Shown here one piece after another: positions 1 to 42,000 of a stretch of DNA of 42,000 nt. A program made the translations under genes and the position numbers. The notes beneath the pieces were generated by a model. The model searched no databases and was not told the origin of the DNA. It worked only from the letters and a program-made list of their open reading frames with translations. The stretch spans positions 1 through 42,000 of IMG/VR virus record IMGVR_UViG_3300031606_000394. One strand, given 5' to 3'. Position 1 is the first letter of the stretch. Each line of letters opens with the position of its first letter. This DNA is from a virus. Its lineage: Duplodnaviria; Caudoviricetes.

Positions 1-315
1 CCGCCTGATCCTCCAGCGCCTTGAGCACCGCCTGATCCTCCAGCGCCTTGATTGCCTTGAGCTCCTGCGGCTGCCGTAGCTCCCTGATCGCCTTGATTAC
101 CCGTTCCTGTCGTGCCTTGAGCACCGCCTGATCCTCCAGCGCCTTGGTCACCTTGGTTGCCCGCTCCTGTCGTGCCTTGAGCACCGCCTGATCCTCCAGT
201 ACCTTGGTCACCTTGGTTGCCCGCTCCTGTTGTGCCTTGAGCACCGCCTGATCCTCCAGCACCTTGATTGCCTTGAGCTCCTGCGGTTGCCGTAGCTCCT
301 TGGTTGCCTTGAGCG
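1..315. repeat. Imperfect tandem repeats (about 60-bp period, 27-bp sub-units) in the collagen gene
   Basis: ccttgagcaccgcctgatcctccagc recurs at about 19, 115, 175 and 235, and again near 797. gagctcctgcggctgccgtagctccc recurs at about 59, 740, 836 and 1133. Confidence 0.85.
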
Positions 316-2159
316 CCTATCGCACCTCTATCTCCTGTCCTTGAAAACTGAAGGACTACGACGTCATCCTCGGAGAAAGGAAGCGCTGCAGAGCTTTCGT
401 CAACGAATGTAACAGACAGCTTGTCAAACGTTGGGTCACTGCTGCCCCCCTCTGACAGCGTGCTGGTTATACTGTAAATTAGAAATTTTGTTGCGTCAGA
501 CTTTTTCTTTAGGGTAATGTATCCATAATTTCCGGTAGCATTGGAAGCGTCATCGAGTGTTGCTCTCCAAGCTTGAACGTCGTTTCCATTACTGTCTTTA
601 TCGTCAATGTATAACTCCGTAACGGCAGAAGCGTCAGCATTATTGAACCAAATATCTCCATTGTCTTGGTTTTGATCGGACGTTGCCGTATCAAATGTAA
701 ATTCAACTCCAGCAGCGCCAGTTGCTCCTTGGTTGCCTTGAGCTCCTGCGGCTGCCGTAGCTCCCTGATCGCCTTGATTACCCGCTCCTGTTGCGCCTTG
801 AGCACCGCCTGATCCTCCAGCACCTTGATTGCCTTGAGCTCCTGCGGCTGCCGTAGCTCCCTGATCGCCTGTGCCCGTAGAGCCTTGAACGCCTTGTTTA
901 CCTTGGTCTCCTTGCGCTCCATCTACGGCTGCAGCTCCTTGGTTACCTTGGTTACCTTGGTTTCCTTGGTTACCTACTCCTATAGAGCCTTGAACGCCTT
1001 GATCTCCTTGATTTCCTTGCGCGCCCGTATTGCCCGTGCTGCCCGGATCGCCTGTACCCGTAGAGCCTTGAACGCCTTGATCACCTTGATTCCCCCAATT
1101 TCCTTGGTTGCCTTGTATGCCGTAATTGCCTTGAGCTCCTGCGGCTGCCGTAGCTCCCTGTACGCCTTGAACGCCTTGTTTACCTGTCGCCCCTTGGTCT
1201 CCTGTTCCTGTAGAGCCTTGAATGCCTTGACCTCCTTGAGCGCCTGCATCTCCTTGAACGCCAGTCAATCCTTGCGCGCCTCCTCCTCCTTGCGCTCCGT
1301 CAGAAGGACCTTGTATTCCTTGCACTCCCGTAGTTCCTTGGCCGCCTATATGCCCTTGTGAGCCAGTTGTGCCGTCTTTACCTTGCGAGCCTTGATTCCC
1401 TTGCACCCCATCTGCAGCTATAGATCCTTGGTTGCCTTGGTTTCCTTGGCCGCCTTGTTTTCCGTCTGCTGCCACAGACCCTTGGTTGCCTTGTGAGCCT
1501 TGATCTCCTGCTCCTGTTTGCCCCTGTGAGCCAGCCGTGCCGCCTTTACCTTGCCTTCCTTGAAATCCTTCTTCTCCCTGCGTGCCTTGGGTTCCTTGTA
1601 AGCCTTGATCCCCCTGTGCTCCGCCGGTATCTCCTTGGTTGCCTTGCGTCCCCGAGCCGGTTGTACCTTGAACTCCTTGCTCTCCTAAACCGCCAGTTGT
1701 CCCTTGATCTCCTGAGCCAGTTTGACCTTGAACACCTTGACTGCCTTGCACGCCTTGATGACCTTGTGCTCCGTCTGATGGACCTTGAACGCCTTGAACA
1801 CCCGTGTTGCCTTGAGAGCCTTTATGCCCCTGCCCTCCAGCAGAACCCTGTTCGCCTTGATCTCCTACGCCTTGGTTTCCTTGGTTGCCTTGAGACCCTA
1901 AAGCTCCTTGATCTCCTGAGCCAGTTTGACCTTGGACGCCTTGATCGCCTTGAACGCCTTGATTACCTTGGGGTCCTGAAGATCCTTGATCTCCCGAACC
2001 AGTTTGACCTTGAACGCCTTGGTCTCCTTGCGAACCGCCATCGCCTTGCCCGCCTCGATTTCCGACGTTGACACTAGCGGAGCCAACCACGCCCCCGACT
2101 GTACTGGTGACAGATGCGGCTGCTTGATTGCCTGTTGTAATTACTTCTACGCTGGCCAT
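1..2159 (-). CDS. Collagen-like (Gly-X-Y) fibre protein, partial (runs off the window at position 1)
   Basis: ATG at 2159 directly follows the TAA of 2160..2504. Translation begins MASVEVITTGNQAAASVTSTVGGVVGSASVNVGNRGGQGDGGSQGDQGVQG and continues as G-x-Q/G-A-T triplets, interrupted by a globular domain at about 320-715 (VEFTFDTATSDQNQDNGDIWFNNADASAVTELYIDD...VVVLQFSRTGDRG). It is absent from the ORF track because there is no stop in the window. Confidence 0.9.
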   Translation of the reverse strand, partial: MASVEVITTGNQAAASVTSTVGGVVGSASVNVGNRGGQGDGGSQGDQGVQGQTGSGDQGSSGPQGNQGVQGDQGVQGQTGSGDQGALGSQGNQGNQGVGDQGEQGSAGGQGHKGSQGNTGVQGVQGPSDGAQGHQGVQGSQGVQGQTGSGDQGTTGGLGEQGVQGTTGSGTQGNQGDTGGAQGDQGLQGTQGTQGEEGFQGRQGKGGTAGSQGQTGAGDQGSQGNQGSVAADGKQGGQGNQGNQGSIAADGVQGNQGSQGKDGTTGSQGHIGGQGTTGVQGIQGPSDGAQGGGGAQGLTGVQGDAGAQGGQGIQGSTGTGDQGATGKQGVQGVQGATAAAGAQGNYGIQGNQGNWGNQGDQGVQGSTGTGDPGSTGNTGAQGNQGDQGVQGSIGVGNQGNQGNQGNQGAAAVDGAQGDQGKQGVQGSTGTGDQGATAAAGAQGNQGAGGSGGAQGATGAGNQGDQGATAAAGAQGNQGATGAAGVEFTFDTATSDQNQDNGDIWFNNADASAVTELYIDDKDSNGNDVQAWRATLDDASNATGNYGYITLKKKSDATKFLIYSITSTLSEGGSSDPTFDKLSVTFVDESSAALPFSEDDVVVLQFSRTGDRGAIGAQGNQGATATAGAQGNQGAGGSGGAQGTTGAGNQGDQGTGGSGGAQGTTGAGNQGDQGAGGSGGAQGTTGTGNQGDQGATAAAGAQGNQGAGGSGGAQGAGGSG

Positions 2160-2504
2160 TTAATTTGTGCTACTTGCTTCTGGATATACGTTGAAATTAC
2201 CCTGAACCAACTTGTCCACATATGTGCCACTGTATAGTTCTATGTCGTAAACTCCTTGAACGACGGGAAGAGTTTTGGTATCTGCTCCTCTAATAAGAAC
2301 ATCGATATATCCGCTACTTAAAAAATTCGTCACGCCAGAAGGCTGTAGATCAAGAAGGATATTTGAATCAGAATAACGATGCTTTACTACGCCGCTTAAA
2401 CCATAGCTACTTAAGTCAATAGGGTCGCCGCTATTGTCCTTCGCTGTGAGACGAACGAAAAATTCAGATCCTTGGGTAATATTTAGGTCATAACTGGTTG
2501 CCAT
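2160..2504 (-). CDS. Small beta-sandwich virion protein, probable fibre adaptor/collar
   Basis: 114 aa with YDLNITQGSEF...PIDLSSY...GVYDIEL...KLVQGNFNV, a pattern typical of genes immediately upstream of phage fibre genes; abuts the collagen gene. Confidence 0.55.
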   Translation of the reverse strand: MATSYDLNITQGSEFFVRLTAKDNSGDPIDLSSYGLSGVVKHRYSDSNILLDLQPSGVTNFLSSGYIDVLIRGADTKTLPVVQGVYDIELYSGTYVDKLVQGNFNVYPEASSTN

Positions 2505-2539
2505 ACACCTAATATTACACTATTAATATTTGCTTCTTA

Positions 2540-2923
2540 TTATTTTCCCTCAGATAATATTTTTTTAATTTTATCTGGAAGTTTTTGATTCGTTCCATCG
2601 TTTGTGGAAAGAGGTCTCTGGTATTCTGAGACGTGGGCTTGAAATTCAGAAAGAAGCCTTTTTTTAAGATTAGCTAAGTTTTCTACCGGAACTAGACCGA
2701 CTTGGGTTGCGTGAGCGAATAAATCCGATCTAGTCATGTTGGCTAGCTGTTTCTCGTATTCTTTTTGTTCCATGGTACCGAACTTGCTCATGCCTGTATC
2801 TCCCCATATTTGGTCCAAAGTAGTGGGCTGGAACTTGTCTTGTTTACCGTGAGTTTGAGAAAGAGACTCTAATCTGGTCTTTTTTGAAGCTTTCTCCGAT
2901 TTTGCTGTATTTTTTTTTGGCAT
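2540..2923 (-). CDS. Hypothetical protein downstream of the capsid gene (likely start MPKKNTAK)
   Basis: AAGGA-like RBS before ATG 2923; ORF track frame 2540..2980. Confidence 0.7.
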   Translation of the reverse strand: MPKKNTAKSEKASKKTRLESLSQTHGKQDKFQPTTLDQIWGDTGMSKFGTMEQKEYEKQLANMTRSDLFAHATQVGLVPVENLANLKKRLLSEFQAHVSEYQRPLSTNDGTNQKLPDKIKKILSEGK

Positions 2924-2978
2924 AATTTTATCCTTTTCCCTTATTAGAAGGTACACTATATAACTATCTAAGTGAAGC

Positions 2979-3009
2979 AAAAAAACCCGGAGCCGTGAGG
3001 CTCCGGGTT
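2979..3009 (-). terminator. Intrinsic terminator after the major capsid gene
   Basis: Minus strand AACCCGGAGCC-TCAC-GGCTCCGGGTT followed by a T run, about 30 nt after the MCP stop. Confidence 0.9.
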
Positions 3010-3036
3010 GTAATTCTGAACTAGATTAGTTCTATA

Positions 3037-4173
3037 TTAGTCCTTGAATATTAATCCGCAGATGGCACGAGCATCGATACAAACACGACCCTCTTCAAGC
3101 ATTCCGTAGAATCCAGCCTTATCAACTCTTGTGATATTGTACTGGTCATCAGGAAGAGCAACGAACGTTCCACCGCCAGACTCACTTGAGCGAGCAACTG
3201 GACGGATGAATGCACCCTTGCTGTTATCCAAACCAACAGCTAGTTCGTCCGTGGCGGTCATCGCCTCGGAAACAGAACCAGTATAGGTCGCGGAAGACAA
3301 AGTGTTGAACAAGTCGTTATACTTCTTGCCCACACCCAGCTCAATCATCTCAATGATGTTTACGCCGTAGATCTCTTCCATGCCGGCGGAACGGAAGATA
3401 TTCTCACGTACTCCATCAGGAAGGTCAGTATTGGCTGTGCCGCCCTGAGAACCTCCAAGAGCGTTGTACGCGAACCCTCTAATGTTAGCTTTCTTTTCAG
3501 GGCTAACATAAAGGTCGGTCAAACCTTGGCTATAAGGCGCAGCGGGAGAACCTCCAGCAAACGACTCATTGAGTCTCTTAATGCGAACCATCAGGTCGTT
3601 AAGATGCTGCATCTCAAAATCAGCAGCTGAACCGCTACCGGCTGTACCCACGTTAAGAGCGTGGAACAAAGCGGACCCACCATCAGGCGTAGTCGTCGCT
3701 TCAGCGAGAGCCTTTAAGATAACTGCCCACGCATTACGCTCTTGCTTTACAAGAACTTCCTGCGCCATTCTCTCAATAACCTTGCTAACGATGTCCAAGC
3801 GAGCACGACGAGCGTAGCGCTTGTTAAACGTAACAGCGGAATCGAGTTTGTAGGTAGAGATCTTGAGCTCTTCCATTCCAGACACATGCGAGGCGGGCAA
3901 GCCACCGGCCATGTTCTGACTCCATACAGTGAGGTAATTGTCACTCTCATTGTAGTATAAATCAAGAGGATAGCTTGGGCTATCATCTTCGTCGAACGGT
4001 GCATCCGTGTAAATCATTGATGCAGTTCCAGCTTGTTGAATTACTTCTTGGATTACTGGTCCAAGAAAAGCTGCAAATGCTTCACTAGCCTCACGAGCCA
4101 CCGTCAAGTTTTTAGAACCAATCGCGCGGACCAATTCCACTTGTTCTGGTGTTTCTTTAAGTCTTAATTTCAT
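3037..4173 (-). CDS. Major capsid protein (HK97-like, inferred)
   Basis: 378 aa; order is protease/scaffold, decoration protein, this gene, terminator; strong AGGAGA RBS. Confidence 0.8.
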   Translation of the reverse strand: MKLRLKETPEQVELVRAIGSKNLTVAREASEAFAAFLGPVIQEVIQQAGTASMIYTDAPFDEDDSPSYPLDLYYNESDNYLTVWSQNMAGGLPASHVSGMEELKISTYKLDSAVTFNKRYARRARLDIVSKVIERMAQEVLVKQERNAWAVILKALAEATTTPDGGSALFHALNVGTAGSGSAADFEMQHLNDLMVRIKRLNESFAGGSPAAPYSQGLTDLYVSPEKKANIRGFAYNALGGSQGGTANTDLPDGVRENIFRSAGMEEIYGVNIIEMIELGVGKKYNDLFNTLSSATYTGSVSEAMTATDELAVGLDNSKGAFIRPVARSSESGGGTFVALPDDQYNITRVDKAGFYGMLEEGRVCIDARAICGLIFKD

Positions 4174-4195
4174 AAATTTGTCTCCTTTTTATATA

Positions 4196-4735
4196 TTAGA
4201 GGTTCAATTTGATTAGGATATGCCCATGAGTATCTTTTACTCCGAGAGACACGCCGACTTGAACGTTAGATCCAACGCCAGTTGTCATTTCCCCACCTGC
4301 TCCGCAATACAATGCTTGCCCAGCAGTAGGTGTTTCAGCCGACATGGTTGACCCGCTGTACAGGAAGATACCTCTGGTAACCAGCGGTACAGCCTGTCCA
4401 CTAAGTGCGACTTCCATTTCGTGAGCTTTACGTGGGTTGAACTTTAAAAGCTCACCGTTTTCATCAGTTTCCTTTACGTCGTAAAGAAGCATGCCAAGAG
4501 GTGAGTCGCCGGCTCCGGCGTCCTCGACTCTAGCTGCAACTCCGTAACGAGTAGAAACCGTGTTTCCGAATTCCTTTCCAAGGTTACCCAGCATCTGCAA
4601 TTCGTCAGTGGATGTCCATCCATTGCCGTTAATCTTGACGAGCGTTCCCCTGTTTACAGGAATTGTGCCTTCATAGGCATATAGGTTGATGACGTCTTTT
4701 TCGTCATAATCTCTGAATGGTTTTAATGTAGCCAT
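4196..4735 (-). CDS. Head decoration/capsid cement protein
   Basis: 179 aa, Gly-rich, with PLGMLLYDV and GQAVPLVTRG; lies between scaffold and MCP; GAGGAG RBS. Confidence 0.65.
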   Translation of the reverse strand: MATLKPFRDYDEKDVINLYAYEGTIPVNRGTLVKINGNGWTSTDELQMLGNLGKEFGNTVSTRYGVAARVEDAGAGDSPLGMLLYDVKETDENGELLKFNPRKAHEMEVALSGQAVPLVTRGIFLYSGSTMSAETPTAGQALYCGAGGEMTTGVGSNVQVGVSLGVKDTHGHILIKLNL

Positions 4736-4758
4736 ATTATAATTTTCTCCTCAGTTAG

Positions 4759-6291
4759 TTAAATTTTAATGTCAAATTGTTCTAACGCAAAAGCGTTCCG
4801 ATACTTGTCAGTCACGGTAGGCTCTACAGCCTCAGAGGAGGTAGGCATTTCTGCTGCTTCCTGCTCTGCATTTTCCATAACTTCTTCGATCACCTCTTCA
4901 GCCCCAGAGGAAGCCTCAGCCTTCTCTTCTTTGACTCCTTCGGTGTCTTTTTCTACTTTCGCAAGGACCTTCTTGTTCTTGCCGCTAAGCAAAACAATCA
5001 TTTTATCCCAGTAAGCAGAAAAGGCTTCGTCATCAACTTCTTTGATGTCTGTCGCAATCACCTTGCGATCTTCATCACCAAGCTCATATTCGTTATCGAA
5101 TTGAGACATGCGTTGATTAAATTTCTCTTCGGCAGCCTTGGCGGCGGCCAGTTCTTGGAGTTTATCCAATTTGACCGTGACCTTTTCAAGCTCTTCTTTC
5201 AGAGAGCCATGCTCTGTAGAAAGTGCTTCGTGTTTGTCTTGAGCCGTCTTGATCTTGTCTTCGTATTTCGTCTTTTCTGTTGAATACCCTTCGGAGGCTT
5301 TCTTGAGCTCATCCTCAATAAAATCAGAAACGACAGAAGCACTTAACTCCTTCAAAGACTCGTCCGTAATGTCTTTTAAGCTTTTAATTGTCATAATAGT
5401 ACTATCCTTACTTTTTGTTACATTTTTTATAGTTGATTGTGAAATTTTTTCTCTATTTTCTCGTATAGAATTTGAATGCACTTCTTTTTTAACACTTTCG
5501 TGCGAGGCAAGACCCTCTTTCTCCCCCTGTTTTTCGACCGCAACACCCTTTACGTCCGCTGCGGGATTCTCAGTTAAACCAATTCCTAGAGGTAAAACAT
5601 TCTCGGTTACTTGCCTGTAAATATGCTTGCCCTTGTCGGTTTTGCCCGAGCCCCCGTAGACCTTTAAAAGATCTCTCATCTCATCAATTTCTGACTCATC
5701 CGTAATAAACTCTGCATTTTCTATGTTCTTTTCTCCCTCATCTAGGAGAACTAATTGATAATCAGAAAATCCAAGCTCCCAGCTAGCAGACACTTTTAAA
5801 TAGTTCTCGCTAGTTGGATCGCTCGCGCTTTCAATCATGCTAGTTAAATTGCTATTCACAGTTTTCCAAATCACTCCGCCTAGAGTGATATTGAATGGTT
5901 CTTTGTTAAAATCATTCTCTGCAGCTTCTCCCTCTCCGTCTTTTGGAAAATCAAGAGGCTTGTCAGTTCCGAACTCGCTAAAGCCCACGGACAAAATTAC
6001 GCCGACAACCCTATCTCTATTGTGCTCGATGTTAATAGGCTTATTCATGAAATGCTCACACATTGCTAAAGCCGTGCCCGTGTCAACAACGTCCCCGTTC
6101 TTGTTTACACGATTCACCACGCAAGCATTAAACGCGACAGGCAAAAGGTCAATGTTAACAGAAGTGTCAATGTCAGGAATAAACTCTCCAACATCCATCA
6201 GACTGGCCATAGCCAAGTACTTGTCCTTATCTTCGGGTACTAGAGGCTTAATTTCTGAACTAAAAATCGTTGTATATCTAGGATTGCTCAT
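4759..6291 (-). CDS. Prohead protease with C-terminal acidic coiled-coil scaffold
   Basis: N-terminal NKNGD, KPINIEH and VSASWE motifs (His/Ser of prohead proteases); C-terminal 210 aa is E/K-rich and helical. Confidence 0.75.
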   Translation of the reverse strand: MSNPRYTTIFSSEIKPLVPEDKDKYLAMASLMDVGEFIPDIDTSVNIDLLPVAFNACVVNRVNKNGDVVDTGTALAMCEHFMNKPINIEHNRDRVVGVILSVGFSEFGTDKPLDFPKDGEGEAAENDFNKEPFNITLGGVIWKTVNSNLTSMIESASDPTSENYLKVSASWELGFSDYQLVLLDEGEKNIENAEFITDESEIDEMRDLLKVYGGSGKTDKGKHIYRQVTENVLPLGIGLTENPAADVKGVAVEKQGEKEGLASHESVKKEVHSNSIRENREKISQSTIKNVTKSKDSTIMTIKSLKDITDESLKELSASVVSDFIEDELKKASEGYSTEKTKYEDKIKTAQDKHEALSTEHGSLKEELEKVTVKLDKLQELAAAKAAEEKFNQRMSQFDNEYELGDEDRKVIATDIKEVDDEAFSAYWDKMIVLLSGKNKKVLAKVEKDTEGVKEEKAEASSGAEEVIEEVMENAEQEAAEMPTSSEAVEPTVTDKYRNAFALEQFDIKI

Positions 6292-6309
6292 AACTATAAA
6301 TTGTTTCTC

Positions 6310-6663
6310 TTAGACTTCGTATTCTTCATAATAACAAACAGTTACACAAAGATCGATGTCTGAAGTGTTTGATTTAACCTTTAACGCGTTACCTAAGCCT
6401 AGCTTAAGAGGAGTACTAAAGGAATGGCTCCAGATAGTGTCTCCGTTAGTGCTAAAGCCAACTCTTAGAAAAACGTCGCTGCCATCATATAGCAAAACAT
6501 TTCCCGAAGAAGCTTTTGAGGCGATTAAGTCTGTAATAACGATGCTGTGAGTAGAGCTAGTCGCTGGGATCATCGTGGTTAAGCTGCCGATGTCTTGCTC
6601 AAAAATTGTTTTTTTACTTACGTGAGTAGGTATCCCTGTGTCTTTAAAATGCTTTTTTGACAT
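6310..6663 (-). CDS. Hypothetical beta-rich protein, possibly virion
   Basis: 117 aa ORF with GGAGA RBS in the head operon. Confidence 0.6.
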   Translation of the reverse strand: MSKKHFKDTGIPTHVSKKTIFEQDIGSLTTMIPATSSTHSIVITDLIASKASSGNVLLYDGSDVFLRVGFSTNGDTIWSHSFSTPLKLGLGNALKVKSNTSDIDLCVTVCYYEEYEV

Positions 6664-6675
6664 ATTTTTCTCCTT

Positions 6676-7179
6676 TTACCAACTAATGGAAACGTTTTTA
6701 TAATTCTCTATGTAAAGCTCGTCTACGCTTTTGAAGTCGTAACTCAAGTCGTACTTTGTTATTTTTTCTTTAGCGCTGTCAAAGTCGCCTAGGGAAGGGA
6801 CGAAGCCTTCTGTCAAGTCTAGATTCTCTAGACTGAGTTTGTTGGCTCTCAATTCCGCCACCACTTTACCCTCGCTCTTCATTCTCAAAAACATATTGAC
6901 CCTAGCGTAAGCCCATTCACCTAGGGTTTTATTTTCTAGGCACTTTATATTTCGAGCTCCTCTTCCATAAATGTCTTTAAGCTCTGCTAGGCTAGCTGTA
7001 GAATCGGGATTTAACTTGTTGAACTCTCGAAGCTCCGCCTCTAAAGCGTCTATAAGCTTACTCGAAAACTGTATAGCAGAAGCTTCATCTCCAGACTCTT
7101 CCTTCGGCTTCTTTCGCTCACCGATAGAAAAGTCGGAGTGTAAACCCGAGACCTCATATTCAAGACTTTTACAACTCAT
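6676..7179 (-). CDS. Hypothetical protein with LKxxYxRG...WAYARVNxF motif (DUF5824-like, from memory)
   Basis: ELKDIYGRGA and EWAYARVNMFLRM; AGTGTA motif upstream. Confidence 0.55.
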   Translation of the reverse strand: MSCKSLEYEVSGLHSDFSIGERKKPKEESGDEASAIQFSSKLIDALEAELREFNKLNPDSTASLAELKDIYGRGARNIKCLENKTLGEWAYARVNMFLRMKSEGKVVAELRANKLSLENLDLTEGFVPSLGDFDSAKEKITKYDLSYDFKSVDELYIENYKNVSISW

Positions 7180-7254
7180 CAACCATACTTTTATACACTG
7201 AATAAATAAGAATATATAGTAAAAAATAAAAATAATGCAGCAAACATTGTTTTC

Positions 7255-8769
7255 TTAAATAAATCTTCTTCTAATACTGTTTAGAAGCTCAAGCTTATTT
7301 TCTACCCCCACGCACCAATTGGCATGATGTATTTTTAAGTTATGCGGAATATAAATGTTCTCTTTTTCTTCTTCAGTCTTGTTTTGCCACCATAATCCAG
7401 ATTGATTTTCCTCAGAAAAGTCCTTGATGCCTTCAATGTAAAGCCCATGCGTATAATATCTTTCAGGCAGGAAGCCACGTTTTATGGAAGACATTTTCTT
7501 GAGCTTAATTACTGAATTTACTGTAGATTGATCAGAGTGGATGAATTCTACTCCACCCGCTGTATCATTTTGTTTGATCTTACGGATAGACTCCTCAAAA
7601 AGACTTTTTATTTTTTCGTTAGCTCTCGCGACGAAGAATCCTGTACAATAAGCCGCAACTTCAAAATCATTTTCATCTATAACGTTATGGTCTTTCTGAA
7701 ACAATATGTCGTAACCGCTAATCAATTTTTCTAAATCTGATTTTACACCCCCGTAAAAGCTTACGTCTGCATCAGCATAAATAAATAGATCATTATCTCC
7801 GCACCTCTCTAGAGAGTCCAGTATCGACTCCAACTTCCTAGTCGTGGTCTTAACCCAGCCCTCGCTAAACAGGCGGGCAGATTTACATTCTTGGGGTAGC
7901 CTCTCGATTTCAAGGTCGATACCTTCGTCTAGAAAATACTTTCTGAAGTGACTGTCAAACAGCTTCTCGTGCGATTCTGAAAACGCTGTTTTCATTTTTA
8001 CTCCTTCGAAAGATTCTCGCAAGGGAACCCTGACTACCCTTCCTGCGTTTCCTATCTTTTTCCCCGCGTTTGCAACGAGCAATTTTTTGCGGATGTTCTC
8101 AAAAGACTTATCGCTATTTTCCTCCATCGCTAATTCGAACTCCTTCCCAGACAAGCAAGTCGTTGAGTCTTTAGAGTTTTCTATAGCGTGAAAATATCTT
8201 TTGTCAGTTATCTGAACTTTTTTCAATCCGAAAACTTCTGCCCTGTCCAAAAAATCGATATCTTCCCAAGTACCGCTTGAGGGCAGGTGCTCATCATACC
8301 CGCCGAGCTTCAAAAAGTTAACCTTGCTGATTCCTATTCTGCCACAAGTGCCAGACCCGACCTCAAAGTCGTGGGTGTTAAGTACGATGTCGGGGTCCTT
8401 CGTAAACTCTTCGTAAATAACTTCGTGAGAATTAGAAATAAAATTATCTATGTCCAAGTTAAATAATATGTCTCCTGAAGCTAATTTATGCGATTGATTT
8501 TTAGCAATACTGTTGTGGTAATCTTTTACGGTCAGATTGTGGTGGTATTTAAGCAGTCCGCTGTTTATATGTTCTTGGAGGTTATTCAGTATCCACTCGT
8601 CTAATATGGTAGATGAATTATAGTTTAATAAACTAATTTCAAATCTGTCGGAATCGTGCTCTATTTCTTTTAGGTTCTTCGGGAGGGTTCGTCTAAGCGA
8701 GTCAAAATAGTGTCTGGATAGCCTGACTTCTTTGTAGAACATTACTTGTTGGCAAAAAGAGACTTTCAA
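7255..8769 (-). CDS. Two-domain glycosyltransferase (GT2/GT7-like fused to a nucleotide-diphospho-sugar transferase)
   Basis: FNLDID and GGYDE...WEDIDF in the N half; IYADADV, DQ and HHANWCVGVENK in the C half; TTG start. Confidence 0.75.
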   Translation of the reverse strand: MKVSFCQQVMFYKEVRLSRHYFDSLRRTLPKNLKEIEHDSDRFEISLLNYNSSTILDEWILNNLQEHINSGLLKYHHNLTVKDYHNSIAKNQSHKLASGDILFNLDIDNFISNSHEVIYEEFTKDPDIVLNTHDFEVGSGTCGRIGISKVNFLKLGGYDEHLPSSGTWEDIDFLDRAEVFGLKKVQITDKRYFHAIENSKDSTTCLSGKEFELAMEENSDKSFENIRKKLLVANAGKKIGNAGRVVRVPLRESFEGVKMKTAFSESHEKLFDSHFRKYFLDEGIDLEIERLPQECKSARLFSEGWVKTTTRKLESILDSLERCGDNDLFIYADADVSFYGGVKSDLEKLISGYDILFQKDHNVIDENDFEVAAYCTGFFVARANEKIKSLFEESIRKIKQNDTAGGVEFIHSDQSTVNSVIKLKKMSSIKRGFLPERYYTHGLYIEGIKDFSEENQSGLWWQNKTEEEKENIYIPHNLKIHHANWCVGVENKLELLNSIRRRFI

Positions 8770-8784
8770 TGTAAATTAATATAA

Positions 8785-9603
8785 GTGAAAATCCTTTTCG
8801 TTACAAACTCTATTTTTTCTAAATCATTGAGATATTGCCGAGCTTGTATACAAAAATTTTTTCCAGATCACCCTCATTTAATATTTGAAGTAAACACCTT
8901 TCTACCCTCTGGTAGCGGGAAGGAGCATTTTTGGTATTACAATCTGCATTATCTATACAACATAGACCTGTATAAAAAATACGACTTTGTCATTCAAATA
9001 GACGAGGACGCCTTTGTCTTAGACAGAGATTCAATTATTAAAATCCTAAATAAGCTTCAGAACGATGATAAGGCAGTTCTAGCTGCCCCTTCTAATGGTT
9101 TAATTTCGGCTTATCCATTCGCGGCAAACTCCTATTTCTTTGCGATAGACGTTAATAAATTTTTAAGCATGTATGACGACTTCAAAGACTGGCCACGCCA
9201 TGACTCCTACGACGACAAAAAAGCCCGAGAGATATACGGTCGCTGGAATAATAAAACTCTACAAAAAAATCTGCTGAACGCTAAGGGGGGAGGATGTGAA
9301 CCTTATCACGACTTTTGCTGGAAAATCTTTGAATCAGGGTATGAGATAATATATCTAGACCAAGTAACGCTTTCTCCTCTGCCCATAGACAAAAACACAA
9401 TTACGGGAGACGGAAGCACTTATCTATACTCAAGAGAAACTAAAAAAAGATACCTTCAACACATGTGGTTTAACATGACTTATGGCGGGATGAAAATGCA
9501 AGCTATACACGGCGCAGTCGCGCGATCTGGTCGTCTTGACGATCAAGATAAACACGTACTAAGGTATGAAAAAGTATTTAAAAAATTAGATAAGCTATTA
9601 TGA
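8785..9603 (+). CDS. Putative GT-A fold glycosyltransferase
   Basis: YDFVIQIDEDAF DxD motif; glycosylation island context. Confidence 0.6.
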   Translation: MKILFVTNSIFSKSLRYCRACIQKFFPDHPHLIFEVNTFLPSGSGKEHFWYYNLHYLYNIDLYKKYDFVIQIDEDAFVLDRDSIIKILNKLQNDDKAVLAAPSNGLISAYPFAANSYFFAIDVNKFLSMYDDFKDWPRHDSYDDKKAREIYGRWNNKTLQKNLLNAKGGGCEPYHDFCWKIFESGYEIIYLDQVTLSPLPIDKNTITGDGSTYLYSRETKKRYLQHMWFNMTYGGMKMQAIHGAVARSGRLDDQDKHVLRYEKVFKKLDKLL

Positions 9604-10331
9604 AAGAGGGGTATTTATATTTTGTATCTAACGACGGATACTATGAAGAGGCGTTAACTTCCGCCAAGAGCCTTAAAAGACATGACTCGCAAGCGAACAT
9701 CACAATAGCCATAACATATGACAGAGAAATTGACTCAAAAGTTTTTGATATAGTGTCTCATGTTAAGCCCATAAATTCAGAAGACTATGACCATAATTGT
9801 CTCTTAAGGTTAAAGACTCTTACAGACACGCCTTACGATAAAACATTTTACGTAGATACAGACACGTACTTCTGCGGCAACTGCAGAGAGGTTTTCGATA
9901 TGTTAGATTACTATGATCTTTGTATGGCCGACGCCCCCAACGACATGAGCGAGCCGATTATAAACGGCAAAATTGCAAGAGGGATGCATCCATATAACAA
10001 CGGGGTAATTGCCTATAAATCAAACTGGTCTAATTTTCAACTTTTTAGTCAGACTTCTGAAAATGAAAAGTACCTTAATACTCCGACCATATGCCAAACC
10101 CCTTTCTGCGAGGCGCTAGCTCAGTCTAAATCACGAGTCTTTTTTTTAAAAAGCATATATAACTTAAGGACTATTTTTCCCGCGATAATTAAAGAAAAAG
10201 TCAAAATAATTCACGGCAGACACAAAGACTTGCGAAAAATAGAGAAAGAATTAAATTCTTTATGTGGCCAGTTTAGAGTTTGGCTGCCGAAGGAGGAAAA
10301 ATGCGAAACGATAAAAAGCATATTTCAGTAA
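9600..10331 (+). CDS. GT8-like glycosyltransferase
   Basis: TPYDKTFYVDTDT, YNNGVI and IIHG. Confidence 0.7.
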   Translation: MKEGYLYFVSNDGYYEEALTSAKSLKRHDSQANITIAITYDREIDSKVFDIVSHVKPINSEDYDHNCLLRLKTLTDTPYDKTFYVDTDTYFCGNCREVFDMLDYYDLCMADAPNDMSEPIINGKIARGMHPYNNGVIAYKSNWSNFQLFSQTSENEKYLNTPTICQTPFCEALAQSKSRVFFLKSIYNLRTIFPAIIKEKVKIIHGRHKDLRKIEKELNSLCGQFRVWLPKEEKCETIKSIFQ

Positions 10332-11440
10332 TAGGAATAGGTAAGTTAGGATTGTGTTTTGCCCTATGTCTAGAAAGAGCGGGGCATCATGTCCTTGGGT
10401 ACGATATAAATAGAGAGTTAGTTGACGGAATCAACAACAAAAAAGTAAACTCTTTAGAGCCTCAAGTAAACGAGCTCTTGGCATCGTCGAAAAATTTTAA
10501 AGCAACAACGTCTCTCGCGGACGCAATCCGTGATACCGACATAAACTATGTATTTGTTAATACCCCATCTGATGAAAACGGTAAATTTGAACATTCTAAT
10601 ATTGATTCAATAATAGACGAATTAAAAGTCTATGGAGAAAACTCAAACTTATTCGTGATAGCTTCTACCGTTATGCCCGGTTACTGCGAAGACGCGCGGG
10701 AGACCTTACAAAACCTAGGATATAACGTAGCTTATAATCCGCTATTCATTGTCCAAGGAGCGATAGTTGAAGGTATAACAAATTCAAGCATAGTCTTAAT
10801 TGGCGGGGATGAAAAAGCGAAGTCTCAGATAATTGACCTCCACTCTTCGTTTCTAGAAAGCAATCCTCGATTTTTAAAAACCTCGCTCATTGAGTCAGAA
10901 ATAATTAAGATAGGCGTTAATTGCTATATCACTATGAAAATCTCCTTCGCTAATATGATAGGAGCTTTTTGCAAAAATGCTTCTGAGGACATAGACGTGA
11001 ACACGGTACTCAAAAGTATAGGCAGCGACGAAAGAATCGGAGAAAAGGCTTTTGGATATGGTTATGGATTTGGGGGTCCATGCTTTCCTAGAGACAATAG
11101 AGCGTTGGAGTATGCATCTCGCGTCGTTGGCGTTGACCCCAAGATATGCAAAGCTGTTAACGAACAAAATGACGAACATCTAAAAAACCAATTAGACCTT
11201 ATAGGGCGCGGCGACTTGCCAGATAATATTAGCCCCGACCGGGAGACAGGCGGGTATAAAATAGATGGAGTGACATACAAGAAAGGGACAAATATTCTAG
11301 AAGAATCTCAGCCATTAAAACTTGCGCTTATGCTTGCAGAAAAAGGTAAGCCTATAACGATTATCGAAGAAGCAGGCGTGGTCGAAGAACTAAAAAAACT
11401 ATATCCCCATAAATTTAATTACGATGTACATAAAGTGTAA
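10301..11440 (+). CDS. ugd: UDP-glucose/GDP-mannose 6-dehydrogenase family
   Basis: IGIGKLG Rossmann motif, VNTP, YNP and catalytic GFGGPCFPRD; start placed at MRNDKK after AGGAGG. Confidence 0.9.
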   Translation: MRNDKKHISVIGIGKLGLCFALCLERAGHHVLGYDINRELVDGINNKKVNSLEPQVNELLASSKNFKATTSLADAIRDTDINYVFVNTPSDENGKFEHSNIDSIIDELKVYGENSNLFVIASTVMPGYCEDARETLQNLGYNVAYNPLFIVQGAIVEGITNSSIVLIGGDEKAKSQIIDLHSSFLESNPRFLKTSLIESEIIKIGVNCYITMKISFANMIGAFCKNASEDIDVNTVLKSIGSDERIGEKAFGYGYGFGGPCFPRDNRALEYASRVVGVDPKICKAVNEQNDEHLKNQLDLIGRGDLPDNISPDRETGGYKIDGVTYKKGTNILEESQPLKLALMLAEKGKPITIIEEAGVVEELKKLYPHKFNYDVHKV

Positions 11441-11816
11441 AATTTCAATAGGAGAATACTTGGACAAACTTTCTATTCTTTACATAAAAAGAATAAAGAT
11501 CACCGATCCCTCCAAGCTCATAAATGTAAATAGAGAGATCAGAGAACTAGAAAAAACTCTCAAATTAATCCCCGAAGAACCACGAGAGCTAATGATGAGC
11601 GATCTTATGAAAATCAATGAAAAAATGTGGAACTGTAACGAGAAAAGAAAGTTGAAAATTGAAGAGTGCGAATTTGATCAGGAGTATCTTAAACTTTCGA
11701 TAGAAGAAAGCGCAGAAAACGATAGGAGATTTCATATAAAGCAGAAAATAAATCAATTCTTTGACTCAGAAATTAAAGAAGAAAAAAGCTATGGTCGGAT
11801 CAAATCTTTAGATTAG
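11424..11816 (+). CDS. DUF6165-like protein
   Basis: ISIGEYLDKLSILYIK...NDRRFHIKQKIN...EEKSY pattern. Confidence 0.7.
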   Translation: MYIKCKISIGEYLDKLSILYIKRIKITDPSKLINVNREIRELEKTLKLIPEEPRELMMSDLMKINEKMWNCNEKRKLKIEECEFDQEYLKLSIEESAENDRRFHIKQKINQFFDSEIKEEKSYGRIKSLD

Positions 11817-12585
11817 CTTCTAAAATCACATCTATGTATTTTATGTTGCCCTTTTCTACTTGAATATTTTTTTTGCCAAACGGATTGAAGGGAATCATTT
11901 GGTACTCTGGACCTATACACATCACATTTGAACCGCAGTTTGAGGCTAGCTGAGTAAACCCAGAATAGCTTGTAACAAATAGATCTGAATGATTAAGGTA
12001 AAAAATAGATTTAATTATGTCAGTACAAAATTCAGAATTTTTGACATTCATCTCTAAGACCTCGCTCTTGAGTCCGTGAAAAATAATTCTTTTGTTCTCA
12101 AAGTCCTTTACGCTTTTTATCTTATCTATAACTTTTAGCCAGCTTAGCTTATCCAAGTTTCTTTCTGAATCTAGCTTCCTATTTCTACATAACATGTTTA
12201 TAAATTTTTTTTCACTTCTCTCTCCTGTCGAAAGAGGCTCGCTCATGTTTGTTATTAGCTGCCTACCCTCTCTCCAGTCTGTTGTGTAGCAACCCAGTTC
12301 TTTGGATAAGCATGAGTATTCTTTTTCTCTTAAATCTCTTTGGAACCCCGCGTGTTCTAAATCGTGATATTTTCTAGACTCTTCAGGGATTTCTCTTGGG
12401 TTAATTTTTAATACACAAAGGCTTTTGGTGAATCTATTAGGGAATGCTAGGTCTAGTATTTTAAAGTAGTCCTCGTAAGTGAGAATATTAAATTTCGTAC
12501 GCGGGTTTTTTATAAAGTATTTTTCTAGACTGCCTAGGACATTGAAGTTCAAATATCCTAATTCGCCATAGTAAAAGACATCCAT
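11800..12585 (-). CDS. Putative GT-B (GT9-like) glycosyltransferase
   Basis: YGELG at the N-terminus and SDLFVTSYSGFTQLASNCG near the C-terminus (GT9-like xxFxxxDSGxxHLA pattern); start uncertain. Confidence 0.55.
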   Translation of the reverse strand: MDVFYYGELGYLNFNVLGSLEKYFIKNPRTKFNILTYEDYFKILDLAFPNRFTKSLCVLKINPREIPEESRKYHDLEHAGFQRDLREKEYSCLSKELGCYTTDWREGRQLITNMSEPLSTGERSEKKFINMLCRNRKLDSERNLDKLSWLKVIDKIKSVKDFENKRIIFHGLKSEVLEMNVKNSEFCTDIIKSIFYLNHSDLFVTSYSGFTQLASNCGSNVMCIGPEYQMIPFNPFGKKNIQVEKGNIKYIDVILEANLKI

Positions 12586-12609
12586 ATATGATATGATAAG
12601 ATAAGACAA

Positions 12610-14187
12610 ATGAATATACTAGGAATTTCTCATCTGCTTTCTTATAATCCGGCAGCCTGTTTAATACAAGACGGAAAGCTTATCGCATTCGCCGAAGAAG
12701 AGAGGTTCATCAGGCAGAAACAAGCACCAAGAGCCTTTGTCAGAGAAAGCATAAAGTTCTGCTTGAAAGCGGGAAATATTTCTTTGGAAGACGTGGACGT
12801 TGTCGCTGTCGGGTTTTATAACCCTGATGATCCATGGACTAAGGGAAAAGACGAGCTTCTAGAGGCGGAGCTTAAAAATTTAGGGCTCAAGAATATACGG
12901 TACTACGATCATCACTTGTCTCACGCGGCTAGTACAGCTATACCTTCTGGGTTTGAGGAAAGTAATGTAATAAGCATTGATGGATGGGGAGGTCCAAGCT
13001 CAGGCTTACTTGGGTACAAAACAGGAAACGATATAAAAGTCTTAAAGTCGATTCCCCCTACGCACACATGGGGAGGTATATGGAATAGAGTTACGAAACA
13101 TATTGGGTTTATGGGTCACGGAGAAGAAGGGAAAACGATGGGGCTAGCAAGCTATGGAGCTCCAGATCAATTTCTATTGCCTGATTTTACAGAAGATAAT
13201 TTGCCTAACAAAGAAAAATATTTAGATTTTTTTAGTTCGCCAAAATATAAAGCTGGCAAAATTGCTTTCGGAACATTTGAAGGCAGCGCTCTGTTAGAGT
13301 CAATAATAAAAATAAATACAGCTGCGACCTTACAAGATTTATATCAACGCTCTTTAGTTGAAATAGGAAAAAAATTATACGAAGAAACAAAATGTAAAAA
13401 TTTTACCCTAGCAGGAGGCGTTGCGCTTAATTGTACCGGAAATGGATATTTAAGTAATCAAAGCTTCGTAGAGAAAATTTTTATTCAACCCGCTAGTCAC
13501 GATGGAGGAACCGCCTTAGGATCTGCCATACTCGCCTATAGGGATTTTGAGGGCTCATGGCCGACAATAAAATTTGACAACGCTTATTGGGGGAGAGAGT
13601 TTTCAGACGGTCAAATTAGAAAATGTCTAGTAAGACACAATGCCAAATTTGAAGAAGTCGACCCTGTTGAAGCAGCAATCAAAAACATATCTCAAAACAA
13701 TGTTATTGGCTTTTTTCAGGGGCGAAGTGAAGTTGGACCTCGCGCGCTAGGTAATAGAAGTATATTAGCAGACCCAACTAAATACGAAAATTTAAACAAA
13801 GTTAACGCAATAAAAAGAAGAGAAAAATGGAGACCCTTAGCTCCCAGTATTTTAGAAGAAGAATATTTTAATATAGTAGAATGTAAAACCTTATCCCCGT
13901 TTATGCTTATGGCTACGCAAGTAAAAGAAAAATTTAAAATTAAAATTCCAGCAGTTACTCATATAGATGGTTCCTGTCGACCCCAATCAGTATCAAAGAA
14001 AGCCAATAAAAAATATCATCAAATTCTATCGGGTCTAGAAAAAGCCATTGGCGTACCCGTTGTGTTAAACACGAGCTTTAATAATAAAGGAGAGCCAATT
14101 GTGGATTCTCCCGAAGACGCTCTAAATTCTTTTTTAAATTGTGATTTAGATAAATTAATTATAGGTTCTTTTGAAGTAAGCAAATGA
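12610..14187 (+). CDS. O-carbamoyltransferase (NodU/CmcH family)
   Basis: EEERF, HHLSHA, IDGWG, EGKTMGLASYG, LAGGVALNC, GPRALGNRSIL and LNTSFN. Confidence 0.95.
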   Translation: MNILGISHLLSYNPAACLIQDGKLIAFAEEERFIRQKQAPRAFVRESIKFCLKAGNISLEDVDVVAVGFYNPDDPWTKGKDELLEAELKNLGLKNIRYYDHHLSHAASTAIPSGFEESNVISIDGWGGPSSGLLGYKTGNDIKVLKSIPPTHTWGGIWNRVTKHIGFMGHGEEGKTMGLASYGAPDQFLLPDFTEDNLPNKEKYLDFFSSPKYKAGKIAFGTFEGSALLESIIKINTAATLQDLYQRSLVEIGKKLYEETKCKNFTLAGGVALNCTGNGYLSNQSFVEKIFIQPASHDGGTALGSAILAYRDFEGSWPTIKFDNAYWGREFSDGQIRKCLVRHNAKFEEVDPVEAAIKNISQNNVIGFFQGRSEVGPRALGNRSILADPTKYENLNKVNAIKRREKWRPLAPSILEEEYFNIVECKTLSPFMLMATQVKEKFKIKIPAVTHIDGSCRPQSVSKKANKKYHQILSGLEKAIGVPVVLNTSFNNKGEPIVDSPEDALNSFLNCDLDKLIIGSFEVSK

Positions 14188-15137
14188 AAACCATTGTCAC
14201 AACTACAATAAATCCACCCACAGAAGCACTTAAAAAGTTTGCCGAAAAAGACGGTTGGGACCTAATCATTATTGGAGACTTAAAAACTCCACATGATGAC
14301 TATGACCCATTTTGTAAAGACTATCCAAATTGCACTTATTTACATCCAGAATACCAAGAAAAAAAATATAAAAAAATAAGTAATCTTATAGGCTGGAACA
14401 ATATTCAACGGCGCAACATCGGCTTCTTGGAAGCGTACGAAAGGGGCGCAGAAATTATAGCTACTGTAGACGATGACAATATACCCTATGAAGATTGGGG
14501 TAAAGATTTGTTAGTGGGAAAAGCTGTAGAATTAGACTGCTATGAAAACACTGAAAATGGCTTTTTTGATCCGCTATCCGTGACAAACATAAGCCACATG
14601 TTTCACAGGGGATACCCCATAGAGTACCTTAGCGGTAGACTGAAAAATAAAAGCTTGGGCAAAATAAAAACTCGAATTTTGATCCAAGCTGATTTATGGG
14701 ACGGGCACCCCGATATAGACGCCATGTGCAGGTTATATAATTCCAACCCGTCAGTAAAGATTACCGGGGACTTCCCGTATACATTTAAAGGACTATCTGT
14801 TTTTAACAGCCAAAACACATTCATTCACAGAAGCGTTTTGCCGCATTATTCTGTGCTGCCACATGTAGATAGAATGGATGATATATGGGGAAGCATTATA
14901 GCTCAAAAACAATTACCAACTCTTGGAAGCTTTGTAGCTTTCAATAAGCCTTCTGTATATCAAGATAGAAGCGCGCACTCTTTTGATGGCGTCCCATGTC
15001 CTCCTGTGGGAGATTTAGAAAGAGAAATTTTAGGGTACAAAAAAACATTTCACGTTTGTAAAGACTGGAAAAAACATGTTCCCGCTGAGTCTTTAGAGTT
15101 TTTTATTGCGTATCAAAAAGAACTATTGAAATGGTAA
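14184..15137 (+). CDS. STELLO/DUF288-like (GT75-related) protein
   Basis: TTTINPPT, RRNIGFL, VDDDN, DIDA, FNSQNT and RMDDIW. Confidence 0.75.
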   Translation: MKTIVTTTINPPTEALKKFAEKDGWDLIIIGDLKTPHDDYDPFCKDYPNCTYLHPEYQEKKYKKISNLIGWNNIQRRNIGFLEAYERGAEIIATVDDDNIPYEDWGKDLLVGKAVELDCYENTENGFFDPLSVTNISHMFHRGYPIEYLSGRLKNKSLGKIKTRILIQADLWDGHPDIDAMCRLYNSNPSVKITGDFPYTFKGLSVFNSQNTFIHRSVLPHYSVLPHVDRMDDIWGSIIAQKQLPTLGSFVAFNKPSVYQDRSAHSFDGVPCPPVGDLEREILGYKKTFHVCKDWKKHVPAESLEFFIAYQKELLKW

Positions 15138-15733
15138 TCAAAAAATTCTATATCCTGCTGGTACAAGGAACTGATCATATCTACGGTGTCTAAATCATAA
15201 TAGCTTGCATACCCTTTTCTTTTCGTAGCGTTCTCATGGGGGAGTACGTCATAGTTTATGTTTAGCGTCTTGGCTATGCGTCGCCAACTTTCGTTTATTG
15301 TTTCGAACTTGCCGATAAAATCTATATCTACATTTCCAAGAGAATTTTGAATCCATTTTATTTGTTGGTCATTGCCTAAGCCTGTCGGGCTAATATCTGC
15401 CTTGTCACCACTTTGATACTCGTCCCAGTTATCGTAAAAGTCTTTTACCCAAGCTCTGAAGTCTTTAAATTGAGAATAAAATTTTTTTACTTTATTGTCG
15501 GGGTGATTATTTTTTCTATAATGATACATCGAGACCGCTCTGTCCCAAGGATCTCTTACAAAAGCGAATTTAAAATATTTTGATAAATCCTTTTTAGCTT
15601 GTGCGTCTTTTATGCAGGTGTGTGCGTGTCCGTTAACATAGCTTATGCCGTAGGGCTGAATAACATTTTTTATACTAGTCCCTGCGGTTTTGGGGATGTG
15701 TATAAATATAAATTTTTTATTTTCGCATATCAT
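15113..15733 (-). CDS. Sulfotransferase (Sulfotransfer_2 family)
   Basis: FIHIPKTAGTS (5'-PSB), FVRDPWDRAVSMY (3'-PB) and DFIGKFE. Confidence 0.9.
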   Translation of the reverse strand: MICENKKFIFIHIPKTAGTSIKNVIQPYGISYVNGHAHTCIKDAQAKKDLSKYFKFAFVRDPWDRAVSMYHYRKNNHPDNKVKKFYSQFKDFRAWVKDFYDNWDEYQSGDKADISPTGLGNDQQIKWIQNSLGNVDIDFIGKFETINESWRRIAKTLNINYDVLPHENATKRKGYASYYDLDTVDMISSLYQQDIEFFDYHFNSSF

Positions 15734-16349
15734 AAGTATACCCGAACAAAGAAATATCTTTTTCGTATAATTCTGAGATGATATTTATCATCTCTTCGTC
15801 GTAATATTTAGTATAGTGATTGTGGGTAGATTTATTATGGCGAGAAAGTTCTGCACTTTTAATGCCTCCGCACTTACACGCGCGCTTAAAATCATCTTTT
15901 AAGTTCTCGAACTTGCCAACGAAATCTACATCTATGTTGCCTCTTTCGTCGCACAACCAATACGTCTGCTCTAAGAAATGAAGGCTGTAAAATGTATTTA
16001 GTTTTACAAGATATTTTTTTAGAGGTAGGCTTTTTATAAATTTTTTGAAATCTCCGTTGTAGTTTTTTATTAAATATTTTTGCCTTTTTTGGTCTTCTTC
16101 ATTTCCGCGCCCGCCATTTGTTAAAAAATGAAAAGCAGAAACAATTCTATCCCAAGGGTTTCTTACGAAGGCAAATTTAAAATACTCATCATATTCTTTT
16201 CTGTGCCGCTTTCTTATTTCAGAGATCGGAGTGTGACCCATGACATTGTCCCACATGCCTCCGCCCTCATTCACGCTGCTTAGAATTGAAACACCGGCAG
16301 TTTTAGGTACGTGAACAAAAATGTATTTATTTTTATGATTTATTTTCAC
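15717..16349 (-). CDS. Sulfotransferase (Sulfotransfer_2 family)
   Basis: FVHVPKTAGVS, FVRNPWDRIVSAF and DFVGKFENL. Confidence 0.9.
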   Translation of the reverse strand: MKINHKNKYIFVHVPKTAGVSILSSVNEGGGMWDNVMGHTPISEIRKRHRKEYDEYFKFAFVRNPWDRIVSAFHFLTNGGRGNEEDQKRQKYLIKNYNGDFKKFIKSLPLKKYLVKLNTFYSLHFLEQTYWLCDERGNIDVDFVGKFENLKDDFKRACKCGGIKSAELSRHNKSTHNHYTKYYDEEMINIISELYEKDISLFGYTYDMRK

Positions 16350-17100
16350 TCTGTTTAACCCTCTCTAAGATATGAGACATCTTATGCGCCTTGTCATCTG
16401 ATTCGCCATTAAAATGGTAGAAACATCTATCTAATTTTGAACCTTCCTCAGCAAACACTTTAAACAATTCCTTGGGGAATCTGGCTTTTTCTAAATCTAC
16501 GCCAGATTGCGTTAGGGCTTTATTGAACATGGGCATATCGCTATACTCTCCGAATACATGCAATTTATCCAAAGCTATTTTTTCACATTTCAAAAATATT
16601 TTTTTTGCAAATTGAGACTCTGCGAACATGGAACAAGCATCAAACATTTCTATATCTTCAAACTCAGGACCAATCAGCTGGTGGGTCCACATCTGGTAGT
16701 CGACTATTGGGTGAGTAAACAATTTGACGGGAGAATCCGAATCTAAATAATTAGCGATACATCTATTATCTAACATTAGAGTGTCCGAATCTAAATAAAT
16801 TATATGATCATACTCCTCATAAAAATCATCAATAAACCATTTGCACTGCATCGGATCCCACAGCCTGTCGTCTGTCTTTATAACAAATCGATCAGAAACA
16901 TCAATAATTTTTGCGTCTATCCCTGAGGCTTTTTCCGGAGAGTCAGTAAGCACATATATATCCCCTTCAAATTTTGCTCTTTCTTTTAGGCATGAGATAG
17001 AAAGGCTTAACGTCTTCGTAATGTCTTGAACCGGTTTTGAATATCTTACTGAAATGCGGGACTCATTCAGAACCAAGATGTAGTACGCCGCTATTTTCAT
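16333..17100 (-). CDS. Putative GT-A/GT8-like glycosyltransferase
   Basis: IYVLTD, YDHIIYLDSD and YHFNG. Confidence 0.6.
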   Translation of the reverse strand: MKIAAYYILVLNESRISVRYSKPVQDITKTLSLSISCLKERAKFEGDIYVLTDSPEKASGIDAKIIDVSDRFVIKTDDRLWDPMQCKWFIDDFYEEYDHIIYLDSDTLMLDNRCIANYLDSDSPVKLFTHPIVDYQMWTHQLIGPEFEDIEMFDACSMFAESQFAKKIFLKCEKIALDKLHVFGEYSDMPMFNKALTQSGVDLEKARFPKELFKVFAEEGSKLDRCFYHFNGESDDKAHKMSHILERVKQSENKS

Positions 17101-17626
17101 CTTTTTTTAACAAATAAATTTTATCTATTTTCGTGCCTGAACCGAAAAAATTAATTATATTGTAATCAACTGGATAGCACATCCAATGCCATTCGCTACT
17201 AAAAAATTTACCGCGAACTAAAATAAAAGCAATATCTTTTAATGGGTCGAGCTTCGTGAGGTCGTCAACGGAAACTAATTTAAAACCGTATTTTTTGGCT
17301 ACGCTTTTCATTTCCCACGACCATGTAATTGAAACCGTTCTATTGTCGAACAGGGACGAGAGTCCTTTAAAAAACTGCCCGTCGTCTTGAATCTTTTCGC
17401 TTATTTTTTTTCTTGGCGCGGGGTTCTTGGCGAAGGCTATCCCTTGCCTCCTGTAATATTCATTTATGGCCGCTTCCATAGCAATTGGACCACAGCTTTC
17501 AAAGTGACTTATGTAATATCCGTTTCTGTCTTTAATCGGCGGGTTAAAAATGCCACACCCTGCGAGAGAGGTAATGACTACCAAAAGAGAAATAGCCCAA
17601 GATATAAACTTTATATATTTTTTCAT
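17063..17626 (-). CDS. Predicted lipoprotein with papain/C39-like Cys-His peptidase motif
   Basis: Start MKKYIK (ATGA overlap with the upstream gene), hydrophobic stretch, LAGC lipobox, SCGPIAM and HWMCY. Confidence 0.55.
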   Translation of the reverse strand: MKKYIKFISWAISLLVVITSLAGCGIFNPPIKDRNGYYISHFESCGPIAMEAAINEYYRRQGIAFAKNPAPRKKISEKIQDDGQFFKGLSSLFDNRTVSITWSWEMKSVAKKYGFKLVSVDDLTKLDPLKDIAFILVRGKFFSSEWHWMCYPVDYNIINFFGSGTKIDKIYLLKKDENSGVLHLGSE

Positions 17627-17889
17627 AACGACATGAGATAAGTAATTATGATTGTCGCTAAAATCACCCCCATCGCTGAAGCTAACACGACAAAAAGACA
17701 AAATTTTAGCTCAGCCTTCGAAGAGGTTTGCTCTGTTCTTTTTGAGGGATTAGTCTTCAACTTTTTTTCAGGGAATTCTGAGCCGGTAATGATCCACCAG
17801 TTTCCGTCTTTATCTTGAGTAGCCCAATCAGTGTCAGGCTTCGCCCACCAATAACCATTTTTATCTAATTTAGTGAGCCTTTTTTTCAT
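17623..17889 (-). CDS. Small membrane protein (C-terminal TM helix)
   Basis: Trp-rich N-terminus with twin DKxGxWW; FCLFVVLASAMGVILATIIITYLM TM segment. Confidence 0.6.
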   Translation of the reverse strand: MKKRLTKLDKNGYWWAKPDTDWATQDKDGNWWIITGSEFPEKKLKTNPSKRTEQTSSKAELKFCLFVVLASAMGVILATIIITYLMSL

Positions 17890-18280
17890 CAAGATTTTCT
17901 TCGAAGGAAATCCATTTGCTTGGATCTGTTGGCTTTGAGGGTTTCTTCCATCCTCCTAGCTCTTGGATTTTCAGAAAAAGTTGCCTAATTACTTCGCTTT
18001 GCATTCCTAAAGCTCTGATCATCTCTAATCTTTCTACTTCTTTAGCTTGGAGATAGTTGTTTCTTTCATTTACGAATCCAAAAATATCATCAAGGTCTTT
18101 AGTTAATATGGCTTTTTCTTTTTCTAATTTGAGCGCTTTTGCCTCATGGGAAATTTTCATGTTCACTATCAAAAGTGCTGAAAGACAAGAAACCGCTGCG
18201 GCAGTTAGAAGGCTATTCCTGTTTTTTGTTAAAAAATCGAGACAAAAGCCCACAAAACGTTTGATTTTAGCCATAAGCAT
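17870..18280 (-). CDS. Membrane-anchored coiled-coil protein
   Basis: N-terminal hydrophobic segment followed by a heptad-like helix; AGGGGA RBS; AGTGTA motif upstream. Confidence 0.65.
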   Translation of the reverse strand: MLMAKIKRFVGFCLDFLTKNRNSLLTAAAVSCLSALLIVNMKISHEAKALKLEKEKAILTKDLDDIFGFVNERNNYLQAKEVERLEMIRALGMQSEVIRQLFLKIQELGGWKKPSKPTDPSKWISFEENLDEKKAH

Positions 18281-18338
18281 ACAGTCCCCTTTTGTATACT
18301 TACACTTAAAAAAGATAATTTAGAGAAGATAGAAGTCT

Positions 18339-18977
18339 CTAGTAGTTGAAAAAGTCGAAGTCTTCGTTGAATTTTCTTCTTACATGCTTCTCGGATTCTT
18401 CATCGTAATAGTCCATGCTCTTCTGAGTACCAAGGTTTCGCGTGGCATTGTGCTTTTTCAAACTAAGATTGGGTAACTTGAGTAGACCGCAAAGGTAAGA
18501 GAAGTCCTTGTTGATCGTCTCTTGTTTGCCTATAAAATCTAGCTCAATTCTATTTTTGTTAGGAACGAAGGTCTCCTTATGCTCTTTAGAGGTTAGAAAC
18601 TCTAATTGAGATCTCTCGGAATACTCAGAAAAAACAAATTCCTTAAAGGACATATCGCATATTGCCTTTTTTGCTTCAGGATCGAAAATCCCTTCGACTT
18701 CATTCCACCAATTATACAAAGAAACGATTCTCGAAAAAGGGTTTCTCACAAAAGAAAAAGTGAAATATTTCTCCCACCTTTCTGTAGTTGCAAATCTTTT
18801 AACCTCTAATGCCGTACTGTGCTTATGCACTTCATCATTACCTTCTGGCGCGTCTGGATGCCCTCCAAAAAATTGATCATATTTATCGCCGTAAGGGTAC
18901 AGGGCTCTCTTTATAGATGTCCCCGCGCACTTGGGAACATGTATAAAAATAAATTTATATTTATGGTTTATGATCAT
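18339..18977 (-). CDS. Sulfotransferase (Sulfotransfer_2 family)
   Basis: FIHVPKCAGTS, FVRNPFSRIVSLY and DFIGKQE. Confidence 0.9.
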   Translation of the reverse strand: MIINHKYKFIFIHVPKCAGTSIKRALYPYGDKYDQFFGGHPDAPEGNDEVHKHSTALEVKRFATTERWEKYFTFSFVRNPFSRIVSLYNWWNEVEGIFDPEAKKAICDMSFKEFVFSEYSERSQLEFLTSKEHKETFVPNKNRIELDFIGKQETINKDFSYLCGLLKLPNLSLKKHNATRNLGTQKSMDYYDEESEKHVRRKFNEDFDFFNY

Positions 18978-20101
18978 AACGATTTATAGACTTCGCTTTC
19001 CTCTATCGAGTATCTAAAATACTCTTGAGATAGTTTGTCTCTCACGTGCCAACTCATCAGGTATTCGTGCGTCCGTTTAACTAAGTCGAGGTCTAAGCAC
19101 TTCTTTGCTGCTTCGTCTAAAGAGTCAAAATAGAATGGATAGTCTTTCCCGAGGTATAGCTCTGTAGCTGGTAATCTATTAATTAGTAATGGCGTTGCTC
19201 TAGCGATACATTCAATTACCGCGTTGTTAGCGCTGGTAGCGTAAAGGTCCAAGAACACTATGTTCTTGGATAAGAGCTCATCATAGTCTTCATTGCTTTT
19301 TCTAGGCATCGGGAACGTGTTCTCCTCGTGCTCCCGAGTAAGTTGGATATCGTAGTTTTCTTTCTCCGCCTTCTCGAAGTAATTAATCATGCCTTTTATC
19401 TCTTCGTTTTCGTAAGGAATTAGCTTTATTTTTTTATATTTAGATTCTTTACTCAGCGGCAGTAGGTAAATTGAGTTTGGCTTCCTTAGCCAGTAGCCTA
19501 CTTGTATTATAAGTTTGCTTTGGTTCTGAGAAAACTTCTCAAAATTAAATATTTTCTGAGGGATCTCTGTGGGATGATATGCCCAAGAAACTTTTTTGCC
19601 AGTTCTCTGATGTAAAAAATCTGCCAGATCTTTTGATAAGGTAAATAACCCCATGCAGCTATCCATGCTTTGTTGAAGCTCCGGGATCTCCAATATTTTA
19701 TCTAGAGAATTAAATCCGAAAAACCAATCTTCTTCAAACGGAGGGTTGTGGAAAAAGCCAACCCAAGGCTTCTTGTATGGAATGATGTCGTCTTTTATAT
19801 TATCTACTCTTTGCCAAGAAAAATTTTTTTCCAAAAAGCCATCAAAAAGGACTCCATTAGTATTATGTAATGGAGCCAGTGCTTCCACGGCGTAATTCCA
19901 ACCGCTTCTATGGTTTCCGAAAGCTATTTGGGTATTGAGGTTTATCTTACCATAAGGTCTGCCTTCAGTAATCTCAAAGGTCTTATTTACTCTATTCCAA
20001 CCTTTCGCCGTTTTAACCTCTTCTATCTCTGAAGAGATTATTACTTTAGGATTTTCCTTACGTTTTGATTCTTCTTCTAGGTAGCTCTCAAAACTTTTCA
20101 C
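18974..20101 (-). CDS. Putative GT-B fold glycosyltransferase-like protein
   Basis: HRSGW, WVGFFHNP and NIVFLDLYATSANNAVIECIARATPLLIN (GT4-like C-terminal ExxAxxxP pattern). Confidence 0.55.
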   Translation of the reverse strand: MKSFESYLEEESKRKENPKVIISSEIEEVKTAKGWNRVNKTFEITEGRPYGKINLNTQIAFGNHRSGWNYAVEALAPLHNTNGVLFDGFLEKNFSWQRVDNIKDDIIPYKKPWVGFFHNPPFEEDWFFGFNSLDKILEIPELQQSMDSCMGLFTLSKDLADFLHQRTGKKVSWAYHPTEIPQKIFNFEKFSQNQSKLIIQVGYWLRKPNSIYLLPLSKESKYKKIKLIPYENEEIKGMINYFEKAEKENYDIQLTREHEENTFPMPRKSNEDYDELLSKNIVFLDLYATSANNAVIECIARATPLLINRLPATELYLGKDYPFYFDSLDEAAKKCLDLDLVKRTHEYLMSWHVRDKLSQEYFRYSIEESEVYKSL

Positions 20102-20325
20102 TCTTCTTTGGGGATTCCTCCGGCGTACCAGCCCTCGGGAAGTTTGACTTTGTTTTTGCTAAGCACCCACTCCCCGTTCTTAAGAATGTAAACCTTTCCC
20201 CGAGGGAAATCAGGTCCTATTCTTATTAAGTCAGATTGAGTGTCGACAAATACGACTCTCGTGCTTCCGCAGCCCAGAGCTAGCGAAAAAAACGCAATTA
20301 GAATTATTAGTTTAATTGTTTTCAT
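20098..20325 (-). CDS. Small lipoprotein, o-spanin-like
   Basis: MKTIKLIILIAFFSLALG-C lipobox; start overlaps the end of 20312..20575. Confidence 0.6.
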   Translation of the reverse strand: MKTIKLIILIAFFSLALGCGSTRVVFVDTQSDLIRIGPDFPRGKVYILKNGEWVLSKNKVKLPEGWYAGGIPKEE

Positions 20326-20575
20326 CTTGCCTGCCTTGCCTCCCTTGATATCCTTGATGTCCTTGATGTCCTTGGTGACCAATTGCGGCGTTCTCCGCTA
20401 TAGCTTTTTGTTTTTTTTGCTGCTCCGCTTTTTCCAGCTGCTTGTTTATCCTATCTCGCCACTTGTCCTTGAGACCCTTGGGTATAGTATCTGCGTCTGC
20501 CGCCTTGGTGTCTTTTTTCACCTCGGCGGTTAGCCATTCTAAAATGGCTTTAACTATCGCAGTTACCCAAGTCAT
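20312..20575 (-). CDS. Small protein, possible i-spanin-like partner, with C-terminal (GxQ)6 tail
   Basis: Amphipathic N-terminus, helical middle, ends GHQGHQGHQGYQGRQGRQ; lies between the holin-like and lipoprotein genes. Confidence 0.45.
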   Translation of the reverse strand: MTWVTAIVKAILEWLTAEVKKDTKAADADTIPKGLKDKWRDRINKQLEKAEQQKKQKAIAENAAIGHQGHQGHQGYQGRQGRQDENN

Positions 20576-20784
20576 TACTTACCCTTGGCAAGACCTCTAG
20601 ACACGGTGTACCCGAGCCCAGAAAGTGCTGCCACCACAAAACCAAAGATTTTGTTGGCTGTCCCTGCTGCCTCTGGATCGAGCACGGATGCGCCCCATAA
20701 GAGTGAACATAAAGTCACCGCGAGGGTAACCCAGAATTCCGTGGTTTTCCAACCCGGCTTTACTTCATTATTTTTTGTTGGCAT
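20575..20784 (-). CDS. Holin-like two-TM protein
   Basis: 69 aa, KPGWKTTEFW followed by two hydrophobic helices and a basic end (YTVSRGLAK). Confidence 0.65.
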   Translation of the reverse strand: MPTKNNEVKPGWKTTEFWVTLAVTLCSLLWGASVLDPEAAGTANKIFGFVVAALSGLGYTVSRGLAKGK

Positions 20785-20852
20785 AATATTTACCTCTGAT
20801 TGAAAGAAGCTAGCTCATTTCAAGCTAGATTCAAATAAAAAAATTATATTAA

Positions 20853-22007
20853 TTAAGCTATGTCTCCGAGCCTACTTAATTCCTGAAGCTTTTCGATGGG
20901 TCTACCCAATCCGCCCACAGCAGTAAAGACCGTGAGACCCGGTTTATCTCCGCTATAAATGCCCCTATGAACTGTATTGCCTTTTTTAAGCATTCTTGAG
21001 ACTTGGTCAAATGCCTGATCCAAGGAGCTTTGGGGAATTGTATTTAGTTGCTCTGTTCCGCCAATTACTACAACCGCCGCCACATGCCCAGAACGCAAAT
21101 CTACCCCGCCAGACAAAAGGTTATTAGACAGATTATCCCTAACAGCCCTAGCAACCGCTATGTTATCCTTCCAGTCAGGAACAGGAGAAGCGCCAAAGAC
21201 TATTAATCCCGAATCTAAAACTCCCCTATAGTCATTAGCGTCAAATGCCGAGTAAGTGCTATCTTTTGTAGCCGTATGATTAAACAGGTGGAATAACCCC
21301 GCGACGCTATGGTTGGCTGTCTGCCAGAACTTAGATACAGGCAGGTCTGGATAAAGCTTCGCAATTTTTTCGTTATCAATAATGATTAGCGGTCCAACAA
21401 TTTGCTTTTCTACTAATCCGTAAACTGAATTCAATATGTTAAACGCGTTTGCGTTTACTTTTTTACCCTCGGAAGCTTTAGGCAGAGCCAAGATTACTCC
21501 GACCTTTTTGTGTCCAGAGTTCAAAGCGGCTTGTATCTCGTGCGCTAATATCGTCATTGGGCAAACCGAGCCAGCCCCAGTTCCCCCTCCTGCGCCAGCA
21601 CAAACAAAAATCCTATCATACCCATCTCCCAAGGATCTCCTAAGAAAATCAGTAATGTCTTCTCGGTTATCCTTAAATAGGTTTGCGGCTTTTTCTGGGT
21701 TCTTACCTGCCCCGCCTTCTCCAAAGCATAATTTATTTTCTAGATTAATTGTGTTTAAGTCTTGTTGGGCGGTATTTAAAACAGCGATTCTTCTATACCC
21801 AATCTTGTGGAAGGTTTCCGCGATTCTTGACCCCCCTTGCCCAACGCCTATGAAAGCGTACTTGAATGCTGCGTCTACTTCGTCTTCAATAAAATCAGTG
21901 TTAACGCTTGATGCCGGCGGGGGGACTATGAGATCAGGCATTTCAATGTCAGGAGTCTCGCCGTACATGCTCTGAATTATGTTATCGTCTTTCTCTTCCT
22001 CGTTCAT
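20853..22007 (-). CDS. Tubulin/FtsZ-superfamily GTPase (PhuZ/TubZ/CetZ-like)
   Basis: FIGVGQGGSRIA (T1), LNTAQQD, GGAGKNP (T3), GAGGGTGAG (T4 signature), LPKASEG, IIDNEK and FDANDY (T7-like). Confidence 0.93.
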   Translation of the reverse strand: MNEEEKDDNIIQSMYGETPDIEMPDLIVPPPASSVNTDFIEDEVDAAFKYAFIGVGQGGSRIAETFHKIGYRRIAVLNTAQQDLNTINLENKLCFGEGGAGKNPEKAANLFKDNREDITDFLRRSLGDGYDRIFVCAGAGGGTGAGSVCPMTILAHEIQAALNSGHKKVGVILALPKASEGKKVNANAFNILNSVYGLVEKQIVGPLIIIDNEKIAKLYPDLPVSKFWQTANHSVAGLFHLFNHTATKDSTYSAFDANDYRGVLDSGLIVFGASPVPDWKDNIAVARAVRDNLSNNLLSGGVDLRSGHVAAVVVIGGTEQLNTIPQSSLDQAFDQVSRMLKKGNTVHRGIYSGDKPGLTVFTAVGGLGRPIEKLQELSRLGDIA

Positions 22008-22010
22008 AAG

Positions 22011-23984
22011 TTACCTTTTCTTTTCTTTGCTTGCTACTAAAAGCGCGGCAAGGTACATGTCAATTTCATGTTCGCAAGCGACCCGTTGCACTTCTTGCGT
22101 CTTTTCTTTATTCTTATCTCTTGGGTCATCGCAATACTCTCCCGCTTTTGAAATCCAATTTTCTGGCTCTTCATTGCTGATTATGACATCCGTTATTTGG
22201 CTAGCTACTTGCTTCTGGTTTTTGTTAAGCCTTTTGATTTTGTGCTTCTTGCGTAGGACTGATTGTATTGTCGCCTCCAGCTTCTGCGCGAGAAGCATAT
22301 TTTCTTTTATCTTGCTCGGGTCGTACTGTCCTTCGGCTTTGCCGTTACTACTAGGCGTTCCTACGGGGCTGATTTTTTGAGTTGATTGAGGAACCCCTTT
22401 TGTGCCGCTAGGTCTACCGGAACCGCTAGGCTCTGTAGGCTTGTTGAGTACAGATTCGTAATAGCCCTTTTTAAGACCCTCTTCCTTGTGCCTCTTTTGG
22501 CTTTCCAAAGACTCTAGATTGTTCGGTAAGCGCCTAGTCTTAATGGCTCTAAAGGTCTCCTCGGGAGTAAGCGCGCCAAGCTCGAATAGCCTAGTGTAAA
22601 TTTTGTCCCTTAGAACGTTGTCAGCTAATGCGATCTCTTGGAAATAAGGCGTTGGGAAGCTTCTAAAGTTAAGGCTCTTCGCAAGCTTTTTAATTTCAGG
22701 AATAAGAAAATCATTTAAGAAAGCCTGTCTGCCTTGCTCTAGTCTCGCGATAAACACTTTTACTCTGCTCTCTTGATTCGCGAATTTTTCATTACCCACT
22801 AAAATATTGTTTAGCCCGAGGTTGATGTCTTTATCAAAAGTCTCATACTTCTTGGGGTCCAAAAGGTCTGCGATCTTTGGAACGACAAATTCCGCTTTGG
22901 TTGTGTAATCTGCAATTAAAACTCTACCGACAGACTGGTTCGTGAAAAGCTCTTGCATGGCTTCTAAGTTTTTCTGGTTGATTCCTCCCTTATCGGGCTC
23001 ATTACCCATAGTAACTAAAAGAATTGCTTGCTGCATGGTTCGAGCAATAGCCATATCCATCTTCTTTAGTTCATACTTAAAGTTTATATCTTCTAAAACC
23101 GGATAGCCCATTGGTACGCCAAACGGCTCGTAGTCCTGTTTTTTGTAAAAGACTGCGGTTACTTTATCCATGTCTAGGGGCAACAATACAACTCCAGTCT
23201 TTTTGCTTTTAATCGCTTTTTTGATATCCTCAGGCAAGTTGTCAAACACTTCCTGATCCGCTTCTGTCTGCGGGTTTCTGAGCTTTTGTAGCTCCCAGTC
23301 AGAAAGAGTTTTAGAATAGTCTACGTTCTGGAAAGATAGGGAACCAGTCATTTGAATATCCGCAGGATTCAAAAGCACATACTGAGAAGGGACTTTAATC
23401 GTGTTCGCGGCGAGACTCTTTTCTGAACCAAAAACTTGAGATATCTTTTGGACGTCCTCTGGGAGTAAGTCCGCGTCAAGTCTATATACAAATACGTTGC
23501 CCGAGCGATAATATTCCCTGAAGAACTTGTCTTGCAAAGACCAGATATTTATCTTTTTAAAAAATGCGTCAAAAAATTCTCTACCCTTTTTGTTGCCGCC
23601 TTTAAAAAATATATCATTTACTGAGAACTCCGTCATGAGATCTATTACGTTTCTAAATGTAGAAAAATTGTAATACGCTTTTTGACAAAGGACGACGGCG
23701 TCCCTAACTTCAATTCCATTTTTAGAGTAAGACGTCGCGTATTTAAAAGGGACAAGACCATCTTCTATGTTTTTATACTTATCGGTCCTTTGTATGGTGG
23801 TAGAGAGATTCCTTCTGCTTCTCGTCGTGCTACTGGCGAGAGACTCTTCATACGCTAAGAGAGGCTTCGCCCCCGCGCTCGTCTCTTCGGGCTTTGCTTT
23901 CCTCACTGCCTTTGGGGCTTTTTTGGGGGCGGCGCGCTTTCCCGTCGTCGTCTTCGCGCTAGTTTTTTTGCGGTTCTCGCTCAT
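22011..23984 (-). CDS. Portal protein
   Basis: 657 aa immediately downstream of the terminase; FRNVIDLMTEF, EYYRSGNVF and LNPADI resemble portal wing motifs. Confidence 0.8.
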   Translation of the reverse strand: MSENRKKTSAKTTTGKRAAPKKAPKAVRKAKPEETSAGAKPLLAYEESLASSTTRSRRNLSTTIQRTDKYKNIEDGLVPFKYATSYSKNGIEVRDAVVLCQKAYYNFSTFRNVIDLMTEFSVNDIFFKGGNKKGREFFDAFFKKINIWSLQDKFFREYYRSGNVFVYRLDADLLPEDVQKISQVFGSEKSLAANTIKVPSQYVLLNPADIQMTGSLSFQNVDYSKTLSDWELQKLRNPQTEADQEVFDNLPEDIKKAIKSKKTGVVLLPLDMDKVTAVFYKKQDYEPFGVPMGYPVLEDINFKYELKKMDMAIARTMQQAILLVTMGNEPDKGGINQKNLEAMQELFTNQSVGRVLIADYTTKAEFVVPKIADLLDPKKYETFDKDINLGLNNILVGNEKFANQESRVKVFIARLEQGRQAFLNDFLIPEIKKLAKSLNFRSFPTPYFQEIALADNVLRDKIYTRLFELGALTPEETFRAIKTRRLPNNLESLESQKRHKEEGLKKGYYESVLNKPTEPSGSGRPSGTKGVPQSTQKISPVGTPSSNGKAEGQYDPSKIKENMLLAQKLEATIQSVLRKKHKIKRLNKNQKQVASQITDVIISNEEPENWISKAGEYCDDPRDKNKEKTQEVQRVACEHEIDMYLAALLVASKEKKR

Positions 23985-23998
23985 TTCTTAATGAATAT

Positions 23999-24004
23999 TA
24001 CACT
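23999..24004 (-). promoter_or_regulatory. Candidate late-promoter motif AGTGTA (representative copy, before portal)
   Basis: Same hexamer in sense orientation 9-28 nt before starts at 2516, 2952, 7194, 18301, 29489 and 31512 (minus strand) and 28991 (plus strand). Confidence 0.65.
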
Positions 24005-24006
24005 TC

Positions 24007-25836
24007 TTACTCGATCATTCTCGGAGAAAAGGTTGTATTTGTGTCAGTTTTTTGACTCAGCATGTCAAAGTAGCATTTTACCCCCCAAGTAGCTAGCATT
24101 AATGCCGTATAATTATCTTTTCTAGCCCTGTTAGCTGAAGTGCTCCTTTTGAGATGATGGGGTAGATCAAAGGTCTGTGACCCTCTTGGCGTTGTCCTGA
24201 CCTCCACGAGGGCGCATTGCTTCTTAACTTGATGAATTAAAGAGTCCTGAGTCTCAATGAACTCACCCATGTTTATCTCGTTTACTAACTTAAGATTTAC
24301 GTGGCCGCTAGACTGATGGCTAAACACTGATCCGTTGGCCGTTGTTCTTGACGCAAACCACATCTTTTTATGATCTATGCAGGCTTGAAGATGCTCATTC
24401 GCCTTACGGATAAAATCAGTGCTAAAGTTTTGTTTAAAGCAAATTTTGTAGTTTTCCTTATTGTATTGCCTTTTTAGTTTGATAAGCTGCTTGTCGTATT
24501 CCACTCCATCTTTTTCGCTTTCAAAGTCTAGGAACTTCAAATTGATTCTATTGTCAATGAATAATTTGTGCTCATTTGCGCTATCCAAAAATTGGTAGCC
24601 GGCATTATCAATGACAGTCATAATAATGTCGAAGTTGTTAAATAAATAATTTAAATATTTAATATGGTCTTTTAAGTCTCCGCCTGCAACCGCGTAGTTA
24701 TGCACGAGAATTGATTCTTGCGTCTCTTTGTCAACCTCCATTAACGCCATGGCAAAATAATCAGAAGACGGACTGTTACTAAAGCTCGGGTCGATTGCTA
24801 ATATATATTTTGCTCCTGACTTTCCCTTGGTTAATGTCGTCGGTTCTTCTCCATCTGGAATAGTGCATGCATGCATTTTCTTCGCGCTAAAATAAGAATC
24901 GCTTCCGTCTGTAAATTGAGCACAATATTCCCTTAAAAAAGAAGAGTGAGATTGGCCACCATTTTGAGCTTCCTCAATGATAGTATGATCTATCATTTCT
25001 TCCGGAAGGGATTCATAGCCCATTTGAGATATAAAATACTTTGCGCTGCTTTCCTTGTCTGAATATATATTTCCCATCCACTCTTTATATGTCCGATATA
25101 AGTTCTCGAAAGTATAGCTGGCCGAAGACAGAGCTATCATTTTAGAATCGTTCCCAAAAACCATTCTATCCTCTTCTTTCATCTTGCCTTCTATAATTAA
25201 GTTCGTTTCCATTTCTCTTACTTCAATCCTCTCCTTCATGTTCTGGGGCGCTACTAGGAACGGCATTAAGACTGTGGATATAAGCTCCTCGGGCAACAAG
25301 AGGAACTCGTCTAGCACAAGTATATTCGCTCTGAAGCCACGAATTTTTTCTCCGCTTAATGGGATGGCCGTGATTGAGCCACCGTTTATTAACCACTCAT
25401 ATTGATCGTTTCTTTTAGAGGGCTTTATTGAAAAGGCTTGCCGCAACAACTCCGCGCCTTTGCTGCTTATCATTTTCTCCAAATTATTAAAAATAAACCT
25501 AGCGGTTCTGAACGTCGGTCCAGCTATTAAAATCTTCGTTCCCGGATTAAAAATGCATTGCAAAAAACAAAATACGCTAGCTATGAAAGTCTTACCGCAG
25601 CCACGACCCCAAACGCACATGGAGAAATTTCTATTCATTAGCCCCCTTAATGTTATCTCTTGGAAGGGAGCTAATTTAATGCCTGAGATCAATTCTGTAG
25701 TAAAGCCGAGATTAGCGTTCAAAAATTTTGCCAAAGTAATCTTAGCCTCTTTGTCTCCGAGCTCCCCCTTTAAATCTAAAAGGGTAGAGTTTATTCTCTC
25801 CGGCTCGACTTTGTACTTATCTGGCGCGTACCACAT
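24007..25836 (-). CDS. terL: Terminase large subunit
   Basis: Walker A WGRGCGKT, IRGFRANILVLDE (Walker B), ALSSA, FLREYCAQF, nuclease ILAIDP and RKDNYTAL. Confidence 0.93.
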   Translation of the reverse strand: MWYAPDKYKVEPERINSTLLDLKGELGDKEAKITLAKFLNANLGFTTELISGIKLAPFQEITLRGLMNRNFSMCVWGRGCGKTFIASVFCFLQCIFNPGTKILIAGPTFRTARFIFNNLEKMISSKGAELLRQAFSIKPSKRNDQYEWLINGGSITAIPLSGEKIRGFRANILVLDEFLLLPEELISTVLMPFLVAPQNMKERIEVREMETNLIIEGKMKEEDRMVFGNDSKMIALSSASYTFENLYRTYKEWMGNIYSDKESSAKYFISQMGYESLPEEMIDHTIIEEAQNGGQSHSSFLREYCAQFTDGSDSYFSAKKMHACTIPDGEEPTTLTKGKSGAKYILAIDPSFSNSPSSDYFAMALMEVDKETQESILVHNYAVAGGDLKDHIKYLNYLFNNFDIIMTVIDNAGYQFLDSANEHKLFIDNRINLKFLDFESEKDGVEYDKQLIKLKRQYNKENYKICFKQNFSTDFIRKANEHLQACIDHKKMWFASRTTANGSVFSHQSSGHVNLKLVNEINMGEFIETQDSLIHQVKKQCALVEVRTTPRGSQTFDLPHHLKRSTSANRARKDNYTALMLATWGVKCYFDMLSQKTDTNTTFSPRMIE

Positions 25837-26775
25837 TTAAAGAATTTTCCTATCGTAGGCTAACTGCAAGTCTGTCTTTTTGTAAAGGCATTTAGAGAAA
25901 AATATTTTTTTCATAACTCGCACAGACTCTTTTCTTCCGTTCACGAAAAGGAATTGTATATGCGGGTATTGCTGGATAAGATCTCTAGTATTTCTAAAAA
26001 TAAATTCCGGTGTCGCTCGTATCTTTTTCGAGATGTGCGGCAAATAATTAAACGAAAGAGCGTGAGATAAAGTGTCTTCGACTAAGATGATTAAATTAGC
26101 TTTGTCTTCCGCAGCTCTCTCTATTTCTCTTTTAAACCTCTCAAAATTCATAACGCTCAAAGTCGATATGAAATCCGCAAGAGACTTCCTTTCAATATAA
26201 CAATTGCACGTTAGTTCTTTGTCGCTCAGGGTATAATCTCCGAATTTGAGAGTTTTGACTTCTGCGGGGTAGTCTATTTTTAAGGGAGCCTGCTCTCTTG
26301 TGTCTATGTAGATTTTTAAATTATCGTAGGTTTCGTGCTCTGAGCCTGCTGCGATATCCTCTATGCTCGTGAATTTGTTTTTCAAGCCTAGGTCGGAGCA
26401 AAGCTCATAATAATTTAAATGTTTTTCATAAAAAAGGATAGACGGTATTTTCGTACTCCTTAATTCAACCTGACAAGGCGCGTAGATTAGCTTTTTAGCC
26501 TCTTTCCTTTCTCTGATTATGTTGCTTAAGTACTTTACAGCTTTTTCTTTCGGCTGACTCTCTATCCATTTTCTTTGAGACGTCCTTGAGTTAAATTCAG
26601 ATTCGAAATATTGTTTTTTATTTTTGAATTTTATTATTTCGCCAGAGGCTAAATCGTAACGAGGATAATACTTTTGATAATAAGAAGCCATCCTTAAATC
26701 ATGACATTTTAGGTGTCCGTGAAGTTGGCGCTCCGTCTCAAATTCAGCGTCACATGCTTTGCATTTTAAGCTCAT
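25837..26775 (-). CDS. C2H2 zinc finger plus ERCC4/XPF-family nuclease
   Basis: CKAC-x12-HLKCH; IDTREQ, GDY and IERKSLADF. Confidence 0.85.
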   Translation of the reverse strand: MSLKCKACDAEFETERQLHGHLKCHDLRMASYYQKYYPRYDLASGEIIKFKNKKQYFESEFNSRTSQRKWIESQPKEKAVKYLSNIIRERKEAKKLIYAPCQVELRSTKIPSILFYEKHLNYYELCSDLGLKNKFTSIEDIAAGSEHETYDNLKIYIDTREQAPLKIDYPAEVKTLKFGDYTLSDKELTCNCYIERKSLADFISTLSVMNFERFKREIERAAEDKANLIILVEDTLSHALSFNYLPHISKKIRATPEFIFRNTRDLIQQYPHIQFLFVNGRKESVRVMKKIFFSKCLYKKTDLQLAYDRKIL

Positions 26776-27875
26776 TAATCTAAAACCTCTTCTTCGGTTA
26801 TACCCATGATCCTAGCTTTTACGTCATCTATGGATTTAAGGCTTTCTATTTCATCCTTAAGGTCTCCTTTCCTTCTTTCAGCTAATTCTATCATTTGTAC
26901 CCTTTGCTCTTCTGACTTCCAAGCCTCGACTAGGTTTAATATGCTCGCGTTATCTTTGAGTTGATTTTTTAAGCGGTTACTTCTTTTTTCTTTCAGGTCA
27001 TCTAAGAGCTTATGTTGCCTGTTTACTGATTGATGGTATTCTCCTTGCGCCGTATTAATAGATTCAACTAAAGCCATAGAGATCCTTCTCCCCTCTGTGT
27101 CGTTTGATACGTCGTCTAATAGCCTGTTAAGTCGTTCTACCCTTCTTTGTATGGTCGCTGAAATCACTACCTCAGAAGAAAGAATTATATACTGATCGAC
27201 TTCTTCTTGAGCTAGGTCATTTTTGTCGTATGTATATCGTACGAAGCTACTTTCGTATAGCTCTCTATTGATCACGCTATCAAACCTATTAATTAGATGA
27301 ACAAATCTATAAGTAGCCATATAGCCTATTAAAGAATGAACGTCCTTCTTTTGCTTCGCGGAAATTTTTTCTTTATTTATGCCATTGAGCACATACTTAT
27401 TAATTCTATTAACGGCTAGATGAAATGTAGACGGCGGCTTGAAGTCTCCAGTGGGGATGTCGGATGTGTTTTCGTAAGTTTCTATTTCGTCGTTTTCGCT
27501 TTCTAAAGTTTTTATGTATTCGTTTATAGTCCTAGTCTCTTGGCTAAGGGGCATAAGCGTTTCGTTTTTGAATACGACCCTTGCTATTTCGTTTGAAGAC
27601 ATGGAGCTAAGGTAATTTTTAACGAATTCCTTGTCTTCATTCGTCAGCTTTAGTTTTTCTTTTCGTTGATATTCATGCGCTCCTCTCGCTTTTAAGTCTC
27701 TTGTGGCTAAAAATTTTTTAACTGCTTTGCCCTCCTTGGTTCTTCCATCAATGTTAGGGTCGTCGGGATAAGCAATGTGTATTAACTCCAATAACGAAGG
27801 TGGATCTTTTTCTCTAGAGTTCCACTCGTTTAGAATATTTTCTTCCTGCTCTTCTGATAAAATAACTTCTGACAT
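26775..27875 (-). CDS. Helical hypothetical protein, candidate terminase small subunit
   Basis: 366 aa with HTH-like MSSNEIARVVF and a C-terminal coiled coil; lies upstream of terL. Function is inference. Confidence 0.5.
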   Translation of the reverse strand: MSEVILSEEQEENILNEWNSREKDPPSLLELIHIAYPDDPNIDGRTKEGKAVKKFLATRDLKARGAHEYQRKEKLKLTNEDKEFVKNYLSSMSSNEIARVVFKNETLMPLSQETRTINEYIKTLESENDEIETYENTSDIPTGDFKPPSTFHLAVNRINKYVLNGINKEKISAKQKKDVHSLIGYMATYRFVHLINRFDSVINRELYESSFVRYTYDKNDLAQEEVDQYIILSSEVVISATIQRRVERLNRLLDDVSNDTEGRRISMALVESINTAQGEYHQSVNRQHKLLDDLKEKRSNRLKNQLKDNASILNLVEAWKSEEQRVQMIELAERRKGDLKDEIESLKSIDDVKARIMGITEEEVLD

Positions 27876-27876
27876 T

Positions 27877-28563
27877 TTAATAAAGGTCTATCTCTTCGTT
27901 GTCCAAAGCCTTTCTGACTTTTTTGATTATGCTTTTCTTAATGTTTTTGATTTGCTTGTATCCCGGCGACCTGTTCGCTTCGGATGTTTTGTAGCCCATC
28001 TCTTTGGCGACCTCGTCGTCATCTAGGTTCTTCACGTAAAGGAGATTATATATTTTCCACTCTAAGGGCTTTAGAATCTCTTCCATTTTCGAGTGCAATT
28101 TTTTTACATTAGAGTCAAAATTTGATTCTTCGTAAGATTGGTTTTGTACTTCTACATAGTGGTATTCTAGCGGCGCTGCAATTTTAAGATCATGAGCTCT
28201 TTTTTTGTTCTTTTCCCAATGCGCGTATAAAGGGCATGCGGAACATTGCTTTTTGTAGATTATACACAAGTCTTCTCCTTCGGCTGCGGCGCACCTTAGG
28301 CAAGGTCTGCTATAGTTGCCATAGTTATTTCTTATCAGATTCTTAATTTGATTTGATATGATCTTGTTCAGCCAAGGACCCAGAGGCTTCTCGGAGTCAT
28401 ATAGGTGCCACTTTTTGAAGAGGTGGAATTTTATGATTTGAGAAACGTCATCAAAGTCCATCCAAGCAAGAGACTTAAGGTTCCACTTGCCCCTTCTTTT
28501 TCTGATCTCTTCGTCAATTAGATCGAGATGATCTTCAAATTCAAGTTTTTCGTTTTCAGCCAT
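27877..28563 (-). CDS. RNA polymerase sigma-70-like factor with Cys-rich insert
   Basis: Region-2-like DFDDVSQII...YDSEKPLGPWLNKIISNQIKNLIR; region-4-like LKPLEWKIYNLLYVKNLDDDEVAKEMGY. Confidence 0.75.
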   Translation of the reverse strand: MAENEKLEFEDHLDLIDEEIRKRRGKWNLKSLAWMDFDDVSQIIKFHLFKKWHLYDSEKPLGPWLNKIISNQIKNLIRNNYGNYSRPCLRCAAAEGEDLCIIYKKQCSACPLYAHWEKNKKRAHDLKIAAPLEYHYVEVQNQSYEESNFDSNVKKLHSKMEEILKPLEWKIYNLLYVKNLDDDEVAKEMGYKTSEANRSPGYKQIKNIKKSIIKKVRKALDNEEIDLY

Positions 28564-28918
28564 TGGCGTTTCTTCCGCGAGTGCCAGCCTCCTTTTGGAA
28601 TTCAGCTAAAATTTCCTTAGAGGTTTTGGGGGAAGAGCCTCGGCGTTGTGTCTTCGGTGATTTTGATGGAGAAACTGTTCCGGCAATTTGCCCGAGTGTC
28701 TCGTTTGGGTTCGGGTATTTTGTTATCTCTACGTCTAGCCCAGACAGATCGGGAATTTCAACTTCAGAATCTTCATCAAGGCTCTCTTCATGGCTTTGCT
28801 CGCTTTCTTCTCCAGATCCCGAAAAAGAAAGCCCACAAGATTGGCAAAATCTAGGCTTTTCTCCGGAATAGAGATTAAGTGACCCGCAGCTAGGGCAGTA
28901 CATTTTTAATTTACTCAT
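28556..28918 (-). CDS. Zinc-ribbon protein
   Basis: YCPSCG...FCQSCG followed by an acidic stretch; GAGG RBS and TGCTATGAT extended -10 upstream. Confidence 0.75.
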   Translation of the reverse strand: MSKLKMYCPSCGSLNLYSGEKPRFCQSCGLSFSGSGEESEQSHEESLDEDSEVEIPDLSGLDVEITKYPNPNETLGQIAGTVSPSKSPKTQRRGSSPKTSKEILAEFQKEAGTRGRNANG

Positions 28919-29005
28919 AGTTTTTTCCTCTCATATCATAGCATCAAATGACGACAAATAAATATAAATAATTATTTATTTATAAATTAAAGTGTAAATA
29001 TAGAT

Positions 29006-29269
29006 ATGAAGCTATCGTCTAGATTGGCTGAATTAGACGCAATTTTTGAGGAAATAGAAGAACTTACACTTCCTCACTGCAAATCCTCGAACCCGGATTT
29101 CTGCTTGATGTCATGTAGAGCCAACAATATAGCCCACGAAGGCAGAATGGCTTTATATAAAATAGGATGCTCGATTGAGCCAAAAGACTTAGATATTCCT
29201 CACAAAGGAGGCGATTGGGGCGAATACGCAGCGCGTCGAGAAGAGCAAGAGAAAAAAGGTCTTTCTTAG
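29006..29269 (+). CDS. Hypothetical protein
   Basis: 87 aa; AGTGTA motif 9 nt before the ATG. Confidence 0.6.
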   Translation: MKLSSRLAELDAIFEEIEELTLPHCKSSNPDFCLMSCRANNIAHEGRMALYKIGCSIEPKDLDIPHKGGDWGEYAARREEQEKKGLS

Positions 29270-29478
29270 CTCTTGCATCTGCAATCAAGATTTTTACAAC
29301 ACTTTTTTTGATGGCAAGCGCACTTGCACTTATTTAGATTACACAATCCCACTTTACAAAACCAGTGTCTAAAGCTTCCCAATAATTTACTCATAATCTT
29401 ATTTTTTCTTAGTCTTTCTTGCCCATGGTTTGGATCTTTCTTTTTAAACTTTCCGATGCTTGAGCTCCACGTTCCCAT
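29266..29478 (-). CDS. Small basic Cys-rich protein
   Basis: C-terminal CKVGLCNLNKCKCACHQKKCCKNLDCRC; AGTGTA motif 10 nt before the ATG. Confidence 0.5.
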   Translation of the reverse strand: MGTWSSSIGKFKKKDPNHGQERLRKNKIMSKLLGSFRHWFCKVGLCNLNKCKCACHQKKCCKNLDCRCKS

Positions 29479-29500
29479 TTGTTAATAATACACTTAAAGT

Positions 29501-29899
29501 CTATAACTCTTCTATTCTTTTTGCTTTGTCATCTACGACTAGGTCGTATGGAGGCTTGATATGCGTCCCCTTAGTCCCTGTTGACAACTCGTGGAACTTA
29601 CAGCCCCAAGACTTTAGCTGTGCTAAAGTAAACTCATAATAGCATCTCCCTGCCGCTACAGACTTCGGAGACCCTCCTCTGGCTGTCCAGTAAATGATTC
29701 GCCAACCTTCGTCGTATAACTTATTTATTTTCGCGATATTCTCTTCGCTTGGCTCCGCCATGTTGTATTGCCTTTTGTCGGGATAAAAGCATATGGTTTC
29801 GTCGATGTCGACTAAAGCTACTCTTCGCTCGCCTTCTTCCGATAGCCTTTTTGACTCATGGAAGTCTTGATTCGCTGCAAACTCTGGGTGTTGGTTCAT
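29501..29899 (-). CDS. HAD-superfamily phosphatase (capless; capsule-biosynthesis phosphatase-like)
   Basis: VDIDETI, YWTARG and KP...VDDKA. Confidence 0.85.
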   Translation of the reverse strand: MNQHPEFAANQDFHESKRLSEEGERRVALVDIDETICFYPDKRQYNMAEPSEENIAKINKLYDEGWRIIYWTARGGSPKSVAAGRCYYEFTLAQLKSWGCKFHELSTGTKGTHIKPPYDLVVDDKAKRIEEL

Positions 29900-30699
29900 T
29901 TTGACCTCCTTTTCCTTTTCGGGGCGGGCTTTGGTTTTGGTTTTGAAGCTTTGGGTTTAGACGCTTTACAGTGTCCGGGCATAATTGCTTTTATCTCGTC
30001 AACTAACCCCAACTGTAGACATTCGTCTGCGTCAATCCACCAGTCTTTGCGATCCCAATTTCTTTTAATTTTTTGATTTGTTAGCTTAGACCTTGATGTG
30101 AAGATATCTACGATTCTTTGTTCTATTCTTTTAACTAATCTTACCTCGTCTTCGACCTCATAAGTCTTGCCAATCGCTCCGAAGGCAGCTCTATGAATCA
30201 TCATCCATGCTTGGTGACCTATCCACCTTACATCTCCAGCCTGAAGTAAAATACCAGCCATTGAAGCGGCCATGCCTAATGACCCAGTTATGATCTTATG
30301 TCCTGAAGCCCTTAGCTCTTGAATAAAGTCAAACAACTCAAAGCCATCGATAATACTACCGCCGGGAGAAGAAAAGACGATTTCTATATCGCACTTTGGA
30401 TCTTCTCTATGCCACAGCGTCAGTTTCGACATGCATGCCGCCACAGAAGCGGAACTAACATCTCGATTAAATCTGTAGAGGTGGTTCTCTTCGTCGGTAT
30501 GCATTTCTTTTTGCTGCTTCCTCCACGCGGTGTGCGCTTCTACTTCGGCTTTTAGGGCTGCGGCTTCAGCAATCCTCGTTTCGGCGACTTCGTGTCTTGT
30601 TTCTTCTTCCAGTTTCACGATGCCGGCGTTTAGAGCGGTAATTTCAATACGAAGTTTTTCGTTTTCTATTTGTAGTTTTTCTTTTTCTTCTTTAGTCAT
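29896..30699 (-). CDS. clpP: ClpP-family protease with N-terminal coiled coil
   Basis: SSPGGS, GMAASMA (catalytic Ser), MIHR (His) and DWWIDADECLQLGLVDEI. Confidence 0.88.
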   Translation of the reverse strand: MTKEEKEKLQIENEKLRIEITALNAGIVKLEEETRHEVAETRIAEAAALKAEVEAHTAWRKQQKEMHTDEENHLYRFNRDVSSASVAACMSKLTLWHREDPKCDIEIVFSSPGGSIIDGFELFDFIQELRASGHKIITGSLGMAASMAGILLQAGDVRWIGHQAWMMIHRAAFGAIGKTYEVEDEVRLVKRIEQRIVDIFTSRSKLTNQKIKRNWDRKDWWIDADECLQLGLVDEIKAIMPGHCKASKPKASKPKPKPAPKRKRRSK

Positions 30700-31487
30700 T
30701 GTTTCTTCCCTCCCTGACCAAGTTTCTTAACTAAGAATTTTACTAACTCTGAGCGCATGATATCGTCTTCGGAAAAAGAGAAGTTGTGAATGCCCATTTT
30801 CTTACTCTCTTCGTCTTCGAAAATTCTATACATTTTTTCAAAGCCTCCGGAGAGATTGGTATTTTTGATGTCTGTTTGCATCGGGTCAGCCAAGACAAAA
30901 CATCTACATCCTTCCCCCATCCTAGTTAAAACAGTAATGATTTCTTTTTCCGTACAGTTTTGAGCCTCGTCTAAAATTACGCATTTATTTGTCCAATTCA
31001 TTCCTCTAGCGAAGTTCACGGGGAACATTGAAACCCTTTTTTCTTCCTCTAACTTTTCGGGTCTAGTGGAAACTAGTAATTCGTCAAGCTTGTCTAGAAA
31101 GGGCAAGTTGTAAAATGCAAGCTTATCTTCCGCGCTCCCCGGCAGAAATCCTAAGCTGTGCGCGCTACTTTCTACGGCTGATCGTAGGTACATTATATCG
31201 CTTATCATCTTCATGTTTAGAAGTTGAAGACCGCAATAGACAGAAAGCAGCGTCTTGCTCGTGCCTGCTGGACCGCTTACGAAGATTAACTTAGTTTCTT
31301 TATCTAGAGCGAGTTTGAAGAATTTTTTTTGGTTTTCGCTCCAGTTGAAGTTTTTTAGTTTGATTTTGCTTTTGATAGGATTAGGAACAGTAAAGCCTGT
31401 TAAAGCTTCTTCAATTTCTTCAACTGTCTCCTTCTTAATTTGATTTCTAGATTTTTTTCTAAAACTCTTTTTCGGTGGTGTCGACAT
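30696..31487 (-). CDS. phoH: PhoH-family ATPase
   Basis: GPAGTSKT, LGFLPG, ARG, ILDEAQN, LTRMG, DPMQTD and DIMRS. Confidence 0.92.
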   Translation of the reverse strand: MSTPPKKSFRKKSRNQIKKETVEEIEEALTGFTVPNPIKSKIKLKNFNWSENQKKFFKLALDKETKLIFVSGPAGTSKTLLSVYCGLQLLNMKMISDIMYLRSAVESSAHSLGFLPGSAEDKLAFYNLPFLDKLDELLVSTRPEKLEEEKRVSMFPVNFARGMNWTNKCVILDEAQNCTEKEIITVLTRMGEGCRCFVLADPMQTDIKNTNLSGGFEKMYRIFEDEESKKMGIHNFSFSEDDIMRSELVKFLVKKLGQGGKKQ

Positions 31488-31523
31488 AATTTGATGCTCT
31501 ATAATAATATTTACACTAAAATA

Positions 31524-32525
31524 CTATTCTGCATCAAAGAAAAACATATGAAAAAGTCTACTATTCTCTTTTTTATTACCGAAATATTTGGTTGCGGAGT
31601 GTACTAACTGCGCGTCCCATATTGCCATCCTGTTATAAACATTACCTATAACGTCTACCAATTCCCAGTTCGTTCCATCATAAAAATCCCCATTAAACAT
31701 TTCCCAAAAAAGCTCTTCAGTATCTTTCCCGAGTCTATCGCAGTCAGATTCTTTGGGGTAATGCATTAGCCCGTTGTTCTTACTTTTCCAAAAGCTAGAG
31801 CCGCAGCTTGGAGGAGCGTCTGGAGTTAGGTAAACTACTGCTGCATATTTTTGACCATCCACATGATAAACCAGCTGGTCTTCGGACGTGCAAAATTGAA
31901 AAACTCCATTAGTTCCGTAGTCCCATTTCGTTATTTTTTTCTTTAGCGAGTCTTCGAGAAATTCTTTCGTGCCGGGAAAAACAAAACTTAGCTCCGTTCT
32001 TTGTCCTTTGTGGCTTTCTATATGGGGATTAAATTCTTGGCCAAGAGCAAAATCCCTCACCGCATCTGGATCGTTATAAAAGTCATCGACGACCACTAAA
32101 CTCGGATGAGTGTTGTTAACAGAAATCGCGGGTTGGTCTCCCTTATATAGATTAGTCTTTCCTAGGTTTTCGAAGTCAGCGCTTAAAAAGGTTCTATGTT
32201 CTTCACCAATATATATTTGCAGTTCTCCCTTAGCAACCCCATCGTCTTTTACGAATGGGATATCAAACCCGCAAGCCAGTGGAGCTCCTGATTCAGGATA
32301 GGTCTTTTTCACGTCTGGTCTATCTGTTTCAAAGGCTATATAGCTCTTGGTGCGACCACCGTAATCTAATAAGAGTCTAACTTGGGGGTTATGTGCTTCA
32401 ATGCCTCCAGTAACCTGAGGGTTATCGTTAGTCAGGAAAACCCAGCCAGAGATTCTCCATTCTCCCCCCTTCTTTCCGAAGAAATCTATGTGAGCCTTTA
32501 CATTATTTAGTGACGTCTCATGCAT
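31524..32525 (-). CDS. 2OG-Fe(II) oxygenase (DUF6445-like) with N-terminal Ig-like domain
   Basis: VVVDDFYNDPDAVR, HVD, AVVYLTP, NVYNR, HSA and RLFHMFF; N-terminal ISGW...RPDV...GF pattern. Confidence 0.8.
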   Translation of the reverse strand: MHETSLNNVKAHIDFFGKKGGEWRISGWVFLTNDNPQVTGGIEAHNPQVRLLLDYGGRTKSYIAFETDRPDVKKTYPESGAPLACGFDIPFVKDDGVAKGELQIYIGEEHRTFLSADFENLGKTNLYKGDQPAISVNNTHPSLVVVDDFYNDPDAVRDFALGQEFNPHIESHKGQRTELSFVFPGTKEFLEDSLKKKITKWDYGTNGVFQFCTSEDQLVYHVDGQKYAAVVYLTPDAPPSCGSSFWKSKNNGLMHYPKESDCDRLGKDTEELFWEMFNGDFYDGTNWELVDVIGNVYNRMAIWDAQLVHSATKYFGNKKENSRLFHMFFFDAE

Positions 32526-33465
32526 ATTTATTCTTATACCATTTTACCGTTTTTTCAAGACCTTTGTCGAAATTAGTTCTAGGCTTCCATTTTAACTCTT
32601 TAATAACCTTGGAGCTATCTATGGCATATCTTAAGTCATGCCCGAGCCGATCTTTCACATGCTCAACATGTTCGGCCATATCAATTTTCAACATATCACA
32701 TATCATCGATATGGTTTGTAGATTCGTTTTCTCGCAATTCGCCCCTACTAAATATGTTTCACCCATATTTCCATTTTTCAAAATTTTCCATAGTGCCGAG
32801 CAGTGATCGGCCACATATATCCAGTCTCTAACATTTTCTCCATTACCGTATACGGGAATTTTGCCTCCACCTATTAATGATCGGATAATCGTAGGTATAA
32901 ACTTTTCATCATGCTGATTCGGACCATAATTATTTGAGCAGTTGGAGATTGTCGCTTTAACTCCGTACGTATTGACATACGCCCTAACTAAAAGGTCTGA
33001 GGCGGCTTTGGTTGCTGAGTATGGATTCTTTGGGGCGTAGGGGGTGTCCTCTGAGAACTTTTCCTTGCCCTTCGCTTCTCCATAAACCTCATCGGTGGAA
33101 ACATGGTGAAACCTTGCTTTGTATTTTTTGCAAACCTCCAATAAAGAATGCGTTCCAATAATATTTGATTTTATGAAAACGTCTGGATTTTTGATGGAAT
33201 TATCTACATGGGACTCGGCCGCCAGATGAACGACGTGGGTGATATCGTGCTTATAGAAGGTGTCATAAACTCTTTTGCGATCTGATAGGTCATATTTTTC
33301 AAATAGATATTTAGGATTGCGGGAGACTTCCCTTGTATTACGTAACGAGCCCGCATAAGAAAGACAATCGACATTAACCAGCTTACAAATACTTTTTTTG
33401 TTTATTACATGATTTATGAAGTTCGACCCTATAAACCCACATCCTCCTGTAACTAACAAGTTCAT
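32518..33465 (-). CDS. rmlB: dTDP-glucose 4,6-dehydratase
   Basis: TGGCGFIGS, HLAAESHVDNS, STDEVYG, YSATK, NNYGP and RDWIYVADH. Confidence 0.95.
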   Translation of the reverse strand: MNLLVTGGCGFIGSNFINHVINKKSICKLVNVDCLSYAGSLRNTREVSRNPKYLFEKYDLSDRKRVYDTFYKHDITHVVHLAAESHVDNSIKNPDVFIKSNIIGTHSLLEVCKKYKARFHHVSTDEVYGEAKGKEKFSEDTPYAPKNPYSATKAASDLLVRAYVNTYGVKATISNCSNNYGPNQHDEKFIPTIIRSLIGGGKIPVYGNGENVRDWIYVADHCSALWKILKNGNMGETYLVGANCEKTNLQTISMICDMLKIDMAEHVEHVKDRLGHDLRYAIDSSKVIKELKWKPRTNFDKGLEKTVKWYKNKYA

Positions 33466-34085
33466 TTATAAATATTAAAAAATTCTTCTGTAGATATAAC
33501 GTTAAATATATCGTTTCTGTTTTTTTTAAAAAATTTCCAATCTAAGCATCGCTCTAGACTATGAGCTTTGTATACTTCCTGCTCGCCCTTCTCCAGTATA
33601 CCACAGCCTAAATCACAATCAACAATATTAAGTTTTAAATCATTTCGACTACATCTAATCTTCACGATAGATCGCCAAACCGTACCACACCATCTACCGT
33701 GCATTGGCTTCTCTTGAGCCATGTCCCACTCAGGGGGCATGCAGTCATGTATAATAATTACTCCTCCCTCATTTAGGTGCTTTAAAGAACTGTCTATATC
33801 TTTGTCTACGTCTGCCTCTTTGTGTGAACCATCGACGAAAATAATATCATAATTTCTTTCAATATATTTTTTGAAGAAAGCGTCGGACGTACATGGAGCA
33901 TATAGTTTTATACGCTTGTTCGATTCAACATTCGCGAGGTCCTCTAGCGTTTTCCTATCGACCCCGGATTTGTGCTCGCATTTTATCTGGTTAAAGTTTT
34001 TGTCACAATCCGCCAGACCTATTTCTAAATAGCTTGTATACCCTCTACTCTTTATCAGGTAGTTTATGAAGTCAAACCTCCACAT
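33462..34085 (-). CDS. Class I SAM-dependent methyltransferase (Methyltransf_24-like)
   Basis: YLEIG, TSDAFF, DIIFVDGSH and GGVIIIHD. Confidence 0.85.
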   Translation of the reverse strand: MWRFDFINYLIKSRGYTSYLEIGLADCDKNFNQIKCEHKSGVDRKTLEDLANVESNKRIKLYAPCTSDAFFKKYIERNYDIIFVDGSHKEADVDKDIDSSLKHLNEGGVIIIHDCMPPEWDMAQEKPMHGRWCGTVWRSIVKIRCSRNDLKLNIVDCDLGCGILEKGEQEVYKAHSLERCLDWKFFKKNRNDIFNVISTEEFFNIYK

Positions 34086-34962
34086 TTTCTTTCCAATTTT
34101 TTAATGAATCTATGATTGCATCTTCCGCGCTCCTTATTTCAACTCCTGCGGAAATCAATTTTGAATTATCGAGAACACAATTAGATCTTGCAGCTTTCGC
34201 TGCAACTTTATACATTTCTTCTTCGCTTTTGAAAAACTCAAAGTCTTTAGATAAATTTAAATATTTTTTAATTAGAGTCACAACCCTCTGGGCTGTGACG
34301 GAGCCAGAATTAACAACATTATAAATTCCATATTCAGAATCATTAAGCCAAAGCTCAATACATGCTTTGACAAAATCACTTCTATGAGAAATAGAATTCT
34401 TCATATCAAGAAGTCTGTCATATTTTTGAAGTTTAGTTAAATAATTGCGAGGACTGTCGTACTCATCAAATGGTATTCTTAATCTCCATATATAGTGCTG
34501 GTCATACATATTAGTTATGTAATGTTCACCAAGAGCTTTTGTCCCGCTGTAATAACTGCATGGTGGACTATCAAAGCAAAAGTTAGGCTCGTCCTCTTCA
34601 GTGAAGTCTTTCTCATATCCGCCGTATATACAGCCTGAAGATACATGACCGAAAGGTATGTCAAAGGCTTTGCATGCTTTAGCAATAGTTCTTGGAAGCT
34701 CTGCGTTAGCCAAAAGCGTTTCCTCCTTATTGTCCTCGCAAACGTCTACGTTCGGCTTGCCCGTAAAACCCGCGCAGTTAATTACAAAGGTAGGATTGGT
34801 TGAATGAAAAAACCCAATCAAATGATCAAAGTTATAATAATCTATAGTCTTTCTACTAATCTCAAAAAATCTAATATCTCTATCAATTAATTCATGGATG
34901 AATTGTTGACCGATATAACCAGATGCGCCGATTAATATTACTAAATTGTTATTATTATTCAT
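34072..34962 (-). CDS. NDP-4-keto-6-deoxyglucose reductase (RmlD-like; NRS/ER epimerase-reductase type motifs)
   Basis: GASGYIG, INCAGFTGKPNVDVCE, SSGCIY, YSGTK, RLRIP and RSNCVLD. Confidence 0.85.
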   Translation of the reverse strand: MNNNNNLVILIGASGYIGQQFIHELIDRDIRFFEISRKTIDYYNFDHLIGFFHSTNPTFVINCAGFTGKPNVDVCEDNKEETLLANAELPRTIAKACKAFDIPFGHVSSGCIYGGYEKDFTEEDEPNFCFDSPPCSYYSGTKALGEHYITNMYDQHYIWRLRIPFDEYDSPRNYLTKLQKYDRLLDMKNSISHRSDFVKACIELWLNDSEYGIYNVVNSGSVTAQRVVTLIKKYLNLSKDFEFFKSEEEMYKVAAKAARSNCVLDNSKLISAGVEIRSAEDAIIDSLKNWKENVEV

Positions 34963-35195
34963 CTTTCGAAATAGTCTGTATAGTTACATCCACTATGCTT
35001 TATATCTTTGATTTTTATTACAGGGTATGTCCTAGGTCTTTTAGTTGCATCCATTTCTTTATCTCTTTGTCTACATTGGTCCCATTGTTCTTGCTCATGA
35101 ATAGTTTTGTAATCTGATGGGTTATATTTTCCTGTGAAAAAGACCTCCCAACAAAGTTTTAATCTATTTTTCCAACTTAGACTGTGCTTATCCAT
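34959..35195 (-). CDS. Hypothetical protein
   Basis: 78 aa ORF coupled by ATGA overlap within the rml cluster. Confidence 0.55.
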   Translation of the reverse strand: MDKHSLSWKNRLKLCWEVFFTGKYNPSDYKTIHEQEQWDQCRQRDKEMDATKRPRTYPVIKIKDIKHSGCNYTDYFER

Positions 35196-35213
35196 GATGC
35201 CTTGGCTGTTGTG

Positions 35214-36074
35214 TCATTTACCTAAAACCTTCTCTAAATAGTCTTTATAGTCGCAATCTGGGATACTTTGCATGTTCATCATGAGCTCAGACTTAGTTAT
35301 CAGTCCCGATCTTAGCGCAGCCTCCTCTGGGCAGCCGATTTTAATACCCTGTCTCCTCTCGATGACTTCAACGTACTCAGAAGACTCGTGGAAGCTTCTG
35401 CTAGTGCCCGCATCGAGCCAAACGCATCCGCGATTTATTGGATATACTTTTAATTCTTTTTTATTAAGATAATGTCGAATTACATCTGTGATTTCCATCT
35501 CTCCTCTGGCGGAAGGCTTAATTCCTGCTGCAATGTCTACTACTGAATTTTCAAATATATATAGTCCCGGAATTGCGAAGTTGCTTTTAGGGGTTTTTGG
35601 CTTTTCTTCGATAGAAATCGCATTTTGAGCATCATCAAATTCAACCACCCCATATCTAGTCGGATCATTTACCTCATATCCGAAAATAGCTCCACCTGAT
35701 TGGAATTCTTCAAAGGCTTTCTTAAATACATTAGAACCATAAAATATATTATCTCCGAGTATGAGAGCTACGTCATCATCTTCTATGTGTTCTTTTGCTA
35801 TTGTAAAGGCTTGTGGTATGCCCGTGGGCGTTGGTTGTACTTCGTATGTAATGTTTACGCCGAATTGACTCCCATCGCTCAATAAGTTACTAAAATTAAA
35901 TATTTGTTCTGGAGATGATATTAAGCAAATGTCTTTTATTCCGCTCTCTATTAATGTAGTCAGCGGGTAGTAGATCATTGGCTTGTCATATACCGGCAGC
36001 AAACCCTTCGTAATGGCGCGAGATAGCGGCCAGAGACGCGTTCCTTTACCTCCTGCTAGGATTATACCTTTCAT
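35214..36074 (-). CDS. rmlA: Glucose-1-phosphate thymidylyltransferase
   Basis: MKGIILAGGKGTRL, LLPVYDKPMIYYPL, LGDNIF, EEKP, SARGEMEITD and WLDAGT. Confidence 0.96.
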   Translation of the reverse strand: MKGIILAGGKGTRLWPLSRAITKGLLPVYDKPMIYYPLTTLIESGIKDICLISSPEQIFNFSNLLSDGSQFGVNITYEVQPTPTGIPQAFTIAKEHIEDDDVALILGDNIFYGSNVFKKAFEEFQSGGAIFGYEVNDPTRYGVVEFDDAQNAISIEEKPKTPKSNFAIPGLYIFENSVVDIAAGIKPSARGEMEITDVIRHYLNKKELKVYPINRGCVWLDAGTSRSFHESSEYVEVIERRQGIKIGCPEEAALRSGLITKSELMMNMQSIPDCDYKDYLEKVLGK

Positions 36075-36077
36075 TTT

Positions 36078-36542
36078 TTATAAGTCTTCTTTGCTCAAAT
36101 GCGGGCGTTCTGCCCAGTAGGGAGCACCATAGCTAATTGTCAGTTCGTCGTTAGGCATTATGTGTCTCTGTGCGCGAAATATTATGTATTGTTCTTTTAC
36201 ATTATCAGTTAGCTGATTTTTACAAAAAAACTCCCAAGATAGGTTTGGGCGATCTGAGTGATTGTACATTGCTCCGAATCCCAACATGAGCATCACTGGC
36301 TTCACTCTTTCTTTGTACTCCTCTGAGTCATCGACTGAGCGCTTAAACATGTCTGGGTCAGTTAAAGCGAAAATATAATCATTTAATGGCGAGGGTATCT
36401 TTTCATGAGTAGTCTTTACGTACGGGCAAAACTCCACTAGCTCTTCAGGAGCTATTGGCTTCGTGCAGAATACCCCTCTGCCGAGATCGCAATTTCTAAC
36501 TTCTACTTTCACTTTTGTAGGTCTGTAGCTCCATTTTCCCAT
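36078..36542 (-). CDS. SET-domain methyltransferase
   Basis: GRGVF, YNHSDRPN and ELTISYG; start placed at MGKWSY, downstream of the predicted promoter. Confidence 0.85.
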   Translation of the reverse strand: MGKWSYRPTKVKVEVRNCDLGRGVFCTKPIAPEELVEFCPYVKTTHEKIPSPLNDYIFALTDPDMFKRSVDDSEEYKERVKPVMLMLGFGAMYNHSDRPNLSWEFFCKNQLTDNVKEQYIIFRAQRHIMPNDELTISYGAPYWAERPHLSKEDL

Positions 36543-36561
36543 TCTCACATAGCTCCCAGCT

Positions 36562-36590
36562 ATATTAGTAAGGGTATATGCAAAAAGCAA
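36562..36590 (-). promoter_or_regulatory. sigma70-type promoter for the SET-rml operon
   Basis: TTGCTT-N17-TAATAT on the minus strand. Confidence 0.55.
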
Positions 36591-36733
36591 TATTTTAAAG
36601 GTGCTTTCGCGGATTTTTTTGGAATTGTTTATTAATAAGATTTAAATTGGCTGGGGAGAAAGAAAATTAACACCCCCCCACTTGTTGACTAAAAGAAGAG
36701 CCATAATTTTTCAATAATGGGGTGGGTGCCCTT

Positions 36734-36985
36734 TTACTTAATGGCCGACATAAAATAACCAAGGACAAAGAGAAAGACCGCGCTCGCGACCAACCCCGCG
36801 AGCAAAATAGAGAAAATAGCCTTGATGGAATCCCAAACCTTCGCCAACTTGCTTGGCTCCTTTGCAAAATACTTTTCTCTCATCAGTTTAACCCTACCGT
36901 CAGCCTTGGCTTGTTGGTAGTCAAGAATCTCGCGCATTTTCCTTATGTCCCGCGCTCTGTTGTTCCCTCTGTAAGTGGTTCGCAT
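36734..36985 (-). CDS. Small protein with C-terminal TM helix
   Basis: 83 aa; AIFSILLAGLVASAVFLFVLGYF. Confidence 0.7.
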   Translation of the reverse strand: MRTTYRGNNRARDIRKMREILDYQQAKADGRVKLMREKYFAKEPSKLAKVWDSIKAIFSILLAGLVASAVFLFVLGYFMSAIK

Positions 36986-36989
36986 AAAA

Positions 36990-37244
36990 TTAGCCTTTCA
37001 CTAAAGTGTTGTCGTCGTGGACTTCCAAATCCTGCAGGAAATCCGTAACCTCATCGAGGGATGCGTAAAACACATCCTCGAATGCTACTGACTCACCATA
37101 ACCATCTCCAAATGCGTTTTCTAACCAAGCACCTTCGCAAGGTACGATGTTGACAAGGCGGCAAGGCTCGCCCGTGTTTGCATTGATGTAAATCCTCCCG
37201 CATTGGAGGTTGTTTGCTTTTTGGTTTAATCTCATTTCTTTCAT
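36990..37244 (-). CDS. Small early protein, paralog family X (copy 1)
   Basis: QKANNLQCGRIY...RLVNIVPCEGAWLENAFGDGYGESVAFEDVFYA matches 37963 and 39219; leaderless after its promoter. Confidence 0.8.
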   Translation of the reverse strand: MKEMRLNQKANNLQCGRIYINANTGEPCRLVNIVPCEGAWLENAFGDGYGESVAFEDVFYASLDEVTDFLQDLEVHDDNTLVKG

Positions 37245-37279
37245 TGCTATAATATAACCCCATTTCTTAAAAAAGTCAA
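37245..37279 (-). promoter_or_regulatory. Class A sigma70 promoter, leaderless
   Basis: TTGACT-N17-TATATT-N6-ATG. Confidence 0.85.
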
Positions 37280-37306
37280 GGGCTGGAGGGCATTTTTCTT
37301 AAAAAG

Positions 37307-37327
37307 ATATTCACAGGGTGTTAATAA
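37307..37327. promoter_or_regulatory. Inverted pair of DnaA-box-like 9-mers
   Basis: ATATTCACA (37307-37315) and TGTTAATAA (37319-37327), each one mismatch from TTATNCACA. Confidence 0.5.
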
Positions 37328-37339
37328 CTTTTCCATAGG

Positions 37340-37372
37340 TTGGCACGGCGGGCGCTGCACGTCCCGTGCCAA
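37340..37372. repeat. 33-bp dual sigma54-like palindrome, copy 1
   Basis: TTGGCACG-gcgggc-GCTGCAC-gtcc-CGTGCCAA. Confidence 0.85.
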
Positions 37373-37379
37373 CCTTTAG

Positions 37380-37400
37380 GTGGGACATTGGCTGTCCACC
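37380..37400 (-). promoter_or_regulatory. Class B operator-like inverted repeat without a -10
   Basis: Minus strand GGTGGAC-N7-GTCCCAC, 7 bp from palindrome copy 1. Confidence 0.6.
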
Positions 37401-37478
37401 CTCTGAAAGTTTTTTCCCGACCCTCGTTTGAGTACTGTTTTCGTGGGGTATTCTGCACCAACTTTCTGCTCTGTGGAT

Positions 37479-37512
37479 TTGCTTTTCTTTAAAAAGTGGG
37501 GTATGTTATGGT
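37479..37512 (+). promoter_or_regulatory. sigma70-like promoter, leaderless
   Basis: TTGCTT-N17-TATGTT-N5-ATG (37513). Confidence 0.6.
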
Positions 37513-37734
37513 ATGAAAGAGAATATGAAAGACACAAAAGAAACAACCGACTTTATCGTAACCACCACCAGCGGCACACGCTGGAGTGCAACTGGTACAT
37601 CACCCGCCAACGTGCGAGAGAACTTTTGGATGCGTTCCCCCTCCATCATCGCCAAGGTAGAAGCGGGTAGACTTTTCACCCACGAAGAAGATGCGGAATT
37701 GAAAAGAGAAAAACTTGAAGAAATGTGCAGGTAG
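37513..37734 (+). CDS. Small early protein
   Basis: 73 aa; its TAG stop lies inside the next class B repeat. Confidence 0.7.
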   Translation: MKENMKDTKETTDFIVTTTSGTRWSATGTSPANVRENFWMRSPSIIAKVEAGRLFTHEEDAELKREKLEEMCR

Positions 37735-37766
37735 GACGGCAGATGTCCCACCTCCCGTGGTATACT
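37731..37766 (+). promoter_or_regulatory. Class B promoter repeat, copy 1
   Basis: GTAGGAC-N7-GTCCCAC-N9(TGG)-TATACT. Confidence 0.85.
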
Positions 37767-37788
37767 AAACGCATAACAAATTAAGAAT

Positions 37789-37956
37789 ATGAAAAACAAA
37801 AACGAAAACACGAACGAGCTAACCGTTAAGGGCTTGACCAGTAACGAAGACGAAACCTTTACCGGCGTTCGAAATGACAGCTTCGGCCACGATTACCGTG
37901 ACCACGACCAAGATGCTTGGAATTTTGAAATTGACGAAACCGATTGCTGGAAGTAA
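37789..37956 (+). CDS. Small acidic protein, paralog family Y (copy 1), not in ORF track
   Basis: 55 aa MKNKNENTNELTVKGLTSNEDETFTGVRNDSFGHDYRDHDQDAWNFEIDETDCWK; near-identical to 38842..39024. Confidence 0.8.
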   Translation: MKNKNENTNELTVKGLTSNEDETFTGVRNDSFGHDYRDHDQDAWNFEIDETDCWK

Positions 37957-37962
37957 AAAATT

Positions 37963-38181
37963 ATGGGAATGATAACAATGCCACAAATGAAACAAGCGCG
38001 TAACCTAAAGCTGGGCGCGATTTACGTACTCAAGGGTACTTACGAAAAAGTTCGACTGGTAAGCATCGGATGCAGCGCCAGCGTAGAAAACGCACGGGGC
38101 GAAGGCTACGGCGAAACCATACCGTTTAAGCATTTGCTTTACGCCAACGCCGTGGAGGTGAAAAACTTTTTGGAAGGGTAG
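37963..38181 (+). CDS. Small early protein, paralog family X (copy 2)
   Basis: QARNLKLGAIYVLKGTYEKVRL...VENARGEGYGETIPFKHLLYA. Confidence 0.8.
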   Translation: MGMITMPQMKQARNLKLGAIYVLKGTYEKVRLVSIGCSASVENARGEGYGETIPFKHLLYANAVEVKNFLEG

Positions 38182-38213
38182 CACCACAAATGTCCCACCT
38201 CGTGTGCTATACT
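38178..38213 (+). promoter_or_regulatory. Class B promoter repeat, copy 2
   Basis: GTAGCAC-N7-GTCCCAC-N9(TGC)-TATACT-N6-ATG (38220). Confidence 0.85.
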
Positions 38214-38219
38214 AGACGT

Positions 38220-38375
38220 ATGAAAATGATTATGAAAGACGAACTTTTTGAAGTAAGAATCGCAACGTGGAGCAATGGCACCACCACCACCACCCACATC
38301 AAAGCATTTGACTTGGCTCACGCCAAGCGGATTGCTAAACGCAAATGGGGAACCACAAGGGTTCTGCCAGTATAA
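38220..38375 (+). CDS. Small basic early protein (51 aa)
   Basis: MKMIMKDELFEVRIATWSNG...HAKRIAKRKWG; leaderless start. Confidence 0.7.
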   Translation: MKMIMKDELFEVRIATWSNGTTTTTHIKAFDLAHAKRIAKRKWGTTRVLPV

Positions 38376-38433
38376 CAGCCCACCGTGCCGCCTTGTTGAA
38401 ACTACGCTTGAGACACAGCGTGATGGATGAGGG

Positions 38434-38466
38434 TTGGCACGGTGCGTGCAGCCCGCCGCGTGCCAA
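38434..38466. repeat. 33-bp dual sigma54-like palindrome, copy 2 (inverted relative to the others)
   Basis: TTGGCACG-gtgc-GTGCAGC-ccgccg-CGTGCCAA. Confidence 0.85.
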
Positions 38467-38500
38467 CAATCCAGAGAAAAAGTTTTTTAGTTTTCTCAAG

Positions 38501-38536
38501 GTAGGACTGCAGATGTCTCACCCCGTGTGGTATACT
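38501..38536 (+). promoter_or_regulatory. Class B promoter repeat, copy 3
   Basis: GTAGGAC-N7-GTCTCAC-N9(TGG)-TATACT-N6-ATG (38543). Confidence 0.85.
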
Positions 38537-38542
38537 TACAGC

Positions 38543-38803
38543 ATGATGATTGAAACAGATATGAAAGAAAAACCAACCTACGAACTCTGGTTCTTAGGTG
38601 ACCGCTGCAACTCCCTTGTGAAGTGTCGCGAGTCATTCAACAAACTGCTGATTGATGCGGGCGAGCTAATGCGCTGCGGGCGCGAAGCAGGGTTAAGCGT
38701 TGGAGGCATAGAAATCTGCTGTGTGAGTGCTGATGGCAATGACGTCGAAACAGTGTGGCATCACAACCTCGCAGACGACAAGAAAAAGAAAGTCACAAGG
38801 TAG
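38543..38803 (+). CDS. Small early protein (86 aa)
   Basis: MMIETDMKEKPTYELWFLG...; TAG stop inside the next class B repeat. Confidence 0.75.
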   Translation: MMIETDMKEKPTYELWFLGDRCNSLVKCRESFNKLLIDAGELMRCGREAGLSVGGIEICCVSADGNDVETVWHHNLADDKKKKVTR

Positions 38804-38835
38804 GACTGCAAATGTCCCACCCTCTATGCTATAAT
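38800..38835 (+). promoter_or_regulatory. Class B promoter repeat, copy 4
   Basis: GTAGGAC-N7-GTCCCAC-N9(TGC)-TATAAT-N6-ATG (38842). Confidence 0.85.
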
Positions 38836-38841
38836 AGACTT

Positions 38842-39024
38842 ATGATAATTGAAACAGATATGAAAGAAAAAGAAAACACAAACGAGCTAACCGTTAAGGG
38901 CTTACTCAGTAACGAAGATGAAACCTTTACCGGTGTCCGTAATGATAGCTTCGGCCACGATTACCGCGACCACGACCAAGACACTTGGAACTACGAAATT
39001 GACGAAACCGATTGCTGGAAGTAA
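38842..39024 (+). CDS. Small acidic protein, paralog family Y (copy 2)
   Basis: MIIETDMKEKENTNELTVKGLLSNEDETFTGVRNDSFGHDY... Confidence 0.8.
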   Translation: MIIETDMKEKENTNELTVKGLLSNEDETFTGVRNDSFGHDYRDHDQDTWNYEIDETDCWK

Positions 39025-39029
39025 AGATT

Positions 39030-39215
39030 ATGAAAATAGAAAACATAGAAGTAAAAGTGGGCGATGAAATTCGCGTTGGGATGCAACTGATGATAGTTGA
39101 TGAAATCACAGAATTTGACACCATCATTGCAATTGATGAAGATGGTGCAGAGTTAGAGTTAACCGAAAATGAATTTGACGTTTACGTCGACCGTTCAAAA
39201 GTGAAGGGAAATTAA
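39030..39215 (+). CDS. Small very acidic beta-rich protein (61 aa)
   Basis: MKIENIEVKVGDEIRVG...DEDGAELELTENEFD. Confidence 0.75.
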   Translation: MKIENIEVKVGDEIRVGMQLMIVDEITEFDTIIAIDEDGAELELTENEFDVYVDRSKVKGN

Positions 39216-39218
39216 ATT

Positions 39219-39440
39219 ATGGGAATGATAGTAATGATGAACAAACAAGCGCACAACTTAAAGTTGGGAGCGATTTATGTACTTAAAGGTACTTACGAAA
39301 AAGTGCGGTTGCTGACCGTTTTACCCTGCGAAGGCGTTTGGGTAGAAAACGCACAAGGCGAAGGCTACGGCAAAACCGTTCCATTTGAACATTTGCTTTA
39401 CGCTAACGACGAAGAAGTAAAAAACTTTTTGGAGAATTAA
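39219..39440 (+). CDS. Small early protein, paralog family X (copy 3)
   Basis: QAHNLKLGAIYVLKGTYEKVRLLTVLPCEGVWVENAQGEGYG. Confidence 0.8.
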   Translation: MGMIVMMNKQAHNLKLGAIYVLKGTYEKVRLLTVLPCEGVWVENAQGEGYGKTVPFEHLLYANDEEVKNFLEN

Positions 39441-39444
39441 AATT

Positions 39445-39648
39445 ATGGAAACAAGAACAATAGTAAATGCGGCGTTGGAAACCAACGAGAATTTTATGAC
39501 TATTGACGGGGTACTTTTCTCCGTGGTAGAGCATAGAACATTTGATGATTTTGGAGTGAGCACGGAAAGCTTCAAGGTCGTGAACTTTAGCAGTGAAACT
39601 CGCGTGCTTCACAGTGATGATGATGCGCTAACCTTCTGGGAGAATTAA
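39445..39648 (+). CDS. Small acidic hypothetical protein
   Basis: 67 aa; TAAAATTATG junction like its neighbours. Confidence 0.7.
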   Translation: METRTIVNAALETNENFMTIDGVLFSVVEHRTFDDFGVSTESFKVVNFSSETRVLHSDDDALTFWEN

Positions 39649-39652
39649 GATT

Positions 39653-39808
39653 ATGAAAAAAACAAAAAAACAACTGATTGAGGAATTGCCATCTTCAGAC
39701 CTACGCAAAGAACACGAAAAAGATATATTGATTCACGGGATTTTTATAGGCGTTTTAATTGGCAGCCTATTAACTGGGATAATGATTGAAGTTTTTCCAA
39801 GGATATAA
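39653..39808 (+). CDS. Small membrane protein (51 aa), not in ORF track
   Basis: MKKTKKQLIEELPSSDLRKEHEKDILIHGIFIGVLIGSLLTGIMIEVFPRI. Confidence 0.65.
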   Translation: MKKTKKQLIEELPSSDLRKEHEKDILIHGIFIGVLIGSLLTGIMIEVFPRI

Positions 39809-39847
39809 TTATGACGGCGCGCGCTGTCAAGCGGTTTTCCCAAAAAG

Positions 39848-39856
39848 TTATTCACA
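39848..39856 (+). promoter_or_regulatory. DnaA-box consensus match
   Basis: TTATTCACA matches TTATNCACA exactly, 6 bp from palindrome copy 3. Confidence 0.55.
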
Positions 39857-39862
39857 AAAAAG

Positions 39863-39895
39863 TTGGCACGGCGGCGGCTGCACCTCGCGTGCCAA
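39863..39895. repeat. 33-bp dual sigma54-like palindrome, copy 3
   Basis: TTGGCACG-gcggcg-GCTGCAC-ctcg-CGTGCCAA. Confidence 0.85.
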
Positions 39896-39898
39896 CCT

Positions 39899-39985
39899 TT
39901 ACCAGACACGCAAGCGGTCTAAGTACTGCAGCAAGATCCACGCGACGGCGACGCCTGTAACGATATGGTAATGGTATGTTCTCAT
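39899..39985 (-). CDS. 28-aa hydrophobic peptide, not in ORF track
   Basis: MRTYHYHIVTGVAVAWILLQYLDRLRVW; TAATTATG junction; stop 3 bp from palindrome copy 3. Confidence 0.5.
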   Translation of the reverse strand: MRTYHYHIVTGVAVAWILLQYLDRLRVW

Positions 39986-39987
39986 AA

Positions 39988-40113
39988 TTAAATACTTGTA
40001 AAGTTTTCTTCTTGAAGCTCAAGTGCTTCATACTCCTCTTGGTCGGTCGGTGCGTTGATTCCCTCGCAGATCAAATCCAAGAGCTTCGCTGTTTGTATGT
40101 CGTTGTCTTCCAT
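39988..40113 (-). CDS. 41-aa acidic peptide, not in ORF track
   Basis: MEDNDIQTAKLLDLICEGINAPTDQEEYEALELQEENFTSI; leaderless after a class A promoter. Confidence 0.7.
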   Translation of the reverse strand: MEDNDIQTAKLLDLICEGINAPTDQEEYEALELQEENFTSI

Positions 40114-40148
40114 TGCTATAATGTAACACTTAAACTTAAAAAAGTCAA
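40114..40148 (-). promoter_or_regulatory. Class A sigma70 promoter repeat
   Basis: TTGACT-tttttaagtttaagtgt-TACATT-N6-ATG. Confidence 0.85.
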
Positions 40149-40156
40149 GCGGTTTT

Positions 40157-40351
40157 TTACCACGTCCACGCTTCTCCCGCTATCATCATATGGGCGATGA
40201 CGCCAACGAGGACAAGGGATGCACCAGCACACGCAGCGATAACTAGCTCGCAATGCCAAATGTGCTTTTGTTCGCGGAGGATGCTCGCTTTAAGGTCGAG
40301 GATCTTAAGGGCTTTGCTGGGGTTTGGGTAGGCTTTCTTTGTTGCTTTCAT
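40157..40351 (-). CDS. Small membrane protein (MKATKK...)
   Basis: 64 aa with a C-terminal hydrophobic helix; leaderless. Confidence 0.75.
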   Translation of the reverse strand: MKATKKAYPNPSKALKILDLKASILREQKHIWHCELVIAACAGASLVLVGVIAHMMIAGEAWTW

Positions 40352-40386
40352 TGTTATAATATAACACTTAAACTTAAAAAAGTCAA
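40352..40386 (-). promoter_or_regulatory. Class A sigma70 promoter repeat
   Basis: TTGACT-tttttaagtttaagtgt-TATATT-N6-ATG. Confidence 0.85.
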
Positions 40387-40395
40387 GCGGTTTTT

Positions 40396-40644
40396 TCAGT
40401 TTCTTTCAAGGACTGACGCGGGTTGACCGTCAACGAGCCACGACGCTGTGCCTGTGTCCGACAAGCAAGCCACCGCGTCAGTATCCACCCCACAAGCAGC
40501 CTTGAAGCGGTCAGCGTCAAAACGCGGGTTGTCCTTGGCGAAATGGGTTGCGGCTAGGGTAGCCAGCACAGGGGCGGGCGTGCCGTTGTTGGCGGCGTTG
40601 ATAAGGGCTGCGGTGAATTCGAAGTCTTTCTTTGTTGCTTTCAT
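40396..40644 (-). CDS. Small early protein (MKATKKDFEFTA...DNPRFDADRFKAACG)
   Basis: 82 aa from ATG 40644; TKKDF...DNPRFDxxRFxxAC is a pattern I associate with small phage early proteins. Confidence 0.75.
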   Translation of the reverse strand: MKATKKDFEFTAALINAANNGTPAPVLATLAATHFAKDNPRFDADRFKAACGVDTDAVACLSDTGTASWLVDGQPASVLERN

Positions 40645-40679
40645 TAGTATAATGTAACACTTAAACTTAAAAAAGTCAA
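40645..40679 (-). promoter_or_regulatory. Class A sigma70 promoter repeat
   Basis: TTGACT-tttttaagtttaagtgt-TACATT-N6-ATG. Confidence 0.85.
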
Positions 40680-40696
40680 GGGCTTTTCTGAGAAAG

Positions 40697-40720
40697 TTAT
40701 TCGCAGGGAATTGTGAACAA
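40697..40720. promoter_or_regulatory. Inverted pair of DnaA-box-like 9-mers
   Basis: TTATTCGCA (40697-40705) and TGTGAACAA (40712-40720), each one mismatch from TTATNCACA. Confidence 0.5.
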
Positions 40721-40727
40721 CTCAAGG

Positions 40728-40760
40728 TTGGCACGGCGGCGGCTGCACTTTTCGTGCCAA
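40728..40760. repeat. 33-bp dual sigma54-like palindrome, copy 4
   Basis: TTGGCACG-gcggcg-GCTGCAC-tttt-CGTGCCAA; minus strand reads TTGGCACGAAAAGTGCA. Confidence 0.85.
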
Positions 40761-40761
40761 C

Positions 40762-41229
40762 TTATTGAAAGCCTGTCGGAGCTTTCCTCAAGCGATAAAA
40801 CAGATGTTTGCCAACCGAGCGCACCGCCTTCTTACCCTTCAAGTGGTCTGGTGTCCGGATGCCTGTCGGGTTTATGTAGTGGTCGGCATAGTTAACATAA
40901 CGGCGGTCAACCGTGTTGAGGCTCTGCGCTAATGCTATGGCATAGTGCCGCATGCTGTGCGTCTGCAATAGTCTTGGAAGTTTTGCCCTGTTGGGGTCGT
41001 TCTTATTCCAGCAAGAGAATTGCCAATCCTGCTTGCATACCTGTGCGGGTGTCAGGTGTCGATTGATGGAGCGTTGAGCTATAACGCAAGCCACCGCATA
41101 CATACCCGCCTTGCCCTCCCCACGAGCTTCGCCAAGTATAGTCATGGCAACGGTCTTTTGCTCTTGTGTGAGTTGCGCCTGTGCTGCCAGCGCAAGCATG
41201 AACGTGAGAGTTATACCCCAGAACCACAT
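40762..41229 (-). CDS. Cell wall hydrolase (SleB/Hydrolase_2 family) with signal peptide
   Basis: TILGEARGEGKAGMYAVACVIAQR, QFSCWN, ADHY and GKHLFY; start MWFWGITLTFMLALAAQA with TGATG overlap. Confidence 0.88.
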   Translation of the reverse strand: MWFWGITLTFMLALAAQAQLTQEQKTVAMTILGEARGEGKAGMYAVACVIAQRSINRHLTPAQVCKQDWQFSCWNKNDPNRAKLPRLLQTHSMRHYAIALAQSLNTVDRRYVNYADHYINPTGIRTPDHLKGKKAVRSVGKHLFYRLRKAPTGFQ

Positions 41230-41558
41230 CACAGCACCTCCTTCCATACTGCGTGCGACATAGTGGTCGGTGTGCGATACTCCCACGCTGGAGACATCGG
41301 GCTAACCTTCTCCCATCCGTCTTGCACGAATAGCTTGCCAATGGTGTAGTCTAGCCAATAGCGAGACTGTTGCTCAAAAGTCTTATCCATAGCTGCCTCT
41401 ATCACCTTGATAAACTCTGCTGTTGCTGGCTTGGCATCGGTGGAGAAAAAGGCATTCGCCTCATCAAATCCGCCCCAGCGTCCGGTAGCTTCTTTCTTTC
41501 CAAGTGCGGCGAGTTCTATTCTATAATACTTTTCTTCTGTTTTTGTTTCTGTTTTCAT
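41229..41558 (-). CDS. Hypothetical early protein
   Basis: 109 aa; TAAATTATG junction. Confidence 0.7.
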   Translation of the reverse strand: MKTETKTEEKYYRIELAALGKKEATGRWGGFDEANAFFSTDAKPATAEFIKVIEAAMDKTFEQQSRYWLDYTIGKLFVQDGWEKVSPMSPAWEYRTPTTMSHAVWKEVL

Positions 41559-41561
41559 AAT

Positions 41562-41792
41562 TTAATTCTCCAAGTTCAGCGGGTCGATGACCCGCCCGTC
41601 ATCATCGAGGGCTTCTGCAAATTCTTCCTCATCAAATAACATTTCGTTGCAATGCATCATATCCTGCACAGCTTCCTCGCTCATGTGCTTAACGCAAGCC
41701 ATAATGACTTGGTCTTTATCATACAAGCCCTCTTCAATGCGCTCCAGTAGTAGGTTCGTGTATTCTCTTGCTTTCATATCTGTTTTAATCAT
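41562..41792 (-). CDS. Small acidic early protein (76 aa)
   Basis: MIKTDMKAREYTNLLLERIEEGLYDKDQVIMACVKHMSE...; leaderless after a class B repeat. Confidence 0.75.
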   Translation of the reverse strand: MIKTDMKAREYTNLLLERIEEGLYDKDQVIMACVKHMSEEAVQDMMHCNEMLFDEEEFAEALDDDGRVIDPLNLEN

Positions 41793-41798
41793 GCGTCT

Positions 41799-41834
41799 AG
41801 TATAGCACAGGGGGTGGGACAATTGCCGTCCTAC
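41799..41834 (-). promoter_or_regulatory. Class B promoter repeat, copy 5
   Basis: Minus strand GTAGGAC-N7-GTCCCAC-N9(TGC)-TATACT-N6-ATG (41792). Confidence 0.85.
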
Positions 41835-42000
41835 CCTAAAACTTCCTCAATAAACTTTTCACCCACGCATTCGACGTGGAACTCGTCACGAGGTAGCCAG
41901 CCCATCCAAATCTCCGCGCCGAATTTGTGCGGGGGTGCGGCTCTCAAGAGCCACTTGCTGCCAATTATGTTGTCCCCCTCGAAATTGAACACAGACCCAT
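41831..42000 (-). CDS. 3' end of a hypothetical gene, partial
   Basis: Open frame ...GSVFNFEGDNIIGSKWLLRAAPPHKFGAEIWMGWLPRDEFHVECVGEKFIEEVLG ending at a TAG inside the class B repeat. Confidence 0.6.
   Translation of the reverse strand, partial: GSVFNFEGDNIIGSKWLLRAAPPHKFGAEIWMGWLPRDEFHVECVGEKFIEEVLG

Follow-up and report, generated by a model that had tools for sequence, protein, structure and literature searches.

Sigma-54 (RpoN) is an enhancer-dependent promoter factor. The effect of class I activators such as CRP depends on whole helical turns between their upstream site and the -35 element. The closed complex that sigma-54 forms is stable and has a fork at -12/-11 (available text of PMC5505868). 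In E. coli, silent sigma-54 sites showed no roadblock action, and what these numerous sites are for is described as an open question (PMC4591121, available part). Sigma-54 is also able to regulate other promoters without firing, and the effect known for silent sites on other promoters is repression and not stimulation (PMC8743547, in the part of the paper at hand). The Pseudomonas phage YuA carries a host sigma-54-type sequence, P015, which in the accessible portion of the preprint is one promoter with a mapped start, and no repeated palindrome before sigma-70 promoters is described there (bioRxiv 10.1101/2023.10.13.562163). In T4-type phages, the PeSL cassettes lie between small variable genes and combine a repeated palindrome, an A/T tract and a strong promoter of the sigma-70-like type; their stem-loops are tested terminators (PMC2839356, PMC4122927). 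Symmetric bidirectional promoters of E. coli are pseudo-symmetric DNA from which polymerase goes either way, one binding event excluding the other; the available text has 0 mentions of sigma-54 (PMC12825309).

The window, the whole stretch of 42,000 nucleotides that was analysed, belongs to a large, uncultured phage. The predicted early region, from 36734 to 41835, is a block of small genes, most of them without annotation, in which promoters recur; it houses all four copies of a 33-bp dyad. The four copies claimed in the original prediction were recovered with 0 mismatches, and 100 dinucleotide shuffles of the window gave 0 matches even when 3 mismatches were permitted. The dyads and their neighbours are:

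37251..37279, minus strand: predicted sigma-70 promoter, TTGACT-17-TATATT; the arm of copy 1 is 60 bp away; leaderless, with an ATG 6 bases past the -10 box
37340..37372, plus strand: dyad copy 1, at a divergent junction; the half with T before GC is directed leftward to the promoter at 37279
37479..37507, plus strand: promoter-like site to the right of copy 1, TTGCTT-17-TATGTT, ATG 5 bases on; read by eye and missing from the promoter prediction list
38434..38466, minus strand (inverted): dyad copy 2; the T-keeping half is directed rightward to the second-type promoter at 38500-38536
38500..38536, plus strand: second promoter type facing copy 2, in which the palindrome GGTAGGAC-N6-TGTCYCACC replaces the -35, plus an extended -10; further copies of the palindrome at 37379, 37730, 38177, 38799 and 41813
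39802..39830, minus strand: weak promoter-like site read from the sequence, TTGACA-17-TATATC; the arm of copy 3 is 32 bp away; without a start codon at the usual place and missing from the promoter prediction list
39848..39856, plus strand: 9-mer which we take to be DnaA-box-like from the consensus, between copy 3 and its promoter; repeat family D10
39863..39895, plus strand: dyad copy 3, at the convergence point of plus-strand and minus-strand small-gene blocks
40651..40679, minus strand: predicted sigma-70 promoter, TTGACT-17-TACATT, with a leaderless ATG; the arm of copy 4 is 48 bp away
40728..40760, plus strand: dyad copy 4, 1 base past the stop of the cell-wall-hydrolase gene
40762..41229, minus strand: gene for the cell-wall hydrolase (Hydrolase_2), which ends at copy 4

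In its consensus form the dyad is symmetric, 33 bases long and reads TTGGCACG-N6-GCWGC-N6-CGTGCCAA, laid out as two facing GG-N10-GC sites that have the central base pair in common. It is an early-region hallmark of one phage clade and was found on 21 viral contigs; each stretch that was examined had between 4 and 15 copies. The centre GCTGCAC, predicted to be invariant, is so within the window, where the arms are also one G/C pair longer in 4/4 copies. The core that stays invariant among the relatives is GCWGC: positions 16-19 were constant in 93/93 copies and position 15 was G in 88, while positions 20-21 varied (position 20 was A in 45 and C in 43 of 93). The arms were near-invariant in sets of 93 and 111 copies, which had been found using that same motif, and when four long stretches were scanned for the arms alone, 31/31 pairs had identical spacing and GCWGC. 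None of the 158 GCWGC-centred 33-mers whose arms pair had a compensated arm, and each departed from the consensus by 0-1 positions. An earlier tally of arm departures (5 compensated, 42 broken) was discarded, as its search had permitted just one inner mismatch. Relatives also carry arm-only dyads with 5-7 bp spacers. Spacing conservation had been proposed as the test against stem covariation; since the spacing is fixed and no arm is compensated, the dyad behaves as a protein site and not as a hairpin, and the comparison favours the predicted protein-binding element over a simple terminator.

The half-sites resemble bacterial sigma-54 -24/-12 sites in the TGGCACG -24 box (8/8 window halves), in the GC ten bases past GG (327/332 clade halves) and in the A or T that follows at -11 (324/332). 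Most of the loci behind these 332 halves were found with the GCWGC core, of which the arms-only scan is independent. Lone TTGGCACG halves kept the GC in just 1/28 cases. The sigma-54 spacing is present on both strands, as had been claimed, and the reading as a double-stranded protein site is supported. The predicted match to the sigma-54 consensus held for the register, but the clade halves are poorer than stated: T precedes GC in 130/332 halves and TT in 15, as opposed to T in 48/50 and G there in 0/50 E. coli ChIP sites by our own count. In the window, one half per copy keeps the T (4/8 halves) and none has TT, and that half is directed at the next promoter in 4/4 copies. Clade-wide this orientation prevailed by 55 to 14 discordant cases, which are not independent of each other; 36/111 metagenome copies lacked the T in both halves. 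The dyad differs from bacterial sigma-54 sites in that two facing sites share the -11 pair, T or TT before GC is mostly lost, the spacers are G+C-rich and the element is phage-borne. PF04552 was absent from three relatives (G001-G003), and no phage sigma-54 or enhancer protein was found in a 96% complete relative. PF00158 matches were rejected as enhancer protein because the AAA protein of the relatives is RuvB-like and lacks GAFTGA.

Facing pairs were also found in unrelated phages, where the gap between the two GC was 3-8 (80 pairs) and the sigma-54 T was kept in 155/158 halves although the search pattern left it free. Because the gap varies while nearly every half keeps its T, the unit appears to be the half-site and not a fixed dimer. 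Gaps of 0, 1 and 3-8 occurred across phages and bacteria, with GG-N10-GC kept in each half. An arms-only spacing scan of all viral contigs (2 of 64 parts) was flat for gaps 5-35 and mostly chance, so that its sole information is the existence of other gap classes. Acidobacterial genomes with gap-0 dyads had RpoN in 4/5 cases, and 9/22 of these dyads stand before a TAYAAT-like box and a start codon. The gap-1 form of the clade dyad was absent from 5 bacterial genomes scanned and, in its exact form, from 201 sampled Acidobacteriota; a genome-wide bacterial scan demanded T in both halves and is no test of the clade form's absence. Phage T5 had no pair in bases 1-14000, and the window's own dyad gave no meaningful match among cultured phages. 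Full-consensus pairs in the same layout are carried by five cultured Pseudomonas phages, the five that were read out of 131 phage records matching the PAK_P4-type stretch. The record of PAK_P4 (Pakpunavirus) includes an RNA-seq-based RNA with a coarse 5' end inside the pair, upstream of an annotated promoter. The literature search returned no description of the 33-mer dyad. As to the original remark that no phage system of this kind was known, a single sigma-54-like promoter is on record for YuA (available text of the preprint), and facing pairs were not found in print in the portions of the literature searched.

Of 136 spacers between the near arm and the outward TTGAC, 96 had a length at most 1 bp off a multiple of 10. 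Measured from the dyad centre, period 10 gave R 0.63 over 48 clusters, which 0/3000 random sets reached, and a separate metagenome set had the same phase (R 0.43, 66 clusters; 0/5000 random sets). Near-arm distances in the cultured Pseudomonas phages were 9, 10, 10, 10 and 20 (n=5), and one of the three window distances (60, 48 and 32) lay within 1 bp of phase. The two sets had best periods of 10.0 and 9.5, neither of them 10.5, and one of the control words, TTGAG (n=27), gave an R of 0.39. The spacers are related and partly made of 10-bp repeats, so the phasing could arise without contact. In other viral groups the outward TTGAC was present on just 13/158 sides and showed no phase (R 0.19), and TTGAC was missing within 100 bases on both sides in 22/84 copies. 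Many downstream promoters are leaderless, with the ATG 33-38 bases past TTGAC in 61/133.

We consider the chances about even that host sigma-54 polymerase is parked on the dyad and acts in cis on the sigma-70 promoter, by stimulation sooner than by blocking. The 33-mer would be a two-way site for this polymerase, and sigma-54 is a fairly probable binder. The bound polymerase would stay as a closed complex and not fire, because each -12 box sits in the stretch that its partner must melt, which is 74% G+C. From one helix face it would act on the adjoining predicted sigma-70 early promoter, possibly by touching the sigma-70 polymerase or by sharing the A/T tracts between them. As to the sign of the effect, the balance tips slightly towards stimulation over blocking, since most copies lie upstream of intact A/T tracts and do not cover the promoter. 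The silent ChIP sites of PMC4591121 and the 'repressive promoters' of PMC8743547, as presented in the available texts, resemble this proposal in that a holoenzyme can sit without firing and affect another promoter; the dyad differs from them in that it does not overlap the -35 but stands 11-90 bp upstream, in helical phase. It would differ from class I CRP-type sites in its occupant, a second polymerase holoenzyme or sigma factor in place of a transcription-factor dimer. A more far-reaching version, which we hold to be doubtful, is that in phages and some Acidobacteria the facing pair keeps host sigma-54 polymerase permanently shut as an upstream activator of the sigma-70 promoter, for example with alpha C-terminal domains lent back-to-back. 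One RNA polymerase would then be a transcription factor for another, and early phage expression would be tied to the host sigma-54 pool. If early promoters of phages do have a repeated, phased two-way sigma-54 site in front of them, silent binding would gain a function and a host factor that matters early in infection would be identified; as PAK_P4 and its relatives have the same layout, the idea is testable in laboratory Pseudomonas.

Other readings of the dyad were weighed against the parked polymerase. Another host or phage dimer or tetramer could bind it and regulate from upstream in the ordinary way, in which case the resemblance to sigma-54 sites in this clade would be inherited or incidental; this is unlikely, even though helical phasing is typical of activators, the T or TT is lost in most clade halves, and the clade has a single fixed gap alongside its arm-only dyads. 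No host was named by homologue searches, Atlas or paper search, the terminase matches being merely 23-26% identical. The variable gaps elsewhere, with halves that keep GG-N10-GC, speak against such a protein; arms 25 bp apart would be an unusual span for one dimer, and no RpoN-type DNA-binding domain was found in the 96% complete relative (RpoN-type fold only). A somewhat smaller chance is given to a firing sigma-54 promoter, tandem or bidirectional, turned on by a host enhancer-binding protein, which corresponds to the host-state-gated switch of the original prediction. The better half does face the next gene, YuA has a sigma-54-like promoter, and E. coli has symmetric bidirectional promoters, which fire, unlike the proposed parked dyad (both from the available texts). 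The PAK_P4 RNA with its 5' end inside the pair points the same way, but it could start at a promoter-like site further upstream. Against this reading, the stretch to be melted is 74% G+C as opposed to 48% in other phage pairs, a tandem promoter requires no phase, and at the leaderless downstream promoters a longer transcript would likely lose the start.

Two of the roles first suggested, a decoy titrating host sigma-54 and a roadblock insulating early transcription units, are not borne out as the main role and are now very improbable, because neither requires the 10-bp phasing and silent E. coli sites showed no roadblock action (PMC4591121, available part); the degenerate -12 boxes would also make poor decoys. 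The copy number per stretch would suit this role, as would the pair arrays without an adjoining promoter in other phages, the convergence at copy 3 without a predicted terminator, and incoming genes that stop 0-7 bases from the far arm in 10/55 one-sided copies (1/55 on the promoter side). Marginally less probable still is a hairpin, formed by RNA or by a single strand, that would be the terminator part of a PeSL-type cassette of promoter and terminator and would double as a recombination point. The dyad cassette has the PeSL layout, with a repeated palindrome between a gene end and an early sigma-70 promoter, an A/T tract and small variable genes; folding z was -2.6 to -4.7, and pair 12:22 pairs in 62/111 copies (42.6 +/- 4.4 shuffled) and 13:21 in 60 (51.5). 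Unlike PeSL, the dyad is fixed in sequence and length without compensation, and a separate hairpin-plus-T terminator adjoins 15/124 copies. The remaining four inner pairs fell below the shuffle, and the 3' flank was T-rich in 51/444 and A-rich in 104/444. With a fixed 17-base loop, 0/4 window copies were called as intrinsic terminators (short-loop G+C stem and U run).

A single RNA run matched 0.11 of words and yielded short contigs only, without transcript ends or strand. The DnaA-box-like 9-mer had 6 exact matches in the window against 3.8 expected, which alone is not above chance, and one-mismatch forms of it adjoin copies 1 and 4. Duplicated genes are present near the cassettes.

The original prediction of four 33-bp palindromes in the window was borne out, and 100 shuffles gave no match with up to three mismatches allowed. 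No other TGGCAC...GTGCCA pair occurs in the window. All four lie in a stretch of small genes that lack annotation and have repeated promoters; we infer this stretch to be the early region. The window belongs to a large tailed phage, with genes for a terminase, a Clp-type protease, PhoH and an ERCC4 nuclease, and also encodes a tubulin/FtsZ-like protein and a sigma-70 region-2 protein.

37340-37372 (+), 33-mer, copy 1
38434-38466 (-), 33-mer, copy 2
39863-39895 (+), 33-mer, copy 3
40728-40760 (+), 33-mer, copy 4
37306-37330, 39848-39856 and 40697-40720, DnaA-box-like 9-mers in a near-fixed place upstream of the -35 box
37789-37956 with 38755-39024, and 37963-38181 with 39219-39440, duplications of small genes and their promoters at 85-90% identity
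37379, 37730, 38177, 38500, 38799 and 41813, palindrome GGTAGGAC-N6-TGTCCCACC, 23 bases each, occupying the -35 place

The duplicated genes point to cassette duplication. The second palindrome gave 10 strand matches against none in shuffles and was followed by an extended -10 box in 5 of 6 cases; it is a predicted second promoter type. A SET-domain protein (36078-36590) and the tubulin/FtsZ-like protein (20853-22007) are encoded by the phage.

The exact 33-mer pattern was found at 43 loci on 11 viral contigs, one of them nearly the window's own DNA, and a relaxed form at 109 loci on 21 viral contigs and at 196 metagenome loci from 23 of the 64 parts scanned. One of the 109 loci (L169) looked like a chance match at a gene end. 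In the viral and metagenome sets the conserved form was TTGGCACG-N6-GCWGC-N6-CGTGCCAA; the fixed spacing held as predicted, but the supposedly invariant GCTGCAC did not, the symmetric GCWGC being the conserved centre. As claimed, GG-N10-GC is kept on both strands: each reads GG-N10-GC-W, with the central W common to both. W is the -11 position, the site of the fork in the sigma-54 closed complex (PMC5505868). Searching for the arms only in four long stretches returned 31 pairs, all with identical spacing and GCWGC (7 in G001, 5 in 1-20 kb of G002 and 15 in 8-28 kb of G003, three phage relatives, and 4 in the window). The syntenic relative G001 (96% complete, core proteins mostly 50-75% identical) carried all 7 pairs among small genes at 6.3-15.1 kb, and 7 lone halves elsewhere, all without GC. 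Arm-only dyads with 5-7 bp spacers were also seen close to a tRNA-like end and a complete copy of the element (L003:2974 and similar loci).

Covariation was assessed on 360 overlapping loci (991,666 bases), which held 158 GCWGC-centred 33-mers whose arms paired at no fewer than 6 of 7 positions. Of these, 148 showed no departure from the consensus and 10 showed one, and compensated arms occurred in 0 of 158. A hairpin reading is unlikely, as the arms keep to the consensus and none in this set is compensated; terminator prediction in the window also called none of the four copies, which upholds the view that this is not a simple terminator. Inner-position pairing was about equal to shuffled in the viral set. 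Of the six inner pairs, two exceeded it in the metagenome set (12:22, 62 vs 42.6; 13:21, 60 vs 51.5), an excess that cannot be separated from kinship, and the remaining four fell below. A hairpin and T run of their own were carried by 15 of 124 far sides, away from the promoter.

The strongest evidence for a sigma-54 reading came from the sequences of unrelated phages. A free-gap scan for facing GG-N10-GC halves, covering 37 of 64 parts, returned 80 pairs at gaps of 3-8 bases between the facing GC, none at gap 2, one at gap 0 and thirteen at gaps 9-14, outside the gap 1 of this clade. In the 79 scored gap 3-8 pairs T preceded GC in 155 of 158 halves and TT in 119 of 158, neither being part of the search pattern. 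Since they were kept unrequested across gaps 3-8, the sigma-54 consensus appears whole in each half while the gap varies. In E. coli intergenic ChIP sites, T stands there in 48 of 50 and G in none (our count from Table 1 of PMC4591121). In this clade T preceded GC in 130 of 332 halves and TT in 15 of 332, and G+C was 78% in the spacer and 74% in the melt region, against 36% and 48% in gap 3-8 phage pairs. The clade is thus probably a degenerate case of the sigma-54-type pair. In each window copy one half differed from the consensus at 1 base and the other at 2, and the better half faced the next promoter in 4 of 4. A sigma-54 domain was not found in three relatives and their AAA protein was RuvB-like; any sigma-54 would therefore be encoded by the host. 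Sigma-54-type sites, both single and paired, were also densely arrayed in non-coding DNA (L302, L314, L324, L427, L429 and others), several at contig ends and with no phased promoter.

Among 93 copies, an outward TTGAC (predicted sigma-70 -35 box) lay within 130 bases on 78 sides. The 70 unique spacers formed 48 clusters, and the phase concentration (R) of dyad-to-TTGAC distances was 0.63 at period 10, a value that none of 3000 random sets reached; at period 10.5 it was 0.41 (6 of 3000). A held-out set of 142 further metagenome copies, with already-seen or window-identical copies removed, gave 66 clusters with R 0.43 (0 of 5000), the same phase and a best period of 9.5; six control words gave R 0.11-0.39 in this test. 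In the pooled data the distance counted from the near arm came to a multiple of 10, give or take 1 bp, in 96 of 136 spacers (expected, 30%). The window's own distances were 60, 48 and 32; copy 2 is one of 22 of 84 copies with no TTGAC at either side, and faces the second promoter type. The promoter lay to the left of the dyad in 34 of the 84 copies, to the right in 21 and on both sides in 7, and ATG followed TTGAC by 33-38 bases in 61 of 133 promoters. Other viral groups had no such link (outward TTGAC on 13 of 158 sides, R 0.19). The spacers were A/T tracts resembling UP elements, and the phase agrees with the one known for class I activator sites. In other relatives the same spacer holds a TATGCA-N3-TGCATA palindrome and 10-bp repeats instead of the DnaA-box-like 9-mers.

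The 33-mer is real and, judged from sequence, is a putative variant of the sigma-54 site, undescribed in the literature covered. The favoured mechanism, held at about even odds, is that host sigma-54 polymerase parks on the dyad and influences the neighbouring sigma-70 promoter in cis. The symmetric dyad would let this polymerase dock either way round, so the cassette would function when flipped, and the overlap of the halves and the G+C content would prevent firing. The helical phase would imply contact with the sigma-70 polymerase or an A/T tract used by both. Stimulation has a slight edge over repression, since in most copies the promoter and tract stay uncovered; repression is a close second, and is the effect known for silent sigma-54 sites (PMC8743547). 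E. coli data (PMC4591121) speak against the proposed roadblock, although in 10 of 55 one-sided copies a gene stops no more than 7 bases from the far arm.

In agreement with the claim that no such phage system is described, no account of facing sigma-54 pairs in phages was found in open-licence PMC and bioRxiv titles and abstract openings; subscription papers, among them the first description of the YuA genome, and supplements of bioRxiv papers may also bear on novelty. The known neighbours are the single sigma-54-like promoter of YuA, PeSL cassettes and symmetric bidirectional promoters. New here are the symmetric consensus, the measured T loss, the held-out phasing test, the Pseudomonas phages as a test system and an acidobacterial counterpart.

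An array from one viral contig had matches in 352 cultured phage records.

L694:15002-15037 and L697:2523-2558, full-consensus facing pairs of Pakpunavirus Kat and PAK_P4, each followed 10 bp on by a TTGACA promoter, with an annotated non-coding RNA after it
L695:4525-4557 and 7600-8500, gap-3 pair, single sigma-54-type sites and DnaA-box-like 9-mers of Vibrio phage D419, ahead of DNA-binding and DNA-transfer genes

The Kat pair has gap 4, with TTGACA 10 bp further on; near-arm distances counted by eye were 10 in PAK_P4, 10 in phiK7A1, 9 in Kassivere and 20 in EM, from five of the 131 records matching the Kat-type stretch. As the near-arm register equals that of this clade despite the different gap, it would be the back-to-back half that keeps a fixed phase, judging from this small sample. 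The PAK_P4 record annotates a promoter at the pair and an RNA with coarse ends. Further single sites cluster at L694:2688-3634. In D419, which has T5-type DNA-transfer genes, the pair and several single sites lie near the genome end; no facing pair was found in T5 bases 1-14000.

In bacterial genomes the facing-pair scan gave 55 stretches in 596 billion bases, where uniform chance predicts about 6; gap-0 dyads of Acidobacteria made up 17 of the 55. Five acidobacterial genomes with such dyads held 5-20 copies each at one mismatch, and RpoN was present in 4 of the 5; exact gap-0 dyads were rare in Acidobacteria (2 of 201). A TAYAAT-like box lay 14-26 bases on, with a start codon 5-7 bases later, in 9 of 22 dyads. 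These dyads are possibly an undescribed bacterial regulon. They are clamped by G+C-rich arms, and the starts after 9 of 22 are leaderless.

L444, L451, L452, L458 and L479 at 401-430, acidobacterial gap-0 dyads (genomes G004-G007 and G147, several named Vicinamibacterales)
L445, L459, L463 and L478 at 401-440, perfect palindromes of greater length whose sigma-54-type halves face each other at gaps 8-10, in records labelled Flexilinea
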